The notes under the pieces were generated by a model. That model was not told where the DNA came from. It did not search any database and was given only the letters and a program-made list of their open reading frames with translations. Position numbers and translations under genes: made by a program. From NCBI GenBank assembly GCA_903874345.1, contig CAIQRY010000065.1:2679-66678 (forward strand): DNA of 64,000 bases. The letters run 5' to 3'. This document shows, piece by piece, positions 1-64,000 of this stretch. How positions within the stretch are numbered: the stretch's first letter is position 1; every line of letters begins with the position of its first letter. This DNA comes from an uncultured bacterium (lineage in GTDB: Bacteria; Patescibacteriota; Patescibacteriia; Patescibacteriales; UBA12465).

Positions 1-144
1 TAAATCATCAATCAATTGCAGAAACATGCCGCGGTTAGAACGAAAAACCGAAAGACGCGGTCTCTCTGGCGTGCCCGTTATTTTCGAGCGCACGCGAGCG
101 TGCCGACGGGCCTGTTGGGTTTGTTTAACTTTATTTTTATCCAT
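1..144 (-). CDS. rplR: 50S ribosomal protein L18, N-terminal part (gene runs off the window start)
   Basis: Reverse-strand translation from ATG at 142-144 gives [38 protein letters not shown]..., a typical L18 N-terminus. Position directly downstream of rplF matches spc operon order. Confidence 0.8.
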
Positions 145-165
145 ATAATTACTTATTTACGGTTT

Positions 166-711
166 TTATTTGCCTTTTGCCGCGGCTTTACCCGCCTTGC
201 GTCTAATAATCTCATCGGAATATTTAATACCCTTCCCTTTATACGGTTCGGGCTTACGAATTTTTCTAATCTGAGCCGCAGTTTCGCCCACTAAACTTTT
301 ATCCGCGCCGCTTAAGGTAATCACGTTCCCCTCAACCAAGGCATTAATTCCCGTCGGTAATTTGAATTCTACCGGATGAGAAAAGCCTAAACTCATATTT
401 AATTGGCGTCCGGCCACCGCGGCACGGTAACCAACACCATTAATTTCTAATTTTTTAATAAAACCAACCGAGGCGCCCTCAACCGCATTCTTCACTAAAC
501 TCCAAATCAAACCCCAATGGGCACTAGCATTTTTAGCCTCTCGGTCATAAGGCGCGACAATTACTTCTTGACCCACAACCTTAACCTCAATTAAAGAATT
601 GGCCGCTAAGCGCAACTCACCCTTCGGACCTTTGAAAATCATTTCTTTGTCCGAAATAGTCGCTTGAACGCCGGCAGGTAATTTAATTGGCAGTTTTCCT
701 AAACGTGACAT
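166..711 (-). CDS. rplF: 50S ribosomal protein L6
   Basis: 181 aa ORF with L6-like sequence throughout, in spc-operon position. Confidence 0.95.
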   Translation of the reverse strand: MSRLGKLPIKLPAGVQATISDKEMIFKGPKGELRLAANSLIEVKVVGQEVIVAPYDREAKNASAHWGLIWSLVKNAVEGASVGFIKKLEINGVGYRAAVAGRQLNMSLGFSHPVEFKLPTGINALVEGNVITLSGADKSLVGETAAQIRKIRKPEPYKGKGIKYSDEIIRRKAGKAAAKGK

Positions 712-732
712 ATGATAAGACTTAAATGTTAA

Positions 733-1143
733 TTAAAAAATTTCTCCAATTACTTCGCCGCCGACTTTCTGTTTCTTCGCTTCTTTATTAGTCATCAGTC
801 CACGAGAAGTCGAAATAATGGCGATACCATAATTATTCAAAACGGTCGGGAGTTCATCATGTGAAACATAAATCCGTAGTCCCGGACGACTGACACGGGA
901 AATAGAGGTAATTTGCGGTTTACCGTTCTTGCGATATTTCAAATCAATTTTGATTTCATCAAAATTCGTTCGGCGACCAGCCAAACCACCGGGTAGAATA
1001 ACAACCTTCTTAACCCAGCCTTCGGTTTCCAAAATCTTGGCCACCTCATATTTTAATTTTGATAACGGCAAAACAATCTCCGGTTTTTTAACCGCGGAGG
1101 CGTTTCTGATTCTGGTGAACATGTCTGCGATGGGATCCATCAT
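733..1143 (-). CDS. rpsH: 30S ribosomal protein S8
   Basis: 136 aa; MMDPIADMFTRIRNA... is the canonical S8 N-terminus. Confidence 0.95.
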   Translation of the reverse strand: MMDPIADMFTRIRNASAVKKPEIVLPLSKLKYEVAKILETEGWVKKVVILPGGLAGRRTNFDEIKIDLKYRKNGKPQITSISRVSRPGLRIYVSHDELPTVLNNYGIAIISTSRGLMTNKEAKKQKVGGEVIGEIF

Positions 1144-1164
1144 ATTTTTATTTAAATAATTTAT

Positions 1165-1350
1165 TTACCAGCTGGATTTTCTAATACCCGGCAAATCGCC
1201 GTTATCAGCCAATTCCCGAAAACAAATACGGCACAATTTAAAATCGCGCATATAGCCGTGGTTGCGGCCACAACGCCAGCAACGGTTGATTTTACGGGTC
1301 GAAAATTTTGGTTTTCTTTTCGCTTTTACAATTAATGCTGTTCTCGCCAT
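1165..1350 (-). CDS. rpsN: 30S ribosomal protein S14, zinc-binding type Z (61 aa from internal Met; ORF track extends to 1392)
   Basis: [48 protein letters not shown]...; the CxxC...CxxC zinc motif is typical of short S14 (rpsZ). Start at 1350 sits 11 nt after the rplE stop. Confidence 0.9.
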
Positions 1351-1360
1351 AATATTTAAA

Positions 1361-1906
1361 TTATTTGCTGTCTTTTTTAAAGGGGAAACCAATTAAGTGG
1401 AAAAGTTCCAAACCCTCTTCCCGATTTCGCGCCGTCGTCGATAAGCAGACTTCCAAACCAAACAAATTACTGACATCTTCGGCTTTAATTTCCGGAAAAG
1501 AAGCATATTCTTTCAAGCCAACGGTTAAATTACCACTGCGATCAACGGATTTAGCGCTAATCCCGCGAAAATCGCGGACGCGCGGAAAAGTAATGCCCAC
1601 TAATTTTTCCACAAAATCATACATTCTTTGACCACGTAAGGTTACCTTCGCGCCAATCGTCATTCCTTCTCTGATTTTAAAAGCGGAGACTGATTTTTTG
1701 GCCGTGGTAAAAACCGGCTTTTGGCCGCTAATCTTAAGTAAGCCCTGTTCGACGCTAGTTAAAAATTCTTTTTCCTTGGCATGAGCGCCACAGCCCACAT
1801 TAATCACCACCTTGCTTAAGCGCGGCACAAGCATGTCATTTTTGAATCCGAATTTTTCCTCCATCTTCGGGACAATCTGTTTTTTATATTGTTCTTTTAA
1901 TCTCAT
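1361..1906 (-). CDS. rplE: 50S ribosomal protein L5
   Basis: 181 aa, L5 family sequence, spc operon order. Confidence 0.95.
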
Positions 1907-1916
1907 ATAGATTTAA

Positions 1917-2240
1917 TTACTCAATGATTTCTCCGCATTTGCGGCAGACGCGAACTTTCTTATCTTTCTTCCCTTCAATTTTCATAGTTTTAAAACCTAA
2001 GCGTGTCGCGCGACCACATTTTGCGCAGACCACCGCGACGTTAGACGCGTTAATAAAGGCCGGAAATTCAATCCGCTGTCCTTTTTCGCCTTCGCGACGG
2101 GGGCGCAAATGCTTAATCAGTAAATTCAAGCCTTCGACGCTGATGCGGCCCTCCTGAGGCATCACTTGCAAAACCTTGCCGATCTTGCCTCGGTCCTTGC
2201 CCGCTAAAATTTTTACTTTGTCATTCTTTTTGATATTCAT
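1917..2240 (-). CDS. rplX: 50S ribosomal protein L24 with a C-terminal CxxC...CxxC extension
   Basis: KOW-type N-terminus ([20 protein letters not shown]). The C-terminal tail [10 protein letters not shown]...[10 protein letters not shown] carries four Cys. Confidence 0.9.
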
Positions 2241-2261
2241 ATATTTCGAAACAAGCCGAAT

Positions 2262-2636
2262 TTATAAAACTTCTGGGGCCAGTGAGGCGATTTTTACAAA
2301 ACCCGCCTTTCTGACTTCACGCGCCACTGGTCCAAAGATACGGGTTCCTTTCGGATCCTTCTTCTCTAAATCCGTAATAATCACGCAAGCGTTATCATCA
2401 AAACGTAAATAAGAACCATCCGCCCGGCGGATTTCCTTCTTCGTCCGAACCACCACCGCTTTGACGACATCACTTTTCTTAACAGCGGCATGAGGCACAG
2501 CGCTTTTCACCGCCGCCACGATAATATCACCGACGCCGGCATAGCGTCTCTTATAACCGCCCAAAACACGAATGCACTGGACTTCTTTGGCGCCGGAATT
2601 ATCGGCTACTTTTAAATAGGTTTGAACCTGAACCAT
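2262..2636 (-). CDS. rplN: 50S ribosomal protein L14
   Basis: [27 protein letters not shown]... is L14. Confidence 0.95.
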
Positions 2637-2640
2637 ATAA

Positions 2641-2886
2641 TTATTGATTTATAACTCGCCATCTTTTATCACGACTTAAAGGTCGGCACTCGACAAACGC
2701 GACTTTATCGCCAACTTGATACTGATTTTTCTCGTCGTGTACTTTATAATGACGACTAACCACATACCGTTTTTGATATTTCGGATGCTTTTTAACATTT
2801 TCCACTTTGACGACAATCGTTTTCGCATTACTATTGCTAATCACGACGCCCTGGAATTGTTTTTTGATAATCGGATTCGTGGCCAT
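2641..2886 (-). CDS. rpsQ: 30S ribosomal protein S17
   Basis: 81 aa, S17 family, follows rpmC. Confidence 0.92.
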
Positions 2887-2887
2887 A

Positions 2888-3073
2888 TTATTTTTTCTTA
2901 TTAACTAAGGTTAAGATCTGCGCCATCTGTTGTTTAGTCGCCCGAATCTCCCGAACATTCTTCAGTTGCTTATTCGAATCTTTAAAACGCAAATCGCGTA
3001 ATTTTTCACGGCCCGCGGCGAGTAACTTCGCCAGTTCCGCCTGATCTTTAGTTTTTAGTTCTTTAAAATCCAT
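2888..3073 (-). CDS. rpmC: 50S ribosomal protein L29
   Basis: 61 aa helical protein in the L29 position between rplP and rpsQ. Confidence 0.9.
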   Translation of the reverse strand: MDFKELKTKDQAELAKLLAAGREKLRDLRFKDSNKQLKNVREIRATKQQMAQILTLVNKKK

Positions 3074-3095
3074 ATATTTAAATCAGAAACAAAAA

Positions 3096-3503
3096 TTATT
3101 CTTTACTGATAAATTGGCACTTCACCGGTAATTTGTGTCCGGCGAGTTCCATTGCTTTCTTCGCTGTCGCCTTATCAAGCCCTTCCATTTCAAACATCAC
3201 CATGCCCGGCTTCACAATGGCGACATAAAAATCAACCGCCCCCTTACCTTTACCCATCGGCATTTCACTGCCATGCGCGGTAACCGGCTTATCCGGAAAA
3301 ATACGAATCCAAATCTTACCGCCTTTTTTGACGTATTTCGTCATCACGCGACGGGCGGCTTCAATTTGACGAGAAGTGACCCAGCAAGCCGTTAAGCTCT
3401 TCAAGCCATAGCTACCAAAACTGATGTTAAGATAACGACTGGCCTTACCGCCACGACGGCGTTTCTGGTCTTTTCTCCATTTAGTTTTCTTAGGCATTAA
3501 CAT
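3096..3503 (-). CDS. rplP: 50S ribosomal protein L16
   Basis: 135 aa, L16/L10e family sequence. Confidence 0.95.
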
Positions 3504-3527
3504 ATGGGCGTGTCCTTATTTATTTTT

Positions 3528-4208
3528 TTAATTGGCAATGACTTCGCCTTTTTTCTCCTGATCTTTGGCGAAGACTTCCCCTTTATAAATCCAAACTTTA
3601 ATTCCGATGGCGCCATAACTGGTATGCGCCGCACCGCGAGCATAATCAATATCAGCGCGTAAGGTCTGAAGCGGTACTTTACCCCAAACTAATTTTTCCG
3701 TGCGCGCGATTTCCGCACCGTTTAGGCGACCACCGATAACGACCTTAGCGCCTAAAGCGCCGGCCCGTTCGATTTTATTTAAGGTCTGCTTCATCACTTT
3801 ACGGAAAGGGGTTCTTTTTTCAATATCTAAAATCATGGTCTGGACAATAATCTGCGCGCTTAAATTCGGTCGGCTGAATTCTTTAATATTCAAGCTGATT
3901 TCGCCCATGCGGAAATTTTTCAAAAATTTAACGTGTAATTTCTTTTTTAATTCTTCAACACCATTACCGCCTCGGCCAATGATCAACCCCGGCTTAGCCG
4001 TCGTGATATTAATCGCAATCTTATTCAAGCTCCGAACAATTTCCACCTGATCAATCCCGGCTTCTTTAAATTCCCGGATCATATATTTCCGGATATAAAT
4101 ATCTTGTTTGATGTTGGCAATATATTTATCGCCACGTTCAAACCAGACGGACGGCCAGGTCTTAATGACACCTAAACGGAATACTTTTGGATTAACTTGT
4201 TTGCCCAT
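3528..4208 (-). CDS. rpsC: 30S ribosomal protein S3
   Basis: 226 aa with KH-domain region (GLIIGRGGNGVEELKK). Confidence 0.95.
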   Translation of the reverse strand: MGKQVNPKVFRLGVIKTWPSVWFERGDKYIANIKQDIYIRKYMIREFKEAGIDQVEIVRSLNKIAINITTAKPGLIIGRGGNGVEELKKKLHVKFLKNFRMGEISLNIKEFSRPNLSAQIIVQTMILDIEKRTPFRKVMKQTLNKIERAGALGAKVVIGGRLNGAEIARTEKLVWGKVPLQTLRADIDYARGAAHTSYGAIGIKVWIYKGEVFAKDQEKKGEVIAN

Positions 4209-4253
4209 ATATATAGCAATTACGAATTACGAATTAATAATTATCTTTAAATA

Positions 4254-4760
4254 TTAACCAGCCTTACGTCTAAACATTTTTGCTTTTTCACCCGCTGCCT
4301 TCTGACCTTTTTCTTTAACGGCTTTAAGCGCGCTTTTGGCCGTCGCTTTTTCGCCTTCCTTAGCTAGTTTTTCTAATTTAACCGGGTCCGCAACTTTAAC
4401 AACTTTCTTTTCGCTTTTGCCGCTCGCTTTGATTTCGCTTAAAATCAAAGTTAAATGGCAACCGCGTTTTCGAATCGCTGTGGCGCGACCATGCGCCCGC
4501 GGCATCCAACGCTTAAGCATCACGCCTTCGTCGGACATAATTTCTTTAATATATAAATTGCTGCGTTCTAAACTATAAGTATTCTCCGCGTTGGCAATCG
4601 CCGATTTGATTAACTTCGCAATCGGTTCGGCTGCCAATTTATTAATAAACTGGAGCTGATCCAAGGCCGTATCAACCGGCATTTTGCGGATAATATCAAT
4701 CACCAAACGGGCTTTCCGCGGCGACATTCTCAAATGTTTTAAGTTAGCTTTAACTTCCAT
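4254..4760 (-). CDS. rplV: 50S ribosomal protein L22 with a Lys/Ala-rich C-terminal tail
   Basis: L22 core to about residue 112, then a roughly 55 aa K/A/E-rich extension. Confidence 0.92.
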   Translation of the reverse strand: MEVKANLKHLRMSPRKARLVIDIIRKMPVDTALDQLQFINKLAAEPIAKLIKSAIANAENTYSLERSNLYIKEIMSDEGVMLKRWMPRAHGRATAIRKRGCHLTLILSEIKASGKSEKKVVKVADPVKLEKLAKEGEKATAKSALKAVKEKGQKAAGEKAKMFRRKAG

Positions 4761-4772
4761 ATTTGTGTAAAA

Positions 4773-5063
4773 TTATTTTTTTTGATCCGCGGCCTGCGTC
4801 TTAGCCATCTTTCCGCCGTGACTCACAAATTTGCGAGTTAAGGAAAATTCGCCTAAACGATGACCAACCATATTTTCCACCACATAAACTGGAACGTGAG
4901 TCTTGCCGTTATGCACGCCCAAAGTAAAACCCACCATTTCGGGCGTAATTGTACAGGCGCGATCCCAAACCTTAAGCACGGTTTTATCTCCCGGACGCAA
5001 ATTTTTTATTTTATTCACGAGGCGCAAATTGACATAAGGCCCCTTTTTCAAACTTCTGGACAT
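4773..5063 (-). CDS. rpsS: 30S ribosomal protein S19
   Basis: 96 aa, S19 family (GHRLGEFSLTRKF). Confidence 0.95.
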   Translation of the reverse strand: MSRSLKKGPYVNLRLVNKIKNLRPGDKTVLKVWDRACTITPEMVGFTLGVHNGKTHVPVYVVENMVGHRLGEFSLTRKFVSHGGKMAKTQAADQKK

Positions 5064-5081
5064 ATTTTATCTAATGATTAA

Positions 5082-5918
5082 TTATTTGCGTTTACTGCGA
5101 CGTTTAACAATTAAGCGGTTTGAGCGACGTTTCTTTCTAGTCTTAACGCCCAAAGCCGGTTTACCCCAAATGGTTTTCGGATGACGCAAGCCAATCGGCT
5201 GGTTACCTTCACCACCACCATGCGGATGATCAACCGGATTCATCGCCGTACCACGAACCGTCGGACGAATACCTAAATAACGGCTGCGACCGGCCTTGCC
5301 TAAAGAAATATGACGTTTATCCGGGTTGGACGCTTGGCCGACCGTGCATAAACATTCTTTCTTAACAAGACGAATTTCACCGGACGGCATTTTTAACTGG
5401 GCATATTTTCCTTCCACGCCCATGACATAAACTAAATTACCGGCGCCGCGCGCAATTTTCGCGCCCTGACCCGGTTCGAGCTCAACACTCGAGACTGGCA
5501 AGCCAGCCGGAATATATTGAAGCGGCAAAGCATTGCCGACTTTAATTTCAATTAAACTCTTGGAACTCATCACTTGATCGCCAACTTTTAAATCAACCGG
5601 AGCGACAATATAACGTTTTGCGCCATCAACATAATGAAGTAAGGCTAAACGCGCTCCACGACCCGGATCATATTCAATCGCCGCGACCTTAGCCGGGACG
5701 TCAAATTTATCACGATTAAAGTCAACTAAACGGATATAACGTTTCGCGCCGCCGCCATGATGACGAACAGTAATTTTACCGGTCGAATTACGACCGCCTT
5801 GTCTTTTTCTAATCATGACCAGGCTTTTTTCCGGGGTAAACTTCGTTAAATCTTTAAAATCATCAAAAGTTGCCTCTCGTCTGCCTGGTGTATTCGCTTT
5901 TACTTTTTTAATACCCAT
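5082..5918 (-). CDS. rplB: 50S ribosomal protein L2
   Basis: 278 aa, L2 motifs (GGGAKRYIR..., HPHGGGEG). Confidence 0.97.
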   Translation of the reverse strand: MGIKKVKANTPGRREATFDDFKDLTKFTPEKSLVMIRKRQGGRNSTGKITVRHHGGGAKRYIRLVDFNRDKFDVPAKVAAIEYDPGRGARLALLHYVDGAKRYIVAPVDLKVGDQVMSSKSLIEIKVGNALPLQYIPAGLPVSSVELEPGQGAKIARGAGNLVYVMGVEGKYAQLKMPSGEIRLVKKECLCTVGQASNPDKRHISLGKAGRSRYLGIRPTVRGTAMNPVDHPHGGGEGNQPIGLRHPKTIWGKPALGVKTRKKRRSNRLIVKRRSKRK

Positions 5919-5927
5919 ATTGGTTTA

Positions 5928-6383
5928 TTAAACGCCTTCGTAAATTTTAATGGTTTCTCCTTTCGGCAAAGTGACAATCGCTTTCTTCGAATCACTGCGT
6001 TGTCCGCTGATTCGACCGCGCGTCACAAATTTGCCTTTCGATTTAATAATGTTAACCTGGGTCGGATGAACACCGTAAGTATCAGCCACGGCTTTCGCGA
6101 CCGAAATTTTATTGGCACTCGGATTAACAATAAAAACGTATTTATTTTCTGCGCCCAGAATACTGGCTTTTTCCGTAACAAGCGGTTTAATTAAAATGCG
6201 ATAGGAATTGCCGAAGCGTACCGGAGAGACTTTCTTGCCGCTCGCCGTCTTCACGCTTTTAGGCGCTTCGCTATAAAGATCCTGCATCGAAGTCGCCTCT
6301 GGCGCGGCTTTCGGCTTAGCAACCTTAGCAGTTTTAGCCACGGGTTTCTTATCTTCTGTTTTTTTATTTCCAAATAAAGCCAT
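5928..6383 (-). CDS. rplW: 50S ribosomal protein L23 with an N-terminal extension
   Basis: C-terminal roughly 95 aa is L23-like. The first 50-55 aa is a K/A/P-rich extension (a downstream internal start is possible). Confidence 0.88.
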   Translation of the reverse strand: MALFGNKKTEDKKPVAKTAKVAKPKAAPEATSMQDLYSEAPKSVKTASGKKVSPVRFGNSYRILIKPLVTEKASILGAENKYVFIVNPSANKISVAKAVADTYGVHPTQVNIIKSKGKFVTRGRISGQRSDSKKAIVTLPKGETIKIYEGV

Positions 6384-6387
6384 ATAT

Positions 6388-7038
6388 TTATTTTTGATAA
6401 CGGGTCGTTAAAGTCGCGACGGCCCCTTCGGTCAGTAATAAATTCTTATAATTCAATAAGTCGACTAAATTGATATTTTCCAAATTAATGATTTTAACGC
6501 CGGCTAAATTACGACCGGAGTACTTAGCCTTTTCATTCTTCGCATCATTAACGACTAAAAGATTACGGCGATCATTCTTTAAAACTTTTTTCTCCACCGC
6601 CGTTACCATAGCGTTAAACAACTTAGTTTTATAATCTTTAAATTCTAAATTATCCAAGACAACTAAAGAATCATTTGCTACCTTGTCCGATAAAGCCATA
6701 AATAAGGCCTTCTGTTTCATTTTCTGATTAATCTTCTTTTTAAAATTGCGATCTTTCGTCGGGCCAAAGACGATACCACCGCCAATCCAAATCGGCGAAC
6801 GACTCGAACCAACGCGCGCCCGACCAGTTCCTTTCTGTTTCCACGGTTTCTTACCACCACCGCGCACTTCACTGCGATCCTTAGTATGGGCTAAAACCTG
6901 ACGTTCATTCGCCATTTGCGCGACGAGCGCCTGATGCAATAACTCATTATTCGGTTTAACGCCAAAAAGCTTGGCGCTTAAATCCAAATCTTTAACGGCT
7001 TCGGCAGACTGATTATAAACTTTTATCTTGATGGACAT
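6388..7038 (-). CDS. rplD: 50S ribosomal protein L4
   Basis: 216 aa, L4 family (GGGKKPWKQKGTGRARVGS). Confidence 0.95.
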   Translation of the reverse strand: MSIKIKVYNQSAEAVKDLDLSAKLFGVKPNNELLHQALVAQMANERQVLAHTKDRSEVRGGGKKPWKQKGTGRARVGSSRSPIWIGGGIVFGPTKDRNFKKKINQKMKQKALFMALSDKVANDSLVVLDNLEFKDYKTKLFNAMVTAVEKKVLKNDRRNLLVVNDAKNEKAKYSGRNLAGVKIINLENINLVDLLNYKNLLLTEGAVATLTTRYQK

Positions 7039-7055
7039 ATATAAACTTTCTTAAA

Positions 7056-7814
7056 TTACTTATTATTTTCAGTCACGTTATTTTCAGTCACGGCTGAAGT
7101 CGCCTCGATATTTTCAGGAGTCACCGCGGGAGTTGTCTCGATATTTTCCTCTACGGCAACTGGCGCTACCGCTTCCGGCGCCGCTTGATTAACGACTAAT
7201 TCTCCCTGACCATTAATCAAAGCTAAGCCATTAATCGCGCCCGGAACCGCCCCCTTGATAAATAAAATATTCTTCGCTTCATCAATACTAATAATTTCTA
7301 AATTAGTCGTCGTGACCCGATCGCCACCCATACGACCGCCCATCCGCGTTCCTTTAAAAACATGAGCCGGACCTTTCGGACCAATGGAACCGCCCATTCT
7401 TTCTTGGTCCTTGTTACCATGTGTTTTTCTAAAACCATGGAAATGATGGCGCTTAACCACACCTTGAAAACCCTTTCCTTTTGAGGTCGCGGTCACATTA
7501 ACAATATCACCGACTTTAAAAGTCTTAACAGTAATCACATCGCCGGCTTTAAAATTAGCCGCCTCTTCCGTTCTAAATTCACGGACATGAGCCGGCAAAA
7601 TATTCAAACTCTTGAAATGGCCTAATTGCGGTTTATTAATATTCTTCGCCTGGCGCGTACCATAAGCCAACTGCAAAGCGTTATAACCGTCTTTAGCTTT
7701 GGTTTTAACCTGAGTAACGACACAAGGACCGGCTTGGACGGGCGTCACGCCAAAAACCTTATCACCGCTCCAGATCTGGGTCATGCTCATTTTTTTACCG
7801 CTGATAAATTTCAT
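7056..7814 (-). CDS. rplC: 50S ribosomal protein L3 with a repetitive acidic C-terminal tail
   Basis: L3 core (FQGVVKRHHFHGFRKTHG). The last 50 aa is a repetitive ENIETTPAVTPENIEATSAVTENNVTENNK tail. Confidence 0.93.
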   Translation of the reverse strand: MKFISGKKMSMTQIWSGDKVFGVTPVQAGPCVVTQVKTKAKDGYNALQLAYGTRQAKNINKPQLGHFKSLNILPAHVREFRTEEAANFKAGDVITVKTFKVGDIVNVTATSKGKGFQGVVKRHHFHGFRKTHGNKDQERMGGSIGPKGPAHVFKGTRMGGRMGGDRVTTTNLEIISIDEAKNILFIKGAVPGAINGLALINGQGELVVNQAAPEAVAPVAVEENIETTPAVTPENIEATSAVTENNVTENNK

Positions 7815-7840
7815 ATGTTTTCTCTCCCTTTTACTAATTA

Positions 7841-7868
7841 AAAATAAAAGCTGGTCCTAGTAACCAGC
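7841..7868 (-). terminator. Hairpin (GCTGGT/ACCAGC stem, 7850-7868) followed by a U-run on the minus strand, just 5' of the rplC RBS. Possible attenuator or terminator between rpsJ and rplC.
   Basis: Perfect 6 bp inverted repeat followed on the minus strand by TTTTATTTTT, then the AAAGGGAGAGAAAAC RBS and ATG of rplC. Confidence 0.45.
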
Positions 7869-8035
7869 GCAAAAAAACTTTAAAACAATAAAAACGGAAT
7901 TTATTTCCAATTATATTATTTTTTATTTAGCGCTGATTTACCTCCAATTTTAGCTAATATTTACTTAAACACTTTCCTTGTTGCCAGAGTTATTCAAGCT
8001 CACATTAGCTTAATTAATATTTCTTTTTTATTCTA

Positions 8036-8371
8036 CTACATTTTTATTTCCACGTCAACCCCGGCCGGTAGGCTCAAATTCGTCAAATCTTCGATGGTTT
8101 TCGCGGTCGGATCAATAATATCAATCATGCGTTTATGAATCCGCATTTCATATTGATCGCGAGCATCTTTATGCACAAAAGTAGAGCGATTAACCGTATA
8201 TTTCCGTTTTTCCGTCGGCAGTGGAATCGGCCCGAAAAATTGGGCGTCGGAACGTTCAATCGTTTCGATGATCGTTTTTGTGGACTGATCAATAATCTTA
8301 TGATCAAAAGCCTTGATCTTGATTCTGATCCGCTGTTTAAATTCTTTTTCGTCTTTTTTGTTGTCGGACAT
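8036..8371 (-). CDS. rpsJ: 30S ribosomal protein S10
   Basis: 111 aa, S10 family ([16 protein letters not shown]). Confidence 0.95.
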
Positions 8372-8398
8372 AGTTAATTTTTTAAATTGACACTACAA

Positions 8399-8422
8399 CC
8401 CCGCCCTTGAGTAAGAGCGGGG
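8399..8422 (-). promoter_or_regulatory. Stem-loop in the tuf-rpsJ intergenic region; possible weak terminator or S10 leader element
   Basis: CCCCGCCCTT-GAGT-AAGAGCGGGG imperfect inverted repeat. The U-run after it on the minus strand is weak (TTGTAGTG). Confidence 0.3.
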
Positions 8423-8438
8423 CAAAGTAACAATTTAA

Positions 8439-9626
8439 TTACTTCAAAATCTTAGTGACCGCGCCCGCGCCGACGGTTCTACCGCCTTCACGAATAGCGA
8501 ATCTCTGCTTCTCTTCCAAAGCAATCGGCGAAATTAACTTAATCGTTAAGTTAACGGTATCGCCAGGCATAACCATTTCCGTGCCGGCCGGTAAAGTAAT
8601 ATCACCGGTCACATCGGTCGTTCTGATATAGAACTGTGGTTTATAGCCATTGAAGAACGGTTTATGACGACCGCCTTCTTCCTTGGATAAAACATAAACT
8701 TCCGCGGTAAATTCAGAATGAGGAGTGATAGAACCTGGTTTACATAAAACCTGGCCACGTTCCACTTCATTCTTTTTTGTACCACGTAGCAAAATACCAG
8801 CATTGTCCCCGGCGCGACCTTCGTCTAATTGTTTATTAAACATTTCGATTCCGGTAACGGTGGTCTTTTTGGTATCCATTAAACCAACCATTTCTACTTC
8901 GTCGCCAACTTTAACGATACCTCTTTCGATACGACCAGTGACCACAGTGCCACGGCCTTCAATCGAGAAGATATCTTCAATCGGCATTAAATACGGTTGA
9001 TCAACGGCACGAACCGGCTCCGGAATATAGTCATCTAAAGCTTTAACTAAATCCATAATCGGCTGGGCATCAGGACCGGTCGGGTTCTCTAAGGCTTTCA
9101 AAGCCGAACCGCGAATAATCGGGGTCTTATCACCCGGGAATTCATATTTCTTAAGTAAATCACGAATTTCTTCTTCAACTAAGTCAATCAGTTCTTTATC
9201 TTCAACCATATCGCATTTATTCAAGAAGACAACGATATAAGGCACACCAACCTGTTTGGCGAGCAAGATATGTTCTCTGGTCTGCGGCATCGGGCCGTCA
9301 GTCGCCGCGACGACTAAAATCGCACCGTCCATCTGAGCGGCGCCCGTAATCATGTTTTTAACATAATCGGCGTGACCCGGACAATCAACGTGCGCATAGT
9401 GACGTTTTTCGGATTCATATTCGACGTGCGCGGTGGCGATGGTAATCCCTCTCGCTTTTTCTTCCGGCGCGGCATCGATTTCCCCGACACCCTTTTTGGA
9501 GGCCTTCATACCCTTGGCGCTTAAAACTGCCAAAAGAGCGGCCGTCAAAGTGGTTTTCCCATGATCAACGTGGCCGATAGTACCGACGTTAACATGGGGC
9601 TTGTTGCGTTCAAATTTGTCTGCCAT
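8439..9626 (-). CDS. tuf: Elongation factor Tu
   Basis: 395 aa with [14 protein letters not shown]-loop, DCPGHADY and NKCD GTPase motifs. Confidence 0.98.
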
Positions 9627-9728
9627 GTTTTTGTTGTACGGCCCCCGTTTCCACGGGGTTTCTTTCCTATATCTAGGAAACCAGCCGAACTTAATTAATT
9701 ATTTTAAATTATTGTAAATTATTTTGTC

Positions 9729-10103
9729 CTATTCTACTTCCTGGGCTTTTTCTTTAACTTGAGACGGAATTTGCCAAGGCTTCTTAGTCTTATTCTCTTC
9801 TCCCAGATACGGTGAATTTTCCCGATTTTTCCACATCGAGATTTCGCGATTAATTTTATCAGTTAAATCTTCTTCTGTCAAATTTTCTAAAATACTGGTT
9901 TTTTCTTTTTCTTTAGCCATTTCCGGAGCCACACTGGCGACCGGATGCGGCTGAGTCAAAACCTTGTTTTCGACCAAGCCGGCGTAATTATTTAAATCCA
10001 TAAGCACATAAGATTCGTCCGGCGTATTATGGTCAAACAGAATCACCCGATCACCGGTCGTCTTAATAAGATTAAGGATTTTTTTTAATTGCTCGGGAAA
10101 CAT
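9729..10103 (-). CDS. Hypothetical protein, 124 aa, embedded between fusA and tuf
   Basis: Clean ORF with a 9-bp gap to the upstream gene. No recognisable motif, acidic/lysine-rich C-terminal half. Confidence 0.55.
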   Translation of the reverse strand: MFPEQLKKILNLIKTTGDRVILFDHNTPDESYVLMDLNNYAGLVENKVLTQPHPVASVAPEMAKEKEKTSILENLTEEDLTDKINREISMWKNRENSPYLGEENKTKKPWQIPSQVKEKAQEVE

Positions 10104-10112
10104 ATATAAAAA

Positions 10113-10766
10113 TTAATTTCTTTGATCTAGCTTCTTCTCGCCGAAATAACGGACAACTCCATTAACCACCGGAACCAACTTTTCGATACAGATAATTTTA
10201 TCTTCTAAGCTTAGTTCTCCATAATCATCTCCATTTTTGAGAGGTTCCGGAATAATACTGCACATACCGAGCAAAAGCTTATAAGCCTCTTCATTCATCT
10301 TCATCTCTTCGCCTGGCAAAAGATTAATCGGGTCAAAATAATTTCTGAATTTAATAACGCCGGTCGCGAAATTAAGACCAAGTCGGTTATGGCTGTAATA
10401 AGCCTGTGCTTCCGGAGAAAGTTGCTCTAAATATTTTCCTTCCCAAACTCGGCGCGCGCCATGATCATCAAAATTATCGGTAATAATCGGGCTATCCAGA
10501 AAAGCTTCCATTTTCTCAAGTAAGCTTTGCAAATTAAGCTTTTCTTGAACACTTAAATTCTTATTGAACAAATTCCAATTCAAAGTAGCGGGTAAAGCAT
10601 CTTTAGCAATTTTTCTCTTCGGCTCCCGAAACTTAAATTCAACGCCTTCAAATTCTTTACCTTTAGCAATTATCTCCTTACGGATACGCATCTCAATCTC
10701 TTCCTTGGTCTCGACTTCTTTAGCCACCGTTTCTTGAACTAAGCTAGAAGAAAACTGCTCATTCAT
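10113..10766 (-). CDS. Hypothetical protein, 217 aa, embedded between fusA and tuf
   Basis: Clean ORF starting 7 nt after the fusA stop. No recognisable family signature. Confidence 0.6.
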   Translation of the reverse strand: MNEQFSSSLVQETVAKEVETKEEIEMRIRKEIIAKGKEFEGVEFKFREPKRKIAKDALPATLNWNLFNKNLSVQEKLNLQSLLEKMEAFLDSPIITDNFDDHGARRVWEGKYLEQLSPEAQAYYSHNRLGLNFATGVIKFRNYFDPINLLPGEEMKMNEEAYKLLLGMCSIIPEPLKNGDDYGELSLEDKIICIEKLVPVVNGVVRYFGEKKLDQRN

Positions 10767-10773
10767 ATATAAG

Positions 10774-12852
10774 TTATTTACCCTTCTTCTCTTTAATCGC
10801 TTCTAAAATATTTCTCGGTACTTCGGCATAATGGGAAAATTCCATGACATAATTCGCGCGGCCTTGAGACATGGAGCGGAGCGAGGTCGAATAACCGAAC
10901 ATTTCGGCTAGCGGCACTTTAGAACGCACTACTTTAACATTCGCCCGATCGGTCATTTCTTCAATCTGACCACGTTTGGCATTTAAATCACCAATAATAT
11001 TACCCATGTATTCTTCCGGAGTCGTGACTTCCACTTTCATAATCGGTTCAAGTAAAACCGGACCGGCTTTCTGACAAGCATCTTTAAAAGCAAAGATAGC
11101 CGCGAGTTTAAAAGCAATTTCTGAAGAGTCGACTTCATGATAAGAACCGTAGAAAACCGCGGTCTTAACATCGACCATGGGATAACCGGCTACCACGCCA
11201 GACAACATCCCTTCCTTAACACCTTTTTCAATGGCCGGAATATATTCACGCGGAATGACGCCACCCTTAACTTCATCGGCAAATTCATAACCTTTACCGG
11301 TTTCGAGCGGTTCCACGCGCAAGGAGCAATGACCATACTGACCGCGACCGCCAGACTGCTTAACATATTTATGTTCCGCTTCCGCCACTTTAGTAATGGT
11401 TTCGCGATAGGACACTTGAGGATTACCGACGTTCGCTTCCACGCCAAATTCACGGCGCATACGATCAACGATAATTTCCAAATGCAATTCGCCCATACCG
11501 GAAATCAGAACCTGATTGGTTTCGGTATCGGTTTCGACTCTAAAAGTCGGATCTTCTTCCGCCAAGCGCTGTAAAGCAACGCCCATTTTTTCCTGGTCCG
11601 CTTTGGTCTTCGGTTCAACCGCAATCTTAATAACCGGTTCCGGAAAAGTAATGGATTCTAACAACACTTCCGTACTTTCATCACATAAAGTATTACCGGT
11701 TGTCGTATTTTTCAAACCAATCACGGCCGCGATATCCCCGGCGTAAATTTCTTTAATTTCTTCACGATGGTTCGCGTGCATGCGCACTAAACGACCGACT
11801 CTCTCCTTAGTTCCCTTCGAGGAATTAACGATGTAAGAACCAGCGGTGAGTACGCCCTGATAAACGCGGACGAAACAAAGCTTACCGACAAAAGGATCAG
11901 TCGCAATTTTAAAAGCTAAACCAACAAAAGGTTTTGAGTCGTCCGGTGTTACCTCTACTTTTTTATCTAGATCGCGCACTTCCGTCGCTTCAATGGGCGG
12001 CACATCAAGTGGTGAAGGTAAATATTCAACGACCGCGTCGAGTACTAATTGGACGCCAATATTCTGTAAGGCAGTGCCGCACAAAACCGGATATAAAGAA
12101 TTACTAATCACGCCTTTTCTGATTGCCGCTTTTAATTCGTCGAGGCCAACTTCCTGACCGTTCAAATATTTTTCCATGGACTTTTCATCGCATTCCACGG
12201 CTTTTTCCACTAATTCATTATGAAATTCATCAACCTTCTTTTTCATGTCTTCCGGAATATCAATCTCTTTAATATCCATGCCGTTAAAACCAGAAAAAGT
12301 ATAGGCCTTCTTCTCTAAAACATCGATCACGCCGCTTAAATTGCTTTCCGCGCCGATCGGTAATTGAATCGCGACTGCTTTCGGATTTAAACGTTTGCGA
12401 ATCGAATCCAAGCTCATATAAAAATCCGCCCCCATCTTATCCATCTTATTGACGAAACATAAACGCGGGACATGATATTTATCCGCTTGGCGCCACACGG
12501 TTTCGGATTGCGGTTCCACGCCGGCCTGGCCGTCAAACACCGCGACTGCGCCGTCTAAAACGCGCAGTGAACGTTCGACTTCGACCGTAAAATCAACGTG
12601 CCCCGGAGTATCAATAATATTGATTTTCTTAGTTTTCCAAAAACAAGTTGTGGCGGCGGAAGTAATGGTAATGCCTCTTTCCTTCTCCTGTTCCATCCAG
12701 TCCATTTCGGCCGCGCCTTCGTGCACTTCGCCGATTTTATGTTTCTTACCGGTATAAAACAAAACGCGCTCGGTAAAAGTGGTTTTGCCGGCGTCAATGT
12801 GCGCCATAATACCAATATTTCTAGTGTCGTGTAGAGAATAGTCTCGGGGCAT
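10774..12852 (-). CDS. fusA: Elongation factor G
   Basis: 692 aa, [10 protein letters not shown]-loop, full five-domain EF-G length, str operon position. Confidence 0.98.
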
Positions 12853-12890
12853 AATTATTGTTGAAAATTAAATTTATTGTTTATTTCGTC

Positions 12891-13358
12891 TTAACGAGAA
12901 AAATGCGCAAAAGCCTTATTCGCTTCCGCCATCTTGTGAACCGCTTCTCTCTTTTTCGCGGCCGTCCCTTCGCCATTTGAGGCATCTAAAATCTCGGCGG
13001 CTAATTTCTCGGCCATACTGCGACCACGACGGTCGTTAGCGGCATCAATAATCCAATTACAAGCTAAAAAATAACGGCGTTCACCTCGGACCTGAAAAGG
13101 AACCTGATAGTTGGCGCCGCCGACGCGTTTGCCTCTCACCTCCACTAAAGGAGAAACTTTTTTAATCGCTTTATTAAAAATATGGCGCGGATCCTGTTTT
13201 GTCTTTTCTTTTAGGATTTCAAAAGCGCCATAAACAATTTTTTCCGCGGCACTCTTTTTCCCGCGTTCCATGACGTAATTAATAAATTTAGCGATATTAA
13301 TATCGGTATATTTAGCATCGCCTTCAATAGTTCTTTTAGGGGCTGGTTTACCTCTCAT
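12891..13358 (-). CDS. rpsG: 30S ribosomal protein S7
   Basis: 155 aa, S7 family. Confidence 0.95.
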   Translation of the reverse strand: MRGKPAPKRTIEGDAKYTDINIAKFINYVMERGKKSAAEKIVYGAFEILKEKTKQDPRHIFNKAIKKVSPLVEVRGKRVGGANYQVPFQVRGERRYFLACNWIIDAANDRRGRSMAEKLAAEILDASNGEGTAAKKREAVHKMAEANKAFAHFSR

Positions 13359-13370
13359 ATGTTTAAATTA

Positions 13371-13790
13371 TTATTTCTTTGGTTTCTTAGCACCGTAGCA
13401 ACTGCGGCCCTGACGTCTCGCGTCAACACCGGAAGCGTCAAAAACGCCACGGACAACTTTATAACGAACACCCGGCAAATCCTTGGTCTTCCCGCCTTTA
13501 ACTAAAACGATGGAGTGTTCCTGTAAGTTGTGGCCCATGCCCGGAATATAAGCAGTCACTTCCATGCCATTAGATAAGCGGACGCGCGCAATCTTACGTA
13601 AAGCGGAGTTCGGCTTTTTCGGCGTCGTTGTGGTTACCTTTAAGCAGACCCCTTGTTTAAAAGGCGCCCCTTTGGCAGTTTCTTTTTTCCGGCGATGCAG
13701 AGAATCCAGGCTCATATGTAAAGCCAAAGAATTACGTCTCTTGCCGATTGATTTGCGGCCCTGGCGGACCAGTTGATTAACGGTAGGCAT
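13371..13790 (-). CDS. rpsL: 30S ribosomal protein S12 with a roughly 15 aa internal insertion near the N-terminus
   Basis: [13 protein letters not shown]...[13 protein letters not shown]...; 139 aa against the usual about 124, with extra sequence between the N-terminal segment and the GVC...[10 protein letters not shown] block. Confidence 0.93.
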
Positions 13791-13808
13791 AATTTAAATA
13801 TTAAAATA

Positions 13809-13826
13809 ATCCTGAAGTCTCAGGAT
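13809..13826 (-). terminator. Perfect hairpin (ATCCTGA-AGTC-TCAGGAT) between the M50 protease gene and rpsL; possible terminator or promoter-proximal element
   Basis: 7 bp perfect inverted repeat with T-rich flanks on both strands. Confidence 0.35.
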
Positions 13827-13906
13827 GTGCTATTTTTACACTAATTTAATTTAACAAAATAGAAAACATAAGTCAAGGTCATCCGTCTCATCATTTTTAG
13901 CCAAAA

Positions 13907-14527
13907 TTAGGAAGCGCCGGCAATAAGCCTAAACAAGAAATTAACAACGGGGATAAAAAAGCTACCGAAAAGCATAACGAGCAAAATCACTAAGATAAAG
14001 CCGGTTCGATCAAGCCTTAAAAAACGCTCTTTGGCTTGAGGCGATAAAAAACAGGCTAAAATCTTAGATCCGTCAAGAGGAGGAATAGGCACTAAGTTGA
14101 AAACCATTAAGACTAGGTTAATATAAACGATAATTGCCAATAAACCGTTAAAGGCTAGGCTATACATGGGCATAAAACGCAAAATAAGCCCGAAAAACAA
14201 GGCAATTATCAAATTGGCCAGGGGTCCAGCTAAGGCGACCTTAGCGTCACCGAATTTACGGTCACGTAGATTATACGGGTTATAAGGCACCGGTTTAGCC
14301 CAACCAAAGACAAAACCGAAATTGGCAATAATCATAATTAGGGGTAAGAAAAAAGACCCGAACCATTCCAGATGCGCCAAAGGGTTTAAGGTCAATCGAC
14401 CAGCGTCTTTTGCCGTACTGTCTCCGAGACGATAGGCCATCCAGCCATGCATATATTCATGGACGATCGCGGAAAATATTAAGACGATTACTTCAAAAAC
14501 ATAAATCATATGCCTATATCTTAGCAT
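13907..14527 (-). CDS. Site-2 protease family (M50) membrane zinc metalloprotease
   Basis: HEYMH zinc motif in TM1, NLVPIPPLDGSK (LDG motif), multi-pass hydrophobic profile, 206 aa. Confidence 0.8.
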   Translation of the reverse strand: MLRYRHMIYVFEVIVLIFSAIVHEYMHGWMAYRLGDSTAKDAGRLTLNPLAHLEWFGSFFLPLIMIIANFGFVFGWAKPVPYNPYNLRDRKFGDAKVALAGPLANLIIALFFGLILRFMPMYSLAFNGLLAIIVYINLVLMVFNLVPIPPLDGSKILACFLSPQAKERFLRLDRTGFILVILLVMLFGSFFIPVVNFLFRLIAGAS

Positions 14528-14600
14528 AACTTGATTATTTTTTAAAATCTTGTTAAGATAGGGGTGATTTTTAAATAACTATTTGTTAGATATCAAACTT

Positions 14601-14864
14601 ATGGCCAAGAAATGTGATTTATGCGGACGCAGTTCGACAAGAGGCGCTAGTCGTTCTCACTCGAAGATCCGAACCCTTAAAAGACAGAACATTAATTTAC
14701 AAAGCTTAACCATAGACGGTATTAAGGTAAAAGCTTGCACTGCCTGCATGCGTACCATGAATAAACCGAAACGGGTTAAGGCAAAAAGAAAGCCGGCGTT
14801 ACCGAAGGGGACGAAGGCCGTCAAAGCGCCGAAAAAAGCGCGCGCCAAAAAAGCCAAAAAATAA
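14601..14864 (+). CDS. rpmB: 50S ribosomal protein L28 with a Lys/Ala-rich C-terminal tail
   Basis: MAKKCDLCGRSSTRGASRSHSKIRTLKRQNINLQ... matches the bL28 pattern (C-x2-C-G...SHS..T.R...NLQ). Start taken at the internal Met of the 93 aa ORF. Confidence 0.8.
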   Translation: MAKKCDLCGRSSTRGASRSHSKIRTLKRQNINLQSLTIDGIKVKACTACMRTMNKPKRVKAKRKPALPKGTKAVKAPKKARAKKAKK

Positions 14865-14878
14865 TTTTTAAATTATAT

Positions 14879-14910
14879 AAAAAACCGCCCTGTTTAAGGA
14901 GCGGTTTTTG
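14879..14910. terminator. Bidirectional rho-independent terminator between rpmB (+) and hutH (-)
   Basis: AAAACCGC...GCGGTTTT stem with T-run on plus and A-run (U-run on minus) flanks. Confidence 0.6.
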
Positions 14911-14954
14911 TAATGAACAAATTTTTCAAATAATGTACTTAATGCACTGGCTGT

Positions 14955-16652
14955 TTAGGCGATGGCGGACAAAAGTTCGTCGCCGTCCATGAGGGAAACT
15001 ACCTTGTTCCAGTCGACACAAAGGATGCGGTCATCATCCATCGGCGGTAAAACCGAACGGATAATTTTATAAGCGGCATCGGTTTTGGCGCCGAGTTGAC
15101 CGTGACCTTCTTTTGCCAGATCGGCTTCGGTTAATGATATTCCCTGGGCAGCGGCCATAATCTCGGCGGCAATCACTCGGTAGGAATTCTTGAGCACCTT
15201 AGTCAGATGACGAGCGGAAATTGTGCTCATACTGACATAGTCTTCCTGGTTCGCGGAAGTCGGGATTGAATCAACCACGGAGGGGTGACACAAAACCTTG
15301 TTCTCGCTGACCAACGCGGCGGTCGAATACTGTAAGATCATGAGACCGGTGTTCAAAAGAACATGCGTCTGTCCAGCCAAGTCGCTGGGCAAGCCATAGC
15401 TAGTTGAAGACATAGTCAGAGCATAGAAACGGCGATCGGAAATATTGGCCAGCTGCTGTAAGGCAATCTTGAGGAAGTCGGCGGCCTGTCCTAAAGGTTC
15501 CCCGTGGAAATTGCCACCGGAAAGAGCTTCAAAACTACCATCCGCTTTTTCAAAAACCAGCGGGTTGTCAGTCGCCGCATTAATCTCATCCAGGAAGATT
15601 TTTTCTGCATACCAGAACGCCTGGTAAACTGAACCGGCCACTGGCGGATAAGCACGGAAAGAATAAGCATCCTGCACTCTCGGTGTCGGCTGATCATTCT
15701 CCATGTACCTCTTGGATCCTTTTTCGGCTGGTAAACATACTTCCCTGGCCTCTTTGGTCATTCTCTGAGAGCCAGCCACCAGCTTGAGCATCCGCTCAGC
15801 CACCCATTTCGCACCATGGTTATTTCTGATTCCAATTAAACGGGGATCAAAAGCCGCGGTCTCGCCCCGGATAGCTTCCAGAGAAAGAGCAGCGGCCAGG
15901 TCAGAAAAGCTGAGTAACCTCTTGGCGTCATGAATAGCCAGGAGTCCCAGGGCCAGAGTAAAGGTAGCGCCATTGGTTAAACCCATGGCTTCCTTGGCTC
16001 CCAGAACCAGTGGTTTCACATTCATAATCTCCAGAGCTTCAACAACCGGCATCGGTACTCTCTGATTGGGAGTAATCGCGTTTTTTGGCAGAAGGACATT
16101 TTGTCCTTTCAGGCCGACCAAAGCAGCCGCGACGTGCGCCAGAGGCGCTAAATCGCCGCTTGACCCAACCGAGCCCTGTTCCGGGACGCAAGGGATAATT
16201 CCCTGGTTGTAAAATTCCAGGATCTTTTCACAGGTTTCAAGCCGCATGGCCGAATAACCCGTGGCAAAGGAGTTGACTCTGAGAATCATCGCTGCCCGCA
16301 CTACCTCTTCCGGAAAATATTCTCCGGTCTGGACGCAGTGCGCCGGAATGTAATGCTTCTGATAAGCGATGATTTCTGCTTCGGGGATGATTGTCCCCTT
16401 TTTTATTCCGCATCCGGTGTTGACGCCGTAGATAATGTCACCCGCCTTGATACGGGCTTCGAGGCCGGACCTCTTTTTCTGAATCCGCGCCGTCGCGTTA
16501 TCGGCGTGATTGTTTTCGTTCACATTATCCTTGCCGTTTGATAAAACAACAACCGGATAATGATGGTCTCCGTGGCAATCGTGATAACCACGTGCAATCA
16601 TGACAACCTCCTTGAGGGTCAAGTCATGACCAGTTAAAACTACTTTTTTCAT
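14955..16652 (-). CDS. hutH: Aromatic amino-acid ammonia-lyase family protein, most likely histidine ammonia-lyase, with Ser-Ser-Gly at the MIO position
   Basis: 565 aa; YGVNTGCG then GSVGSSGDLAPLAHVA (HAL/PAL signature GxxGASGDLxPLxH with A to S) and NPLV region. Urocanase is encoded 3 kb away. Confidence 0.85.
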   Translation of the reverse strand: MKKVVLTGHDLTLKEVVMIARGYHDCHGDHHYPVVVLSNGKDNVNENNHADNATARIQKKRSGLEARIKAGDIIYGVNTGCGIKKGTIIPEAEIIAYQKHYIPAHCVQTGEYFPEEVVRAAMILRVNSFATGYSAMRLETCEKILEFYNQGIIPCVPEQGSVGSSGDLAPLAHVAAALVGLKGQNVLLPKNAITPNQRVPMPVVEALEIMNVKPLVLGAKEAMGLTNGATFTLALGLLAIHDAKRLLSFSDLAAALSLEAIRGETAAFDPRLIGIRNNHGAKWVAERMLKLVAGSQRMTKEAREVCLPAEKGSKRYMENDQPTPRVQDAYSFRAYPPVAGSVYQAFWYAEKIFLDEINAATDNPLVFEKADGSFEALSGGNFHGEPLGQAADFLKIALQQLANISDRRFYALTMSSTSYGLPSDLAGQTHVLLNTGLMILQYSTAALVSENKVLCHPSVVDSIPTSANQEDYVSMSTISARHLTKVLKNSYRVIAAEIMAAAQGISLTEADLAKEGHGQLGAKTDAAYKIIRSVLPPMDDDRILCVDWNKVVSLMDGDELLSAIA

Positions 16653-16654
16653 TG

Positions 16655-18079
16655 TTATGGGATTTTGGTGATGGTTTGAAAATAACTAATTAATTTGGTA
16701 ATTGGGATTTCTTCTTGACGTCGCGTGAACAGATTTTTTATCTTAACGGTTTGTTGATTAAGTTCATCGCGACCGATAATAATAACATAGTTAACACCTT
16801 GGCTAACCGCAAAATTAAACTGGGCTTTGAAAGTCGTATCTTCTAACAAAGAAACTTCTACTTTTAGCCCTGTTTTTCTCAAGCGGTTGGCCAGACGCAA
16901 ATAATAAGCGTCTTGGTCTGTAGTTAAACGGAGAATCAGTATTTCAGACACAGATTTTTTTTCAATCTTGAGCGTGCCTAATTGCTGTAAAGCAGAAAAC
17001 AAACGATCGACGCCAATCGAGGCGCCGACAGCGGGTAATTCCCGACCCGTAAAGCGAGCCACTAAATCGTTATAGCGACCGCCCGAAAAAACGCTCCCAA
17101 ATTCCGGAGCATCGAAGAGAAAGGTTTCAAAGACCGGACCGGTATAATAATCCAGACCGCGGGCAACGGAGAAATCAATTTCGACCGCGGCGGTCGGAAT
17201 AGCCAGGGGCTCGAGATACTTCATTATCTCGACGAGCTCGGCTAAACCTTCTTCCGCAATGGAAATATGTTGGAAGAGTTTTTGAGCTTGAGAAATCTTA
17301 GTTAAATTATCTCCGCTAATTTCCAGGTATTCCTGAAGTCGAATTAAATTCGCTTCCGTCAAACCAGGACTGGGATCAAATTCGGTCACGGGTTCTTGCC
17401 GCAGTTCATCAAAGACGGCAGCAATTCCAATCTTTGGGATTTTGTCCAAAATTCTCATCACTTCTTTGGTAACATCAGCCGCTGTAATTTTCTGGCGGTC
17501 AGTAATACCAAGTAAATCCGCCAAGCCGTTTAAAATTTTACGGTTGTTGATCTTGATGATGAAACGTTCCAGGCCTAAGGCCCGAAGCGTTTCGTACATA
17601 ATGGCAATAATCTCCGCATCCGCGAGCATTAAGGCGCAACCGGCGATATCAACATCAAATTGATAAAACTGACGGTAACGTCCTTTTTGCGGCGAATCGC
17701 TGCGAAATACCGGACCCACGACCATCCGTCGCCAGGGCAATTTAATGCCAGGGTTAGCCGACAAAAAACGGGCCAAGGGAACAGTGTGATCGAAACGCAA
17801 GGCTAAACTATCCTCATTGTTCGAACCGCGGCTGCGGACTTGGAAAATATTTTTCGAAGTCTCGTCAGCCCCAGTCAAAACTTTGGCAAATTCCACCATT
17901 GGGGTCTCTATCGGATTATAGCCAAAGGAACGGAAAACTTGATTGATGATATTTAGCATCCTCTCCCTGGCTAAAAACTCCCCGGGATTAAAATCCAGGA
18001 AACCACCAGGTCTTTCGGGTTTAATTGTTATTTTCATGATTTTCAGGGGTTTATAAGGGTTAATTGTTAACGTACGCAA
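16655..18079 (-). CDS. hisS: Histidyl-tRNA synthetase (class II, full length with anticodon-binding domain)
   Basis: Motif 2 FRSDSPQKGRYRQFYQFDVDIAG and motif 3 SGGRYNDLV...PAVGASIGVDRL. 474 aa; start may be the internal MKIT. Stop lies 2 nt before the hutH start. Confidence 0.88.
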   Translation of the reverse strand: MRTLTINPYKPLKIMKITIKPERPGGFLDFNPGEFLARERMLNIINQVFRSFGYNPIETPMVEFAKVLTGADETSKNIFQVRSRGSNNEDSLALRFDHTVPLARFLSANPGIKLPWRRMVVGPVFRSDSPQKGRYRQFYQFDVDIAGCALMLADAEIIAIMYETLRALGLERFIIKINNRKILNGLADLLGITDRQKITAADVTKEVMRILDKIPKIGIAAVFDELRQEPVTEFDPSPGLTEANLIRLQEYLEISGDNLTKISQAQKLFQHISIAEEGLAELVEIMKYLEPLAIPTAAVEIDFSVARGLDYYTGPVFETFLFDAPEFGSVFSGGRYNDLVARFTGRELPAVGASIGVDRLFSALQQLGTLKIEKKSVSEILILRLTTDQDAYYLRLANRLRKTGLKVEVSLLEDTTFKAQFNFAVSQGVNYVIIIGRDELNQQTVKIKNLFTRRQEEIPITKLISYFQTITKIP

Positions 18080-18231
18080 TAAGACATCTTAGCCGGAAAC
18101 GGCTAAATTGTCAAAATGCTAAAGTGCGTAACTTTTCAACGCTTTACTTGCCTAAAGAGTGCTCTTATGCTAATGTGAGGACGTTTCAAAAACTTGATTT
18201 GTTCATTTCACAATTACTAAATAAATGCCCC

Positions 18232-19059
18232 ATGAAAAGAAAAAGAAAAATAACAATATTTTCTGATCAAGACGGCGTCCTGATCGACAAAGCCTTTCAT
18301 TGTAATTACTCCTTCTGTGAACTTGGCCGATTGCTTATTAAAAATAAAGCCATCCTGGTCCCCAGTTCGGATACACCCGCCGAAAGACTCCGGTTTAATT
18401 TTCAATTATTTACCGGCGTAAAAATCAATACGGTTATTGCCGAACGCGGCGGGGTTATTCTCCATAAGCAGCAAGAAGTTTTTCGCTTGCAACTACCGTC
18501 ATCGGAAATCGTAAAATATCTACAGGCTCTACGCCACTTAGCGAAAAGCTTTAAAGCAACAATTTACACTGGCGACTCGGTTACTTGGATAAGAACCAAC
18601 AAAATCTTCAAGTCTAATGCGAGCGTGATTATCTTTGACGCTTTCCGTAAAACTTCCATTGGCTATTATGCCCGGCGAACAAACCAAAGTGGTTTAGCCA
18701 TGATTGATGATATTTTCTATGATGAGTTTACGACTGAAGCTAAAAAAATTCCGCGACCAAGTTTCTTCGAAGTAAGTGACTACAATCAAACTTACGGCAT
18801 CGCCCTTATTAGTTCGGCGCAAGCAACTAAAACCGCGGGCTTCTTAAACTACCTGCGACTCTTCGGGCTGGAAGATCAGGCGGATGATAAATATTACATG
18901 ATCGGCGATTATAAAACCGATATTATCGAAGATCCTCGTATGACTTTGCTCGCCGTCGGTAACGCCGATGATGAGTTAAAGGAAAAGGCGACTTTTATTT
19001 CTAATTTCCCCCAAGCGCGCGGGATGATGGATTGCATCAATTACGCGTTATCGTTATGA
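18232..19059 (+). CDS. HAD-superfamily hydrolase (Cof-like IIB phosphatase)
   Basis: Motif I ITIFSDQDGVLID (DxDGxL), GDYKTDI and AVGNADDELK motifs. Start at internal Met 18232; the upstream part of the ORF overlaps the hisS start and is not coding. Confidence 0.75.
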   Translation: MKRKRKITIFSDQDGVLIDKAFHCNYSFCELGRLLIKNKAILVPSSDTPAERLRFNFQLFTGVKINTVIAERGGVILHKQQEVFRLQLPSSEIVKYLQALRHLAKSFKATIYTGDSVTWIRTNKIFKSNASVIIFDAFRKTSIGYYARRTNQSGLAMIDDIFYDEFTTEAKKIPRPSFFEVSDYNQTYGIALISSAQATKTAGFLNYLRLFGLEDQADDKYYMIGDYKTDIIEDPRMTLLAVGNADDELKEKATFISNFPQARGMMDCINYALSL

Positions 19060-19102
19060 AATAATATTGTTAATTATTCTAGTTTAAAAGGAGAACTAAA
19101 AA

Positions 19103-19480
19103 ATGATTAAAAAATTAGCTTACCTAGAAATTGTGGTTATTGATTTTGAGCGGGCCGTAGAATGGTACACTAAAATTTTAGGCCTTGAGCTTGACGGTGA
19201 AATTGCCAAAGAACAAAGCGGACTCTGGTGTCAGCTTAAAACCCAAACTGGAGATAAGCGGCTCGCCCTCTGGCAGCCGGTTTGGATACCGAGCCAGGAA
19301 AAAAATCTTTATTCTTTTATCCCCATCTTTGAGGTTTCCGAACTTGACGAGATAGTAGCTGACTTAAAACAAAAAGGAGTTAAATTTCTGGAAGAAATTC
19401 GGCAAATGGTTAATTATCGTATTACGACCATCGCCGATCTGGAAGGAAATAGACTACAACTATTTGAACCAAACTCGTAG
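19103..19480 (+). CDS. VOC/glyoxalase-bleomycin resistance family protein
   Basis: 125 aa with glyoxalase-like beta-alpha-beta-beta-beta pattern (LAYLEIVVIDFERAVEWYTKILG...). Confidence 0.65.
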   Translation: MIKKLAYLEIVVIDFERAVEWYTKILGLELDGEIAKEQSGLWCQLKTQTGDKRLALWQPVWIPSQEKNLYSFIPIFEVSELDEIVADLKQKGVKFLEEIRQMVNYRITTIADLEGNRLQLFEPNS

Positions 19481-19508
19481 TTTCAAAACAAATAACCAAG
19501 AAATAAAA

Positions 19509-19536
19509 AACCCCATTTTTCAAAATGGGGTTTTAT
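19509..19536. terminator. Bidirectional rho-independent terminator (CCCCATTTT-TC-AAAATGGGG + TTTTAT) between the VOC gene and hutU
   Basis: 9 bp perfect stem, A-run upstream and T-run downstream, between convergent genes. Confidence 0.8.
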
Positions 19537-19555
19537 AAAACTTAAAAATGTTCTT

Positions 19556-21568
19556 TTACTTCTTTTTACTGACTGCTTCATTAATAACTGCCAAATCAAC
19601 CAGGTAAGGCAAGGTAATCTGCCCGTCACGATTTCCTTTGTTCCACTCCGCTGCAGTTTTTAATGCGCCGTCTTTCCTGGCCCAAGCGCGACGAGCGACT
19701 CCGCCCATCACATCCCAGGACAATCCGCATTTGATAATCCTATCCACTCGTTTGGTGCCATCCAGGAGCAGGCTGTTACCGCCATTAATGGCCCGGCCAA
19801 TACCGACCCCGCCACCGTTAGACAGAACGACCATGGTAAAACCGCGAGCGACATTACCGGCAAAACATTGCGTCGCCATATCGGCTGTTGGTTTGCTACC
19901 GTCATAGATATTAGCCGTTTCCCGATTAGGCGAATCCGTGCCGGAAACGTCGTGGTGGTCACGGCCCAACATAATCGGTCCGATCTCGCCGTTTCTAACT
20001 GCCTTATTGAAAGCCAAGGCGATTTTTATCCTTCCCTGTTCGTCGTTGTACATGATGCGCGCCTGGGTGCCAAGAACTAAATCGTTTTTCTCGGCATCGG
20101 CAATCCATTGGTAATTGTCGCGGTGCAAGGAACTCTGGGTCGGATCAATCAGAGACATCACAATTTGATCCGTCTTTTTCAGGTCTTCTTTTTTCCCGCT
20201 CAAACAAACCCAGCGGAATGGTCCGAAGCCATGGTCGAAACAAATCGGCCCCATGATATCCTCGACATAGGAAGGCCAGATGAATCCGTCGTTGGTGTTC
20301 ACGCCGTTTTTAGCAATTTCCTTAAGGCCGGATTTGAAAACGGCATTCATAAAATTATTGCCGTAGTCCCAGAAACGAACGCCCCGCTCGGTCAGATTTT
20401 TAATCGCTATGAAATGGCGCTTTAATGATTCGTCAACCATTTTTTTAAAGCGTGTCTTCTTTTTACTGAGTAGATAGCGGCCTTCTGCAAAATCAACGTC
20501 CACTGGCGTATAACCGCCTTCATAAGCAGCGTGACAGGACGTTTGATCAGAAAGCAAATCGACATCCACATGATAATCAACCAGGTATTCGAGCAGATCA
20601 ACGATGTTACCGTGATAGGCGAGAGCCAGGGGTTGTTTGGATAATTTGTACTTCTCAATCAAATAAGCAACTTCGCTCAAATCAGAAGTATATTGATCAA
20701 TCCAGCCCCTCTCCTTGCGCAGCTTAATGCGTCCCTGATCAACTTCGGCAATAACAGCGATTCCGCCAGCAATCTTAACAGCTTTGGGCTGAGCGCAGGA
20801 CATGCCGCCCAAACCAGAAGAAACAAAACATTTACCGGCTAAATTCTGATCTTCGCGCACGCCTAAATACTGTCGGGCGGCGTTAAGGATAGTAATATAG
20901 GTACCATGAATGATGCCCTGAGTACCGATATACATCCAGCCGCCGGCCGTCATCTGACCATAATTAGAAACGCCCAGAGCAGCCAGTCGCTTGAACTCTT
21001 CGGCATTATCCCATTCACCGACCAGTAAAGCGTTGGTGCAGATAACGCGCGGCGCATTGACCGAGGACTTAAAAAGCCCAACCGGATGCCCCGAACTGAT
21101 AACCAGAGTCTGATCACGGCGCATTGCCTGTAAATATTTCTTGACCAGGAGATACTGCATCCAATTCTGAAAAGTCTGCCCAGTCTCGCCATAGGTGACG
21201 AGCTCATAGGGATAAAGAGCGACATCGAAGTCAAGATTATTATCAATCATGACTTGCAAGGCCCGGGCTTCAGGGATGCCTTCATATTGGTCCATCGGCT
21301 TTCCGTAAATCCTTCCTTCGGGACGGAAACGATAAGCATAAATTCGGCCGCGAGTTCGGAGCTCTTCTAAGAATTCATCGACCAGATCAGCGTGCCTTTC
21401 GGCGGGAATGTAACGTAACGCGTTTCGGAGCGCCAGTTCAATCTCCTTCGGTTCAAGCTCTAAAGCGCGATCAGGCGCTCGCATGAATTTCGGGTCGAAA
21501 GTTTTTGGCGGCGGTAATTCGGCTGATAACTTGATTTCCATAGAATCAGCAATGTCTGAATTTCTCAT
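19556..21568 (-). CDS. hutU: Urocanate hydratase (urocanase), long form
   Basis: 670 aa; YGQMTAGGWMYIGTQGIIHGT matches the urocanase signature (GQMTAGSWIYIGPQGIVHGT), NAD-binding Rossmann segments. Confidence 0.9.
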   Translation of the reverse strand: MRNSDIADSMEIKLSAELPPPKTFDPKFMRAPDRALELEPKEIELALRNALRYIPAERHADLVDEFLEELRTRGRIYAYRFRPEGRIYGKPMDQYEGIPEARALQVMIDNNLDFDVALYPYELVTYGETGQTFQNWMQYLLVKKYLQAMRRDQTLVISSGHPVGLFKSSVNAPRVICTNALLVGEWDNAEEFKRLAALGVSNYGQMTAGGWMYIGTQGIIHGTYITILNAARQYLGVREDQNLAGKCFVSSGLGGMSCAQPKAVKIAGGIAVIAEVDQGRIKLRKERGWIDQYTSDLSEVAYLIEKYKLSKQPLALAYHGNIVDLLEYLVDYHVDVDLLSDQTSCHAAYEGGYTPVDVDFAEGRYLLSKKKTRFKKMVDESLKRHFIAIKNLTERGVRFWDYGNNFMNAVFKSGLKEIAKNGVNTNDGFIWPSYVEDIMGPICFDHGFGPFRWVCLSGKKEDLKKTDQIVMSLIDPTQSSLHRDNYQWIADAEKNDLVLGTQARIMYNDEQGRIKIALAFNKAVRNGEIGPIMLGRDHHDVSGTDSPNRETANIYDGSKPTADMATQCFAGNVARGFTMVVLSNGGGVGIGRAINGGNSLLLDGTKRVDRIIKCGLSWDVMGGVARRAWARKDGALKTAAEWNKGNRDGQITLPYLVDLAVINEAVSKKK

Positions 21569-21667
21569 AATAAAGGTTTAGGGTTAATAATTGACTATTT
21601 TAAATTTGTAAAGGACAAATCACTAAGCGTGATTAAATATCTTAGCTCTTCCCGGCGCCTCACGTCA

Positions 21668-21695
21668 ATAAAAAACTCGCTTATTTCTAAGCGAG
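21668..21695 (-). terminator. Rho-independent terminator immediately 3' of tRNA-His on the minus strand
   Basis: CTCGCTTA-TTTC-TAAGCGAG perfect 8 bp stem followed (minus strand) by a UUUUUU run. Confidence 0.75.
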
Positions 21696-21701
21696 CTCTC
21701 G

Positions 21702-21776
21702 GGGGTATGACGGGGTTCGAACCCGCGACCCTCAGATCCACAATCTGATGCTCTAACCAACTGAACTACATACCCC
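21702..21776 (-). tRNA. tRNA-His (anticodon GTG) with genomically encoded G-1 paired to C73; CCA not encoded
   Basis: Reverse complement folds as a cloverleaf: 7 bp acceptor GGGTATG/CATACCC plus extra 5' G opposite C73, D-arm GTTC/GAGC with AGTTGGTTA loop. Anticodon stem TCAGA/TCTGA with loop TTGTGGA, T-arm GCGGG-TTCGAAC-CCCGT. Confidence 0.9.
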
Positions 21777-21844
21777 GTATATTTTTATAATAAAGATCTA
21801 TTTAATTTTCTTTTTATAATACCAAAATAATTAAATAATGTCAA

Positions 21845-22522
21845 CTATGACTTATTTTTATATACAATCTCAGAATATAGAGATTTCTTCTTATTATAAA
21901 ATTTGGCCCACTCCTTATCACCATAAGAAAAATGCCACCACTCACCATAAAACGGGGCTAGTCCTTGGGCGACTAATAAATTATGAAGAAGAGTTCGATT
22001 AGCTATTTGTTTCCGACTAATTTTTTTTGAAAAAGTTTTTATTTTTTCCGAGTCATGATAGTCCGCAATCTTCGTCCCCATATCTAATTCTCGACCCTGA
22101 GAAACTATTGTTATGTCGACCGCTCCGCCAACGCTATGGCCAGCGACATCTGGCGAAGCCACAAAATTATGAGTTAATGACGTTAACGCAAAATCATTTA
22201 ATCGAGGATATTTTTCGGCCAACTTCTTTTTAAATTGTTTGAAATATTTCTGCTGAATAGCGGGGTGACGATAACCATAAACTATCTTTAATTTAGCCTC
22301 GGGTAATAATTTTTGCAGTTTTTGATTGGCTCTATTTAATTTGACTCCTAAACTTTTCCGAACCAAAATATTAAAACCAACATAAGGTCGCATGTCTTTT
22401 TTTTGATAATGGCAGATTATGTCCGGATAAAGCTTATTTAAAACAACTAGCGGTTCTTTATTATCGCCACCGGCAATTTTTTGTAAATCCTGATATTTTA
22501 AAATTTTTTTTACTCTTGGCAT
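21845..22522 (-). CDS. M15 family D-Ala-D-Ala dipeptidase/carboxypeptidase (VanX/VanY-like)
   Basis: SPDVAGHSVGGAVDITI (SxHxxGxAxD zinc motif) and EWWHFSYGD (VanX EWWH motif); 225 aa. Confidence 0.7.
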   Translation of the reverse strand: MPRVKKILKYQDLQKIAGGDNKEPLVVLNKLYPDIICHYQKKDMRPYVGFNILVRKSLGVKLNRANQKLQKLLPEAKLKIVYGYRHPAIQQKYFKQFKKKLAEKYPRLNDFALTSLTHNFVASPDVAGHSVGGAVDITIVSQGRELDMGTKIADYHDSEKIKTFSKKISRKQIANRTLLHNLLVAQGLAPFYGEWWHFSYGDKEWAKFYNKKKSLYSEIVYKNKS

Positions 22523-22560
22523 AAATAATCCCTTTATTTTTTAAATTTTAACACATTTTT

Positions 22561-22590
22561 TTAAAAAAGCCCACCTAAAAAGGCGGGCTT
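22561..22590 (-). terminator. Terminator after the GNAT gene (minus strand)
   Basis: GCCCACC/GGCGGGC stem (one mismatch) with flanking A/T runs. Confidence 0.5.
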
Positions 22591-22610
22591 TTGCATTTAT
22601 CATTTTTATT

Positions 22611-23186
22611 TCAAACGATTTCGCCATACAAATAAATTCGGCATTTACTCGCGGAGACAACGCCGATAGCGGAAACATCCTGGCAGAAGCCATTTATTTT
22701 CTTGGCTCCCAACTTAAGATAAATTCCCAAGGAATTACTACCTTCAGACGCAGTGCGCATCACATAAGTTTTGATTCCCTGTCCTTTGGCCCAGACCCAA
22801 CGCTGCTTAATTAACTCAGTGCCAATTCCTCGCTGTCGATAATCAGACATAACGGCCACTTCCGACATATAGCACGCGTCAATCCAGGAAAAAGGTAATT
22901 TCAAATTATGACTCAGAGAATCACGAACATCGCTGTTCGGTTCACCGGCCTGAATTTGTTTAAGTGGGATACTACAACTTAAACCGACAACTTGTTCATC
23001 AGCCAAGGCTAAAAAGATACAGCCTTTGCTCAAGTGCGGTTTCCAAACCCAGTTAAGAACCTCATCGCTTTGATAAGTTTCAAAGTAGGGCGGACCAGCA
23101 AAAACCTCTTTATAAACCTGGATAAATTCTGCTTGATAATGTGCGGAGGAGTCTGCTGTCACTTGGACAAATTTAATTTCCGGCAT
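22611..23186 (-). CDS. GNAT family N-acetyltransferase
   Basis: Motif A RQRGIGTELI, 191 aa. Overlaps the upstream gene by 14 nt. Confidence 0.75.
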   Translation of the reverse strand: MPEIKFVQVTADSSAHYQAEFIQVYKEVFAGPPYFETYQSDEVLNWVWKPHLSKGCIFLALADEQVVGLSCSIPLKQIQAGEPNSDVRDSLSHNLKLPFSWIDACYMSEVAVMSDYRQRGIGTELIKQRWVWAKGQGIKTYVMRTASEGSNSLGIYLKLGAKKINGFCQDVSAIGVVSASKCRIYLYGEIV

Positions 23187-23928
23187 CTTTTACCTCCATT
23201 TCGCTTTTTAAGATTACATCATTCGATTCAATTAAGACTTCGATCATCTGACCGGTCGGTTGAATTATTCGACTGGCGCTCAAAACTCGAGCAGCCGCAA
23301 TAGAACCAGAGCCGCAAGACGATTCGTAAAAGAAAGAATCAACTCCTTTGACCCAGACGACAGGATCAATTTTTACTTCCGAGCCTACCCGGCTAGTCCA
23401 AATAACACCAACAGCTTCCCGATTTTCCAAACCAAGCGTTTTAACAACCTGGCGGTGTTCACTTTCGTAACTTTTGCTAGGAAATTCCGTTTCCATCACG
23501 ACATGAACAATCCCTCCTAAATCGACTAAAGTGGCCGGCTGGTTTAAAGATAATGCTTTAATCTTAAGTGGCATATTCGGGAAACGGCATTGCACGAAAA
23601 ATTTATTCTGTCCCAAATCTTTAACCTGACCCTGAACTAAGCCAGGAAAACCGGACATCGTGAATTCAACTTGATGCTGTTTTTTAATCTGCGCGAAAAG
23701 AATAGCGACCGCCCGTGCGGCGTTACCGCAAAATTCTCCACCGCTCATTTCAAAATGATTATCGCTAACAATCAAAAAGCCGGCTTGCTCAACCTGCTGC
23801 GCTTGATTATTATTAATTAGATCTCGGCCCAGATTTTCATACTCGGCCTTTGTTTTTGGCACAGCTAACACCTGGATAGCCGTGATGTTCCCGCCGGCAG
23901 CGGCGATGATGTACAGATTCTTGTCCAT
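23173..23928 (-). CDS. Diaminopimelate-epimerase-like protein (DapF/PhzF fold, PLP-independent racemase family)
   Basis: Two Cys-containing half-site motifs, GGEFCGNAARAV (cf. DapF MCGNGAR) and ESSCGSGSIAAARV (cf. DapF ACGTGA); 251 aa. Confidence 0.5.
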   Translation of the reverse strand: MDKNLYIIAAAGGNITAIQVLAVPKTKAEYENLGRDLINNNQAQQVEQAGFLIVSDNHFEMSGGEFCGNAARAVAILFAQIKKQHQVEFTMSGFPGLVQGQVKDLGQNKFFVQCRFPNMPLKIKALSLNQPATLVDLGGIVHVVMETEFPSKSYESEHRQVVKTLGLENREAVGVIWTSRVGSEVKIDPVVWVKGVDSFFYESSCGSGSIAAARVLSASRIIQPTGQMIEVLIESNDVILKSEMEVKDAGN

Positions 23929-24011
23929 ATTAAACTGAATTTATTTGTTTTTACTATTTTAAAAGAGCGCTTGTCTTCTTAACTACTAAGAAGGGTCCGA
24001 ATCAGCAAAAA

Positions 24012-24344
24012 TTATTCCTGATTCCGACTCTGCTTGGTAGCCGAGTCGGAATGGTGGTGCGCTCTTATTTTATCAATTATTGTCTTATAACCGTTCATGC
24101 CATGATTAAGCCATTTCGAAATACGAGCAATCGTCGCGGAACTTAATCCGGTTTCCTTTTCGATTTCGATATACGATTTCTTGTTTTCAAGCATTTGGGC
24201 GGCATGCCACCGTTTACCGAATTCAAGAATTTCTTGCTCGGTCAAAAGATCGCGAAAAAACCGGCGCGCTTCATCAAGATCATTCAATCTGAGAATCGCT
24301 TCGTATAAATCGGCGGAAAATATATTGTTATTATCTTTAATCAT
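24012..24344 (-). CDS. TrpR-like DNA-binding protein (YerC/YecD family)
   Basis: 110 aa; ...GLSSATIARISKWLNHGMNGY... resembles the YerC/YecD helix-turn-helix family. Confidence 0.6.
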   Translation of the reverse strand: MIKDNNNIFSADLYEAILRLNDLDEARRFFRDLLTEQEILEFGKRWHAAQMLENKKSYIEIEKETGLSSATIARISKWLNHGMNGYKTIIDKIRAHHHSDSATKQSRNQE

Positions 24345-24410
24345 TTTTTCACTTCACCTTAATAAAGCACTTTATCATATTAAAGCATCGGCAAATACTT
24401 GTCAAGAGAT

Positions 24411-24440
24411 ATAAAAAACTCCCTTCTTCGGGGAGTTTAT
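24411..24440 (-). terminator. Rho-independent terminator 3 nt after the methyltransferase stop (minus strand)
   Basis: AAACTCCC-TTCTTCG-GGGAGTTT 8 bp stem with an A-run on plus (U-run on minus). Confidence 0.7.
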
Positions 24441-24443
24441 TGG

Positions 24444-25094
24444 TTATTTCTGGATACGCCAGAGGATTACTTCGTCCTCGAGGCTGATTTCTCCTTCCGG
24501 CGGATAAACCTTGGTCATGTGCTGAAAAAGAGCGAGCCGGCTCCCGTAGCTTTTATACAGACTACGTATCAAGTCATCACGATTGTCAAAAACCCAGTCA
24601 ACCGTGTAATTGAAATTTGTTTTGCGTTTCGAATGAAAAAGGCGCAAGCTAAAATCCGCTTTGGCTAAAACAGCAGTTTCATCATGAACCGGTGCTAAAA
24701 AGCGACAATATTCACCATTGGCCACTGGTTCAATCACAATGATTTCGCCGCCAGGAATTAGGACCCGATAAGCCTCGACGATTGCTTTTATTGGTTCGGG
24801 ATGGTGGTGTAAAGAATAGGAAAAGAACACAAAGTCAAAAAGATTATCGTCGAAGATGAATAAATCATCGCCTGACATCACTCGGCAATCGAACTTATCG
24901 ATATGCTCTTGTAATTTTTTCTTAGTGATAGCCAACTTTTTTTCGTCGGGATCTATCGCTATTAAGCTAGCCCCCTCAGCAATCAACATTTCTGAAAAAT
25001 ATCCTTCACCGCAACCGATTTCCAGGACGTTTTTACCAGAAAAATTTAATAAAGAAAGAAGGCCTCTTTCGGTTTGCAAACGATCTCTTATCAT
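24444..25094 (-). CDS. Class I SAM-dependent methyltransferase
   Basis: Motif I VLEIGCGEGYFS, motif post-I IAIDPDE, GGEIIVIEP; 216 aa. Confidence 0.75.
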   Translation of the reverse strand: MIRDRLQTERGLLSLLNFSGKNVLEIGCGEGYFSEMLIAEGASLIAIDPDEKKLAITKKKLQEHIDKFDCRVMSGDDLFIFDDNLFDFVFFSYSLHHHPEPIKAIVEAYRVLIPGGEIIVIEPVANGEYCRFLAPVHDETAVLAKADFSLRLFHSKRKTNFNYTVDWVFDNRDDLIRSLYKSYGSRLALFQHMTKVYPPEGEISLEDEVILWRIQK

Positions 25095-25154
25095 AAACAG
25101 TTTATTTTGTGGGTTTAATTGTTAAATGACAGTCTTGAAAAATAATCCCTTATC

Positions 25155-26555
25155 TTATCTACTCCTCGCCTTTTTGTCAATTATAAACTTTCGAGATATA
25201 AATAACAAAATAATTAAAGCTCCATAATACGCCCCGCCCCACCACCAATTAAAATCATTAATCGTAACCGCGGCCCAGGTCGGGCGCGCTAAAAAATTAG
25301 CAACGATAAAAATAAATTTTAAAAGAAAATAAGACAGTCCGAACCAGAGTGGCGCCAAAGCAGGTAAAAGCGCGGCCAGAAACAAAGCGATGATAAGCGA
25401 GCCTAAAATAAAAGGAAAAGCCCAAAGCAATAATAAATTAGCCAGCGGCGCGATAAGGGATAATTGTTTAAAATTAATAAGAGCAACCGGCAAAATCACA
25501 ATCTGCGAAACTAAAGTCAGATTAATAGTTTCTAAACCGGTCTTAATTATTTTAACGGTTCCCCGCCCCCATTTTTTATGCTCCAGCCATTTTTTCGTTA
25601 AAGTTTCTCCCAAGGGATAAATATAAATGATTCCTAAAAGAGCGACAAAAGATAGCTGAAAACCAATATCCGCCCGCAAGAGCCGCGGATTAAATACAAG
25701 CATCGCGGACGCGGAAAAAATCAAAGCATTAATTAAGGAGCTCTGCCGATTATAATAAACCGCCAAAAAAGCCAAGCCACCCATAATCGCCGACCGGACG
25801 GCGGAAGCGGCGAGGCCAGTCACGAGCGGATATAAAAATAAAAAACCAAAAATAATAATTAAGGAGCGACGGCGGCTAAGCCCTAGGGTCAGAAAGAAAT
25901 TAATAATCATGGCGCTGAGTATCGTGATATGCGAACCGGAAATGGCAATTATATGGCTTATGCCGACACGAGAAAAAATTTGCAAATCGCTTTTCAAAAC
26001 TGTCCGATTATAACCGAGCAGGAGGGCGTCAGCTAAACCGGCCTCTGGCTCGGGCAAAGCGCGCTCCATAATTTCTTTTAAACGCCATTTAAAACGCAGG
26101 AGATTTAAATAAATTTTCTGGGAATAGCTTAAAATTCCCGAACTGCTTTCAATTTTCGGATAATACATGACCGAATAAATATCATAACGCGCCAAATAAT
26201 TTTCATAATCAAAGCCCTCTATTTTCGGCGGTGTTTCTAAGCGACCGCTGATTTTAAGCCAATCGCCATAATTATAAACGGGATATAAATTAGTCGTCAC
26301 CAACACTCGGCCGTTAGCGCAAACGGTTAAACGCCGGCTTTTAACATCAACATCGGCCTCCTCGCAAACGCGGCCAATAAGACTGATATAATGGCCATTA
26401 GAAGCAGCTAACTCTCCCGGCTTGACTACCGGCCGAAAGGCATTAATCCGAAAACCCAATATCCAAACCATAAAAATCGTCCAGAAATTAAGCAACAAAA
26501 AAATTCGCGCTGGGGTTAAGCGCTGGGGTGGCCGACGCCGTAAGGAAAAAGCCAT
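25155..26555 (-). CDS. comEC: ComEC/Rec2 family competence membrane protein (core channel domain only, no metallo-beta-lactamase domain)
   Basis: 466 aa polytopic; competence-domain signature GISHIIAISGSHITIL; N-terminal DUF4131-like region. Confidence 0.75.
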   Translation of the reverse strand: MAFSLRRRPPQRLTPARIFLLLNFWTIFMVWILGFRINAFRPVVKPGELAASNGHYISLIGRVCEEADVDVKSRRLTVCANGRVLVTTNLYPVYNYGDWLKISGRLETPPKIEGFDYENYLARYDIYSVMYYPKIESSSGILSYSQKIYLNLLRFKWRLKEIMERALPEPEAGLADALLLGYNRTVLKSDLQIFSRVGISHIIAISGSHITILSAMIINFFLTLGLSRRRSLIIIFGFLFLYPLVTGLAASAVRSAIMGGLAFLAVYYNRQSSLINALIFSASAMLVFNPRLLRADIGFQLSFVALLGIIYIYPLGETLTKKWLEHKKWGRGTVKIIKTGLETINLTLVSQIVILPVALINFKQLSLIAPLANLLLLWAFPFILGSLIIALFLAALLPALAPLWFGLSYFLLKFIFIVANFLARPTWAAVTINDFNWWWGGAYYGALIILLFISRKFIIDKKARSR

Positions 26556-26618
26556 AAAAAAATGCTGTTAGGTTTAGTAACAGCATTGTAACAAATGAGT
26601 TATGAAGAAAAGATAAAC

Positions 26619-27428
26619 TTAAGTGCCGTGCCGAATTTTATGGGCCAGGCCTTCGAACCATCTTTTCCCGGCAAAATTCAGGAATCCGACTAAGATGAAC
26701 AAGGTGACCAAGGTTAGAAACGTCGCTTTAATGATATCTATTTCTTTGCCAATACTTATTTCTACCAAGCGGTAAAAATAACAAAAGAATATACCAATGG
26801 AGAAAATCGCCATTATAATATTGAAGACCTTGTACGGCTTGGAGGGATTTAAGGGTTCGATAATAAAGGCGGCGCTGATTTGAAAACAAGCGCTCATCAC
26901 CAGAAGAATTTCCAAGTGATAATTACCAAAATAGGTTAGGCCGGCACTGATGATAACGATTAACACCAGGAATACATAGAAGAGATGGAAAAGCGGTAAT
27001 CGCAAATAACGCAGACGATGAAATAGTTTGTATCTCCACTCTTCATCAGGAATCGCTAAGAACAAAAGGCCAGCGACAATTACCGAGAGACAAAGCAAAA
27101 ATATCGTAGCGACCATGCCGCTTGAATCTCCATAATGATCAACTATGAAAATAACATAGTTGATTAAGCTGACAACAAAAAAGAAGCCACTCGCGGTTAA
27201 TATCGTATAAAAAATCTCGGGATTTTCAGCTCGTTTGGCCGTCTTAAAAGCTAAGGGCAGACAAAGAGCGGCGCTGATGACGGCATAAAAAAGAAGCTCG
27301 GGATTAGCTACCTTGCCTTGCCCAAGAAATAAAATCGACGCCAGGAGCAAAATCATACTGGTAATCTTCAAAAATGAGTTTTTCATGGTTACGGGTTTAA
27401 GGTAAATACTAAAATTGTTAAGGTCCAA
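26619..27428 (-). CDS. Hypothetical polytopic membrane protein
   Basis: 269 aa, 7-8 predicted hydrophobic helices, no known motif. Confidence 0.5.
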   Translation of the reverse strand: MDLNNFSIYLKPVTMKNSFLKITSMILLLASILFLGQGKVANPELLFYAVISAALCLPLAFKTAKRAENPEIFYTILTASGFFFVVSLINYVIFIVDHYGDSSGMVATIFLLCLSVIVAGLLFLAIPDEEWRYKLFHRLRYLRLPLFHLFYVFLVLIVIISAGLTYFGNYHLEILLVMSACFQISAAFIIEPLNPSKPYKVFNIIMAIFSIGIFFCYFYRLVEISIGKEIDIIKATFLTLVTLFILVGFLNFAGKRWFEGLAHKIRHGT

Positions 27429-27482
27429 TCTAAATTTTAATTTTCAAATTATCTTACAATTAAAAACTAATTATGTCAATCT

Positions 27483-28580
27483 TTAATTTTTCTTTAACCA
27501 ACGCAGATAGGCTTCCATAAACGGTTCCAAATCACCGTCTAAAACCGCATCAACGTTGGAATTTTCAAAATTCGTCCGATGATCTTTAACTAAACGATTG
27601 CCATAAAGAAAATACGACCGTATTTGCCGTCCCCATTCCGCCTTAGTTAATTCTCCCTTAAGTTCCCTTTCCTCGCTCTCCTTGGCCGTGAGCGCTAATT
27701 GATATAATTTGGTTTTTAAAATCTTTAAGGCGTTCTCCTTATTCTGACGCTGCGAGCGTTCGCTCTGGCAGGAAACCGTGATGCCGGTTGGCAAATGGAC
27801 TAAGCGCACGGCCGAGTCCGTCGTATTCACGCTTTGGCCGCCCGGCCCGCTCGAACGAAAAACATCAATACGTAAATCTTCTTCTTTAATCACAATTTCA
27901 CCGTCATCTTTTAATTCCGGAATAACTTCGACTAAAGCAAAAGAAGTCTGCCGCAAACCATCGGCATTAAAGGGCGAATTACGTAGTAAGCGATGCACGC
28001 CGTTCTCGCTTTTCAAATAACCATAAGCATAGGGCCCGGCGACACGCAGCACTACACTCTTTACTCCCGCCTCATTCCCATAAACCTGATCAAGCACTTC
28101 AGTTTGCCAATTCTCACGTTCCGCAAAGCGTAAGTACATCCGTTCTAAAATCTGCGCCCAATCCTGGGCGTCTACACCGCCTGTACCGGCGTGAATTGCC
28201 AGTAAGGCGTTATCATGGTCATACTTCTCGGAAAACAAGGCCAAGAACTCAAGATGCGCAAACTTTTTTAATAATTCTTCGTATTTTTTTTCTAACTCCT
28301 CGGTTAAATCTCCACCGCCCTCTTTCTGCGCCAAGGCCGCGATTTCTTCGAGCTCCCTAATCTCTTTTTCCATCAGTAACCAATCTTTTATTTCCGAAGC
28401 TAAGCCTTCTGTTTCCTGACCGGTTTTAACCGCCGCTTCTCGGTCATTCCAAAAATCCGGCGCACTCATTTTAAGGCGCAATTCCTGTTCGACGACGATC
28501 TTTCGATCAATTTCCAAAAGCGCCTTCGTTTTCAAAAAGCGTTCCCGTAAATCTTCTAGTTTTCTTAGGAGATTCTCCAT
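27483..28580 (-). CDS. prfB: Peptide chain release factor 2, encoded in a single frame (no programmed +1 frameshift)
   Basis: 365 aa; SPF tripeptide (LLRNSPFNA) specific to RF2, GGQ motif (SGPGGQSVNTTDSAVRL). Confidence 0.92.
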   Translation of the reverse strand: MENLLRKLEDLRERFLKTKALLEIDRKIVVEQELRLKMSAPDFWNDREAAVKTGQETEGLASEIKDWLLMEKEIRELEEIAALAQKEGGGDLTEELEKKYEELLKKFAHLEFLALFSEKYDHDNALLAIHAGTGGVDAQDWAQILERMYLRFAERENWQTEVLDQVYGNEAGVKSVVLRVAGPYAYGYLKSENGVHRLLRNSPFNADGLRQTSFALVEVIPELKDDGEIVIKEEDLRIDVFRSSGPGGQSVNTTDSAVRLVHLPTGITVSCQSERSQRQNKENALKILKTKLYQLALTAKESEERELKGELTKAEWGRQIRSYFLYGNRLVKDHRTNFENSNVDAVLDGDLEPFMEAYLRWLKKN

Positions 28581-28595
28581 ATGCTTAAATTATAA

Positions 28596-28624
28596 CAAAA
28601 AAACACCCTAGTAAATAGGGTGTT
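28596..28624 (-). terminator. Rho-independent terminator after the TonB-C lipoprotein gene (minus strand), upstream of prfB
   Basis: AACACCCTA-GTAAA-TAGGGTGTT perfect 9 bp stem with a 7-8 nt A-run on plus (U-run on minus). Confidence 0.75.
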
Positions 28625-28660
28625 TGTTCTAGAGAAAACTCAAGCTTTGTGCCTTAATAG

Positions 28661-29068
28661 CTAGCTGAGTTTGAATTGGACGGGCAAAACCAGCATGGTT
28701 TTAACCGGTTTTCCTTTGTCTTCACCAGGAGACCATTTAGGCATAGCCGCCACCTTTTTCAATACGACCTGGTTGCAATCGCCGGTTAAGCCTCTTAACA
28801 CCTTAGCATCCGTAACCTGGCCGGTTTCATCCACTACGAATTGGATAAACACTTTTCCTTGAATTTTTTTGTCTTTGGCCCATTGCGGATATTCAATGGT
28901 TGATAAATAATCAGCCAGTGCCTGATCACCGCCGACAAATTGTGGCATCTTTTCCGGACGCAAATAGACTTCACTTACCTTAGCGTGCTGGCAGCTGGTG
29001 AAAACGAGGGCTGTGATCATGATCACCAACCCTAACATAATTTTAATGTGCTTTTTAATCTTTTTCAT
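28661..29068 (-). CDS. TonB C-terminal-domain protein with lipoprotein-type signal peptide
   Basis: Signal peptide ending LVFTSC. C-terminal about 80 aa matches the TonB_C pattern (YPQWAKDKKIQGKVFIQFVVDETGQVTDAKVLRGL...). Confidence 0.55.
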   Translation of the reverse strand: MKKIKKHIKIMLGLVIMITALVFTSCQHAKVSEVYLRPEKMPQFVGGDQALADYLSTIEYPQWAKDKKIQGKVFIQFVVDETGQVTDAKVLRGLTGDCNQVVLKKVAAMPKWSPGEDKGKPVKTMLVLPVQFKLS

Positions 29069-29127
29069 GACAACCTTGTTTTACGGGGTTTAGATTTTAA
29101 TAATACCGCCAAATTCCCTTTTTTGTC

Positions 29128-29153
29128 AAAAAAAGAACCTCGGAAAACCGAGG
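29128..29153. terminator. Terminator after rpsI (CCTCGG-AAAA-CCGAGG), bidirectional flanks
   Basis: Perfect 6 bp stem; U-run on minus (A7 on plus upstream), T-run on plus downstream. Confidence 0.65.
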
Positions 29154-29184
29154 CTCTTTTTGATATGTAAATTGGAATAGATTT

Positions 29185-29715
29185 TTAACGCTTGCTCCAT
29201 TGCGGGGCTTTTCTGGCCTTGCGTAAACCCGGTTTCTTTCTTTCGACTTGTCTCGGATCGCGAGTTAAGAAGTTATTAACCTTTAAGGCTTCTTTGGTTG
29301 CCGGATCATAGGCAAAAATAGCGCGCGCAATCCCTAAACGAACGGCGCCAATCTGACCAGACTTGCCACCGCCAGAGACGACCACGGAAAAATTAAAATC
29401 GCGACTATGACCAGTAACTTTTAAAGGTTGCGTAATTAAATTAAAACCTTCGCCCGGAAAATACTGATGCGCCCGTTTACCATTAATGATAATAAAGCCT
29501 TTGCCGTCTTCATATAAGCGCACCTGAGCCGCCGCTTGTTTGCGCCGACCGACCGCCTTAGTATATTTACCGGTAAATTCCACCGGATCATTACCAAGCG
29601 GCATAAAATCCTTTTCTTCCGGTAAATCCGTAACCGCCACTTCGCCGATTTCGCGAACTGGTTTAACGATTTTAATTTCTTTTACTGGTTTGCCTTTTAT
29701 TTTCTGATTGGCCAT
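29185..29715 (-). CDS. rpsI: 30S ribosomal protein S9 with an N-terminal extension
   Basis: C-terminal 130 aa is S9 (GGGKSGQIGAVRLGIARA...KARKAPQWSKR). Roughly 45 aa N-terminal extension. Confidence 0.92.
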   Translation of the reverse strand: MANQKIKGKPVKEIKIVKPVREIGEVAVTDLPEEKDFMPLGNDPVEFTGKYTKAVGRRKQAAAQVRLYEDGKGFIIINGKRAHQYFPGEGFNLITQPLKVTGHSRDFNFSVVVSGGGKSGQIGAVRLGIARAIFAYDPATKEALKVNNFLTRDPRQVERKKPGLRKARKAPQWSKR

Positions 29716-29716
29716 A

Positions 29717-30073
29717 TTATTTGATAATTAATCTTTTCAGCATGCCGATGCGCAGTTTCGTGTCCGGTAACATTTCGCGAACGGCGCGGTATAAAACTTC
29801 GCCCGGATTCTTAGCATAGATATCCGACATCTTGCGTGTTTTGAGCCCGCCCAAATAACCGGAAAAATGATAATACTGTTTCTGATTTAATTTTTTACCG
29901 GTAAATTTTAACTTCGTGATGTTTGACACTTCGACAATATCGCCCAAATCTAAATGAGCTTGATATTCCGGTTTATGCTTGCCGCGAAGTAAGGTAGCGA
30001 CTCTGGTCGCCAGACGGCCAACCGACTGATCAGTGGCATCGAGTTTCTGAAGTTTTCTTTCAATATTTTTCAT
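29717..30073 (-). CDS. rplM: 50S ribosomal protein L13 (short form)
   Basis: 118 aa; L13-like, immediately upstream of rpsI as in the canonical rplM-rpsI pair. Confidence 0.85.
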   Translation of the reverse strand: MKNIERKLQKLDATDQSVGRLATRVATLLRGKHKPEYQAHLDLGDIVEVSNITKLKFTGKKLNQKQYYHFSGYLGGLKTRKMSDIYAKNPGEVLYRAVREMLPDTKLRIGMLKRLIIK

Positions 30074-30077
30074 ATAA

Positions 30078-30428
30078 TTAAACTAATTCAATTTGGACCA
30101 TCTCGGCGCCGTCACCCTGGCGATTGCCTAATTTGACTAAACGGGTATAGCCGCCCTGGCGATCTTTATATCTCGCGCCCAAAACTTCCATCGCTTTCTT
30201 GACGGCGTTCTTTTGCAGCAAGACTTTAATTAAACCGCGACGCGCACTTAAATTGCCGACTTTAGCGGCGGTAATTGAACGTTCCACTAAACTGCGAACC
30301 GCTTTCGCTTTAGCACTCGTCGTTTTCACTTTTTCGTATAATAAAATACTGGAGGCCAAATTGCGTAACATCAGTTCGCGGGGGCCCTTCTGTCGATCCA
30401 GAATTTTGTTTTTATTACGGTGTCTCAT
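30078..30428 (-). CDS. rplQ: 50S ribosomal protein L17
   Basis: 116 aa, L17 family, downstream of rpoA. Confidence 0.92.
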   Translation of the reverse strand: MRHRNKNKILDRQKGPRELMLRNLASSILLYEKVKTTSAKAKAVRSLVERSITAAKVGNLSARRGLIKVLLQKNAVKKAMEVLGARYKDRQGGYTRLVKLGNRQGDGAEMVQIELV

Positions 30429-30448
30429 ATAACGGATTAATTAACGGA

Positions 30449-31318
30449 TTATTTTTTAGTTTTTTTCTCTTTTTTAACTTTTTCTTTTTTAACTTTTTTA
30501 TCTTCTTTGGTTTTAGTTTCCGTTTCTTCCTCTTCAACCGAGGTCGCGCCAATAATTTCATCTTCGACTGCTTCTTCTGCGGCGACGGTCGTTTCCTCGC
30601 TTTCCGCCTTCGGCAGTAAAGCATTGAACTGTTCGACTAAAATTTCCGTGGCGCGGTTAAACGCCTCTTCCGGTTTAATCGTCCCGTCGGTCTTAACATT
30701 TAAAATCAATTTATCCCAGTTCGTCATTTTACCGACGCGGGTATTTTCGACATTAATACTAACTAAAATAACCGGGGAAAAAATCGAATCAATTTCAATA
30801 TAACCAATTTCCCGATTTTCTTTCTTCGTGCCTTCCGACATCTTATAGCCGCGGCCTTCTTTAACAAAGATTTCCGCTTCCAAACTACCGGCTTCATCCG
30901 TAATATGAGCAATGACCAAATCCGGGTTCTTAATTTCGACCTGGGAATTTTTAGCAATATCGCCAGCCGTAATTGTTTTTTTGCCCTTAACTTTTAAATC
31001 TAAACGAATTTCTTCTTCCGTAAAGACCTTAAAGCGTATTTGTTTCAAATTTAAAATAATTTCTAGAACATCCTCTTTGACATGAGGGAGAGCCATAAAC
31101 TCATGACTGGCGCCTTTGATTTTCGCACCGATAACCGCGGCTCCTGGTAAAGATGATAATAAAACGCGGCGCAAGGAATTACCCAGCGTCATACCGTAGC
31201 CCGGAAATAAGGGCTCGACCGTAATAATCCCTTCATGGGGACCATTACCGGCTTTAAAATCAATTTTTTTAGGATTGGCGATGTTTTGCATATGTTTTTT
31301 ATTTTGAGTAATACTCAA
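30449..31318 (-). CDS. rpoA: DNA-directed RNA polymerase alpha subunit lacking the canonical C-terminal domain (replaced by an acidic then Lys-rich tail)
   Basis: 289 aa; N-terminal dimerisation/assembly domain is recognisable (GYGMTLGNSLRRVLLSSLPGAAV...). After about residue 235 only EETTVAAEEAVEDE...KKEKVKKEKKTKK, with no helix-hairpin-helix alphaCTD. Confidence 0.88.
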   Translation of the reverse strand: MSITQNKKHMQNIANPKKIDFKAGNGPHEGIITVEPLFPGYGMTLGNSLRRVLLSSLPGAAVIGAKIKGASHEFMALPHVKEDVLEIILNLKQIRFKVFTEEEIRLDLKVKGKKTITAGDIAKNSQVEIKNPDLVIAHITDEAGSLEAEIFVKEGRGYKMSEGTKKENREIGYIEIDSIFSPVILVSINVENTRVGKMTNWDKLILNVKTDGTIKPEEAFNRATEILVEQFNALLPKAESEETTVAAEEAVEDEIIGATSVEEEETETKTKEDKKVKKEKVKKEKKTKK

Positions 31319-31928
31319 TAATCATTTGCACATTTAAATTTTGCGGCAAATCCTGATCTTGCGGCTCATGCAGAACTTTGGCGCTTAAATCCGTCACGTC
31401 AAAATTCAACCAGCTCGGCCGTTGCGCTTTTTTTAACTTCTCGCCTAAATTTTTAAAATAGCGATTATTCTGCTTAGTCTTTTTAATCTTAATGACCTGG
31501 CCTAATTTAACCGTCATCGAGGCCGTGCTCGCCTTACGATCATTAACCGTAAAATGACCATGAGTGACGAGCTGTCTCGCCTGCGCGCGAGAGGTCGCCC
31601 AACCGAGGCGGTAAATGACGTTGTCGAGGCGCATTTCGAGCAAGCGTAAAAAGTTTTTACCGGCATCACCCTGTTTCTTTTTAGCTCTCTCAAAAGTCAA
31701 ACTTAATTGTTTTTCAAATAAGCCATAATATTTTTTGGCTTTCTGTTTCTCCTGTAATTGCAAACCGTAGTCGCTCAAACGCTTATGTCCTTTGGGGCCA
31801 TGAAAACCCGGCGCATAGTTGCGTTTAATGATCGCGCATTTCGGACCTAAGCAGCGTTCGCCTTTTAAGAAAAGCTTTTCGCCCGCCCGACGGCATTGCT
31901 TGCATTTATTATCGATATTTCTACCCAT
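31299..31928 (-). CDS. rpsD: 30S ribosomal protein S4 (zinc-ribbon type)
   Basis: 209 aa; N-terminal CKQCRR...C..PKC zinc motif, S4 domain. Confidence 0.95.
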   Translation of the reverse strand: MGRNIDNKCKQCRRAGEKLFLKGERCLGPKCAIIKRNYAPGFHGPKGHKRLSDYGLQLQEKQKAKKYYGLFEKQLSLTFERAKKKQGDAGKNFLRLLEMRLDNVIYRLGWATSRAQARQLVTHGHFTVNDRKASTASMTVKLGQVIKIKKTKQNNRYFKNLGEKLKKAQRPSWLNFDVTDLSAKVLHEPQDQDLPQNLNVQMIIEYYSK

Positions 31929-31945
31929 AAGATTATAAATTTAAA

Positions 31946-32500
31946 TTAGACGCGACGTGGTTTCTTCGGCCGGCAACCATTATGCGGTACCGGGGTAATA
32001 TCCTTAATCGCGGTCACTTCTAAGCCATTGGCATTTAAAGCGCGGATGGCCGCTTCACGACCAGTGCCGACACCGGAAACAAAAACGCTGACTTCCTGTA
32101 AACCATATTCTTCTTTCGCTTTCTGCGTCGCAATTTTAGTAATAATTTGCGCGGCATAAGGGGTCGCTTTTTTTGCGCCCTTAAATCCGGCTAAACCCGC
32201 ACTTGCCCAAGAAATCACATCGCCATTCGTATCGGTTAAGGTCACCATCGTGTTATTATAAGTCGCCTGAACATAAGCCCGGCCGACTTTAACAATCTTG
32301 GCGGTCTTTTTCTTTTTCTTCTTGATTAATTTTTTCTTGGCGCGCGCCTGTTTATTCTTTTCCAGTTTCTGTTTGATTTCTTCCGGCAGTTCTTCGCTCG
32401 TGGTATCAAAAGAAAACTCGCTTTCGCGTTCTTCTTTGACTTCCTCGACCGGGGCCTTAGGCGTCGCCTTGATTTCTTCGGATTTTATTTCGTCAGACAT
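31946..32500 (-). CDS. rpsK: 30S ribosomal protein S11 with an acidic/Lys-rich N-terminal extension
   Basis: C-terminal 125 aa is S11. First roughly 60 aa is E/K-rich ([26 protein letters not shown]). Confidence 0.92.
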
Positions 32501-32523
32501 ATTAAAAATCTGTATTAATTATT

Positions 32524-32919
32524 TTAGGTTTTCTGTAAACCAGCTTTTGACTTACCGCTACCCATGGTCACGCGCTTATTGCCGCGAACCGTTCGGCTAT
32601 TTGTCTTAGTTCTTTGACCGCGAACCGGCAAATGACGAGCATGACGTAAACCGCGGTAGCTGCCAATTTCCTTTAACCGTTTGATATTGGATTGCACTTC
32701 GCGACGCAAATCGCCCTCGACCGTGTACTTCTTTTCCACGATTTCTCTTAAGCGATTAGTTTCGTCTTCTTTTAAATCTTTAACCCTGATGTTCTTATCA
32801 ACCTTAGCGTCAGCCAAAATCACGTTCGAACGCGTGCGGCCGATGCCGTGGATATAGGTTAAAGCGATTTCGATTCTTTTGTCATTGGGAATATTGACTC
32901 CCGCAATTCTTACTGCCAT
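32524..32919 (-). CDS. rpsM: 30S ribosomal protein S13
   Basis: 131 aa; [27 protein letters not shown]. Confidence 0.95.
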
Positions 32920-32931
32920 AGATATAAAAAA

Positions 32932-33045
32932 TTACCCCTGTCTTTGTTTATGTTTGGGGTTCTTGCAAATTACGCGGACCCGGCCTTTACGGCGGACGAC
33001 TTTGCAGTCTTTGCAGATTGGTTTAGCACTAGCTCTTACTTTCAT
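32932..33045 (-). CDS. rpmJ: 50S ribosomal protein L36 (not in the ORF track; found by hand translation)
   Basis: Minus-strand translation from ATG at 33043-33045 gives [37 protein letters not shown], 37 aa, with the classic L36 C-x2-C...C...H zinc motif, between infA and rpsM. Confidence 0.85.
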
Positions 33046-33063
33046 AGTATATCCAATTATTTA

Positions 33064-33321
33064 TTACAAACGGTAAATGATCCGGCCCTTAGTCAGGTCA
33101 TAAGGGCTGATTTGCAGCTTAACCTTATCACCGGGGAGGAGCCGAATCTTATTCATTCGCATTTTTCCGGACAAATGGGCGAAAACTTCGTGACCATTCT
33201 CAATAACCACCCGGAAACTGGCGGCCGGCATGAGCTCAACCACTTCGCCCTGGATTTCAATGAAGTCCTTGGCGTTTAAAGTGACTGAATCATTACTGTT
33301 TTTTTCAATTTCGTTTGACAT
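33064..33321 (-). CDS. infA: Translation initiation factor IF-1
   Basis: From internal Met: ...[67 protein letters not shown] matches the IF-1 S1-like fold. The ORF-track start at 33363 probably over-extends. Confidence 0.9.
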
Positions 33322-33461
33322 TAACACAAAAAAATTTGATAAAGACTTTAGGCGCCTTATCAAAATTTCTTTATAAAATATTTAGCTTTTTTATAATAAT
33401 ATTCTTAATAAAACTATTATAGGGATAAGCGCCTCGGTTGTCAAGAGTTCGGGCTGGAAAT

Positions 33462-33493
33462 AATAAAAAATCCGTTTTTTGAGAAAAAACGGA
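33462..33493 (-). terminator. Rho-independent terminator downstream of the 173 aa hypothetical gene, upstream of infA
   Basis: TCCGTTTTTT-GAG-AAAAAACGGA perfect 10 bp inverted repeat with an A6 run on plus (U-run on minus). Confidence 0.7.
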
Positions 33494-33515
33494 TAAAAAC
33501 TAGCTTCTTTTCCGG

Positions 33516-34037
33516 TTATTTCGCGTTTTTTGCGAAATAAGGATAATAGGATCCTGACCGCTCTTTATCTCCACGAGCATAGATTGTATCGCCTTTGATA
33601 AAGCTATGCTCGGAAAACATGAGACTGACATAAAAGGAGCCACCTGCCTCCGTGGAGTGCCAAGGTGCCCAAGTCGGATAACCTCCGAAATAGCAGAGAC
33701 ATTTTCCCCACTCGGCTGGAAAAATTTTTGCCTGAGTTTGGTTGGCGGCAATCTCTTCGACTCTGTTTTTCAGGAATTCCAGTTCAGCACTGCTCCCAAG
33801 CTCGGGAATATAAGAAACTCTCAGCGCCAGGCGATGCCCCTCGAAAAAGACCAGACAAACATCGCGACCGTTATATTGGCAATAAGGGATGACCATCTCG
33901 TCGTTTCCTGTATTAACTTTATAAACGGTTTGTTTCTGGTTTGGTTTCTCGCTGTTTTTAATAAAATAAACAGCAATTAAAGTGAATACTGCAATTGGGA
34001 TAGCTACGCGGACAAAAAAAATGAGAATACGGTTCAT
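33516..34037 (-). CDS. Hypothetical protein with N-terminal signal-anchor helix
   Basis: 173 aa, N-terminal hydrophobic segment, several Cys/Tyr/Trp, no known motif. Confidence 0.5.
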   Translation of the reverse strand: MNRILIFFVRVAIPIAVFTLIAVYFIKNSEKPNQKQTVYKVNTGNDEMVIPYCQYNGRDVCLVFFEGHRLALRVSYIPELGSSAELEFLKNRVEEIAANQTQAKIFPAEWGKCLCYFGGYPTWAPWHSTEAGGSFYVSLMFSEHSFIKGDTIYARGDKERSGSYYPYFAKNAK

Positions 34038-34187
34038 GACACTTATGATTTAGGTTAATATTTTTTTTAAAAAACTAATAAAATTATATCACTTTTTAAT
34101 ATAATTGTCAATAAAAGGAGGGTCTAACAAATAAAAAATGGCTTATCTTAGCCATTTTTTTATTATAAATACCTTGTATATCCCAAT

Positions 34188-35954
34188 TTATTCCAAAACC
34201 GCCTTAATTCGTCTTACTCCTGAGCTCGAGGCTTCCTCTTTTTGAATCTTGAAATGACCGAGCGCTCCGGTATGGGTGACATGCGGACCGCCGCAGATTT
34301 CTTTTGAATAATCAGCAATCGTATAGACCTTAACTTTCTCGCCATACTTTGAATCAAAAACACCCATCGCGCCCCGCTCTTTTGCTTCGTTAAGTGACAT
34401 CTCGGTCATAACGACCGGCCAATCGTGACTAATCGCGTCGTTAACCAAGGCCTCGACTTGTGCAATCTGCTCCGGCGTCATCTTTTCGGGATGCGAAAAA
34501 TCTAAACGTAGTCTTTCCGGCGTAATATTGCTTCCCTTCTGCGTCACATGCTCGCCCAAGACTTTTCGGAGCGCGGCAATCATCAAATGCGCCGCGGTAT
34601 GTAGTTTTGTCGTTTCTTCTCCGCCATCCGCCAAACCGCCCTTGAATTTTCCGGCCGCGGCCGTGCGCGAAAGGTCTTGATGTTTTTTAAGTTCGGCTTC
34701 AAAGCCGGCACGATCAACGCTCATCTTATTTTCTTTGGCTAGTTCTTCGGTTATCTCTAAAGGAAAGCCATAACTCTGATATAACATAAAAGCTTCGGCG
34801 CCGCTAATTTCCTTGCCCGTTATTTTTTTAAATTCTAATAAACCTTTTTCTAAAGTCCGATCAAACTTTTCTTCTTCTTTATCTAAATTATCAAGGATAA
34901 AATTCTTATTCCTAATTAATTCCGGATAGACCTGGCCATAATCCTTAATCACGACCAAAGCGATTTCCTTGGTCCAAAGATTTTGTTTAATCCCTAATTG
35001 CCGGCCGTAGCGAATCGCCCGGCGAATCAAGCGGCGGATAATATAACCTTGATCCGTATTGGACGGCGTTAGTCCGCGGTCATCACCGATTAAAAAAGTC
35101 GCGGCTTTGATATGATCGCTAATGACGCGCATCGCCTTTTTTGTTTCTTCGTTCTCATTATATTTATGCCCGCTTAATTCCTCGACCTTAGTAATTAAAT
35201 TAGAAAATAAATCAGTCTGATAATTATCATCAAAACCGTTTAAAACCGCGATTGTTCTTTCTAAGCCTAAACCCGTATCCACATTCTTCTGAACAAGCGG
35301 TTCGAAATGGCCGCCCCCCTGCTTATTATATTCCATGAAGACATTATTCCAGATTTCAACCCAGAGTTCGCTATCATCATTAAAGCCTACCGGCACATTT
35401 TTAGCGTCCCCAGCGAAGTAAAAAATTTCCGTATCCGGGCCGCAGGGTCCGGTTAAGCCAGCCGGTCCCCACCAATTATTTTTTTTCGGTAATTTCGCAA
35501 TCCGCTTGGCGTCGACTCCTAAGGATAGCCATAAGTCATATGACTCCTGATCAAAAGGCGCATCAGCGTCACCCTTAAAAACAGAAACGGCCAAACGGTT
35601 CTTATCTAAATTCAGCCACTGAGGAGAAGTTAAAAACTCCCAACTCCATTTAATCGAGTCCGTTTTAAAATAATCGCCAAAAGACCAATTACCCATCATC
35701 TCAAAAAACGTATGATGCTTAGCGTCGCCGACCTCGTCGATATCATCGGTCCGCAAACATTTCTGGGCGCTCGTGAGGCGTCGGCCAACCGGATGCGCCG
35801 TGCCCATTAAATATGGAACGAGCGGATGCATGCCCGCGGTCGTAAACAAGACAGTCGGATCGTTTTCCGGAATTAAAGAAGCACTCGTAATTACGGCGTG
35901 TCCCTTAGTCTTAAAAAAATTTAAATAATTTTGTCTTAATTCTCCTGAAGTCAT
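34188..35954 (-). CDS. alaS: Alanyl-tRNA synthetase, truncated form (catalytic + tRNA-recognition + editing core, no C-Ala/oligomerisation domain)
   Basis: 588 aa; class II AlaRS N-terminus (FTTAGMHPLVPYLMG), WGPAGLTGPCGPDTEIF. Editing-domain metal ligands HTAAHLM ... CGGPHV; ends where the usual C-terminal third would begin. Confidence 0.85.
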   Translation of the reverse strand: MTSGELRQNYLNFFKTKGHAVITSASLIPENDPTVLFTTAGMHPLVPYLMGTAHPVGRRLTSAQKCLRTDDIDEVGDAKHHTFFEMMGNWSFGDYFKTDSIKWSWEFLTSPQWLNLDKNRLAVSVFKGDADAPFDQESYDLWLSLGVDAKRIAKLPKKNNWWGPAGLTGPCGPDTEIFYFAGDAKNVPVGFNDDSELWVEIWNNVFMEYNKQGGGHFEPLVQKNVDTGLGLERTIAVLNGFDDNYQTDLFSNLITKVEELSGHKYNENEETKKAMRVISDHIKAATFLIGDDRGLTPSNTDQGYIIRRLIRRAIRYGRQLGIKQNLWTKEIALVVIKDYGQVYPELIRNKNFILDNLDKEEEKFDRTLEKGLLEFKKITGKEISGAEAFMLYQSYGFPLEITEELAKENKMSVDRAGFEAELKKHQDLSRTAAAGKFKGGLADGGEETTKLHTAAHLMIAALRKVLGEHVTQKGSNITPERLRLDFSHPEKMTPEQIAQVEALVNDAISHDWPVVMTEMSLNEAKERGAMGVFDSKYGEKVKVYTIADYSKEICGGPHVTHTGALGHFKIQKEEASSSGVRRIKAVLE

Positions 35955-35972
35955 ATGTTTATGATATTGGTT

Positions 35973-36992
35973 TTATATTATCCTAACTTCCTCTTCTAAA
36001 TCAATCCCGAACTTTCTTTTCACAGCCGCCTTAACTTTTCGGCTTAAGGCGAGAACGTGTTTGGCTTCCGCCGCGCCGTGATTAACTAAAATCAAAGCTT
36101 GTTTAGCATACATGGAAACCGGTCCGATTTTTTTACCTTTAAAGCCGGCTTGTTCGATTAACCAGCCCGCCGGAATCTTTACTTTATTTTTTGTGGCCGG
36201 GAAATTCGGCAGTTGCGGATATTTCTTTAATAAATTTTTAAACTTAACCCTGCTAATTTCCGCATTCTTAAAAAAGGAGCCGGCGTTAGGCAGGAGTGCG
36301 GGGTTTGGTAATTTACTAGTCCGGATTTCTTGAATAGTTCGAATAACGTCGCGGCAGTAGGGCTCTTTAATCCCTTGTTCTAATAATTTCTCGCGAATCG
36401 ATCCGTAATCTAATTTAAAATCAGGCGTTGTTTTTAATTTAACGGTCACGGCGTAAATAAAATACTTATTTTTCAAGCGATGTTTAAAAACGCTGTCGCG
36501 ATAACCGAACTCGCAATCGCGGGCCGCAAAAATCTTTTCATGACCAGTCTTAAGATCAAGGGCTCGCAGATGATAAAAATAATCTTTGAGTTCGACGCCG
36601 TAAGCGCCAATATTTTGAATCGGCGCCGCGCCGACCGTGCCATAGATTAAAAATAAATTTTCTAAACCGTACAAATCCCGCTCGACCGTAAAATTAACGA
36701 AGCGCGACCAATTCTCTCCGGACTTCGCTTCTATGAGAGCATAGTCCTCATTTTTTTCAATCACTTCAATCCCCCGAATTTCATTTTTCAAAACCAAGCC
36801 ACGGATTTTCTTCGTAATCAGGATATTTGAACCGCCGCCTAAGATAACGAGTGGTTTCTTATTTAATTTTGACCAGGCGATTGCTTCTAGGACCTCTTCC
36901 CGGCTTTTGACTACAGCAAAAAACTCGGCCTGGGAGCCGATTTTGAAGGTTGTATAGGGCGCCAAGGCCACATTTTCCTGAATCTTCAGCAT
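35973..36992 (-). CDS. murB: UDP-N-acetylenolpyruvoylglucosamine reductase
   Basis: 339 aa; FAD-binding N-terminus APYTTFKIGSQAEFF, GGGSNIL, MurB C-terminal domain. Confidence 0.85.
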   Translation of the reverse strand: MLKIQENVALAPYTTFKIGSQAEFFAVVKSREEVLEAIAWSKLNKKPLVILGGGSNILITKKIRGLVLKNEIRGIEVIEKNEDYALIEAKSGENWSRFVNFTVERDLYGLENLFLIYGTVGAAPIQNIGAYGVELKDYFYHLRALDLKTGHEKIFAARDCEFGYRDSVFKHRLKNKYFIYAVTVKLKTTPDFKLDYGSIREKLLEQGIKEPYCRDVIRTIQEIRTSKLPNPALLPNAGSFFKNAEISRVKFKNLLKKYPQLPNFPATKNKVKIPAGWLIEQAGFKGKKIGPVSMYAKQALILVNHGAAEAKHVLALSRKVKAAVKRKFGIDLEEEVRII

Positions 36993-37096
36993 GGTTTAAT
37001 TATAGTAAATCAAACTGGATTAGTAAAATAAAAAAGCCCTGGAACGAATTCCAAGGCTCGAAAGCGATTCTAATAAACACTCATTATAAGTGCCTG

Positions 37097-37774
37097 CTAA
37101 TTTTGGTTCTTCATCAAGCGCACAGACAAGCAGACTGTGCTGGTATTATCCAATAAATGCCGCGGCGCAAAATACCAGATTGGGAAATCTAAGCCGATCG
37201 TAAAATAGTGCTTATTGCCGGTGTCTAAAATATCCCAACAGGAAATTAAGGAGCTACTCAGACCAGCATCTGACCAAATTCCGAAGCCGACTCCGGGCGC
37301 AAAGATGCTTGAGCCGATTTCCGGTCCTTTGGCGTAAAGGCCGCATTGCATTACCGGGTAACCATAGCGTTTTATATCTCCATTAGCCTTGAGGTCTGTA
37401 AATATCTTATGAATTTCCTCGGCTGTAGGCAAACGGCGGCCGGCTTTGGCGACTTCTCTTTTGGCGGCGGTGAGCGAGAACAGGAAATGATTTTCATATA
37501 CTCCCTGGCAGACTCCTTTACTTAAATAGATTTCAATATCGGTCGAATCCTTAGGATCGATTCGACAGAGAACGTTATAGAAAGCATTGACGCGGATGGT
37601 TGTCCAAACGCCGTCATTGAAGTTAACGTCTGAAGGAGCAAAATCCGACTGCTCGATATAGGGACAATAAGGAAAAACTTCTATCTGCTCTTTCTTCTGG
37701 CAGGAATAGAAAGTTAGAAGAACGCCAAAAAAGATAAAGAAAATAACTACTTTACCAACAAGCTTCATACTCAA
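37097..37774 (-). CDS. Hypothetical secreted/lipoprotein (possibly FISUMP-like domain)
   Basis: Signal peptide with Cys (LLTFYSC). The AKAGRRLPTAEEIHKIF segment resembles the GWRLPTxxEW core of Fibrobacter-type paralogous domain proteins; weak. Confidence 0.4.
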   Translation of the reverse strand: MSMKLVGKVVIFFIFFGVLLTFYSCQKKEQIEVFPYCPYIEQSDFAPSDVNFNDGVWTTIRVNAFYNVLCRIDPKDSTDIEIYLSKGVCQGVYENHFLFSLTAAKREVAKAGRRLPTAEEIHKIFTDLKANGDIKRYGYPVMQCGLYAKGPEIGSSIFAPGVGFGIWSDAGLSSSLISCWDILDTGNKHYFTIGLDFPIWYFAPRHLLDNTSTVCLSVRLMKNQN

Positions 37775-37837
37775 CTAGTTTTGTTAATGATCTGGTTTAT
37801 TTTGATGCCAACACTATAACATTAATTAAATAATTTG

Positions 37838-39595
37838 TCAATCTACCTCTCCCATGGATTGCAGTTTCAAAAGTTTGGCATATAAACCGCCTGAAAACTG
37901 GGATAATTCAGCGTGGCTCCCTTCTTCGGCGACTTGGCCGTTTTCAAGCACAATAATTTTATCCGCCTGCTTAATTGTACTTAAACGATGGGCGATAATA
38001 ATCGTTGTTCGATTCTGACTGATCTTACCGAGAGCGTTCTGAATTAATTTCTCGCTAGCGCTATCTAAGTTAGAAGTGGCTTCGTCAAAAATCAAAATCC
38101 GCGGATTAGCCAAAAGCGCGCGAGCAATCCCTAAACGCTGTCTTTGCCCACCCGATAATTTAATGCCCCGCTCGCCGACTAAAGTATCATAACCTTTATC
38201 CAAGCGTAAAATAAATTCTTCGGCGTTCGCTATTTTCGCCGCTTTTTCAATTTCCGCCAGGCTCGCCCCGGGTTTAGCATAAGCGATATTTTCTCTTACG
38301 CTCAAATCAAAAATCTCCACTTCCTGCGGCACAATGGCTAAAAATTTCCGAAAAGCATAAAGGTCATAATCTTTTAAATTCTTACCGTCCAATAAGACTT
38401 CTCCTTCCTGCGGGTCATAATGACGATAAATCAAACGCGCAATCGTGGTTTTGCCTCCCCCCGACGGGCCGACTAGAGCCGTAACCTGATTGGCGTTCAA
38501 TTTAAAATTCAAATTGCTCACCGCCGGACGTTTATTATCACCGTAAGAAAAAGATGTATCTCTAAATTCAATTTCACCTTTGATATCTTTGGGTTTGAAA
38601 CCGCGCGGTTTATTAACAATATCGGCCGGCGCATTAAATAAAGTCATCAGTCGACTCACACCTTCTCGGCCCTCTTCCATGCGATCATAAAAACGCGAAA
38701 TACGCGATAAGGATGAATAAGCTTTTTCACTCAGCGTAAAAGCAAAAATCAATGTACCAACCGTGAGGCCGTGACGATAAACCAAATAAACACCCAAGAA
38801 CAAAACGACCACGCGACCTAAATCAACAATAAAATTTCGGCCGAGACCAATTTTCATAATCCAGGCCCATTGTTTATTCTCATTATCCCGAACATGCCGC
38901 TTAACTTTATCGAATTCATTAAGCTCCCGCTTTTCCTGAACAAAAGATTGCACGGCGTTAATATTAATAATCGCCTGTCCCATTTTACCGGAAGCAGTTT
39001 CATAATCGCGATAAATTTGTTTACGCACGGGATAAATCTTTTTGTTCGCGAAATAAGTCACAACAATATAAAACGGCGCAAAAATTAAGAAGGATAAACC
39101 GATCAACCAATTCGCCCAAAAAAGAGCGACCAAGGTTACGGCGAGCTGGACCAAAGTCGGCAAGACTTCGAAAAAAACGTTACTGATGAATTCCGAAATT
39201 TTGTCGACACCGCGTTCGATTTTTATAATTTTGGCGCCGGTATTTTCTTTTTCATGATAACCGAGGCCCAGGAAGACTAATTTTTCCTGCGCTTTGACGC
39301 CTAAAAAATATTCGACTTCAACTAGTAATTTTAAAATCAAACGGTCGCTTAAATAACCGAGAAAAGAACTTGCTTGGCCGGAAGCCCAGTATAAAACTAC
39401 GAGCTTAATGATTAAAATTAAACTATCAATCGTAAAACCGCTCAAGCCGTCGATGAGTAGCTTTAAGATATACGGTAAAATCAAATCCAAAAATGCGGCC
39501 ACGACAATAATCGCCGTAATCTTCAAAAAGAAACGACGAAAAGGCGCGAGCAAGCGCCATAATTCGGTCCAAAAAGTTTTCCAGCTGTTATTCAT
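37838..39595 (-). CDS. ABC transporter, fused permease/ATP-binding exporter (MsbA-like)
   Basis: 585 aa; six N-terminal TM helices. Walker A GPSGGGKTT, signature LSGGQRQR, Walker B ILIFDEATS. Confidence 0.9.
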   Translation of the reverse strand: MNNSWKTFWTELWRLLAPFRRFFLKITAIIVVAAFLDLILPYILKLLIDGLSGFTIDSLILIIKLVVLYWASGQASSFLGYLSDRLILKLLVEVEYFLGVKAQEKLVFLGLGYHEKENTGAKIIKIERGVDKISEFISNVFFEVLPTLVQLAVTLVALFWANWLIGLSFLIFAPFYIVVTYFANKKIYPVRKQIYRDYETASGKMGQAIININAVQSFVQEKRELNEFDKVKRHVRDNENKQWAWIMKIGLGRNFIVDLGRVVVLFLGVYLVYRHGLTVGTLIFAFTLSEKAYSSLSRISRFYDRMEEGREGVSRLMTLFNAPADIVNKPRGFKPKDIKGEIEFRDTSFSYGDNKRPAVSNLNFKLNANQVTALVGPSGGGKTTIARLIYRHYDPQEGEVLLDGKNLKDYDLYAFRKFLAIVPQEVEIFDLSVRENIAYAKPGASLAEIEKAAKIANAEEFILRLDKGYDTLVGERGIKLSGGQRQRLGIARALLANPRILIFDEATSNLDSASEKLIQNALGKISQNRTTIIIAHRLSTIKQADKIIVLENGQVAEEGSHAELSQFSGGLYAKLLKLQSMGEVD

Positions 39596-39690
39596 ATTGT
39601 ATTAGCCAAACGCAAAAAAAGAGGTTCCACCCCTAATCTGCTTTAATAATATACGGATAAACCCGGATAATGTTACAGTTTTGTCTAATT

Positions 39691-41115
39691 TTAGAGCAAT
39701 TTTTCCGCGAGACGAAAAACGTCGCCGGCGCCCATTAAGAGAAGCAAGTCACCGGATTTTAAGGCCTTTTTTAGATAAGTCGCTACCTGGGGAATGGTCG
39801 CGATATTTTTAACCGATTGTTTAATTTGTTTTTTGTGGTTATAAGTATTAATCGCCTTAGCTAACTCAGCGCTCGAGACGCCTCCCTGCTTTTCGCGCGC
39901 CGAGCCATAAATATCTAAAATGATTAATTCATCGGCCGTCGCAAAACTAGAAACAAAATCTTTGAATAAAGCTTTCGTTCGAGTAAAGGTATGGGGATGA
40001 AAAACGACAATTAATTTTTTATTCTGATAATGGCCGCGCAGACCGTTTAGGGTCGCCTTTATTTCGGTCGGGTGATGTGCATAGTCATCGACAATCAAAG
40101 CGCCATGATAAGATCCGAGAACTTGCGCGCGACGTTCCGTTCCTTTAAAACCGGCTAACTGTTTTTTAATGACCGAAAGCGGCACTTTTAAAATACGCGC
40201 CGCCGCGATAACCGCCAAAGCGTTTAAAACATTATGCTCGCCCCAAAGACTGATTTTAAATTCGCCTAAATTTTTACCTTTGTGAATAACCGTAAAAAAC
40301 TGATCAGCGTTTTTAAGCTTTAAATTAAGGGCGTAGTAATCGGCGCCTCTTACTTCCTTCCCTTCTCGACCAGAAGTCATTAAATCATAACTAATAATTT
40401 TTCCGGAACAAACTTTTTTTATTTTGGCCGTGTTCGAATCGGAATTATTAATCACGAGCCAGCCCGCCCGCGGAATTTTTTTTACAAAATCACTGAAAAC
40501 TTTAGTATAAGCGGCCGGGGTCTTAAAAAAATCCGGATGATCATAATCAATATTATTTAAAACCACGCCCTGCGGTTTAAAATACTGCAACTTATTTTGA
40601 TATTCATCGACTTCGGCCACAAAATATTTGGATTCTCCGTGTAAACTACTGCCCTTAAATTGTGGCACGCGGGAACCGACTAAGACATTCGGGTTTTTTT
40701 TGGCCCGCCATAAAACATAACCCAGCCAAGCGGAAACCGTAGTTTTTCCATGACTGCCGCAAACCGCGACGCCATAATATTTATTAAAGACAGCCCCCAA
40801 GGCGGCGGCATAAGATAAAATACGAACATTTTTAAAACGGTCGGGGTTCACTTTAATAAAAGCGAGCTCGCTATTATTGTCCGGCGTATAAGCGCTCGAG
40901 TAAATAATTAAATCTAAATTAGTCGGAATATTTTTCGGACTAAAGGGCGAGAGGACTTTAATTTTGGTCGCGCCCAAAACTCGATCGGTCATAAAGACGT
41001 CTTTGATGTCCGAGCCGCTAACGGCGTGCCCGGCGCGACGTAAAAACTGCGCCAGCATGGTTAAGCCGACGCCTTTAATCCCAATTAAATAAATGTTTTG
41101 TTTTGGTTCTATCAT
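39691..41115 (-). CDS. murC: UDP-N-acetylmuramate--L-alanine ligase
   Basis: 474 aa; IGIKGVGLTMLA, Mur ligase P-loop VAVCGSHGKTTVSAWL, DDYAHHP. Confidence 0.88.
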   Translation of the reverse strand: MIEPKQNIYLIGIKGVGLTMLAQFLRRAGHAVSGSDIKDVFMTDRVLGATKIKVLSPFSPKNIPTNLDLIIYSSAYTPDNNSELAFIKVNPDRFKNVRILSYAAALGAVFNKYYGVAVCGSHGKTTVSAWLGYVLWRAKKNPNVLVGSRVPQFKGSSLHGESKYFVAEVDEYQNKLQYFKPQGVVLNNIDYDHPDFFKTPAAYTKVFSDFVKKIPRAGWLVINNSDSNTAKIKKVCSGKIISYDLMTSGREGKEVRGADYYALNLKLKNADQFFTVIHKGKNLGEFKISLWGEHNVLNALAVIAAARILKVPLSVIKKQLAGFKGTERRAQVLGSYHGALIVDDYAHHPTEIKATLNGLRGHYQNKKLIVVFHPHTFTRTKALFKDFVSSFATADELIILDIYGSAREKQGGVSSAELAKAINTYNHKKQIKQSVKNIATIPQVATYLKKALKSGDLLLLMGAGDVFRLAEKLL

Positions 41116-42230
41116 GATGCAAAATTAATCATTTCCCAAATCAGGGCCGCAATTTTTTCGGCGGCGCCCGGCTTCATCACTTTAGCCATTTTCGCCCCGA
41201 GCGTCTCGCGCTTCGCCTCGTCCGCGAGCAAATCCTTAACTGCGCTTGCTAATTTATCCGGCGTCAACTCTGTTTGGTTCAAAACCAGAGCCGCTTGCTG
41301 TTTCTCCCATAAAGCGGCGTTGTCTTCTTGATGCGAATGTGGAATCGGAATTAGAACAGCCGGTTTTCCTAAAAATGATAACTCCGACAAAGTCCCTAGC
41401 CCGCAACGGGAAATAACTAAATCTGCGGCCGCCATTAGACTTAAAACCTCATCATGCGGTAAAAATTCAAAGGCTTGATAAGCGGTTGCGGATCTATTTT
41501 TCAAAGCCGACGATTTGCCCTGCCCCGTCAGATGAATTAACTTACAAAAGGAATCATAATTTTCAATCTCGGGAAAAATTAATTCATTTAAAGCGGTTGC
41601 TCCTGTGCCGCCGCCAATTGCTATAACTAAGGGTTTATTTTTATTTTCTAAGACGTACGGTTTAACATTCAACTCCTTGACCGGATTTCCAGTCCAAACC
41701 GCTTTCGGCCCGTAATCAATTAAAGAGCTTTCAAAAGTAACGGTCACGGCTCGAGCAAAGGGCGCCATGAGTTTATTAGCTAGTCCGGGGCGCACATCCT
41801 GTTGATGAATTAGAATTGGAATTTTTTTAAGGCTGGCCGCCCAAACCAAGGGGACACTAACAAAACTGCCAGCGGAAATAATTAACTCGGGTTTAACTTT
41901 TCTTAATATTCTTAAAGATTCAAAAAATCCAACTAAACATTTAAAAATATCTAAAAAATTACGTAGCGAAAAATAACGCCGCCATTTACCGCTCGTTAGC
42001 GCGATAAAGGTAAAGGGTTTTATATTTGCGCCGAGCGCTTGATTAAAAGACGCCACCAATTCTTTTTCTGGCCCCTTTTTAGAACCAACAAAAAAAAGTT
42101 CCCAAGACATGTCCGGCGCTGTTTCTTTTAACAATTCTTCGGCCACCGCCAAAAGAGGCGTAACCGATCCGCCGGTCCCGCCGCCGGAAAACATAAGACG
42201 ATGATTTTGTTTTTTAGTTTCTTCGGCCAC
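41112..42230 (-). CDS. murG: Undecaprenyldiphospho-muramoylpentapeptide beta-N-acetylglucosaminyltransferase
   Basis: 372 aa; FSGGGTGGSVTPLLAVAEEL (G-loop 1), GT28 C-terminal domain. Overlaps the murC start by 4 nt. Confidence 0.88.
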   Translation of the reverse strand: MAEETKKQNHRLMFSGGGTGGSVTPLLAVAEELLKETAPDMSWELFFVGSKKGPEKELVASFNQALGANIKPFTFIALTSGKWRRYFSLRNFLDIFKCLVGFFESLRILRKVKPELIISAGSFVSVPLVWAASLKKIPILIHQQDVRPGLANKLMAPFARAVTVTFESSLIDYGPKAVWTGNPVKELNVKPYVLENKNKPLVIAIGGGTGATALNELIFPEIENYDSFCKLIHLTGQGKSSALKNRSATAYQAFEFLPHDEVLSLMAAADLVISRCGLGTLSELSFLGKPAVLIPIPHSHQEDNAALWEKQQAALVLNQTELTPDKLASAVKDLLADEAKRETLGAKMAKVMKPGAAEKIAALIWEMINFAS

Positions 42231-42235
42231 AATTA

Positions 42236-43393
42236 TTAATTATTAATTCTTGATTGTTTAGTGTGTTTACTGATATTAACTAAAATTCCCATGGCGAGCA
42301 AGTTAGACAAAGTCGCGGTGCCGCCGGCGGAAATAAAGGGGAGTGGCACGCCCGTCATCGGAATTAGATTAATCATGCCCCCAATATTTAAAAAAGTCTG
42401 AATTGCCAGCCAAGTCACGACCCCGACAGCGAGCATGCTGCCGTAAACATCGGGCGCGCCCCGGGCAATAAGCAGACCGCGATAGAATAAAAATAAATAT
42501 AAAAGAATTAAGAGCGAACTAACTAAAAAACCGGCTTCCTCGGCAATAACCGGAAAAATCGAATCACCCCAGACTTCCGGTAAATACATATATTTCTGGC
42601 GACTCTCGCCCAGACCGCGACCGAATAAACCGCCGGAACCAACCGCAATAAGCGACTGATTAAGCTGATAACAATGACTATCCGTATTAGAGTTCGGGTC
42701 TTTAAAACATTTCAAACGTTCGTTCTGATAAGAGGCCCGCAAGCTAACCACGGCAAAAATCGCAATAGCCGCTAAGAGAATAATTAAAGCCAAATGGGAA
42801 ATTTTCGCCCCGCCCGCAAAAAAGACGACCATGGCGGTTGCCGCAATAATCAGTAAAGTGCCAAGATCGGGTTGCGCCATAAGGAGCAGCGCGATGACGA
42901 ACAAAATTGCTAAAAACGGAATAACGCCGCTGGCTAAATCGCCAACCGTATGTCGCTTGGCTTCCAGCCAAGTCGCCAAATAAATTAAGAAGGCGATCTT
43001 AACTAATTCGGAAGGCTGAAAATTGAAACCAAAAATCACAATCCAGCGATTCGCTGTCCCGATTCCGGCGCGCAAGCCGGGGATAAAAACCGCGACCAAA
43101 AGAGCAATTGAAAAAAAGAGAAAAAAAATCGCCAATTTTTTCCAAATCTGGTAATTAATCCGAGAGACAATAAAAAAACCCGCCACGGCGACGGCCAGAC
43201 TGACGAGTTGTCGAATAAAATAATGATAAGTATTGCCAAAACGCGCGTAGGAGACGACCGACGAAGCGCTAAATAGCATAACCAGGCCAAATAGAATAAG
43301 AACAAAAATAGCCGTAACGAAACTTTTGTCCGCCTCATGTTCTCCGGTCTGCGCCGTAGTAAATAATTTTTTAATTTTCCGGCCAAGCTTCAT
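42236..43393 (-). CDS. ftsW: SEDS family peptidoglycan glycosyltransferase (FtsW/RodA)
   Basis: 385 aa polytopic; conserved SEDS loop (GESRQKYMYLPEVWGDSIFPVIAEEAGF). Located between mraY and murG. Confidence 0.85.
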   Translation of the reverse strand: MKLGRKIKKLFTTAQTGEHEADKSFVTAIFVLILFGLVMLFSASSVVSYARFGNTYHYFIRQLVSLAVAVAGFFIVSRINYQIWKKLAIFFLFFSIALLVAVFIPGLRAGIGTANRWIVIFGFNFQPSELVKIAFLIYLATWLEAKRHTVGDLASGVIPFLAILFVIALLLMAQPDLGTLLIIAATAMVVFFAGGAKISHLALIILLAAIAIFAVVSLRASYQNERLKCFKDPNSNTDSHCYQLNQSLIAVGSGGLFGRGLGESRQKYMYLPEVWGDSIFPVIAEEAGFLVSSLLILLYLFLFYRGLLIARGAPDVYGSMLAVGVVTWLAIQTFLNIGGMINLIPMTGVPLPFISAGGTATLSNLLAMGILVNISKHTKQSRINN

Positions 43394-43395
43394 AA

Positions 43396-44445
43396 TTAAA
43401 GTTTCTTATCGAGCAAGAAAATAATTAGTCCCATAGCCACGCCGATGCCGGCCACCACCCAAAAACGCATGACAATTTTTGCCTCGGGCCAACCGACCGC
43501 CTGGAAATGATTATGAATGGGCGATGATAAAAAAACTTTTTTATGACGGAAGCGTTTAGACAAAACCTGAATAATAACCGAGAGGGATTCGATTAAAAAG
43601 ACACAACCAATAAACAATAATAAAATTGAGCTATTGGTTAACATGGCAATAACCGCGAGCGTTATGCCTAGGCTCATGGCACCGGTATCACCTAAATAAA
43701 AGCGGGCCGGCGGAATATTAAACCAGAGAAAGGCAGATAAAGCCCCAATAATCACGCCGCAAAAAGTCGCTAGTTCATAACGACCTAAGACGAAAGAGAT
43801 AACGCTAAACGCGGCGAAGGAAATAAGTAAGGTCCCTGGCGCTAAGCCGTCTAATCCATCGGTTTCGTTTACGGAAAAAGAAGTGGCGACCAGAATAAAA
43901 ATGAAAATTGGAATATACCAGGCGCCGATTTCAAAATTACCAAGAAAAGGCACATGAAAAACGGTCCAATCTAATTTAAAATAAAACCAAAGGGCGCCGA
44001 CTAAAGCAATTAGCGTATAAATCAACAAACGATGACGGACTTTTAGTCCGCCCCCGCCAAAAACACCCTTCCCGCGTACATCAAGGTAATCATCCAGCAA
44101 ACCAATTAGTGCCGTGGCAATTAAAGCACCTAGCGGCAACAAGGTTTCGCTACGAGACCAGAAATTCAAATGTTTAATAATCCCAAAAGGTAAATACTGC
44201 GCTAAAAGATAAGAGACGATCATGAAAATCAAAACCGTGCCCCAAATTAAAACACCGCCCATGGTTGGCGTGCCTTCTTTGTGCGCATGTAGCTGACTAA
44301 AAATTGGCGTCGCGCCGTTATTTCTAATTTTCTTGCCTAATTTGTATTTATAGAGAAAATGCGTCCAGAGCGGCGTCACTAAAATCGTAAAAATAAAAGC
44401 CAGCGTGGTCAGAAAAAGGATTTTGATAATATAAAAATCAACCAT
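43396..44445 (-). CDS. mraY: Phospho-N-acetylmuramoyl-pentapeptide transferase
   Basis: 349 aa; LLDDYLDV, NETDGLDGLA motifs of MraY. Confidence 0.9.
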   Translation of the reverse strand: MVDFYIIKILFLTTLAFIFTILVTPLWTHFLYKYKLGKKIRNNGATPIFSQLHAHKEGTPTMGGVLIWGTVLIFMIVSYLLAQYLPFGIIKHLNFWSRSETLLPLGALIATALIGLLDDYLDVRGKGVFGGGGLKVRHRLLIYTLIALVGALWFYFKLDWTVFHVPFLGNFEIGAWYIPIFIFILVATSFSVNETDGLDGLAPGTLLISFAAFSVISFVLGRYELATFCGVIIGALSAFLWFNIPPARFYLGDTGAMSLGITLAVIAMLTNSSILLLFIGCVFLIESLSVIIQVLSKRFRHKKVFLSSPIHNHFQAVGWPEAKIVMRFWVVAGIGVAMGLIIFLLDKKL

Positions 44446-44455
44446 AGAGGATGAA

Positions 44456-44869
44456 TTAAAAAAAGTTTATTAAGAAAATAGACATTAGAACTAAACTTAA
44501 AAATAAACCAAAAACCGCGGCGGCGCCTAAGAGAAGATGGGTAATAACCTTAAAGTCCGCTTGGCGATAAAAGAAGGAGGACAAAATCAAGGCGACAAAA
44601 CAAGCGACTAAGCCAAAAATCGGATACAAGAAAATACGACTCGGGTCGCCGACTAAATCTACTCCAAAATCGACATTATAATGCAAAACTAGGAGATCGC
44701 CGGTTAAATTATGAAAAATTAACCAGGCTTGCAACCAGGCTAAAATCTGCCAAAAAAGCAAAATCGGCAGATAGACACGGGTCGGATAAAAACTCCAAAC
44801 AGCCAAAAAAGCCGCGCCTATTTCCTGCCCCCGGGTATGGAGACGTGCGTAGAAATTAGAGTAAGCCAT
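44456..44869 (-). CDS. Hypothetical membrane protein
   Basis: 137 aa, four hydrophobic segments, no recognisable motif. Confidence 0.45.
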   Translation of the reverse strand: MAYSNFYARLHTRGQEIGAAFLAVWSFYPTRVYLPILLFWQILAWLQAWLIFHNLTGDLLVLHYNVDFGVDLVGDPSRIFLYPIFGLVACFVALILSSFFYRQADFKVITHLLLGAAAVFGLFLSLVLMSIFLINFF

Positions 44870-44939
44870 AAAATATTAGTGATATTATCATTTTATCACA
44901 TTTTAACATAATGCCAAACAATGCTATAATAAGAGTATT

Positions 44940-45983
44940 ATGAGTCATAAAATCATTAGTCAACTCTTTCGATTAGCCAAACAGGAGGGGGCACACGGCC
45001 TCGTAATTGAGAGCGGCCTTGACCATTTAGCCCTCGATTATCATTTTCCGGATGGCGCTAAAAAAAGCTTTGCTCTACCCAAGAAATTAGAAAAAGAACT
45101 TTTGGATAGCTTGCGCCAATTGATTAAAGTCGCACCCGGCGAATTGGCTGCTAAAAAATACTGTAAAATTAACGACAAAACCCATGGGGCGGCTTTTTAT
45201 GTTACTATTCTGTCTGGCACTTACGGCGAAAAAATAATAATTAATCTGGTTGAGAAAAAACCGCGCTTGTGGTATTTAAAACAACTGGGCTGTTCGCAAG
45301 CGATTTTAAAAAATCTAAGCACCGGGCTAAAAATGCGGTCGGGTCTAATTTTAGTTAGCGGCCCGGCCTTAAGCGGTAAAAGCGCGACTCTTTATTCCTG
45401 CCTTAAAGAAGTTAACACCCATGATAAAAATATTTACCTTCTCGATGAACGCCCGGAAGAAGTTATTAGCGGCGTTAATATCCTAAATCCGACAAGCGCC
45501 AATTGGGATAAAATTCTCCAACACGATTGTGAGGTCATTGCGGTTGGCGATCTTGATCAAGACGAAAACTTAGAATACGCTGTCCGCGCCGCGGCGACCG
45601 GCCGCCTAGTCTTAGGCGCGATTACGGCGGATAATGTCTGGGCCACTTTTCAGAAAATACTCGCTCTTCCCCTCCCCTTGTCATTAAAGCTCGATAGTCT
45701 TAAGATAATGACGAGCCAGCGTCTGGCTAAAATGAAACGCCAGCCGCGCCCCCGCGCCAAAAACCAACGCCAATTTATCGCTCTCTTTGAACTCTTGAAA
45801 TTAACGCCGACGCTCAAAAAATTCATTTTAGACCACGCGGACGCCTTAGAAACCCGATCCTCAAAAATTACCGATCGCTTTTGGAAGCAACTTGCGACTC
45901 TGGCCGTTAAAGAGGGCTTTGTTCCGCTCACGGCTGAACTGAAGCGCCGCCGCCAGGAAGGAATTCTAAGGGACGCTAATTGA
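44940..45983 (+). CDS. GspE/PilT/ComGA-family secretion ATPase homolog with degenerate catalytic motifs
   Basis: 347 aa; N2-domain end YGEKIIINLV, intact Walker A LILVSGPALSGKSAT. The Asp box/Walker B reads VIAVGDLDQDENL where PilT has VGEMRDLET (Glu to Asp), and the His box reads RLVLGAITA where PilT has HLVFGTLHT (both His lost). Confidence 0.65.
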   Translation: MSHKIISQLFRLAKQEGAHGLVIESGLDHLALDYHFPDGAKKSFALPKKLEKELLDSLRQLIKVAPGELAAKKYCKINDKTHGAAFYVTILSGTYGEKIIINLVEKKPRLWYLKQLGCSQAILKNLSTGLKMRSGLILVSGPALSGKSATLYSCLKEVNTHDKNIYLLDERPEEVISGVNILNPTSANWDKILQHDCEVIAVGDLDQDENLEYAVRAAATGRLVLGAITADNVWATFQKILALPLPLSLKLDSLKIMTSQRLAKMKRQPRPRAKNQRQFIALFELLKLTPTLKKFILDHADALETRSSKITDRFWKQLATLAVKEGFVPLTAELKRRRQEGILRDAN

Positions 45984-46657
45984 TAAAATTATTTATGAAA
46001 ATAAGCTGTGTTATTCCGGCTTACAATGAAGCTTCGCATATTCTCGCGGTCGTCACTCAAGTACGACCTTTTGTTAATGAGATAATTGTCGTTGACGATT
46101 GCTCGAAAGACGACACGGCTCGTTTGGCTAAAAACGCGGGTGCTTTGGTTCTACATCATGTGATTAATCGCGGCCAAGGGGCAGCGCTTAGGACTGGTAC
46201 GGCTTACGCTTTAATAAACGGGGCCGATATAATTATTCATTTCGACGCGGACGGTCAATTTTCGGCTACGGAAATTCCTGATCTGATCAGACCGATTTTG
46301 GAAAAACGCGCCGAAACAGTTTTAGGCTCCCGATTTTTAAATAAAAAATCGGACTTGCCTTGGAGCAAGGAACATCTGATTATGCCGCTGGCTCGTGGTA
46401 TCAACCGTCTATTTTTTAATATTCGCTTAAGCGACCCGCAGAGCGGTTTTCGCGCTCTCAGTCGCGACGCGGCTTCAAAAATAAAAATTCAAAACGACGG
46501 CATGGCGCATTGTAGCGAGATTTTATACCAATTAATGGCTAAGAAAATCAAAGTTCAAGAAGTGCCAATTACCGTCACTTATAACGAATACGGCCAAAAA
46601 TTTTCCGGCGGCCTAAAAATCATCAAAGATCTCTTAATCCAAAAATTAATTAACTAA
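45980..46657 (+). CDS. GT2 family glycosyltransferase (polyprenol-phosphate sugar transferase type)
   Basis: ISCVIPAYNE, VVDDCSKDDT, HFDADGQ (DxD). ATGA overlap with the upstream gene; true start may be the Met at 45995. Confidence 0.8.
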   Translation: MIKLFMKISCVIPAYNEASHILAVVTQVRPFVNEIIVVDDCSKDDTARLAKNAGALVLHHVINRGQGAALRTGTAYALINGADIIIHFDADGQFSATEIPDLIRPILEKRAETVLGSRFLNKKSDLPWSKEHLIMPLARGINRLFFNIRLSDPQSGFRALSRDAASKIKIQNDGMAHCSEILYQLMAKKIKVQEVPITVTYNEYGQKFSGGLKIIKDLLIQKLIN

Positions 46658-46658
46658 T

Positions 46659-46982
46659 ATGTTTCAACAAATTTTGGCTCTCATCATTATTATCTTTTTC
46701 CTCGTCCGTCTGTTCAGACAAAAAAAGAAGCAAAGCGTGAGTGGCAACGAATTTTTGCTTTGGCTAATTTTCTGGCTCTTGGCGGCCGCGGCCATTATTT
46801 TTCTAAAACCGATTGACCAGCTAGTTAAGGCCCTCGGCTTCTCGGGCGCAGCCATTAATATTCTGCTTTATATCACGGTTTTGATTCTTATTTATCTCGT
46901 CTTTCGTCTGCGTCTCACGATTGCTAAAATGGAAAAAAATATCAGCACGCTGAACGAGACTATCGCCATTAAAAAATTATGA
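46659..46982 (+). CDS. Small membrane protein, DUF2304-like GT2 partner
   Basis: 107 aa, two or three TM segments plus C-terminal helix. Typical companion of DPM-synthase-like GT2 genes. Confidence 0.5.
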   Translation: MFQQILALIIIIFFLVRLFRQKKKQSVSGNEFLLWLIFWLLAAAAIIFLKPIDQLVKALGFSGAAINILLYITVLILIYLVFRLRLTIAKMEKNISTLNETIAIKKL

Positions 46983-48106
46983 AAATTGCCCAAATCGTTT
47001 GCGTCTATCCTCCTTACGCCGGTGGCATTAGTAATAGCGCGTCAAAAGTGACCAAACTTTTAGCCGGTCACCATACGATTGTTAATTTTACACCGACAAC
47101 TTTAACACCGTGGCTGAAATATGGCCACGGCGCTTTTTTACCGCAACTTTTATGGCGTTTGCGAGGCTTTGATTATATTTACTTACATTACCCTTTCTTC
47201 GGGACAGCGGAAGTCGTTTGGCTATTTAAATTATTTTGCCGAAAACCGAAACTCATCGTTCATTATCATATGGACGTTAAGAACCTTAGCTTACTCGCAA
47301 GAATTTTAAGTTTCCCGAGTCGGCTTATCCGTTATTCTTTATTGAAACAGGCCGAGACCATCGTCACCGCCAGCCTTGACTATGTTGAGCATAGCCAAAT
47401 TAAAAAATTCTATGCCGCTTATCCCTCAAAATTTAAAGAGATTCCTTTCGGCCTTGATTTAAACGAATTCCAACCAAAATTAATTAACCGCGATTTAGGG
47501 AACGGCGTTTTGGGCAAAGCTAAGGAGATTGTTCATTATATTAACGATCATTTTATTAAACGAAATCGTCTTAATCTCTTATTCGTCGGGGCACTCGATT
47601 CGGCCCATTATTTCAAAGGCGTTGCTATCTTGCTTAACGCTTTGGTCGTGACGACGCCGCGTCATTGGCAATTAACTATTGTGGGCGACGGTAACTTGCG
47701 ACCCGAATACGAAGCCTTGGCCCGCGAACTCAAAATCGAGAAACAGGTAGAATTTACCGGTAAACTTGGGGGTAGCGATTTAGTGCGTCAATTCCAGAAT
47801 GCTGATTTATTCGTTTTGCCATCGATTAACAGTAACGAAGCGTTCGGTATTGTTCTAACCGAAGCTTTGGCTTGCGGCGTACCGGTTATCGCTTCGGATC
47901 TACCCGGCGTCCGCCGCGTCTTTACGGATCATCAGGAGGGATTATTAATTACACCCGGTAGTGTTCAAGATTTAAAAAAGAAAATAGAATTTATTTTAAA
48001 TAACGAAGAGCTGCGCCGGACAATGGCGGTTAGCGCCCGACGTCTCGCGGAAGAAAAGTATGATTTGAGCGTAATGGGGCATAGACTGGAAGAATTGTTT
48101 ACATAG
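46979..48106 (+). CDS. GT4 family glycosyltransferase
   Basis: 375 aa; GT-B C-terminal motif EAFGIVLTEALACGVPVIASDLPGV. Confidence 0.8.
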   Translation: MKIAQIVCVYPPYAGGISNSASKVTKLLAGHHTIVNFTPTTLTPWLKYGHGAFLPQLLWRLRGFDYIYLHYPFFGTAEVVWLFKLFCRKPKLIVHYHMDVKNLSLLARILSFPSRLIRYSLLKQAETIVTASLDYVEHSQIKKFYAAYPSKFKEIPFGLDLNEFQPKLINRDLGNGVLGKAKEIVHYINDHFIKRNRLNLLFVGALDSAHYFKGVAILLNALVVTTPRHWQLTIVGDGNLRPEYEALARELKIEKQVEFTGKLGGSDLVRQFQNADLFVLPSINSNEAFGIVLTEALACGVPVIASDLPGVRRVFTDHQEGLLITPGSVQDLKKKIEFILNNEELRRTMAVSARRLAEEKYDLSVMGHRLEELFT

Positions 48107-48128
48107 GTAGCTCATACATTAATAAAAA

Positions 48129-49184
48129 ATGAAAATTGCTTTACTCAACAATTTATATGAGCCTTTTAACCGCGGCGGCGCGGAAAAAGTCGTTTCTCTC
48201 CTGGCCCAGGATTTTATTAATCAGGGCCACGAGGTTTTTATTATTACGACTAGACCAATAAATGCAACCGAACCGAAGATCGATTCGCTTAAAGTTTATT
48301 ATCTCCCGTCCCGCTATTATGACTTAAACAGGCTTTCAAAAATGGCGCGTTTCTTTTGGCAGGTCGGGAATGTCTTTGATTTGGTCCAGACGAAAAAAGT
48401 GAAGGCCATCCTAAAAAAAGAGAAACCGGATTTAATCTCCACTCATAATCTCATGGGCCTAAGTTTTTTAACCCCGCGTCTTATCCGTTGCTTAAAAATT
48501 CGTCAGGAACATTATCTCCACGATATTCAGCTACTTCACCCCTCCGGTCTGATGTTTTACGGCCAAGAAAAAAAAATAGATTCCCTGTCCGCTAAATTTT
48601 ATCAATTATTCACCCGCTGTTTCTTTGCTTCCCCGGTCAAAGTAATTTCTCCGTCCGAGTGGCTTATGGAACAATATAAACAACGCGGTTTTTTTCGCCG
48701 TTCCGAATTAGAAGTTAGACCTTTTAAATTAGCACCGGAACAAAAAATAGTTAATCAGCCAGCGAGAACGAGCGGCCGCCATTTCCTCTACGTCGGTCAG
48801 ATGGAGGATCATAAAGGGATTTTCTTATTAATTAATGCTTTTAAAAAATTACCAGATAAGCAGGCAAAACTTATTATGGTCGGCGACGGCACTAAATTAT
48901 CAAGGGCCAAGGAACAAGCCTCAACCGACCAAAGAATTAGTTTTTGGGGTAAGTACCAGGGCCAGGAATTAGAAAAGCTCATGGCCCAAAGCGACTACTT
49001 AGTAATTCCTTCTCTGTGTTATGAAAATTCGCCAACCACTATTTTAGAAGCCCATGCTTGCGGCGTCCCGGTTATCGCCGCGCGTATCGGAGGAATTCCG
49101 GAGATTACCAATCGGGACGATAAATTATTTGAACCTGGGAATGAGACGGACTTACTCAATAAATTGCAATCTCAACCTTCTTGA
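48129..49184 (+). CDS. GT4 family glycosyltransferase
   Basis: 351 aa; ENSPTTILEAHACGVPVIAARIGGIPE. Confidence 0.8.
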   Translation: MKIALLNNLYEPFNRGGAEKVVSLLAQDFINQGHEVFIITTRPINATEPKIDSLKVYYLPSRYYDLNRLSKMARFFWQVGNVFDLVQTKKVKAILKKEKPDLISTHNLMGLSFLTPRLIRCLKIRQEHYLHDIQLLHPSGLMFYGQEKKIDSLSAKFYQLFTRCFFASPVKVISPSEWLMEQYKQRGFFRRSELEVRPFKLAPEQKIVNQPARTSGRHFLYVGQMEDHKGIFLLINAFKKLPDKQAKLIMVGDGTKLSRAKEQASTDQRISFWGKYQGQELEKLMAQSDYLVIPSLCYENSPTTILEAHACGVPVIAARIGGIPEITNRDDKLFEPGNETDLLNKLQSQPS

Positions 49185-49256
49185 CAAAAAATAAATTAAA
49201 TTCTAATATAAAAGATTCTTTAACAACGCAATAAACAAAAAAACAATAACTACACC

Positions 49257-49694
49257 ATGAAAAAAACCGAAATCAATTTACTGAAATTCTTGTTGGAAAA
49301 TTCTCGTATTGAAGAAATCCGAATTTGCCTACAGCTTGATCAACCCGGGAAATTTGCGTATGCTCTTCCTGTTTTACAGACCTTAAAAAACAGCTTCGTC
49401 AAAAAAGGCGAGCTAATACCTATCCAGTCAATCGCGGCCGTAACCGAGGAAAAAATCGCCGTCACAATCGGAGATTTGAAAACGATTGCCACTGTCAACC
49501 TAAAAAGAAAACATTTTCGTTCGGCCGCTCGGGCCGCCGCTCTCTTAAGTATTGGCCAAAGCAACGGACTCCGCCAAAAGATTCTTGATGGCGCGGTTAA
49601 AAAAGCCCACAAAGAAAAAGGACATCCGCTCTTTGCTCAAAACGTCACCTACGTCATGGAAACTCTGTTTCCGAATAAAACTCTGATACTTTAG
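49257..49694 (+). CDS. Hypothetical protein
   Basis: 145 aa ORF, no motif recognised. Confidence 0.45.
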   Translation: MKKTEINLLKFLLENSRIEEIRICLQLDQPGKFAYALPVLQTLKNSFVKKGELIPIQSIAAVTEEKIAVTIGDLKTIATVNLKRKHFRSAARAAALLSIGQSNGLRQKILDGAVKKAHKEKGHPLFAQNVTYVMETLFPNKTLIL

Positions 49695-49731
49695 AAATTT
49701 ATTTTTCCGTATTTTCAAAAACCAAACTCTC

Positions 49732-50160
49732 ATGGAAAAAGACACCGCTATCAATTTCTTTATTTTCCTTTTATCCGGAACATCAATAAACGGCCGCCAG
49801 GAAGAATTCTACGCTAAATTCATCAAGCCGGAATGGCACGAAAAAATTCTGGCTCAACTCTTAAATCATGGCCTTGTTAATGAAATCGAGTATTTTTTCA
49901 AAGTCACTAACCAGGAAATTTCCTTGAACTTCGAGGAAGTCCATACCTTAGTCAGAGTAAACCGCGAAAAGAAACTTTTCAATCAAGCCCTGAAAGCCGC
50001 TACCTACCACAGTGGTGCTGGCACCAAAAAAGCATCTTTCGACTCAACCCTCCAGCAAGCTCTGGAATTCTACTTAACTAACCCGAATGATGAAAAAATC
50101 GATGCCGCGGTCCATAATGTGGTCGCGACCTATCTCAAACATTACCCCATCATCAAATAA
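49732..50160 (+). CDS. Hypothetical protein
   Basis: 142 aa ORF, no motif recognised, followed by a terminator. Confidence 0.45.
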   Translation: MEKDTAINFFIFLLSGTSINGRQEEFYAKFIKPEWHEKILAQLLNHGLVNEIEYFFKVTNQEISLNFEEVHTLVRVNREKKLFNQALKAATYHSGAGTKKASFDSTLQQALEFYLTNPNDEKIDAAVHNVVATYLKHYPIIK

Positions 50161-50172
50161 TCTTGCCTACTC

Positions 50173-50205
50173 AAAAGGCCGATCACTGAGACCGGCCTTT
50201 TTTAT
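50173..50205. terminator. Bidirectional rho-independent terminator between convergent genes
   Basis: AAGGCCG...CGGCCTT stem followed by TTTTTTATTT on plus and an A-run upstream (U-run on minus). Confidence 0.7.
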
Positions 50206-50220
50206 TTGTTTTACTTAATT

Positions 50221-51246
50221 TTAATTTATCCCGAAACTTTTCAACTTCTTATTCGCCTCAATATCAAAAATCGTTTTCTTCAAACCATTGTCGAGTGTGA
50301 CGACCGGCATCCAATTAAGCTCATTCTTAGCCAAAGTAATATCGGGGAGAATTAATTCGGTCACGAATAATTTGCGGTCGCTATAAACGATTTTAGAAGC
50401 GGAACCGGTTTCTTTAATAATTTTCTCCGCCACTTTCGTCAGATTAATATCCACGTCTGAGCCAATATTAAGCGGCTTAATTATTTCCGAATTCATTAAT
50501 TTAATAATCGCGTCAAGCGCATCTTCAATATAACAAAAGGCTGAGGAAAAATTAGCGTCGCCGTTAATAACGACGTCCCGATTATCCAAAGCGCTATTAA
50601 TATAATCCGGAATCATTTGATCGTCTTCCTGCTCCATACGCGGACCATAAATTCTAAACAGACGAGCGATTTTCGTATCTAAACCATAAAGCGCGTTATA
50701 GTTAGCGACTAAAGTCTCGGCAAAACGCTTTCCTTCGTCATAAGCACTCCTATCTGACAAGAAATCGACGCGGCCTAAATCGCTTTCTTTAACTTTTAAT
50801 TCGGAATCTTCTGCTCGGCGCGGACCGTAAACAACGCAGGAAGAGGCGTGTAGAAATTTAGACTGGTACTTCACGGCTAAATCCAATAAATTCTTAACGG
50901 CATAAGAATTAGCCAGAAGAGTCGCTAGGCGATTAGTTAAAAAATCCTTGGGCGAACTCGGACAGGCGAGATTATAAATTTCCTGCAGGCCCTGGAATTC
51001 AATTTTAAAATTCTCCAAATCTTCCAAGCTTTCTAAATCTAGCGGCTTAGACAAATCATGATTAATAAAAACAAAATCTGGATTGGCTAAAAGATGGTCA
51101 ATGTTCCGCTCGCTCCCGGAAATAAAATTATCCACGCAAATTACTTTGCAGGTCTTGATTAATTCATCGCAAAGATGCGAACCGATAAAACCGGCGCCGC
51201 CAGCCACGAGCACATTTTTCTTATCAAAGATAACTTGTTTCGACAT
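50221..51246 (-). CDS. NAD-dependent epimerase/dehydratase family protein (UDP-glucuronate decarboxylase-like)
   Basis: 341 aa; VAGGAGFIGSHL Rossmann motif, catalytic YDEGK (YxxxK). Confidence 0.75.
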   Translation of the reverse strand: MSKQVIFDKKNVLVAGGAGFIGSHLCDELIKTCKVICVDNFISGSERNIDHLLANPDFVFINHDLSKPLDLESLEDLENFKIEFQGLQEIYNLACPSSPKDFLTNRLATLLANSYAVKNLLDLAVKYQSKFLHASSCVVYGPRRAEDSELKVKESDLGRVDFLSDRSAYDEGKRFAETLVANYNALYGLDTKIARLFRIYGPRMEQEDDQMIPDYINSALDNRDVVINGDANFSSAFCYIEDALDAIIKLMNSEIIKPLNIGSDVDINLTKVAEKIIKETGSASKIVYSDRKLFVTELILPDITLAKNELNWMPVVTLDNGLKKTIFDIEANKKLKSFGIN

Positions 51247-51256
51247 ATGATTTAAA

Positions 51257-53284
51257 CTAATTATTTACTTTTATTATACCAAGATTAACACCGCCGCTCC
51301 AGCTCTCTTCATAAGCGTAGAAAGATTCTAAGAGCCTTCCCTGCCCGTCAAAAACACGAACATGCGGCGCGGCGCCAGAGAGAGCGCTCACCGCTATTTC
51401 GCTAATACCATCATTATTCAAATCACCGGCCACGACATTCATGCCGCCCTGCCAATTTTTACTATAAACCAAGAACTGTTTAATTAAATTCGCATCATTA
51501 TCAAAAACCTTAACCAAAGGGTCGCGACCCCGACCGGGAGCGGTAATTATTTCAGCGCGGCTATGATTACTGCGCCCATTAATATTTGCTACCGCGATTT
51601 TGACGCCGCCTTTAAAAGTTTTTTCGTAAGGAAAGAAAGATTTAAGCAGGCGACCGCTCGTCGTATAAATCCTTACCTGAGGCGAATTACCCGACCCATA
51701 ACCAATCGCGACTTCCGCTTGGCCGTTGCCGTCTAAGTCGCCCACCGCAATATTTAAACCGCCCAGCCAGTTTTTATCCGTAACCAAAAACTGTTTTTCG
51801 AGCCGACCCGAAAAATCAAAGATTTTTAATTGTCCGGCGCCACCAGTCGCTGGTACAGTTAAAATCTCCGCCTGATTATCATTATTAATATCGGCTACTG
51901 CTACTTTTAATCCCCCTCGAAAAGTTTTGGGCCAAGCTAAAAATTTCTTAATTAATTTACCTTTCTGGTCATAAATAAAAATATTCGGTTCAGTACCTGG
52001 CGCGGCGCCAAAAATAATTGCCTCTTGGCCAGTTCCCGCCACGTCGCCAGTCGCGATACTTTGTCCGCTATGATTATCTTTTTTAACCGGCCAAGCCTGA
52101 ACCAAGTCGCCGTTACTAGCTGTTATTTTTAAATCCTTTTGGCCAGAGGCTGGAATACTAATCAGACGCCGGACATGATCATAAAGTCTGTCTTTGGCCA
52201 TTTGCACCGCGCGGTCCACATTTAAACGGCCATTACCTAATTGTCCTAAATAACTAGGATTGAGGCGGTTAATATTATCCGTCGAGGCAAATAAAATATT
52301 CACTATTTCTCGCTGACTTAATTCCGGATTGGCTTGGGCAATTAAGGCCAGAGTCGCTGTGACTAGAGGCGCCGCCATGGATGTTCCGGACCAATAGCCA
52401 TCATAATACTTATTCGGATTAGCCGGATCGCTCCCCGGGGTTGCGGCATTAAAAAAACTGATGCCCGGCGCGGTTAAATCAACGCAATGAAAACCATAAC
52501 TGGAAAAACGCGCTTTTTGATCAAGAGCGTCTGTCGCCGCCACGCCAATCACCATATTTTCCCCCTGATCGCCATCATAACAAGCGGGATAAATCGGTGT
52601 TTTATCAATATCATAACCCTCACCGCTCACTTGATCGTTCCCGGCCGCGGCGACAATAATTATGCCGGCGTCATGGGCGCGTTTAATCGCTTCCTGGAGA
52701 GCTTCGGAATAATTAAAACTAACAAAACTTAAATTAATAATATCCGCTCCATTACTAATCGCGTAATCAATCGCTCGAATAACGTCGCTAACTTTCCCAG
52801 CGCCTTTATCGTCAAGCGCTTTAAGCGCCATAATCTTGGCCTGCCAAGTAACTCCGGCCACGCCTTCGTTATTGTTTCCTTCGGCCGCGATAATGCCTGT
52901 CACCATCGTCCCGTGAGAAACACCGGCTTCAGTCCAGCCCGTCGCAAATTTCGGCGAGGGGTCAGGTACATTATTTACGAAATCCCAGCCATGGATATCA
53001 TCAATAAAACCGTTATGATCGTCATCCTTGCCGTTAGTGGCCACTTCTTTTTTATTCGTCCAGATATTATTTTTTAAATCAGGATGACTAATATTAATAC
53101 CCGAATCAATTACGGCAATAACTATGTCCGGGCTAGCAGAAATTTTTTCCCAGGCACTATCCGCCTTGATTTTCTGCAAATACCACTGATTGCCATAAAA
53201 AGGGTCGTCGGGCGTAACCGTCGCCAAAACCGGCTCTACGCAAAGGAGAGAGAGTATAAAAAAAGATGTTATCAGTTTCTTCAT
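51257..53284 (-). CDS. Secreted subtilisin-like (S8) serine protease with C-terminal FG-GAP-type repeat domain
   Basis: Signal peptide from Met at 53284 (the ORF track's upstream TTG start at 53326 would overlap the next gene). D-H-S triad blocks VIDSG, HGTMVTGIIAA, GTSMAAPLVTA. Then five or more repeats of the GDxxGxGQxExxxG / DxNNDxxxE calcium-binding FG-GAP pattern. Confidence 0.8.
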   Translation of the reverse strand: MKKLITSFFILSLLCVEPVLATVTPDDPFYGNQWYLQKIKADSAWEKISASPDIVIAVIDSGINISHPDLKNNIWTNKKEVATNGKDDDHNGFIDDIHGWDFVNNVPDPSPKFATGWTEAGVSHGTMVTGIIAAEGNNNEGVAGVTWQAKIMALKALDDKGAGKVSDVIRAIDYAISNGADIINLSFVSFNYSEALQEAIKRAHDAGIIIVAAAGNDQVSGEGYDIDKTPIYPACYDGDQGENMVIGVAATDALDQKARFSSYGFHCVDLTAPGISFFNAATPGSDPANPNKYYDGYWSGTSMAAPLVTATLALIAQANPELSQREIVNILFASTDNINRLNPSYLGQLGNGRLNVDRAVQMAKDRLYDHVRRLISIPASGQKDLKITASNGDLVQAWPVKKDNHSGQSIATGDVAGTGQEAIIFGAAPGTEPNIFIYDQKGKLIKKFLAWPKTFRGGLKVAVADINNDNQAEILTVPATGGAGQLKIFDFSGRLEKQFLVTDKNWLGGLNIAVGDLDGNGQAEVAIGYGSGNSPQVRIYTTSGRLLKSFFPYEKTFKGGVKIAVANINGRSNHSRAEIITAPGRGRDPLVKVFDNDANLIKQFLVYSKNWQGGMNVVAGDLNNDGISEIAVSALSGAAPHVRVFDGQGRLLESFYAYEESWSGGVNLGIIKVNN

Positions 53285-53319
53285 ATAACATCTAAATAAT
53301 AGCACAATTAATAGTATTT

Positions 53320-54531
53320 TTACCAATTTTCCAGCTCAGAAAGCGTTTCCGTCGCACATTTTTTCCAACTGAATTCTTTAGCGCGCGCCAAACCCTTCTC
53401 TTTTAGTATTTGGCGTAAATTACCGTCGGTTGCAATCTGGGCCATGGCGGCGGCAATCAACCGTTTATCATTCTGATTAAAATACAAAACCGCGTCCGAG
53501 GCAATTTCTCTTAGTACTGGAATATCAGAAACCGCCGTCGGTAGTCCGCAGGCAAGAGCTTGCAAAACCGGGATTCCAAAGCCTTCATGTTTAGACGGAA
53601 AAATAAACGCGGTCGCGCCGTGGAATAAATAAGGTAAGTCCGCCTCAGTAATCCAACCGGGCATCATCACTTCCCGTTCCAAATCAAATTCTTCAATCGC
53701 ATATTTAACTTCATCATAACCGAAGCTCGCGTCGCCAGATAAAACTAACTTAATCTTAATTTCCGGATGATCTTCGTGTAAAATAGCGAGCGCTTCAATT
53801 AAGGCCGGCGTATTTTTTTTCTTCTCCAGACGACCGACATATAAAAAATACGGTTGTTCTAAACCATATTTTATCAAAACATCCGCTATTTTTTCCGAAT
53901 GAACGTTAGCCTGATACAAGGCATCATTATAACCGTTGTGAACGACTTTAATTTTTGTTTCTTTGGTCTTCGGATATAAGCTTAAAATTTCTTGCTTCGT
54001 GAAATGAGAAACCGTAATTATTTTCCGCGCGTGACGCAAAGCAAAGGCTGTCGACCAATATAAATAGTCAACGGAATTGGATTGATATTTACCGAGTGTA
54101 AAGATTTTAATCAAACCATTTAAGACTCGGCGCGAACCCGGGATATGCTGTTTGAGTTTCTGGGAACGATATAAATTTTGCTCGCGAACAAAAGCGATAT
54201 CATGAATCGTATTAACGGTTCGGCGCGGGAAAAACAAGGGTAAAGTATGAGCCGGAATAAAGAGGACATCGGGTCGGCGCCAAATCATTTCCCAGGACAA
54301 GCGGCCGAGCGTCCAAAAAGCATAAAACGGCCAATTTAGATAATGACAAGAAAAATTAGAATTAGTTTTAATCGCTTCTAAGAGTTCGGGCGAAGCCGGC
54401 GCGTCCAAATACAAACGGTACTTATTTTTATGGTCAATGGCCGCTAAATTTTTAATCAAGTAGAACGAATACCACTCGGTTCCGGTCTTGCGTTGACGAT
54501 TCGCCCGCGAAGCGTCGATACCGATAACCAT
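53320..54531 (-). CDS. GT4 family glycosyltransferase
   Basis: 403 aa; HEGFGIPVLQALACGLPTAVSDIPVLREI. Confidence 0.8.
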   Translation of the reverse strand: MVIGIDASRANRQRKTGTEWYSFYLIKNLAAIDHKNKYRLYLDAPASPELLEAIKTNSNFSCHYLNWPFYAFWTLGRLSWEMIWRRPDVLFIPAHTLPLFFPRRTVNTIHDIAFVREQNLYRSQKLKQHIPGSRRVLNGLIKIFTLGKYQSNSVDYLYWSTAFALRHARKIITVSHFTKQEILSLYPKTKETKIKVVHNGYNDALYQANVHSEKIADVLIKYGLEQPYFLYVGRLEKKKNTPALIEALAILHEDHPEIKIKLVLSGDASFGYDEVKYAIEEFDLEREVMMPGWITEADLPYLFHGATAFIFPSKHEGFGIPVLQALACGLPTAVSDIPVLREIASDAVLYFNQNDKRLIAAAMAQIATDGNLRQILKEKGLARAKEFSWKKCATETLSELENW

Positions 54532-54550
54532 ATATCAATTTATTTTAAAT

Positions 54551-55567
54551 TTATTTGGTGGCTAAGATGCTGCGTTTATAAGAATCCAGATTATCCAAAG
54601 CGATTCCGGTTCCCTTAACAACACAAAGCATGGCGTCGTCGGCCACATAAGCCGGAACGCCGGTCGTGCGCGCGATAAGCTGATCGATATTTCGAAGAAG
54701 CGCACTACCGCCGGTTAAGACGATTCCCTTATCCATGATATCCGCCGCCAGTTCCGGCGGTGTTTTTTGTAAAACTTTTTTGGCCGCGGAAATAATCGCT
54801 TCGAGTTCGTTCTGAATCGCTTCGGTCACGTCATCACTTGAAACAGTAATGCTTCGTGGCAAGCCCGTCACGATATCGCGACCACGAATCTCTAAATGCA
54901 ATTTATCTTCCATATACAAAGCCGAGCCGATATTAATCTTAATTTCTTCCGCGGTTCGTTCGCCAATGGCTAAATTATATTTCCGGCGCACATATTCCAA
55001 GATTGCCGCGTCAAACTTATTACCGCCCACGCGGACCGAAGTCGAAGCAACGATACCGCCTAAAGAGATAACGGCCATTTCCGCTGTTCCGCCGCCGATA
55101 TCAATCACCATATGCCCGGTTGAAGAGCCAATCGGAATATCGGCGCCAATCGCCGCGGCGACTGGTTCTTTAATGATATAGGCAGCTTTGGCGCCGGCGG
55201 CAATAGTTGCTTCAATTACGGCGCGCCTTTCCGTCGAAGAAATACCAGCCGGGACAGCTACCATCACTTCCGGTCGAAATAAGCGAACGCCGCCTAAGGT
55301 TTTATTAATAAAATAGCGGATCATGGCTTCGGTTGCCTTATAATCCGCAATCACTCCGTCTTTTAGGGGCCGAACGGCCATAATCGTATCTGGGGTGCGG
55401 CCAATCATGTCTTTCGCTTCATTACCCACGGCTAAAATCTTCTTATCGTCCAACGATACCGCCACTACGCTCGGTTCATTAATAACAATCCCGCGCTTCG
55501 GCAGGTGTACTAAAGTATAGGTTGTTCCGAGATCGATCCCGATTCGTTTAATAAACATAAGTGGCAA
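54551..55567 (-). CDS. mreB: Actin-like rod-shape protein MreB paralog
   Basis: 338 aa; IGIDLGTTYT phosphate-1, VIDIGGGTAEMAV, MreB family throughout. Second copy besides the one at 60440-61480. Confidence 0.85.
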   Translation of the reverse strand: MPLMFIKRIGIDLGTTYTLVHLPKRGIVINEPSVVAVSLDDKKILAVGNEAKDMIGRTPDTIMAVRPLKDGVIADYKATEAMIRYFINKTLGGVRLFRPEVMVAVPAGISSTERRAVIEATIAAGAKAAYIIKEPVAAAIGADIPIGSSTGHMVIDIGGGTAEMAVISLGGIVASTSVRVGGNKFDAAILEYVRRKYNLAIGERTAEEIKINIGSALYMEDKLHLEIRGRDIVTGLPRSITVSSDDVTEAIQNELEAIISAAKKVLQKTPPELAADIMDKGIVLTGGSALLRNIDQLIARTTGVPAYVADDAMLCVVKGTGIALDNLDSYKRSILATK

Positions 55568-55657
55568 ATAAATACTAATACATCTTAGTATTTTTTGATA
55601 GTTTAGTCAAACAACAAAAGGCCGCGTTCGACGTGGCCTTTTTATTTATTTTAAATT

Positions 55658-56101
55658 CTAATCTATTTCCATGCCTTCTTCTTGACCATCATCCTCACCG
55701 CGTCTTTCTTTCTTATCCTGATTGCGGATAATTTTCTTTACTTTCTCCGCGAACTCGAAGGTATCGAATTCTTCTTTAAAGAAAATATAATCCGCGCCAA
55801 GCTCTAAGCTGCGTTGACGACTATCTTCATCGGAAATATCGGTAAAAATATAAATCTGGACTTCGGATAACTCTTCATCTTCTTTCATTTTCTTAATAAT
55901 TTCAAAACCGTCCAATTTCGGGAGAATTAAATCTAAAATCAAATATTGCGGCGAAAACTCTTTCAGGCGTTTGAGTATTTCTTCTAACTCTTCATCGCCC
56001 TCGGAAGTTTCGACTTCGTAGTCGTCCGCCGTAAATTGCGACTCCAGACCGTAAAGAATGCTGGCGTCGTCTTCGATAATAAAAAGTTTTTTATCGTCCA
56101 T
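55658..56101 (-). CDS. Stand-alone response-regulator receiver domain protein with an acidic tail
   Basis: 147 aa; IIEDD acidic pocket, LILDLILPKLDG phospho-acceptor region, no output domain. Confidence 0.65.
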   Translation of the reverse strand: MDDKKLFIIEDDASILYGLESQFTADDYEVETSEGDEELEEILKRLKEFSPQYLILDLILPKLDGFEIIKKMKEDEELSEVQIYIFTDISDEDSRQRSLELGADYIFFKEEFDTFEFAEKVKKIIRNQDKKERRGEDDGQEEGMEID

Positions 56102-56131
56102 ATTTTTGTTTGCCCCCGATAGCGGGGTAAA

Positions 56132-57109
56132 TTATTGTTTTAAAGGCTGCCACCAAGCGGTATTCGTCTTGTACCATAAGGCAGTGTGCCGTAAACCGTC
56201 CTTAAAGTCAATCTGCGGCTTAAAACCGAGTTCATTTTTAGCTTTTGTAAAATCAATAGCGTAACGCAAATCATGACCCTGGCGATCAGGGACATATTCA
56301 ATCATTTCCGGACCAAGACCCATCAGTTCCAAAATCAATTGCGTAATTTCTAAATTGCTTTTCTCGCTACTGCCACCTAAACAATAAGTTTCGCCGCTCT
56401 TCCCTTTTTTAAGAATCAAATCGACACCACGGTTATGGTCATCAACATGAATCCAATCGCGAATATTTTTCCCGGCGCCATAAACCGGCACTTTTTTTCC
56501 TTCGATTAAATTGGTAATGAAAAGCGGAATTAATTTCTCCGGATATTGATAAGGGCCATAATTATTCGAGCAATTAGAAATCGTCACCGGCAAACCATAA
56601 GTATGATAATAGGCGCGAACCAAGTGGTCGCTCGCGGCTTTCGAAGCGCTATAAGGCGAGCGCGGATCATAGGGCGTGGTTTCGTTGAATTTTTTATCAG
56701 TCAAAGATAAGGAGCCGAAAACTTCATCGGTTGAAATATGATGAAAACGAATCGGCCGACCCGAGACATAAATATTCTTAGCCGCCTCGAGTAAAACGCG
56801 CGTCCCTTCGACATTAGTATGAACAAAATCAGCGCTATTTTTAATTGAACGGTCGACATGACTTTCGGCTGCAAAATGAACAACGATATCGATATCTGGC
56901 ATTAAATCATTAACCAAAGTCGCGTCGGTGATGTCGCCTTTAACAAAATGGTAACGCGGATCGTTTTCAACATCTCGTAAATTTTCTAAGTTTCCGGCGT
57001 AAGTCAAAACATCCAAATTAACAATTTGATCCTCAGGATAATTTTTTAACCAATAGTGGATGAAGTTAGAACCGATAAAGCCGGCCCCGCCGGTAACGAG
57101 TAATTTCAT
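56132..57109 (-). CDS. rfbB: dTDP-glucose 4,6-dehydratase
   Basis: From internal Met MKLLVTGGAGFIGSNF; catalytic YSASK; RfbB family length. Start at 57109 sits 3 nt after the HIT gene stop. Confidence 0.85.
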   Translation of the reverse strand: MKLLVTGGAGFIGSNFIHYWLKNYPEDQIVNLDVLTYAGNLENLRDVENDPRYHFVKGDITDATLVNDLMPDIDIVVHFAAESHVDRSIKNSADFVHTNVEGTRVLLEAAKNIYVSGRPIRFHHISTDEVFGSLSLTDKKFNETTPYDPRSPYSASKAASDHLVRAYYHTYGLPVTISNCSNNYGPYQYPEKLIPLFITNLIEGKKVPVYGAGKNIRDWIHVDDHNRGVDLILKKGKSGETYCLGGSSEKSNLEITQLILELMGLGPEMIEYVPDRQGHDLRYAIDFTKAKNELGFKPQIDFKDGLRHTALWYKTNTAWWQPLKQ

Positions 57110-57111
57110 AA

Positions 57112-57507
57112 TCAACTTTTTAACTTTTTTAAAATTTCCTCTACTTCCCCGGGGCCGTATTCTGATTGCGGCCACTGTACATGGCCATCACCCGCATGAC
57201 GTGGAATAACATGAAAATGTAAATGCGGTACAATCTGACCGGAAATCGGATCATTATTTTCTGTGACATTATAACCGACGACACCTAGTTTTTCTTTTAA
57301 TAGCTTCCCCATTTTTTTCACAACCAGCATGACGGCGATAAAGTCATCTTCACTAATATCATCAATATTCTGATAATGCTTTTTAGGCATAACTAAAATA
57401 TGTCCGGGATTAACCGGTTTGATATCTAAAAAGGCCAAGACCTCCTCGTCCTCATAAACCTGATGACAAGGGATATCGTGCGCGATAATTTTACAGAAGA
57501 TACACAT
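57112..57507 (-). CDS. HIT (histidine triad) family nucleotide hydrolase/transferase
   Basis: 131 aa; HLHFHVIP histidine triad, N-terminal CxxC. Confidence 0.85.
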   Translation of the reverse strand: MCIFCKIIAHDIPCHQVYEDEEVLAFLDIKPVNPGHILVMPKKHYQNIDDISEDDFIAVMLVVKKMGKLLKEKLGVVGYNVTENNDPISGQIVPHLHFHVIPRHAGDGHVQWPQSEYGPGEVEEILKKLKS

Positions 57508-57642
57508 ATAAATTTATTTGATCAGGTACGCAGACTAGTGTTTCGGAGCGCATATGATTTCGTACAGAAAAAATGAGCGTTAGTGAATTTTTTCCACAGA
57601 AATCATCCTAAGCGAAGAAATACTAGTCGGCGTAACTGAATT

Positions 57643-58095
57643 TCATCTGATTTGATAACGGCTATCGGCCTTGTTTTCCCAGCGGATTTCATCAACCTCC
57701 TGTTTCTTTTCAATCCCCTTATATAATTTATCCGGCAAATTAATGCTTAACGCTGGAATCTCGGAAATACATTTATAGCCATGGACGACGCCGGGCGGGA
57801 CAATAACCAGGCTCGGACTCTTTTCACCGACTTCGATCTCCATTGCTTCGCCTTTAGTCGGCGAATTCTCCCGCCGGTCCCATAAATACAATCGGAAATC
57901 ACCCGGACCTAAGAAAACAAAACAATCGCTTTGGCTAACGTGTTCGTGTGGGCCGCGAATGACGCCGGGGTTGGTCAGACTAACATAAGACATGACAATA
58001 TCAAAATCTAGTTCGTCGCGTCGAAAAATTTCAGTCAACCAACCGCGTTCGTCAGTATTTCTCGATAAGGGTTTTATAATGACACCATGAATCAT
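57643..58095 (-). CDS. RmlC-like cupin (dTDP-4-dehydrorhamnose 3,5-epimerase/FdtA-type sugar isomerase family)
   Basis: 150 aa; DERGWLTE and IRGPHEH motifs of the RmlC/FdtA cupins. Confidence 0.65.
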   Translation of the reverse strand: MIHGVIIKPLSRNTDERGWLTEIFRRDELDFDIVMSYVSLTNPGVIRGPHEHVSQSDCFVFLGPGDFRLYLWDRRENSPTKGEAMEIEVGEKSPSLVIVPPGVVHGYKCISEIPALSINLPDKLYKGIEKKQEVDEIRWENKADSRYQIR

Positions 58096-58109
58096 ACAAT
58101 TCTTAATTA

Positions 58110-59057
58110 CTAATTCTTAATTTTGAATTTAATCAGGCCGTTCTGCGCGCCTTGATGGGCAATTTTTGCGGCCGCGTTTTTTAAACTTAAGAGTAGAGCC
58201 TTATTAATATCACTCTGATAAATAGCTAGCGCAGCGGCAAAAGTCGAGTTAAAGATATCACCAATACCGGTCGTATCCACCCTCTTCACTTCTTTCACAA
58301 TTTTCTGGTGATAAATTTTATGACCATCATAAGCCGCGACGCCATCTCGTCCCAAAGTAATCAAAACGATTTTCGGTCCGAAGCTGGAAATAATTTTTAA
58401 GAGAGTATCAATTTTTAAGGCGGCCGGTTTCAAATGTTTATGTTTTTCCGAGCTCAGGATTAATTCAACAGCTTCTTCTTTGTTTAATGCAAAAACTGAG
58501 GTCTTTTTTAGGAAAGGTGCTAAAAATTTTAAACCGCGATCAAATTGTCTTGCCCCCGGATTCCAACAAATTTCCGGCCCCCCGGGACCAATAACCGAAA
58601 AAATTCGTCTTAAAACCTTAACCCAATCACCGGACAAAGAAGCTAAATAAATATTTTTCGTCTTTTTAAGCGCCTGTAAACCGGCTCCGTTAACAGTCAA
58701 AGAGCGGTTTGCTCCTCTTTCAACAAACAGAATTCTTTCACCAATCGAATTAATTAAATCAAAAGCCGTGCCGCTTTCGGCGCCTCTAATTTTTTCAATG
58801 AGTTCTGTCTTAACACCGCGCCCCTTTAAATTATTAATTATTTTCTGGCCGCCTTCATCAGCGCCAATGGCCGAGAGGCAAGCCGTTTTAAAACCGAAAT
58901 GCGCCAAATTAACCGCCGCGTTCGCCGCGCCACCGCCAAAGGAATAATAAAATTTGTCTATCTTTATTTTCGCGCCGTATTCTAAGGCGACGCCCCGATC
59001 AACAAAGAAAGAAATGTCGCGCGTCGCACCACCAATAGCAATAAAATCGTAAGTCAT
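58110..59057 (-). CDS. PfkB family carbohydrate kinase
   Basis: 315 aa; N-terminal GG motif (FGGGAANAAV), C-terminal DTTGIGD anion hole motif. Confidence 0.8.
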   Translation of the reverse strand: MTYDFIAIGGATRDISFFVDRGVALEYGAKIKIDKFYYSFGGGAANAAVNLAHFGFKTACLSAIGADEGGQKIINNLKGRGVKTELIEKIRGAESGTAFDLINSIGERILFVERGANRSLTVNGAGLQALKKTKNIYLASLSGDWVKVLRRIFSVIGPGGPEICWNPGARQFDRGLKFLAPFLKKTSVFALNKEEAVELILSSEKHKHLKPAALKIDTLLKIISSFGPKIVLITLGRDGVAAYDGHKIYHQKIVKEVKRVDTTGIGDIFNSTFAAALAIYQSDINKALLLSLKNAAAKIAHQGAQNGLIKFKIKN

Positions 59058-59084
59058 ATAAAAAAATTAAGTACTTTTATGATA

Positions 59085-59648
59085 TCACGAAAATCGTTTC
59101 GGTTCCAGAAAAAAGGGCTGTAATTTTCGGTTTAGGGCCGCGACCAAATGGTAAGAAAGCAGGGCCGCGAGAAGGCTCCAGGCGCCTTGTTCAAAAAGGG
59201 CCAGCCAAAAATCTTTTTGGACTAAGAAAAAACGAGTGTAATCAGCCGCCGTAAAATAAAATAAACAAGCGACTAGAAAATTATAAAGAATCGTGGCCGC
59301 TAAAATCAAAACAAAGAAAGAGTAAAGGGAGCGATTAGTCAGCCAGTTTTTGAGCATGAGTTGCGCTAAGCCGGCCGTGGTTAGAAGAACGATAATAAAA
59401 AAACCAAAAAATTGAAAAGAAATTAAGTCGAGCCAAAAACCGAGAACAAACGCGGCCCATAAGGCGACACGGAAACCGAAAAAAAATAGAGTGAAAATCA
59501 AAAAAATCAAAACTAAATTGATTTGTCCGAACCAAGACGGCCAGGCGCTAATTAAAGAAAATTGGCCGATGGCTGCCAAGGAAGCAAAAAAAATAAAAAT
59601 AATAACCCTGAGTGCCGCTTTCATACTAAGGAATAATGATACTGACAA
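59085..59648 (-). CDS. mreD: Rod shape-determining protein MreD (membrane)
   Basis: 187 aa, five hydrophobic helices, immediately downstream of and overlapping mreC. Confidence 0.6.
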   Translation of the reverse strand: MSVSLFLSMKAALRVIIFIFFASLAAIGQFSLISAWPSWFGQINLVLIFLIFTLFFFGFRVALWAAFVLGFWLDLISFQFFGFFIIVLLTTAGLAQLMLKNWLTNRSLYSFFVLILAATILYNFLVACLFYFTAADYTRFFLVQKDFWLALFEQGAWSLLAALLSYHLVAALNRKLQPFFLEPKRFS

Positions 59649-60438
59649 TCGTCAGATTATTAAAATCTACTAGCGGTTCAATCGTCGCGTCAGTCCAAAC
59701 CGCATTACTCTCGCTGCGCACTTCCTTAACGCGACCAATGACGAGACCCCGCGGAATATTAGCGCCTAGGCCGGAAGTGACGACCGTCGCGCCGGCATTA
59801 ATTTTTTCGGTTTGCGGAATATAATTCATTTTAATGGTTAGGCCTAAGTCGCCATCCGTTACGCCTTGCGTCTGGCTTTGATTCTGAACCATGGCCGCCA
59901 ACTTGCAACCTAAACTGGTCGTCAAGCAAATCCGCGCACTCGTGTCTTTTAGGGCCGTAATTTTACCGACAATCGTCCCGGAAGGATCGGCCACCGCCAA
60001 GCCAATTCTTAAGCCATCATTCGCTCCGCGATTAATAACTAAATCCCGACTCGCTTCCCCGGCCTCGGCCGCTCCTTCTTGGCCAATAATGCCGGCCGTC
60101 ACCGCCCGCCAATTATTAGTCGCTAGAAAATTAGCTTGCGCCCGCAATTTTACATTTTCAGTCGCTGTTTCCTGACAATTCGCATTGGCAACCGTTAGCT
60201 CGGCTACTTGTTTTTCGAGTGTATCGAGCCGTGTTGTTAAATCTGTTTGATTCTGGCGAGCCGTATAATTATGATTAAAATTACGACCCACGCTATATAA
60301 ATAACCGGAGAGCGGTTTAGTAATTAGAGATAAAAAATTCTCCACCGGACGGAGAACGTGAGCCCCATGTAAAAAAACCAGCAGTCCGAAAACTACTAGC
60401 CAAACGAGTAAAGTTTTATAGCGTTTTAATTTAACCAT
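59626..60438 (-). CDS. mreC: Rod shape-determining protein MreC
   Basis: 270 aa; N-terminal TM, coiled-coil, beta-rich C-terminal domain with GLVIGRV motif. Confidence 0.8.
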   Translation of the reverse strand: MVKLKRYKTLLVWLVVFGLLVFLHGAHVLRPVENFLSLITKPLSGYLYSVGRNFNHNYTARQNQTDLTTRLDTLEKQVAELTVANANCQETATENVKLRAQANFLATNNWRAVTAGIIGQEGAAEAGEASRDLVINRGANDGLRIGLAVADPSGTIVGKITALKDTSARICLTTSLGCKLAAMVQNQSQTQGVTDGDLGLTIKMNYIPQTEKINAGATVVTSGLGANIPRGLVIGRVKEVRSESNAVWTDATIEPLVDFNNLTIVSIIIP

Positions 60439-60439
60439 A

Positions 60440-61480
60440 TTAATCCATCACACTGGGCAAAATAACTTTTTCTAACAAATTCTTATCATGAAGTAAAATA
60501 CCGGTCCCCCGCACGACGCAAGTCAAAGGGTCATCAACGATTTTCACGGGAATTTTCGCGGCCGCGGCAATCGCTTTGTCTAGTCCGCGCAGTAAGGCGC
60601 CGCCACCCGAGAGATACAGGCCCCGCTCATAAATATCCGATACTAATTCCGGGGGCGTTGTTTCTAAAATCGTTTTAATGTTATCGATAATCTTCATGAC
60701 GGTATGACTAATCGCTTCGCGAATTTGCTTATCCGTCACCATCACCGCTTTAGGTAGTCCAGTTAATAAATCACGGCCGCGGACTTCAATCTCTTGCGGC
60801 GTTTCCAAGGGGACAGCGGAACCGACACTAATCTTAATACTCTCGGCTAATTGTTCACCGATTAAAATATTAAATTCCTCGCGAATATATTCAATAATGT
60901 CATTATCAAACTCATTACCAGCTGATTTTAAGGATTTCCAAGTAACGACGCCGCCCAAAGAAATCACGGCGATTTCCGAAGTTCCGCCGCCAATATCAAC
61001 AATCATGGTTGCCGTCGCCTCGGTGACCGGTAGCCGGGCGCCAATGGCCGCCGCCATGGCTTCTTCAATTAAATAAACTTTACGCGCGCCGGCCGATTTG
61101 GCTGCGTCCTCGACCGCCTTCTTCTCGACTTCGGTTAAATCAAGCGGAATGCCAATCACGACACGGGGGCGCGAAATCAAAGTAAAATTTTCAGCGTGCA
61201 CTTTATTAATAAAATACTTCAACATTTTTTCCGTTACTTCAAAGTCAGAAATAACACCGTCCACGAGCGGCTTAATCGCTTCAATATGACCAGGGGTCTT
61301 GCCCACCATTTTACGCGCCGCTTCCCCGACTTCCAAAATTTCATTCGTCCGTTTATTAATCGCGACGACGCTCGGCTCATTAACAATAATCCCCTTGTCA
61401 GCAACATAAACTAAGGTATTTTTCGTACCTAAATCAATGCCTAAATCATGGCTGAATTTTCCGAGGAGATTATTGAACAT
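60440..61480 (-). CDS. mreB: Rod shape-determining protein MreB
   Basis: 346 aa; LGIDLGTKNT, IVDIGGGTSEIAV; heads the mreBCD operon. Confidence 0.9.
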   Translation of the reverse strand: MFNNLLGKFSHDLGIDLGTKNTLVYVADKGIIVNEPSVVAINKRTNEILEVGEAARKMVGKTPGHIEAIKPLVDGVISDFEVTEKMLKYFINKVHAENFTLISRPRVVIGIPLDLTEVEKKAVEDAAKSAGARKVYLIEEAMAAAIGARLPVTEATATMIVDIGGGTSEIAVISLGGVVTWKSLKSAGNEFDNDIIEYIREEFNILIGEQLAESIKISVGSAVPLETPQEIEVRGRDLLTGLPKAVMVTDKQIREAISHTVMKIIDNIKTILETTPPELVSDIYERGLYLSGGGALLRGLDKAIAAAAKIPVKIVDDPLTCVVRGTGILLHDKNLLEKVILPSVMD

Positions 61481-61496
61481 AATTTTTATTTAAAAT

Positions 61497-62723
61497 TTAT
61501 TTTAATTTTGCGACCAGGTCTTTAATCTTTATTAATTCGCTTTTCCCTTCCGCCCGTTTTTTTAATTCCACGCTATCCACTTGTATTGTTTTGGCACTGA
61601 TAAGTACGCGATAGGGGCAGCCAATCAAATCCGCATCGGCGAACTTTTCACCCGCCGATAAATTACGATCATCATAGAGAACTTCAATCCCCGCCTGCGT
61701 TAAGGTCTCATAAATTTTTAGAGCGGCTTCGTCTTCGTTAAGAGATAAAAGATGAACTTTAAAAGGCGCCACCGTTTCCGGCCAAATAATTCCCTTCTCG
61801 TCATGATAAACTTCGACAATCGTGCCCATGAGCCGACTTGGACCGATACCGTAGCAGCCCATAATAATATCCTGCTCCTGGCCTTCCTGATCGCGGTAAC
61901 GGAAATCAAAGGCAGCGGAAAATTTCGTCCCTAATTTGAAAATATTCCCGACTTCCACGCCCTTCTCTTCCTTGAGCTTCGGGTTATGGCAAACCGGGCA
62001 AGTATTTTGTTCCTCAATAATTTCCCGATTAACGGCCACATGACATTTATCGCAAATAAAAATATGGTCTTCCCCGTCAGAAATTAAAGTTTGAAACTCA
62101 TGAGAATATTTGGAGAAGGCACCGCCCGACGCATAAGTCAGGTAAGTTAAATCGGCCAAACCAAAGCGCTCATAAATCTTAAAATAAGCATCCTTAACCT
62201 TTTCATAATAAGCGTCGAGGTCAGCTTGATTAGTATGAAAAGAATATAAATCTTTCATTAAAAATTCGCGGCCGCGAATTAATCCGGCTTTCGCTCTTTT
62301 TTCATTACGTAATTTCGTCTGGATTTGATAAACAGCAATCGGCAATTCTTTATAAGAAAAAGCATATTTCTGAATCAAGGGCGTCACGACTTCTTCGTGC
62401 GTCGCACCTAAGGCATATTCTTTCTTATCCGAGCCCTGCAATTTAAATAAGGCGTCAAAATTATCCCAACGACCGGTCGCGACCCAATTCTCTTTCGGGA
62501 CCAACGTCGGCATTAAAATCTCCTGACCGCCGACCGCGTTAATCTCCTCGCGAATAATATTCGTAATCTTAGACATGACGCGAAGACCGAGGGGCAAAAA
62601 AGTATAAATTCCAGCGCCGACCTTATCAATAAAACCGGCTCGAATCAAAGTTTGAGCATTAAAACTGGTTTCATCTTTTGGCGCTTCTTTAAGCGTCCGG
62701 GTGAATAGTTGAGATTGTTTCAT
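61497..62723 (-). CDS. proS: Prolyl-tRNA synthetase, short form without the INS editing domain (small Cys4 insertion instead)
   Basis: 408 aa; ProRS N-terminus (LIRAGFIDKVGAGIYTFLPLGLRV), motif 2 GLIRGREFLMKDLYSF. CDKCH...CPVCH cluster where the INS domain normally sits, then the class II motif 3 region. Confidence 0.8.
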   Translation of the reverse strand: MKQSQLFTRTLKEAPKDETSFNAQTLIRAGFIDKVGAGIYTFLPLGLRVMSKITNIIREEINAVGGQEILMPTLVPKENWVATGRWDNFDALFKLQGSDKKEYALGATHEEVVTPLIQKYAFSYKELPIAVYQIQTKLRNEKRAKAGLIRGREFLMKDLYSFHTNQADLDAYYEKVKDAYFKIYERFGLADLTYLTYASGGAFSKYSHEFQTLISDGEDHIFICDKCHVAVNREIIEEQNTCPVCHNPKLKEEKGVEVGNIFKLGTKFSAAFDFRYRDQEGQEQDIIMGCYGIGPSRLMGTIVEVYHDEKGIIWPETVAPFKVHLLSLNEDEAALKIYETLTQAGIEVLYDDRNLSAGEKFADADLIGCPYRVLISAKTIQVDSVELKKRAEGKSELIKIKDLVAKLK

Positions 62724-62784
62724 ATTTTAATATCCTAACCAAAAATACCTCGCTTGTAAAGTTGACTTTTAATCCGAATCAGGC

Positions 62785-63363
62785 TTATTTTCTCAGCATT
62801 TTCTTTAAGGCCGCTTTCACGCGCTCGCCGCTATCTAAGACTTCCGGGCCGACCGCGTTTAGAGCGCTCCGGGCCTCACTTAAGGAATAGCCTAAAGACA
62901 TTAAGGCGTCTATTTCATCACTCCCGAAATTACCGCCTTCCAGCGGCGTCAAATTACCGGTCGGACGCAAAACTTTATTTTTTAATTCTAAGACAATGCG
63001 CTCCGCCGTCTTCTTGCCAATACCCGATACTTTCGTCAAAAGATTCGCATCGCCGCGCACAATCGCTTCTTTAATATCGCCGGCCGAAGACAAAGACAAA
63101 ACGCCGAGGCCGGATTTCGGACCGACGCCGGAAACCGTGAGCAAGATTTCAAATAAATCTTTATCTTCTCGCGTTTTAAAACCATATAAATCGCTCGCGT
63201 CCTCGCGAACCACATGATGGATATAAATTTCTGTTTCCGTATCCAGTCTTAGTTCATTTAGAAAATTTTCACCAACAAAAATCTGATAGCCGACGCCATT
63301 TACTTCCAAAACCAAATGGTTCAGAGTTTTATAAATTATTTTTCCTTTAAGATAAGCGATCAT
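62785..63363 (-). CDS. ruvA: Holliday junction branch-migration protein RuvA
   Basis: From internal Met: MIAYLKGKIIYKTLNHLVLEVNGVGYQIFV... (OB domain), HhH pairs LLTVSGVGPKSG / LTKVSGIGKKTAERI, C-terminal domain III. The upstream part of the ORF track overlaps the next gene. Confidence 0.88.
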   Translation of the reverse strand: MIAYLKGKIIYKTLNHLVLEVNGVGYQIFVGENFLNELRLDTETEIYIHHVVREDASDLYGFKTREDKDLFEILLTVSGVGPKSGLGVLSLSSAGDIKEAIVRGDANLLTKVSGIGKKTAERIVLELKNKVLRPTGNLTPLEGGNFGSDEIDALMSLGYSLSEARSALNAVGPEVLDSGERVKAALKKMLRK

Positions 63364-64000
63364 AATTTTATTTTTCTTCGTATCACTGTTAGAGCCGGAA
63401 TAAGCCCGACTGTCTTGGGTATTTCTAAGGCGCAAACCTGCGACCCGCCGCCACCATGCGCTTCCTTGATGACGCGGCCGCTTTTCGCGTCCCAAAGTTC
63501 GTCGGGACACATTTTTATTATATCATAATTCGGCCTAATAATCTCTATCTCGTCACCGGCTTTCAGAGTGTTATGGACGCGGAAATACAGACGATTACGG
63601 TCACGAGTTGCGACGACTTGGCCGCAAAATTCCCAAGCGCTTTTTTCATGTGAATTATTAATATTCTGCTCACCGCGACCGCCCAATAAAAATCCGGTCG
63701 TATAACCGCGATGCACGAGTTTCGTCAGGAGTTCCTGATATAAATATTCTAATTCGCTTTTTAATTTTGCGACTGGCGTTTTTTTAAGGATTGAATTTAA
63801 AACGCGACGATAAATACCGCAAACCGTGGCTTGATAATAAACGCTTTTCGCTCGGCCTTCAATTTTAAAACTCGTAATCCCGGCCTCGGCTAATTCTTTT
63901 AAATATTTAACGAGACAAAGATCGCGCGAATTTAATAAATAAGTGCCATGTTTCTCTTCAACCAGCTCTAATTCCTCATCATGCCCGCCGGTCTTAAGCA
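63360..64000 (-). CDS. Peptidase U32 family protein, C-terminal part (gene continues beyond the window end)
   Basis: Minus-strand frame reads ...GITSFKIEGRAKSVYYQATVCGIYRRVL... (U32 FKIEGR.KS..Y motif), continuing into the listed 118 aa ORF. Stop overlaps the ruvA start by 4 nt. Confidence 0.7.
   Translation of the reverse strand, partial: LKTGGHDEELELVEEKHGTYLLNSRDLCLVKYLKELAEAGITSFKIEGRAKSVYYQATVCGIYRRVLNSILKKTPVAKLKSELEYLYQELLTKLVHRGYTTGFLLGGRGEQNINNSHEKSAWEFCGQVVATRDRNRLYFRVHNTLKAGDEIEIIRPNYDIIKMCPDELWDAKSGRVIKEAHGGGGSQVCALEIPKTVGLIPALTVIRRKIKL

Follow-up and report, generated by a model that had tools for sequence, protein, structure and literature searches.

The analyzed window, a 64-kb stretch of DNA from an uncultured Patescibacteria/CPR bacterium, holds a conserved portable histidine-handling cluster of approximately 9.5 kb (14.9-24.4 kb), which is typical for a group of Falkowbacteria-like Patescibacteria. 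The histidine theme, recognized in the first-pass annotation from hutH, hisS, hutU and a tRNA-His gene, is real and conserved, all four genes being found on the minus strand with coordinates exact or at most one base off. It is also wider than initially described, since it includes a HisR repressor and a histidine-racemase-like protein.

Histidine ammonia-lyase and urocanase

The hutH gene (14955-16652, minus strand, terminator at 14880-14909) encodes a 565-aa MIO-family histidine ammonia-lyase (HAL; PF00221, E 3.7e-147) and starts 2 nt past the stop of hisS, as had been noted, the junction being TAA-CA-ATG. The protein is assigned by its sequence to a Patescibacteria-specific clade: its nearest relatives (45-80% identity) are mostly unnamed, and those carrying names are all Patescibacteria. 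It scores below both NCBIfam HAL cutoffs (466 vs 524 and 439 vs 539), also matches aminomutase and TAL models, and its MIO triad is S164-S165-G166 (SSG instead of ASG), as might be expected if it were a PAL/TAL or aminomutase, making the histidine theme partly illusory. However, HAL models score best by far, and residues Y53, H83, N195, Q277, Y280, R283, F329 and E414 of P. putida HAL map to Y75, H105, N227, Q327, Y330, R333, F382 and E470, all eight being unchanged across 36 clade members, including the equivalents of His83 and Glu414 that discriminate HAL from PAL/TAL. As the neighbors (HutU, the linked HisRS, tRNA-His, HisR and the racemase-like protein) are also all histidine-related, an activity other than HAL is extremely unlikely.

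The hutU gene (19556-21568, minus strand) encodes a long-form urocanase of 670 aa with three urocanase Pfam domains (TIGR01228, 420 bits vs cutoff 375; E 1.7e-169 vs T. cruzi urocanase 6uek), 60% identical to a Clostridia hutU product. It is preceded by a promoter-like site (21639-21668) and a HisR-like site with one mismatch (21598-21613), and followed by a terminator (19507-19534).

As in canonical Hut systems (hutH-hutU-hutI with hutG, hutF/hutG or ftcD), HAL and urocanase are present here with intact active-site and family signatures, but the imidazolonepropionase and the formimidoyl-glutamate enzyme are not in the 64-kb window. Profile HMMs built here for HutI, FTCD_N and FTCD_C yield no matches at E<=10, and no amidohydrolase, arginase or FGase domains were found among the window ORFs scanned with Pfam, which bears out the reported lack of hutI and hutG. 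HutI and FtcD were not found within 10 kb of ten related loci either; among non-CPR HAL loci, HutI occurs in 45/159, FTCD_N in 35/159, and long-form HutU in 52/159.

The 1.5 kb separating hisS from hutU, whose content was passed over in the first-pass annotation, are occupied by two plus-strand genes assigned by Pfam to a HAD-IIB (Cof-type) hydrolase (18232-19059) and a VOC/glyoxalase-fold protein (19103-19480). This pair is a lineage-specific insertion on the opposite strand, missing from that position in related loci L089-L091. A Hydrolase_3 gene adjoins HAL again in L172, L179, L180 and L092.

The HisR operon and its operators

Four further genes of the conserved block, also omitted initially, lie just upstream (21845-24344, minus strand). 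The first of them, hisR (24012-24344), conserved in L089, L090, L091 and L174, encodes a 110-aa YerC/YecD-type histidine repressor of the TrpR family (PF01371, E 8.6e-21; TIGR02531 yecD_yerC, 78.9 bits vs cutoff 42.2). The yerC gene of B. subtilis encodes HisR, a repressor that responds to histidine and whose binding in vitro is stimulated by it (PMC9413887).

The promoter-like site of the hisR-racemase-GNAT-M15 operon (TTGACA-17-TAATAT, 24377-24405, minus strand; consensus scan) is preceded by a bidirectional terminator (24416-24438), and its TTGACA is invariant across four genomes. A tandem pair of predicted HisR operators, CTTTA-N6-TAAAG (exact at 24370-24385, one mismatch at 24352-24367), overlaps the -10 box and the start of this promoter. 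The pair is unchanged in the four-genome alignment, five genomes retain tandem palindromes, and 8/9 exact operator matches in L089, L090, L091 and L174 are upstream of hisR. The predicted operators agree with the published HisR consensus cacTTTAnnnnnnTAAAgtg (PMC9413887).

Exact HisR palindromes occur only twice in the 64 kb, one being the hisR operator and the other, CTTTACTTGCCTAAAG at 18142-18157, located 27 bp ahead of the -35 box in the hisS-hutH promoter (18086-18114, minus strand; promoter scan). The latter sits at about -70, which is unusual for a repressor, and is not conserved in L090 and L091.

The regulator resembles the HisR (YerC) of Firmicutes, Actinobacteria and Synergistetes (Ashniev et al. 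2022) in its YerC/YecD type, the TTTA-N6-TAAA operator and the autoregulatory sites ahead of hisR. Known HisR regulons comprise histidine biosynthesis and uptake, whereas no his genes are found here, and the predicted targets are the racemase-like protein, GNAT, the peptidase, and possibly hisS-hutH and hutU. Patescibacteria are outside the coverage of that study, in which a hisR paralog adjoins hutH in Oscillibacter, and hisR2 adjoins tdc-tyrS in Enterococcus.

The second gene of the operon (23173-23928) encodes a 251-aa histidine-racemase-like protein of the cofactor-independent DapF/CntK fold family. Its best NCBIfam models are the histidine racemase HisR-Fuso (86.8 bits, cutoff 400) and CntK, and it matches F. 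nucleatum histidine racemase 9cr1 with E 2e-19. Both catalytic Cys motifs (GGEFCGNA and SSCGSG) of the DapF-like two-cysteine fold, shared by the F. nucleatum enzyme and CntK from S. aureus, are conserved, but the similarity is distant, far under the curated cutoffs, the cntL/cntM metallophore genes are lacking, and the context here is histidine catabolism and charging. Comparable racemase-HAL pairs are present in L012 and L101.

The start of the next gene, encoding a 191-aa GNAT acetyltransferase (22611-23186; PF00583, E 3.3e-9), overlaps the racemase stop by 14 nt, and this overlap is kept in L089-L091. The acetyl-CoA loop RQRGIG is seen in the alignment; the best matches, all weak, are streptothricin and phosphinothricin/MSO-type acetyltransferases. 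The operon ends with a VanX-like M15 metallopeptidase (21845-22522, 225 aa; PF01427, E 1.9e-13), whose matches to D-Ala-D-Ala dipeptidase models are weak and all under cutoff.

The second histidyl-tRNA synthetase and tRNA-His

The sole tRNA gene in the 64 kb is tRNA-His(GUG) at 21702-21776, minus strand (ARAGORN 21701-21775; Rfam 21702-21775, 67.2 bits). The mature tRNA spans exactly 21702-21776, with the encoded G-1 at 21776 opposite C73 at 21702. The gene is served by a strong promoter of its own (21816-21844, 11/12 match in the promoter scan) and a terminator consisting of a hairpin and a T-run (21670-21695).

The linked synthetase gene, here called hisS2 (16655-18037, minus strand), encodes a 460-aa protein (TIGR00442, 355 bits vs cutoff 287); the ORF spans 16655-18079 from a TTG, and gene callers on identical contigs begin at the ATG at 18037. 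HisRS2 is of the cyanobacterial/Bacteroidota/eukaryote-like type, with best PDB matches 3net, 6nhi and human HisRS. It looks catalytically competent, given that motif 2, the HisA motif RGLDYYTG, motif 3 (GGRY) and the anticodon-binding domain are retained, and that a Desulfonema relative occurs in a housekeeping context.

The first-pass annotation regarded this enzyme as the synthetase serving translation; judging by sequence comparison, it is a second, divergent paralog and not the housekeeping enzyme. Like all HAL-linked HisRS, it is only 25-30% identical to the 429-aa HisRS1, while its identity is 34-82% to every other HAL-linked HisRS and 55-60% to Desulfobacterales HisRS. The 429-aa type shows at least 69% identity over its best 120 matches, among which those with names are Patescibacteria/Falkowbacteria, save one labelled only 'bacterium'. 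Both types are found on one contig in L090, and protein clusters P0017 (HAL), P0136 (HisRS2) and P0243 (429-aa HisRS) all report the same longest contig, of 25,859 bp. For the window organism, HisRS1 (P0304) and HisRS2 come from the same samples, with a longest contig of 400,209 bp for each, and the tetranucleotide signature of HisRS1 contigs correlates with that of the window (r = 0.93). Thus, HisRS1 is almost certainly also encoded in the genome of the window organism, as strongly inferred from the shared samples and the contig match.

These observations bear on a simpler arrangement, in which a single housekeeping hisS and a tRNA gene would merely form a supra-operon with the first two Hut enzymes, with no paralog involved. 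HisRS2 does pass the hisS equivalog cutoff and has the anticodon-binding domain, tRNA-His is the only tRNA gene in the window, and the evidence for a second HisRS does not extend to L173-L175 and L180. Against this, the Patescibacteria-wide type co-occurs with HisRS2 on the L090 contig and, judging from matching longest contigs, on the 25.9-kb contig, and it is present in the samples of the window organism on an equally long contig, which makes the single-synthetase arrangement very unlikely.

Alternatively, HisRS2 and the linked tRNA-His could act outside translation, as a sensor or allosteric partner of HAL, or by supplying His-tRNA for a tRNA-dependent reaction that involves GNAT. The hisS2-hutH genes are translationally coupled or overlap in six genomes, including the window, the -1/73 identity positions differ among linked tRNA-His genes, and GNAT recurs in 7/11 loci. 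HisZ, the histidine-sensing subunit of the biosynthetic ATP phosphoribosyltransferase, provides a precedent (HisZ-HisG) for a HisRS-family protein that is genetically coupled to a histidine-metabolizing enzyme and regulates it. Still, neither the anticodon-binding domain nor adenylation activity is present in HisZ, whereas HisRS2 is full-length, has all catalytic motifs, and is genetically tied to a catabolic enzyme as well as a tRNA gene; the GNAT loop is of the acetyl-CoA type. We consider a role outside translation unlikely.

Extra aminoacyl-tRNA synthetase copies are most often resistance genes (reviewed in PMC9437257), and the cluster could accordingly protect the cell from a histidine antimetabolite or an inhibitor of HisRS, with HisRS2 as the insensitive target copy, GNAT acetylating the analogue, M15 opening a dipeptide 'Trojan horse', and HAL destroying the analogue. 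The GNAT matches to resistance acetyltransferases and the VanX family membership of M15 would fit such a role, but none of these similarities is strong or specific, and the repressor governing the cluster belongs to a histidine-responsive family. Urocanase and the racemase-like enzyme suggest ordinary histidine chemistry, and in other phyla enzymes of the HisRS2 type serve as the ordinary housekeeping HisRS. Resistance is thus a rather improbable function.

Linkage, relocation and possible role of the cluster

The juxtaposition of hisS and hutH is kept in relatives. HisRS is encoded less than 5 kb from HAL in 10/11 independent CPR-clade loci, compared to 4/64 non-CPR HAL loci (Fisher p = 1.3e-8), and hence the HAL-HisRS linkage is not due to chance. 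A tRNA-His gene within ~6 kb of HAL accompanies the linked HisRS in all of these loci; besides the window, ten loci with the linked HisRS have it, L061 included. The arrangements vary: HisRS->HAL overlapping, HAL->tRNA x2->HisRS, divergent, or with 2-3 genes between. HAL and HisRS2 divergences co-vary (Spearman 0.88). In contrast to canonical Hut systems, the linkage of HAL with HisRS2 (10/11 loci) is far tighter than that with urocanase (4/11 loci). No such cluster was found described for Patescibacteria in the literature.

The block has relocated among related genomes on an otherwise collinear backbone: window positions 39.7-55.6 kb are collinear with the cluster flanks in L091 (MreB 91% identical), yet in the window the cluster is located elsewhere. 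By tetranucleotide signature, the cluster also stands out as the least typical 9.4-kb stretch of the 64 kb (r = 0.913 vs 0.949 +/- 0.012 for other chunks), with the highest GC3 in HAL and hutU and the lowest in M15 (0.292). The notion of a cassette is thus half right, as the mobility and the atypical composition hold, while recent transfer from outside CPR is unlikely. Recent acquisition of an island from another phylum, with insertion at the tRNA-His gene, would be consistent with the compositional deviation, the different block sites in related genomes, and the similarity of HisRS2 to Desulfobacterales and of hutU to Clostridia. However, in relatives GC3 of the cluster genes equals that of their neighbors, and named HAL relatives down to ~45% identity are all Patescibacteria. 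Moreover, the tRNA gene, proposed earlier as an integration anchor, is internal to the block in four genomes, located between M15 and hutU/hisS2; the block has no integrase, att repeat or terminal repeats, and the tRNA-His 3' half is not duplicated. Such an origin is highly improbable.

Of the functions suggested initially, sensing or balancing of histidine, balancing currently fits best. We consider it probable that the cluster is a HisR-controlled module for histidine deamination and salvage with its own charging system, whose substrates, direction of regulation and physiological benefit we infer. What the sequences show are gene identities at the level of families, conserved active sites, linkage in several arrangements, two HisRS types, conserved operators that agree with the published motif, relocation of the block, and no hutI/ftcD in the vicinity. 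Its core would be HAL, translationally coupled to the accessory HisRS2, plus the separately and strongly promoted tRNA-His gene, with urocanase and the operon of HisR, the racemase-like enzyme, GNAT and the VanX-like peptidase as likely accessories in this lineage. HAL (with urocanase where present) would deaminate imported L-histidine, with release of ammonia and removal of the surplus. Since the cells are most probably unable to make histidine (as assumed from general CPR biology), this catabolic drain may have been hard-wired to HisRS2 and the extra tRNA-His, own charging capacity securing the share of histidine for translation. HisR would sense histidine and repress its own operon, whose racemase, peptidase and GNAT most likely replenish or buffer the pool of L-histidine. 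In this genome, HisR may additionally act on the hisS2-hutH and hutU promoters.

Several features do not sit easily with a balancing module. With hisS2 and hutH in one operon, the charging and degrading enzymes would be co-regulated; if HisR is a histidine-dependent repressor, the hisS2-hutH site would switch HAL off at high histidine, the opposite of a catabolic role; and with no hutI or ftcD nearby and urocanase in a minority of loci, the metabolic pay-off of HAL is hard to see.

The logic of tying a catabolic drain to its own charging capacity has been proposed for the extra hisS of Lactobacillus histidine-decarboxylase (HDC) islands and the extra tyrS of enterococcal tyramine clusters. In L. 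parabuchneri, the mobile HDC island comprises a tRNA gene, hisS with a His T-box, hdcB, hdcA, an antiporter and a peptidase, and a separate housekeeping hisS2-aspS is present in the genome (PMC5313534); the TDC cluster with its tyrS offers another precedent for an extra synthetase (PMC3315439). As in these systems (hdcP-hdcA-hdcB-hisS in L. parabuchneri/buchneri, and tyrS-tdcA-tyrP), an enzyme consuming an amino acid is clustered here with an extra cognate synthetase distinct from the housekeeping copy, and in the HDC and TDC clusters the extra copy is responsive to the level of the amino acid. The HDC island also shares with our cluster the tRNA and peptidase genes, and moves as a block within the species. 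Among the differences, the consumer here is an ammonia-lyase (with or without urocanase) rather than a decarboxylase; no antiporter is present, and thus there is no obvious proton-motive gain; the regulator is the HisR protein and not a T-box (none found with Rfam); hisS2 is co-transcribed with the catabolic gene, whereas the extra Lactobacillus hisS is separately T-box-regulated; and the host is a Patescibacterium, with racemase-like and GNAT genes added. In its design, this cluster of a tiny-genome Patescibacteria/CPR bacterium is similar to the histamine islands known from lactic acid bacteria.

Gene content of the histidine cluster

The first-pass annotation had described a histidine island of four features, and all of them are present on the minus strand according to ORF calls, Pfam/NCBIfam and tRNA finders. 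These are the gene of a HAL-like lyase (hutH, 14955-16652, 565 aa), the HisRS gene (hisS, here hisS2, ending at 16655), the urocanase gene (hutU, 19556-21568, 670 aa) and the gene of tRNA-His(GUG). HisRS comprises 460 aa from ATG 18037, the start used by gene callers on identical metagenomic contigs, and a longer ORF reads from TTG 18079. The 2-nt spacing of hisS and hutH holds (junction TAA-CA-ATG), and the reported span of tRNA-His, 21702-21776, is exact, with the encoded G-1 at 21776 and C73 at 21702. The 1.5-kb "gap" between hisS and hutU is occupied by two plus-strand genes, encoding a Cof-type HAD hydrolase and a VOC-fold protein. Hence the cluster exists, but is larger than had been reported, as further genes of the block lie at 21845-24344, just upstream of tRNA-His.

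The same order is observed in three other Patescibacteria: genes of a TrpR-like protein, a CntK_N-domain protein, GNAT, M15 peptidase, tRNA-His, in some cases urocanase, then HisRS and HAL. The HALs of these genomes are 59-71% identical to the window one, and contig comparison shows that the genes outside the block differ among the window and the three relatives. Consensus scans suggest four transcription units, namely hisR-racemase-GNAT-M15, tRNA-His (with an 11/12 promoter match and its own terminator), hutU and hisS-hutH.

Elsewhere, the window contains ribosomal protein operons and genes of EF-G/EF-Tu, RpoA, Mur/MraY/FtsW, MreBC, a glycosyltransferase and ComEC, and the closest named relatives of the window proteins are from Candidatus Falkowbacteria and other Patescibacteria. 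The S12-S7-EF-G-EF-Tu-S10 operon is canonical except that EF-G and EF-Tu are separated by two ORFs without a Pfam match (217 and 124 aa; 9729-10766, minus strand), which gene callers predict on identical contigs as well. Two MreB paralogs (54551-55567 and 60440-61480) and MreC (59626-60438) are found within 7 kb. The AlaRS ORF (34188-35954) has just 588 aa, comprising the catalytic core and tRNA_SAD, the usual bacterial AlaRS being much longer.

The 565-aa lyase matches PF00221 over its full length (E 3.7e-147, residues 49-532). The MIO-forming triad, defined as X-Ser-Gly inside GSVGxSGDLAPL, is present (GSVGSSGDLAPL, S164-S165-G166); its first residue is Ser instead of the usual Ala, as in the clade consensus, and a literature search found no HALs with a Ser-Ser-Gly triad. 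In the alignment, residues Y53, H83, N195, Q277, Y280, R283, F329 and E414 of the P. putida HAL correspond to Y75, H105, N227, Q327, Y330, R333, F382 and E470 of the window protein, and all eight catalytic and substrate-binding positions are invariant among 36 clade members. H83 and E414 are the residues that separate HAL from PAL/TAL. The protein scores below the curated NCBIfam cutoffs (NF006871, 466 vs 524; TIGR01225, 439 vs 539), HAL models being nonetheless its top matches, and the CPR clade carries two insertions relative to solved HALs. Since the catalytic and substrate residues, including the His83 and Glu414 equivalents, are retained and HAL models score best, the protein is treated here as a divergent HAL with predicted activity, in agreement with its initial assignment; on the same grounds its identification as PAL, TAL or a mutase was rejected.

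The assignment of hutU is also upheld (TIGR01228, 420.6 vs cutoff 375): urocanase domains PF17391, PF01175 and PF17392 are all present, and thiourocanate models score far under their cutoffs. It is a long-form enzyme (E 1.7e-169 against T. cruzi urocanase), and a rumen Clostridia homolog is 60% identical to it. The best family matches of the CntK_N-domain protein are two known cofactor-independent histidine racemases, both scores being far below the curated cutoffs (NF052224, 86.8 vs 400; NF033599, 53.8 vs 300). Alignment to 9cr1/9cr6 shows that it retains the equivalents of Cys67 and Cys209, the catalytic cysteine pair of the DapF-like fold. Racemase-like genes also adjoin HAL in two non-CPR loci, from a Tissierellaceae MAG (L012, 7488-8105) and a JGI metagenome contig (L101, 9592-10359), and these neighbourhoods support a tie of the racemase family to histidine catabolism.

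As was noted initially, the window has neither hutI nor hutG (HMM and Pfam scans of window ORFs). For HutI, FTCD_N and FTCD_C, HMMs based on 159 non-CPR HAL loci (with HutI in 45, FTCD_N in 35 and FTCD_C in 20 of them) gave no match at E<=10 to the 482 ORFs scanned in the window and eight CPR loci; two further CPR loci, L179 and L180, have no HutI/FtcD Pfam families on record. Moreover, no amidohydrolase, arginase or FGase domain, as expected of arginase-type HutG and HutF, was detected by Pfam in the window ORFs. The Hut route appears truncated, consisting of HAL with or without urocanase and lacking the downstream enzymes at the examined loci; ammonia, pH and detoxification are candidate pay-offs.

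Linkage of HAL with a second HisRS and tRNA-His

Eleven independent CPR-clade HAL loci were surveyed, with HALs 46-100% identical to the window one. In ten of them, no more than 5 kb separate HAL from HisRS, so the hisS-hutH juxtaposition is retained by relatives, though in several arrangements. The two genes are adjacent and overlapping in the window, L089, L090, L091, L172 and L179, divergent in L174, and two or three genes apart in L175 and L180, and in L173 HAL is followed by two tRNA-His genes and then by HisRS. Each of the ten HisRS-linked loci also has tRNA-His within ~6 kb of HAL, and urocanase is close to HAL in four of the eleven. The non-CPR background was obtained from two HAL searches, against genomes and metagenome contigs, which yielded at least 600 matches, almost only non-CPR HALs with ~40% identity; among the 64 non-CPR loci with comparable flanks, any HisRS was found within 5 kb of HAL in four (Fisher p = 1.3e-8 vs CPR). 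The divergences of HAL and HisRS co-vary (Spearman 0.88).

A zinc hydrolase and GNAT recur in these loci, the hydrolase being M15 in four loci and AstE/AspA in three. The latter are more distant clusters, in which GNAT is paired with the AstE/AspA zinc deacylase instead of M15 (L173, 16292-17640; L174, 11721-13709; L175, 8461-9804); HisRS2-HAL therefore seems to be accompanied repeatedly by an acylation/deacylation pair. Other recurrent accessories are S51 peptidase, Cof-type HAD and PNP-family phosphorylase. In particular, Hydrolase_3 (Cof-type HAD) is encoded near HAL in five of the eleven loci (window, 18232-19059, plus strand; L172, 12979-13857; L179, 11886-12683; L180, 7776-8585; L092, 12892-13746), and PNP_UDP_1 phosphorylase recurs in L173, L180 and L092; neither has an obvious role in histidine metabolism.

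The sole CPR-clade HAL locus with neither HisRS nor tRNA-His is L092 (8314-13746), where HAL, 53% identical to the window one, neighbours genes of a B12-binding radical-SAM protein, the PNP-family phosphorylase and the HAD hydrolase, with tRNA-Glu nearby. Outside the clade, MAG Anaerolineales bacterium HSG24 (L061, 7637-11578) has two tandem tRNA-His genes followed by those of a 534-aa HisRS and then a HAL, which is 37% identical to the window one. This locus was left out of the 64-locus comparison, its downstream flank being too short; either the linkage evolved there independently or the contig is mis-binned.

The cluster tRNA-His genes differ between genomes at the main identity element (-1/73). 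Genome-encoded G-1 opposite C73 occurs only in the window and L089 (6222-6295) among the seven loci compared; in the others (L090, 7592-7665; L091, 8389-8462; L173, 11673-11829; L174, 8161-8237; L175, 8154-8229), position -1 is A, C or U and position 73 is U, C or A, and CCA is encoded by two of these genes. The existence of two types of HisRS may have a bearing on this variation.

The window hisS passes the equivalog cutoff (TIGR00442, 355 vs 287), and it had been taken for the synthetase that serves translation. This does not hold: a 429-aa HisRS (HisRS1) occurs in the same samples, and both types are encoded on the L090 contig, where the 429-aa enzyme lies 7 kb downstream and is 28% identical to the linked one. 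HisRS1 is the type conserved across Patescibacteria, as its best 120 matches are at least 69% identical and the named ones include Falkowbacteria. The HisRS1 protein P0304, to which the window HisRS2 is 27% identical, is found in the same ENA samples as contigs identical to the window, and the longest contig reported is 400,209 bp for both proteins. Its contigs are syntenic with the region beside the cluster in L090, and their tetranucleotide signature correlates with that of the window at r = 0.93, the same as the window's self-match (other CPR loci, 0.37-0.87). In addition, the protein clusters of HAL (P0017), linked HisRS (P0136) and 429-aa HisRS (P0243) have a common longest contig of 25,859 bp. 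All HAL-linked HisRSs belong to one type, with mutual identity of 34-82% vs 25-30% to HisRS1, and the closest structures are those of Nostoc, Elizabethkingia and human HisRS for the linked type, and of Thermoplasma and trypanosomal HisRS for HisRS1. Judging from these sequence comparisons, the linked synthetase is a second HisRS and not the sole housekeeping copy. A review of 2022 lists no characterised full-length HisRS duplicate, HisZ alone being mentioned (PMC9437257).

The linked enzyme retains the anticodon-binding domain PF03129, motif 2 (fRsdsPQkGRyRQFyQ), HisA (RGLDYYTG) and motif 3 (GGRYndL). HisRS2s of the window group are 50-60% identical to HisRS of Desulfobacterales, in which linkage of this type to HAL is absent, the Desulfonema gene having a housekeeping context. 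Because so similar a HisRS occurs in a housekeeping context without HAL, HisRS2 is very likely an active synthetase, by prediction, with a history of inter-phylum transfer. The alternative, that HisRS2 has a role as a sensor or in a complex, or in a tRNA-dependent reaction, appears improbable beside the retained motifs and anticodon-binding domain.

HisR operators and relocation of the block

The TrpR-like protein encoded at the far end of the block (24012-24344, minus strand) belongs to the YerC/YecD family (TIGR02531, 78.9 vs cutoff 42.2). The literature describes B. subtilis YerC as a repressor dependent on histidine, HisR, whose 20-bp palindromic operator has the consensus cacTTTAnnnnnnTAAAgtg, and histidine promotes DNA binding of HisR from R. 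gnavus (PMC9413887). Two tandem CTTTA-N6-TAAAG palindromes, identified independently of the published consensus, cover the -10 region of the promoter of hisR. Both are invariant in four genomes, and a fifth has one copy. Eight of the nine exact palindromes in L089, L090, L091 and L174 are located upstream of hisR. Autoregulation of HisR, as predicted from these sites, is well supported.

The 64-kb window contains just two exact matches, one at hisR and the other near the hisS-hutH promoter, 27 bp upstream of the -35 box, and hutU is preceded by a copy with one mismatch. Upstream of hisS2, the exact site is found in the window only; a weak variant with an N8 spacer occurs in L089, and no site is present in L090 or L091. 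HisR as a conserved regulator of hisS2-hutH was accordingly rejected, and given the lack of conservation in L090 and L091, its action on hisS-hutH and hutU is no more than a suggestion. Rfam searches for a T-box or other leader RNA before hisS2, at the gathering threshold and at E<=1, matched tRNA alone.

The region 39.7-55.6 kb of the window is collinear with both flanks of the L091 cluster (one window MreB shares 91% identity with its L091 counterpart), and at the equivalent of the L091 cluster site the window has just two small ORFs. The window cluster is located between ComEC/methyltransferase and L28/S12, and its neighbours in L089 and L090 differ again. Judged by gene order, the block relocates as a unit, because it has different neighbours and sites on a collinear backbone. 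The cassette proposed initially is borne out in this respect, but every hallmark of an integrative element is absent. tRNA-His, suggested as an integration anchor, is internal to the block in four genomes; the 3' half of the tRNA is not duplicated in the window, even when up to three mismatches are allowed, the block ends have no meaningful direct or inverted repeats, and there is no integrase domain among annotated window genes. A tRNA-anchored integrative island was rejected on these grounds.

In composition the block deviates more than any other 9.4-kb stretch of the window, though only mildly (tetranucleotide r 0.913 vs 0.949 +/- 0.012). HAL and hutU have the highest GC3 in the window, and the M15 peptidase gene (21845-22522) by far the lowest (0.292, z = -3.7), its operon partners being average. 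In relatives, the cluster genes match the GC3 of their neighbours, and recent foreign origin on the basis of composition was rejected.

Parallels with amino acid decarboxylase islands

The closest known design is the histidine-decarboxylase (HDC) island of Lactobacillus, which combines a tRNA gene with hdcA, hdcB, an antiporter gene, peptidase genes regulated by histidine and an additional hisS controlled by a histidine T-box. The island is mobile and separate from the housekeeping hisS-aspS operon, and its extra hisS was proposed to secure histidine for translation during histidine consumption (PMC5313534). The enterococcal tyrS-tdc cluster is similar (PMC3315439), and HisR-family paralogs have been noted beside hutH or beside tdc-tyrS (PMC9413887). 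As in these islands, an extra aminoacyl-tRNA synthetase paralog adjoins the enzyme consuming the same amino acid in 10 of 11 loci. Amino-acid-responsive control is matched in part, the HisR operator upstream of hisS2 being found in the window only, whereas the decarboxylase, the precursor/product antiporter and the T-box leader are absent from the window and related loci. Because of the HDC, tdc and HisR-paralog precedents, the cluster is read here as a probable HAL-based, HisR-controlled Patescibacteria variant of the same principle, a catabolic drain with its own synthetase.

A closer tie, with HisRS2 and the linked tRNA-His forming a dedicated pair mechanistically coupled to HAL, is doubtful. 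In one form of it, HisRS2 would sense histidine or the charging state and gate HAL, as a catabolic counterpart of HisZ-HisG; in the other, it would provide a second, semi-orthogonal charging channel. If true, either form would reveal a novel means by which minimal-genome symbionts divide an essential amino acid that they scavenge between translation and catabolism. That the cluster confers antimetabolite resistance is likewise improbable. Of the initial account of a histidine island, the observation is confirmed, and its interpretation is borne out only partly.

No description of CPR hut genes was found in the searchable literature, nor was this arrangement found to have been described previously for Patescibacteria. 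Patescibacteria are assumed to be amino-acid scavengers with almost no redundant genes; here, a group of them keeps two HisRSs, one of which, together with tRNA-His, is joined to a histidine-destroying enzyme under a putative histidine repressor. If the drain-plus-synthetase logic holds, the combination of a drain with a private charging enzyme, known from food lactobacilli, would extend to another enzyme class and a very distant lineage, and the cluster would be the first candidate HisR regulon beyond the phyla where HisR has been described. With its small soluble proteins and defined operator, it would also provide a tractable handle on the budgeting of essential nutrients in ultra-small symbionts.

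Follow-up and report, generated by a model that had tools for sequence, protein, structure and literature searches.

The rpoA gene in the 64-kb stretch of DNA analyzed here (the window) is best read, from its sequence, as the genuine single-locus gene of a Falkowbacteria-like patescibacterium, encoding a natural α subunit of RNA polymerase (RNAP) with only its N-terminal domain (αNTD), the C-terminal domain (αCTD) being replaced by a short charged tail. The reading that we favor, at slightly better than even chances, is that the basic tip of this tail tethers RNAP to upstream DNA while offering no docking site for activators. We infer that the tail binds upstream DNA, where on promoters it does so, and that αCTD-dependent regulation has been lost.

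The rpoA coding sequence spans 30449..31291 on the minus strand (280 amino acids plus the stop codon at 30449-30451). A preliminary description had given the open reading frame as 30449-31318. This frame is present, on the minus strand, and its listed start is a TTG at 31318 that would add nine residues and overlap the rpsD stop. Translation most likely begins 27 nt farther downstream, with the ATG at 31291. We took it as the start because a database protein 100% identical to the window RpoA (P0001) is 280 amino acids long and because the homologues begin with MQNIA, the N-terminus in all of those in our alignment A3; M1 is nearly invariant across 64 homologues. The gene keeps its place in the conserved rpsM-rpsK-rpsD-rpoA-rplQ order, within the standard arrangement infA-rpmJ-rpsM-rpsK-rpsD-rpoA-rplQ-rplM-rpsI. 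The operon is headed by infA (33064-33363), with rpmJ (32932-33045) read from the sequence. The genes rpsK (encoding S11; 31946..32500), rpsD (S4; 31299..31928, directly upstream of rpoA), and rplQ (L17; 30078..30428) all lie on the minus strand. An intergenic gap of 20 nt (30429-30448) separates the rpoA stop from the start of rplQ. Beside this ribosomal operon, a small lipoprotein-like protein (28661-29068, minus strand) carries a TonB C-terminal domain (PF03544, E 2e-14), which is unexpected if the organism has no outer membrane. The window also holds genes for an aromatic amino acid lyase of the histidine ammonia-lyase type and for urocanase (14955-16652 and 19556-21568, both minus strand), a histidine-utilization pair in an otherwise minimal patescibacterial genome.

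The αNTD, comprising the dimerization and insert domains (residues 1-227; 30611..31291, minus strand), was found by Pfam, PDB, AlphaFold, and Foldseek comparisons and is intact, as the preliminary description had claimed. The Pfam matches were full length, covering positions 2-119 of 119 of PF01000 (residues 66-181) and 1-74 of 74 of PF01193 (residues 35-231), and the NCBIfam model TIGR02027 scored 258.1 bits against a cutoff of 227.8. PDB α subunit sequences matched RpoA residues 7-255 at E 1e-57, and identity of the αNTD to canonical RpoA was 41-47%. An AlphaFold model built with a 64-sequence alignment had a pLDDT of >90 over residues ~10-228, and Foldseek superposed it on solved αNTDs with a target-normalized TM of ~0.9 and an rmsd of ~2 Å. 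From the intact domain and its conserved invariant residues (R41, R42, and others), we infer that the protein assembles as α2 with β and β′. In Escherichia coli, α(1-235) retains an NTD that dimerizes and nucleates β/β′ assembly (PMC8321222), and the window αNTD would do the same, as in other bacteria. Weak profile matches to archaeal and eukaryotic α-like subunits appeared at residues 199-240. The archaeal RpoD/L and eukaryotic Rpb3/Rpb11 (AC40/AC19) proteins are likewise α-like assembly platforms without an αCTD, but the insert domain (PF01000) and the TIGR02027 match clearly mark the window protein as bacterial, and its likeness to them goes no further than the missing CTD.

The C-terminal (HhH)2 domain with its flexible linker (PF03118) is missing from the protein, which in this respect resembles the NTD-only products of naturally CTD-less rpoA genes. 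In Pfam, PF03118 gave no match to RpoA even at E≤1. The NCBIfam rpoA models aligned only over profile positions 1 to ~230-255 of 298-344, and matches to PDB α chains, which are 310-350 residues long, stopped at ~residue 226-255. The tail, with 53 low-complexity residues, leaves no room to hide an (HhH)2 domain of 65-80 residues, and since rplQ begins 20 nt past the stop, there is no space for a CTD exon. When the αCTDs of E. coli and Bacillus subtilis were searched with phmmer against the six-frame translation of the window, the best E value was 6.5. A profile built from 95 diverse αCTDs recovered the CTDs of both control loci (L003, E 1e-21; L004, E 5e-18), and found nothing better than E 0.47 in the six-frame translation. 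That best match was the HhH of RuvA (62785-63510) and was rejected. These results agree with the earlier claims that the αCTD is absent and that no downstream or frameshifted segment encodes it, and the separate αCTD-like open reading frame for which a search had been suggested was found nowhere in the window by six-frame phmmer and hmmsearch.

The truncation is shared by relatives, the other point on which a check had been proposed. The 120 best homologues are 71-87% identical to the window protein, 269-291 amino acids long, and all have PF01000 and PF01193 only; none of them matches the CTD profile (best E 0.55). Where named, they belong to the Patescibacteria group or to Candidatus Falkowbacteria. 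The representative of the nearest 50% cluster (P0121) is 59% identical and sister to the window protein in a neighbor-joining tree, and its own 120 best homologues, some of them named Falkowbacteria, are again all CTD-less, with PF01000 and PF01193 only and lengths of 241-318 amino acids. Some CTD-less entries in the databases are clear junk, P0310 among them, so an artefact or a pseudogene in which a frameshift or premature stop removed the CTD deserves mention, but here it is extremely improbable: the same architecture recurs in 240 independent clusters from many assemblies, rplQ follows the stop after 20 nt, and no frame holds a CTD-like sequence.

The extent of the loss was surveyed by a HMMER scan of 1.84e9 50%-identity representatives, from which the best 150 RpoA clusters were classified. 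Among these, 95 had a CTD and 55 did not. About a third of the latter were evident junk (frameshifts, fragments, or artefactual fusions) and were rejected, including P0186, P0251, P0263, and P0268 among others, leaving ~36 of the 55 as genuine proteins with charged tails. Representatives close to the window protein that bear a CTD are also named Patescibacteria. We also sampled GTDB species genomes with one peptide pattern, which gave an arbitrary set of 80 loci among the matches listed. In this sample, a Candidatus Veblenbacteria genome (L001), a Patescibacteria-group metagenome-assembled genome (MAG; L035), and a MAG labeled Gammaproteobacteria (L012) were CTD-less. The CTD was present in all 65 non-CPR genomes and, within Patescibacteria, in seven Saccharibacteria, a Microgenomates, a Peribacteria, Parcubacteria GW2011_GWF1_45_5, and another Patescibacteria-group MAG. 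Loss of the αCTD is thus patchy within Patescibacteria as far as this arbitrary sample goes, and some Parcubacteria keep the domain. In the neighbor-joining tree of the NTDs, CTD-less and CTD-bearing proteins interleave, and the tree is star-like and too unreliable for counting loss events. The L012 locus (CAZQRI010000022.1, labeled 'uncultured Gammaproteobacteria') encodes a CTD-less, Lys-tailed RpoA 47% identical to that of the window and probably comes from a mislabeled or contaminated bin.

The function of the αCTD might be supplied in trans, either from a gene for a small αCTD protein or from an additional full-length rpoA at another site in the genome, of which our search covered the 64 kb of the window. 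Stand-alone PF03118 proteins are known from databases, the two α subunits of Francisella (α1 and α2) were among the PDB matches, and diverged tandem α-α fusions occur in other organisms (P0124 and P0150). We nevertheless consider a trans-acting substitute very unlikely. No αCTD gene was found in the window or in the ±2.5-kb flanks of three CTD-less GTDB loci, and the conserved replacement motifs described below argue for compensation in cis. A hunt for stand-alone αCTDs with a profile of 16 patescibacterial CTDs returned 33 short PF03118 proteins, a result that is uninformative about the window genome; of these we inspected three, one of which lies in a phage-like island, one is a frameshifted rpoA fragment, and one is a fragment at a contig edge.

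Several unusual α proteins came to light in these surveys. At L081 (6001-6327), a stand-alone 108-amino-acid αCTD (PF03118) is encoded in a phage-like or mobile region beside Sipho_Gp157 and a serine resolvase, and this protein may be a decoy or mimic of the host αCTD. Tandem α proteins, each a single chain, occupy the rpoA position in other metagenomic organisms (locus L086 4001-5581, GCA_003864475.1, BGZO01000033.1, and protein P0150): P0124 has the order NTD-NTD-CTD with NTDs 54% identical to each other, and P0150 has the order NTD-CTD-NTD-CTD with 47% identity between its NTDs. From their sequences, both look like real covalent α 'dimers'. A further candidate for a fused α-α protein, P0122, was rejected as an assembly artefact, its halves being 100% identical.

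In place of the αCTD, the window protein has a tail of 53 residues, KAESEETTVAAEEAVEDEIIGATSVEEEETE followed by TKTKEDKKVKKEKVKKEKKTKK, which fits the earlier description of an acidic stretch and then a K/E-rich tail. The acidic spacer (KAESEE...VEEEETE, residues 228-258; 30518..30610, minus strand) varies in sequence among relatives and keeps its negative charge. The Lys-rich tip (residues 259-280; 30452..30517, minus strand) ends in a conserved KKxKK. The tail is predicted to be disordered: AlphaFold gave residues 232-274 a pLDDT of <50 and no secondary structure. Behind the VKKEK units of the tip is a 15-nt tandem repeat at 30464..30498 (2.3 copies, 95% match), and with such an encoding slippage probably shapes the tip, the length of which may vary by slippage at this repeat. 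Segments with at least 11 Lys or Arg in 20 residues were found in 4 of the 76 putative window genes, namely those for L16, L2, RpoA, and S11 (in its N-terminal extension), so the composition of the tail is not shared by the proteome at large. In S11 (rpsK 31946-32500, minus strand), an N-terminal extension of ~72 amino acids (residues 1-72) passes from acidic to Lys-rich as the RpoA tail does, and the Pfam S11 domain occupies residues 73-183.

Among the 120 close homologues, tail length is 49 residues at the median. The part before the last 20 residues is unalignable and carries a median net charge of -9, compared with +6 for those last 20. KKxKK forms the C-terminal end in 107 of the 120, and KKEKK is present in 107 of the 120. 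The tip of the tail is thus under constraint, with KKxKK kept next to an unalignable spacer. The sister clade has a different tip. P0121 ends in KKQKRGRPKKN, and in 107 of its 120 homologues a variable acidic spacer precedes [KR]GRP[KR], which lies among the last 25 residues. This end, typically KKKRGRPKK, is by its motif a canonical AT-hook (KKRGRPKK), and an AT-hook is also present in the Veblenbacteria L001 and in the Parcubacteria protein P0149. P0266, a CTD-less protein of 332 amino acids, has instead two SAP/HeH-like repeats at residues ~255-332, which fall below the Pfam thresholds (SAP_new25 E 8e-5, Ish1 E 7e-3). Among the genuine CTD-less representatives in the best 150 clusters, 27 of 36 have a net charge of at least +3 in their last 15 residues. 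Since five CTD-less lineages (P0127, P0128, P0130, P0139, and P0141) end in purely acidic residues, the basic tip is not universal.

This pattern of constraint bears on the possibility that the tail is a linker remnant lengthened by slippage, harmless and with no role in DNA binding, which would leave RNAP without upstream contact by α. [quoted passage not shown] We still regard a mere remnant as unlikely, given that KKxKK is kept in 107 of 120 proteins that are only 70-87% identical, that an exact AT-hook is kept in 107 of 120 proteins of the sister clade versus an unalignable spacer, and that just 2 non-canonical segments of this kind occur among the 76 window genes.

The helix-hairpin-helix αCTD has been lost in the lineage, and ~50 disordered residues occupy its place. 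In the tethering mechanism that we prefer, the acidic spacer of ~30 residues would stand in for the α interdomain linker. Upstream of the -35 element, the basic tip would touch DNA electrostatically and largely without regard to sequence, and the AT-hook tip of the sister clade would bind instead the minor groove of AT-rich DNA. The tail would thereby retain a minimal form of the upstream-DNA tethering by the αCTD, and αCTD-mediated activator docking of the class I type would be gone. The preliminary guess that the Lys-rich tail contacts DNA gains from the conserved tip and the sister-clade AT-hook. However, the G-R-P core flanked by Lys or Arg that defines an AT-hook is not in the window tail, nor in any of its 120 close homologues. 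Further points against tethering are the purely acidic tails of some CTD-less lineages, the short tandem DNA repeat behind the tip, through which slippage contributes to its form, and the bipolar S11 extension in the same operon, which may point to drift or to a wider role of such segments in nucleic-acid-binding proteins.

The acidic part might itself be the main actor, as a nucleic-acid mimic or electrostatic regulator similar to the δ subunit or to σ70 region 1.1, tuning promoter selectivity or RNAP recycling or binding RNA or ribosomes. The conserved net charge of the spacer (~-9), the several lineages with an acidic tail only, and the similar S11 extension are consistent with this, and δ, which is thought to act electrostatically on nucleic acids, provides a precedent for a charged disordered RNAP appendage. 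We consider it unlikely that the acidic part has the leading role, since the conserved part is the extreme C-terminus, which together with the AT-hook in the sister clade would be left unexplained, and since the tail sits at the exact former place of the linker and the CTD. The likeness to δ (RpoE of Firmicute RNAP), as a highly charged disordered appendage, is functional and compositional only. Whereas δ forms a subunit of its own, in which a folded N-terminal domain precedes a mostly acidic tail, the window protein shows only αNTD domains in Pfam, and no homology of the window RpoA to δ was found.

The promoters of the window qualify another early claim, that promoter architecture and activator mechanisms differ from those of model bacteria. 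A perfect TTGACA-N17-TATAAT promoter of the σ70 type lies upstream of infA (33416..33444, minus strand), with a terminator T-tract at ~-50 to -63, and likely drives the infA-rpmJ-rpsM-rpsK-rpsD-rpoA-rplQ operon. A second perfect consensus σ70 promoter lies at 34083-34111 (minus strand), and near-perfect ones lie at 21816-21844, 37813-37841, 29100-29129, and 21639-21668. Perfect matches to TTGACA-N17-TATAAT thus number 2 in the window against 0.04 expected, and sites with at most one mismatch number 5 against 0.47 expected. By their -35 and -10 motifs the core promoters are canonical, near consensus, and unusually strong, with no difference from those of model bacteria; a difference would concern only upstream-element and activator contacts. 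Such near-consensus -35 and -10 elements would lower the need for upstream help. Several promoters are located directly downstream of an intrinsic-terminator hairpin, with its T-tract at ~-37 to -63, an anecdotal observation on 5-7 readable promoters. A reading of upstream A/T tracts as UP-like elements was set aside, these 5-7 readable promoters being too few for statistics.

A more far-reaching version of the tethering proposal covers a large radiation within Patescibacteria (Falkowbacteria, Veblenbacteria, and others). In these bacteria the αCTD would have been replaced by a disordered DNA tether, the AT-hook or poly-Lys tip of which recognizes A/T tracts upstream of the -35 element, often those of a preceding terminator T-tract. 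The tip would then be a convergent UP-element substitute of ~10 residues, and αCTD-dependent activation would have been abandoned. We offer this extension tentatively, as a possibility somewhat short of even chances.

Compared with the canonical RpoA of E. coli, B. subtilis, and T. thermophilus (PF01000, PF01193, and PF03118), the window protein shares the αNTD and the operon position between rpsD and rplQ, but it has a disordered acidic/basic tail where the canonical protein has a linker-tethered (HhH)2 αCTD that binds UP elements and activators. Closer in architecture are the rpoA products of Hodgkinia, Tremblaya, and the Euglena chloroplast, which keep the NTD and have lost the CTD in a reduced genome. 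The loss described here, by contrast, is found in large, diverse environmental clades with genomes of ~1 Mb, and a conserved tip (KKxKK or an AT-hook), which the source on those cases does not describe (PMC8321222), takes the place of the domain. In mycobacteria, the AT-hook of WhiB7 is tethered to RNAP and binds promoter DNA, and AT-hooks have been called rare in bacteria (PMC8786299). The likeness, an AT-hook peptide held on RNAP and touching promoter DNA, is closer for the sister-clade tails and looser for the Lys-rich tip. WhiB7 differs in being a separate, σ-bound transcription factor and not a core subunit, and the window tail has no GRP core.

UP elements and class I activators depend on the αCTD (PMC8321222, PMC4495994), which is regarded as essential or near-essential in model species (PMC4495994). 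Its natural loss has been reported for Hodgkinia and Tremblaya and cited for Euglena plastids, and loss in Parcubacteria is mentioned in a single sentence (PMC8321222). The work cited there for the Parcubacteria, Nelson and Stegen 2015, makes no mention of the polymerase in its main text. [quoted passage not shown] Our literature search found no paper that pairs the αCTD, or the AT-hook, with Patescibacteria or CPR. The bare fact of CTD loss is therefore not new. What appears to be undescribed is how far the loss extends, how patchy it is within the phylum, and that a conserved tip, whether poly-Lys or AT-hook, replaces the domain.

A large and environmentally abundant group of bacteria thus has no αCTD, although the domain is treated as universal. 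This matters for annotation and wherever the marker sets for genome quality assume PF03118 to be present in all bacteria. The absence of the αCTD limits the kinds of transcription activation available to these organisms, in keeping with their small sets of regulators and with promoters close to consensus. Judging by the conserved tip, whether AT-hook or poly-Lys, a few disordered residues may be able to perform the DNA-tethering half of αCTD function.

Follow-up and report, generated by a model that had tools for sequence, protein, structure and literature searches.

A degenerate PilB/GspE-core protein encoded at the head of a conserved glycosyltransferase operon in Patescibacteria

Why does a gene for a catalytically degenerate relative of pilus and secretion ATPases stand at the head of a glycosyltransferase operon, and is its product still an enzyme? 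The locus lies within a 64,000-nt stretch of DNA, hereafter the window. An earlier note, made from the sequence alone, had described an ATPase ORF followed by co-directional genes for a GT2 enzyme, a DUF2304 protein and two GT4 enzymes, and the five ORFs and their Pfam assignments agree with that description. The features of the locus are as follows.

43396–44445, minus strand: MraY, anchor of the conserved syntenic slot (75–80% identity across loci)
44456–44869, minus strand: TM137, a 137-aa polytopic membrane protein opening the divergent MraY-FtsW-MurG-MurC operon
44890–44917, minus strand: promoter-like TTGGCA-16-TAAAAT of the divergent TM137-MraY operon, 10/12 matches
44903–44930, plus strand: promoter-like TTAACA-16-TATAAT with TG extension, 11/12 matches, the region's best, as a consensus match only
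44940–45983, plus strand: PilB/GspE-core pseudo-ATPase, 347 aa (Pfam, EpsE alignment, AF2, Foldseek)
45360–45383, plus strand: Walker A, GPALSGKS, residues 141–148, intact here and degenerate in the family
45438–45461, plus strand: Asp-box remnant, LLDERPEE, residues 167–174 (canonical T-[IV]-E-D-P-[IV]-E-Y)
45534–45551, plus strand: Walker B remnant, VIAVGD, residues 199–204; catalytic Glu replaced by Asp, Arg of GEIRD lost
45597–45629, plus strand: His-box remnant, TGRLVLGAITA, residues 220–230; first His replaced by Arg, second by Thr
45995–46657, plus strand: GT2 polyprenyl-phosphate sugar synthase, GacI/PpgS-like, 220 aa (Pfam Glycos_transf_2, E=3.8e-24)
46659–46982, plus strand: DUF2304 small membrane protein, GacJ/Rv3632-like GT2 partner (Pfam DUF2304, E=1.3e-16)
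46979–48106, plus strand: GT4 glycosyltransferase a, 375 aa (Pfam Glycos_transf_1), overlapping the DUF2304 gene by 4 nt
48129–49184, plus strand: GT4 glycosyltransferase b, 351 aa (Pfam Glycos_transf_1), closing the conserved five-gene unit

The position of the ATPase gene at the head of the operon, as previously claimed, is borne out by the promoter-like site directly upstream, with no gene between, and by the tight spacing of the genes. This site ends 9 nt upstream of ATG 44940, and the mRNA of this putative promoter would therefore be leaderless or carry a very short leader. Both promoter-like sites overlap inside the 70-nt intergenic region that separates the ATPase gene from TM137, for which we found no Pfam match and no family assignment. 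The reported ATGA overlap with the GT2 gene does not exist in the window, where the ATPase stop codon TGA occupies 45981–45983. An alternative GT2 start at TTG 45980 would make a TTGA overlap; ATG 45995 yields 220 aa as in all homologs, leaves a spacer of 11 nt, and is most likely the start.

The product of 44940–45983 belongs to the Pfam family T2SSE (E=1e-22, 80.8 bits, cut-off 24.9 bits) and comprises an N2-like domain, approximately residues 1–108, followed by a RecA-like C-terminal domain. A residue-by-residue alignment with Vibrio cholerae EpsE (1p9r, E=7e-20) pairs YGEKIIINLV, rightly recognized before as the ending of the N2 domain, with HGERVVMRLL. The earlier assignment to a GspE/PilT/ComGA type holds as regards the family, the protein being a degenerate GspE/PilB member, but not as regards PilT and ComGA, since sequence matches in the PDB place PilB/GspE nearer (E of about 1e-19 to 1e-20, against 1e-13 to 1e-5 for PilT). 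The AF2 model (pLDDT 87.3) matched PilB 5tsh in Foldseek with E=1.2e-27, and the top 23 matches were all PilB, PilF or GspE; the N2 and RecA-like fold is common to these proteins (5tsh, 1p9r, 4ksr, 5it5; E 1e-25 to 1e-27). Their sequences can be aligned with the pseudo-ATPase across residues 4–265, and their C-terminal helical segment (R..IGLFE ... G.L) is still present. In contrast to these proteins, it has neither an N1/MshEN domain nor the CxxC pair of the tetracysteine Zn site; the Asp box, the Glu and Arg of Walker B, the two histidines of the His box and the arginines of the N2 domain are gone too, and it falls far under every NCBIfam equivalog cut-off (108 vs 617 bits for GspE). By sequence and predicted fold together, we firmly assign it as a PilB/GspE-core protein.

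To describe these losses, we used a family set of about 114 Patescibacteria (Falkowbacteria-type) homologs and a comparison set of 16 canonical PilBs. The intact Walker A noted earlier is present in the window protein but is an exception in its family, as just 4 of the 114 members have the strict P-loop GxxxxGK[ST]; 89 carry Ser in place of the first Gly and 26 carry Arg in place of the Lys, the latter change also being found among the closest relatives of the window protein (P0003–P0006). In this superfamily the Walker B motif takes the atypical form hhhhGE. VGEIRDLET of EpsE pairs with VGDLDQDEN, so the reported change of the catalytic Glu to Asp is real, but its site is the Walker B motif and not the Asp box, which is itself degenerate. 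Across the family, position 204 is unconstrained (D38/E37/S15/N10), Arg is found at position 206 in none, and the Walker B Gly is retained in 2 of 114. At the His box, where TGHLVMSTLHTN pairs with TGRLVLGAITAD, the EpsE alignment and the motif comparison agree with the earlier observation that both histidines are absent: position 222, the first histidine, is Arg in 109/114 members, and His at position 229 is found in 0/114 compared with 16/16 canonical PilBs. The N2-domain arginines are replaced as well (R87 to Y, R102 to N), and R87, R102 and R206 are lost across the family, whose motif losses are those of the window protein.

The surroundings of the gene were then compared across related genomes. 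The slot is flanked by the divergent TM137-MraY-FtsW-MurG operon on one side and the GT2-DUF2304-GT4-GT4 operon on the other. TM137-MraY lies divergently upstream in all 24 loci fetched through the pseudo-ATPase, GT2 follows directly wherever the contig continues, and the distant members P0100 and P0101 have the identical arrangement, which is conserved and not a one-off. The ATPase-bearing loci all belong to closely related lineages (MraY 66–81% identical), and conservation of gene order is by itself weak evidence for a functional link. TM137 was found at every locus examined, with or without an ATPase gene.

What occupies the slot forms a graded series. At six loci it holds a full canonical PilB of 578–605 aa with GPTGSGKT, TVEDPIEY, VGEIRD, TGHLVLSTLHT and two CxxC motifs; one locus (P0102) is intermediate, with intact Walker A and B, cysteines kept and the His box lost; 11 loci hold cores of 347–369 aa with CxxC but a degenerate P-loop, and 39 the short form without cysteines. 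In one relative (L027) the ORF is split in two frames, and at seven loci (L039, L041–L046) the slot is empty, with TM137-MraY unchanged. The orthologous slot genes of related lineages are canonical PilBs, and with the family HMM these rank above all other full-length PilBs (166–171 bits vs ≤163). From the states seen we infer an order of stages that begins with a working motor, passes through a dead stump and ends with the gene lost. Among determinable GT2-anchored loci, 24 of 74 have no ATPase gene and the glycan operon persists; many related lineages therefore run it without the pseudo-ATPase, which is accessory and not required for the pathway. Of the 11 cores with cysteines, 9 have a distance of −4 nt from the stop of the slot gene to the GT2 start; it is at most 11 nt in 29 of 36 short forms and 17–1327 nt in the full-length forms measured, the 4-nt overlap being the commonest state in relatives. 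This spacing suggests that decayed forms are usually coupled translationally to GT2 and canonical forms are not.

The gene is not a pseudogene. Among relatives its dN/dS is 0.09–0.14 at dS 0.8–1.8, indicating purifying selection, similar to the adjacent GT4b (0.11–0.14). Full-length intact ORFs occur in about 100 clusters, family-specific motifs are newly conserved (LPKKLEK, KKYCK, TGRL), and the N2 domain is the best conserved part of the family.

Our preferred reading of these analyses, in which we place roughly even confidence, is a pseudoenzyme of PilB origin, retained to serve envelope glycan synthesis as an adaptor or regulator without catalytic activity. A canonical PilB gene would once have had the mraY cell-wall operon on one side and, on the other, a polyprenyl-phosphate-sugar operon of the GacI/GacJ type, and the present protein would be an in-place, truncated, catalytically dead descendant of this T4P/T2S assembly ATPase, in which the N2 and RecA-like core fold survives but the N-terminal MshEN/N1 domain, the cysteines that bind Zn, the Asp box, the Glu of Walker B, the His box and the N2 arginines do not. 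Transcribed, it seems, from a promoter of its own at the start of the glycan operon, and in most relatives coupled translationally to GT2, it may have given up motor work for a cytoplasmic role as adaptor or regulator that needs no nucleotide, or at most binds one. The regulatory or scaffolding role suggested before gains plausibility because the gene is under purifying selection and decayed forms are coupled more tightly to GT2 than canonical ones.

Other readings of the same data have to be weighed. Functionless decay towards the loss seen in some lineages would account for a graded series that ends with the gene absent, for the split ORF of L027 and for the faster evolution of the pseudo-ATPase than of its neighbours (33–49% vs 58–80% identity across loci), but it is largely refuted by the dN/dS values, the intact ORFs, the many invariant family-specific positions and the confidently predicted fold also speak against it, and we regard it as highly improbable. 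A working, perhaps slow, NTPase, with Asp204 as base and Arg222 replacing the His-box histidine, also seems very unlikely: the window protein has the complete Walker A and an acidic Walker B residue, and Arg222 is nearly invariant and found in 3 of 16 canonical PilBs too, but even the closest relatives vary in the P-loop, at position 204 and in the Asp box, and the second His and all arginine fingers are missing family-wide. Selection is therefore not maintaining the catalytic site. The earlier proposal that ATP may be bound but not hydrolysed is accordingly doubtful as a conserved function, since the P-loop is not kept even by the closest relatives, while the window member itself, having a complete P-loop and an acidic Walker B residue, may retain residual nucleotide binding or slow turnover.

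The N2 domain of PilB/GspE makes inter-subunit and partner contacts, and its conservation here could also point to a component or regulator of a type IV pilus or DNA-uptake machine, be it a subunit without catalytic activity, a brake or a factor for assembly that binds PilC, PilM or a paralogous, catalytic PilB, with the glycan adjacency as inherited synteny without functional meaning. This is possible but rather unlikely. The canonical PilB ancestor in the slot and the glycan operons that work without the ATPase gene fit it, as do BM507 genomes of the same order (NCBI: Falkowbacteria), which reportedly encode PilB, PilC, PilM and PilT (PMC11809585). The tighter GT2 coupling of decayed forms would be unexpected for a merely historical link, and no pilus gene, second T2SSE ORF or pilin-like N-terminus is present in the window; unlike PilB/GspE, the pseudo-ATPase has neither pilus nor secretion genes beside it. 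The protein could instead serve peptidoglycan synthesis or cell division as a cytoplasmic adaptor, a partner of TM137, MraY, FtsW and MurG rather than of the glycan operon, as the back-to-back promoter-like sites and the adjacency of TM137 in every ATPase-bearing locus would allow. The pseudo-ATPase also has its highest partial rate covariation with TM137 (0.51), followed by 0.49 with GT4a, while with GT2 nothing specific appears (partial r 0.10); the GT2-DUF2304 positive control gives 0.55, the highest among pairs tested. The GT4a value is not specific. Nor is that of TM137, which reaches comparable values (0.45–0.51) with all the genes compared. As loci that lack the ATPase gene keep TM137-MraY unaltered, and as this gene is on the other strand and apparently coupled to GT2, we consider this partnership decidedly unlikely.

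Returning to the adaptor or regulator of glycan synthesis, P-loop adaptors with lost or reduced hydrolysis are found in pilus-like machines, namely TadZ of Tad pili and ArlH/FlaH of the archaellum. These resemble the pseudo-ATPase as non-catalytic partners, but they are members of different P-loop families (MinD/ParA-like for one, KaiC/RecA-like for the other), are not known to derive from the GspE/PilB motor itself, and remain within filament gene clusters. The nearest precedent, by analogy, is Myxococcus xanthus, in which PilB deficient in ATPase activity still supports EPS production, a role separate from pilus assembly, and a nucleotide-free PilB is the proposed signalling conformer (PMC5544727). 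The influence on polysaccharide independent of ATP hydrolysis and pilus assembly is the likeness; Myxococcus PilB is, however, a bona fide motor that also signals via the Dif pathway, whereas the window protein appears to have lost the motor permanently and is encoded inside the glycan operon.

For the downstream genes, the models are the polyprenyl-phosphate HexNAc synthases GacI/GacJ of Streptococcus pyogenes and PpgS/Rv3632 of Mycobacterium tuberculosis, each a GT2 with a DUF2304 protein. The part of the source consulted mentions no ATPase-like gene beside the Gac or Ppg loci (10.1101/180810), and the scanned parts of the window contain no GT-C transferase or flippase. The window GT2 matches the NCBIfam PpgS model with E=3.6e-44 at 151 bits, below its 370-bit equivalog cut-off. 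In that work GacJ binds and stimulates GacI, and Rv3632 likewise PpgS (10.1101/180810); the 220-aa GT2 and its DUF2304 neighbour in the window have the order and spacing of these pairs.

GspE, PilB and PilT motors are usually regarded as uniformly catalytic hexamers. Judged from its sequence and predicted fold, the 347-aa protein that heads the glycosyltransferase operon is very probably a pseudoenzyme built on a PilB/GspE core, and we refer to it as the pseudo-ATPase. The five open reading frames that an earlier note had grouped into this operon were all found where it placed them, on the plus strand. The locus is organized as follows.

44940-45983, plus strand: pseudo-ATPase, 347 aa; Pfam T2SSE (PF00437) at 80.8 bits (cut-off 24.9, E=1e-22) over residues 86-264
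45995 (probable ATG start) to 46657, plus strand: GT2; Pfam Glycos_transf_2
46659-46982, plus strand: DUF2304 protein; Pfam DUF2304, 1-nt spacer after GT2
46979-48106, plus strand: GT4 enzyme a; Pfam Glycos_transf_1
48129-49184, plus strand: GT4 enzyme b; Pfam Glycos_transf_1
Beginning 70 nt upstream of the pseudo-ATPase, minus strand: divergent operon TM137, MraY, FtsW, MurG, MurC; TM137 (44456-44869) is a membrane protein without a family match

The top promoter-like site of the region, TTAACA-16-TATAAT with a TG extension (11/12 consensus matches), ends 9 nt 5' of ATG 44940 and is overlapped by a promoter-like site on the minus strand. The ATGA overlap once described between the pseudo-ATPase and GT2 is absent, the stop codon being TGA at 45981-45983. 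A TTG at 45980 would, as the GT2 start, give a TTGA overlap with this stop; translation from ATG 45995 leaves an 11-nt spacer and yields 220 aa, a length common to all homologs. Terminator-like matches inside the operon were disregarded because they were no more frequent than in shuffled sequence. Two small ORFs without a family match (49257-49694 and 49732-50160, 145 and 142 aa) lie between the last GT4 gene and an epimerase; they are missing at the corresponding position in most relatives and were therefore not counted in the unit. Comparison of the two found no mutual similarity, so they are not paralogues. A promoter-like TTGACA-17-TAATAT occurs near them, at 49181-49209.

Aligned to Vibrio cholerae EpsE (1p9r) over residues 4-265 (E=7e-20), the pseudo-ATPase does carry the intact Walker A attributed to it (GPALSGKS, residues 141-148), and both His-box histidines are lost as proposed (TGHLVMSTLHTN in EpsE versus TGRLVLGAITAD in the pseudo-ATPase), its TGRLVLGAITA failing the consensus TGH...[ST]xH[TA]. 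The reported exchange of Glu for Asp is real (VGEIRDLET in EpsE versus VGDLDQDEN), but it lies in Walker B and not in the Asp box to which it had been assigned. This Walker B, VIAVGDLDQ, deviates from the consensus hhhhGE-[IM]RD by the catalytic Glu, which is Asp, and by the loss of Arg206. The true Asp box is also degenerate, with LDERPEE for VEDPIEF of EpsE and LLDERPEE for the consensus T-[IV]-E-D-P-[IV]-E-Y. Arginines of the N2 domain are substituted (GERVVMRLL in EpsE versus GEKIIINLV), and the protein begins at N2, with the N1/MshEN domain missing. The tetracysteine Zn site is missing as well: no CxxC follows the His-box region, whereas two are present in the canonical PilBs encoded at the same position in related genomes and in cores of 364-369 aa.

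The AF2 model (mean pLDDT 87.3) shows a two-domain core, N2/PAS-like and RecA-like C-terminal, which Foldseek matched to PilB 5tsh at E=1.2e-27 and TM ~0.6. PilB, PilF and GspE chains account for the 23 top PDB fold matches (E 1e-27 to 5e-20), and PilT, PilU and DotB rank lower, at ~1e-19 and weaker. This ranking therefore identifies a PilB/GspE core; PilT is also the weaker match among PDB sequences. Of the GspE/PilT/ComGA assignment in the earlier note, the GspE part stands, and the protein is neither PilT nor ComGA. The equivalog cut-offs for PilB/GspE are not reached (TIGR02538, 108.1 versus 617 bits; TIGR02533, 91.8 versus 630; NF007755, 87.5 versus 676), nor are those for PilT (TIGR01420, 62.2 versus 319) and ComGA (NF041000, 60.8 versus 300).

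A search of 5.8 billion proteins returned ~100 clusters of homologs of 290-360 aa at E <= 1e-50, followed by a gap down to ordinary PilB/GspE at ~1e-19, and an exhaustive profile-free search gave 50 family representatives at E <= 1e-30. Named records of the family are Patescibacteria or Candidatus Falkowbacteria MAGs, and the closest homolog, P0002, shares 80% identity with the window protein. Databases call these proteins 'ATPase, T2SS/T4P/T4SS family', PilB, GspE-like or TadA. Just under the family in the search rank tandem double-PilB proteins of ~1000 aa (P0155, P0157, P0163 and ~12 others), each with two complete canonical modules; one such cluster is named from a Parcubacteria genome. 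We tabulated the motifs of 114 family members against 16 canonical PilBs.

Motif residues in the pseudo-ATPase family (n = 114) and in canonical PilBs (n = 16)
Second His-box His: family 0/114; canonical 16/16
First His-box position: family Arg 109/114; canonical His 9/16, Arg 3/16
Walker B Gly: family retained in 2/114; canonical 16/16
Catalytic position 204: family D 38, E 37, S 15, N 10 of 114; canonical Glu 16/16
Arg87, Arg102, Arg206: family lost; canonical each 16/16
Asp-box E169, D170, P171: family variable; canonical invariant, 16/16
P-loop first Gly: family Ser 89/114; canonical Gly 15/16
P-loop Lys: family Arg 26/114; canonical Lys 16/16
Strict GxxxxGK[ST]: family 4/114

The family also has strongly conserved motifs of its own that are missing from canonical PilBs: LPKKLEK, KKYCK, NW, TGRL and a C-terminal FWEKL...G[YF]xPL. 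Even in the nearest relatives of the window protein (P0003-P0006) the P-loop Lys is replaced by Arg; the nucleotide site is therefore not maintained by selection.

The pseudo-ATPase occupies a chromosomal slot between the divergent TM137-MraY operon and the GT2 operon. In 24 of 24 loci fetched via the protein, TM137-MraY-FtsW lies divergently on one side, and GT2-DUF2304-GT4-GT4 comes immediately downstream on every contig that extends far enough. Identity across loci is 75-80% for MraY and 57-71% for GT2 but only 33-49% for the pseudo-ATPase. As the neighbours are far more conserved, these genomes are rather closely related, and a shared gene order by itself says little. To avoid the bias of protein-anchored loci, we fetched 80 metagenome loci via GT2 instead and scored the upstream gene: 50 have a T2SSE-type gene, 24 have none and 6 are on contigs too short to judge. 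Among the 24, TM137 is directly divergent from GT2 in 7, an epimerase lies co-directionally upstream in 16 (rearranged) and 1 has another arrangement. The genes in the slot take four forms.

States of the ATPase gene in the slot
Canonical PilB, 578-605 aa (L071, L072, L080, L081, L093, L104): MshEN, GPTGSGKT, TVEDPIEY, VGEIRD, TGHLVLSTLHT, two CxxC
Full-length intermediate P0102 (L026): Walker A and Walker B Glu intact; His box NGRLVLAARPE; Asp-box Asp lost
Cysteine-bearing cores, 347-369 aa (11 loci): both CxxC kept; P-loops ADDNQGKT, SPEENGAT; Walker B IDDA; no His box
Short form without cysteines, 287-353 aa, as in the window: 39 non-redundant loci, protein-fetched loci included

Read from these states, and not from a rooted tree, the slot would hold a degeneration series ending in loss, in which the His box probably went first, then the N-domain and P-loop, and then the Zn site. 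Family HMM scores are 144-211 bits for the cysteine-bearing cores (mostly >= 173), 166-171 for the canonical slot PilBs and 163 for the best other full-length PilB in a search of 1.8 billion proteins; by this small margin they would fit descent in place from the slot PilB. An origin in c-di-GMP sensing, by way of the MshEN domain in slot PilBs, was considered and dropped; on visual inspection RLGxx[LVI][LVI]xxG is missing from the N-terminus of the PilB in L071. The lineages with a canonical slot PilB also have genes for signal-peptide proteins inserted beside it, between TM137 and PilB (L071 4318-5133; L081 3793-4899; L072 664-2253 and 2774-3517) or, in L093, between PilB and GT2 (5793-6575). 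The inserted proteins of L071, L081 and L072 are Thr/Ser/Asn/Ala-rich, and these products may be surface or filament proteins. TM137, a 137-aa polytopic protein without a Pfam family, precedes MraY in every lineage examined, whether or not an ATPase gene is present; the mraY operon of CPR bacteria thus opens with a conserved but uncharacterised gene.

The downstream genes resemble a known module. As in GacI/GacJ and PpgS/Rv3632, a short GT2 (GT-A) enzyme directly precedes a DUF2304 membrane protein. The DUF2304 family includes GacJ and Rv3632. GacJ is in a complex with GacI, a GT2 enzyme, whose activity in GlcNAc-P-undecaprenol synthesis it increases, and PpgS is stimulated by Rv3632 (10.1101/180810). 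By analogy with these precedents, the window pair is expected to make a lipid-linked monosaccharide donor for extracytoplasmic glycan decoration. For GT2 the profile of PpgS, the mycobacterial polyprenyl-phospho-GalNAc synthase, gives E=3.6e-44 (NF058614, 150.8 bits, short of the equivalog cut-off of 370), and archaeal dolichyl-phosphate hexose transferases match too; the two GT4 enzymes are unassigned cytoplasmic transferases. A published reconstruction inferred a murein-plus-rhamnose wall for the order of the source bacterium (PMC11809585). Together with the dTDP-sugar enzymes of the window, such a wall would be a possible counterpart of the streptococcal polyrhamnose/GacIJ system.

Spacing between the ATPase stop and the GT2 start differs among slot states. 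It is -4 nt in 9 of 11 cysteine-bearing cores and at most 11 nt in 29 of 36 short forms (-4 nt in 11 of those 29). Six full-length genes have 17, 94, 117, 542, 1318 and 1327 nt, and a seventh, in L104, ~14 nt by ORF inspection. Decayed versions are therefore coupled more closely to the translation of GT2 than working motors. This is the main, if modest, evidence for a link that is functional and not just inherited. We tentatively favour a role in glycan synthesis, which we hold to be possible rather than probable. In such a scheme ATP hydrolysis would have been lost in a PilB-derived pseudoenzyme, and most family members would probably be independent of nucleotide altogether. The protein, co-produced with the GacI/GacJ-like module, would serve envelope glycan synthesis as an adaptor or regulator in the cytoplasm. 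Its nearest parallel is PilB of Myxococcus xanthus: an ATPase-deficient variant of that protein sustains exopolysaccharide production in the absence of pili, and a signalling state has been proposed for its nucleotide-free form (PMC5544727).

Other explanations were weighed against this role. The protein could instead be a non-catalytic part of a pilus or DNA-uptake machine whose position in the glycan operon is historical. For genomes of the same order (BM507), a published gene inventory reports PilB, PilC, PilM and PilT (PMC11809585). We consider this role doubtful: neither a second T2SSE ORF nor a pilin-like N-terminus was found in the 64-kb window, and its scanned parts hold no pilus gene, with no association to PilC/GspF, PilM/GspL, pilin or prepilin peptidase. 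Outside the operon they hold genes of cell-envelope and housekeeping character, among them those for MurB, an ABC exporter, a UXS-like epimerase, an S8 protease with FG-GAP repeats, a third GT4, two MreBs, MreC, MreD and dTDP-sugar enzymes. A role with the divergent MraY/FtsW operon is improbable. Rate covariation (mirror-tree, 26 taxa, MraY+FtsW as control) was 0.55 for the positive control GT2-DUF2304, and for the pseudo-ATPase 0.51 with TM137, 0.49 with GT4a and 0.10 with GT2; TM137 covaries with every gene tested. The covariation of the pseudo-ATPase was non-specific and singled out no partner.

Residual NTPase activity would accord with the complete P-loop of the window protein, which is the exception in the family, and is very improbable. 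Functionless decay is scarcely credible. The gene has a dN/dS of 0.09-0.14 (Nei-Gojobori) in the closest pairs among the fetched loci (e.g. L012/L015, dS 0.78), and the corresponding genome pairs give 0.01-0.05 for MraY, 0.05-0.12 for GT2 and 0.11-0.14 for GT4b. The pseudo-ATPase is a maintained protein and not a decaying pseudogene; catalytic residues are lost (motif table), selection is purifying (dN/dS) and the fold is kept (AF2, Foldseek), the combination that marks a pseudoenzyme. On one 2.4-kb contig, L027, the ORF (97-1103) is split into two overlapping frames covering query residues 1-182 and 172-343, either by a real frameshift or by an assembly error.

The preferred glycan role can be taken further, to a reading that we regard as unlikely. 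A motor ATPase would have been converted within one lineage into a nucleotide-independent structural subunit of an envelope glycan machine, docking on the GacI/GacJ-like synthase, a GT4 enzyme or TM137 and coupling wall-glycan decoration to the adjacent peptidoglycan synthesis genes. If true, this would be, to our knowledge, the first time that a pseudoenzyme lineage has been described among GspE/PilB proteins, and since every intermediate is alive in related genomes, the path of conversion could be reconstructed experimentally. Literature searches returned nothing that matched a PilB/GspE pseudo-ATPase or an operon joining PilB to glycosyltransferases, which is not proof of absence. None of the components is of a new kind; the novelty lies in a motor that is dead throughout a clade and whose living intermediates share one chromosomal slot. 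A selected, clade-wide derivative without essentially all catalytic and arginine-finger residues would mean that the fold can be reused beyond mechanical work, and canonical, half-decayed, fully decayed and absent versions in one slot form a natural series whose members can be swapped experimentally. Counting family genes as pilus motors would overstate the pilus and competence capacity of genomes. The locus also marks a GacI/GacJ-type wall-glycan module beside dcw genes, a conserved feature of a cell envelope, that of the CPR, which is poorly understood.

Next to the epimerase and the glycan operon lies a 689-aa subtilase with C-terminal FG-GAP repeats (51257-53326), kept in nearly all related loci, rearranged ones included, with identities of 47-69% that fall to 39% in L084, the most divergent; this retention suggests that it may belong to the operon's envelope module. 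Elsewhere in the window, the gene for histidyl-tRNA synthetase (16655-18079) sits between those for histidine ammonia-lyase (14955-16652) and urocanase (19556-21568), with tRNA-His (21701-21775) adjoining the cluster; for a reduced CPR genome it is unusual to find a histidine-catabolism pair grouped with the genes of histidine translation. Adjoining the glycan locus, the region 54551-61480 forms a large supercluster of envelope and shape genes, with MreB paralogues at 54551-55567 and 60440-61480, MreC and MreD. The interval between the MreB paralogues contains genes for a stand-alone response-regulator receiver protein (55658-56101), for dTDP-sugar dehydratase/epimerase-like proteins, for a HIT protein and for a PfkB kinase. 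The dehydratase ORF (56132-57175, GTG start) overlaps the HIT ORF (57112-57507) by 64 nt; as its domain starts at residue 23-26, its true start is probably further downstream.
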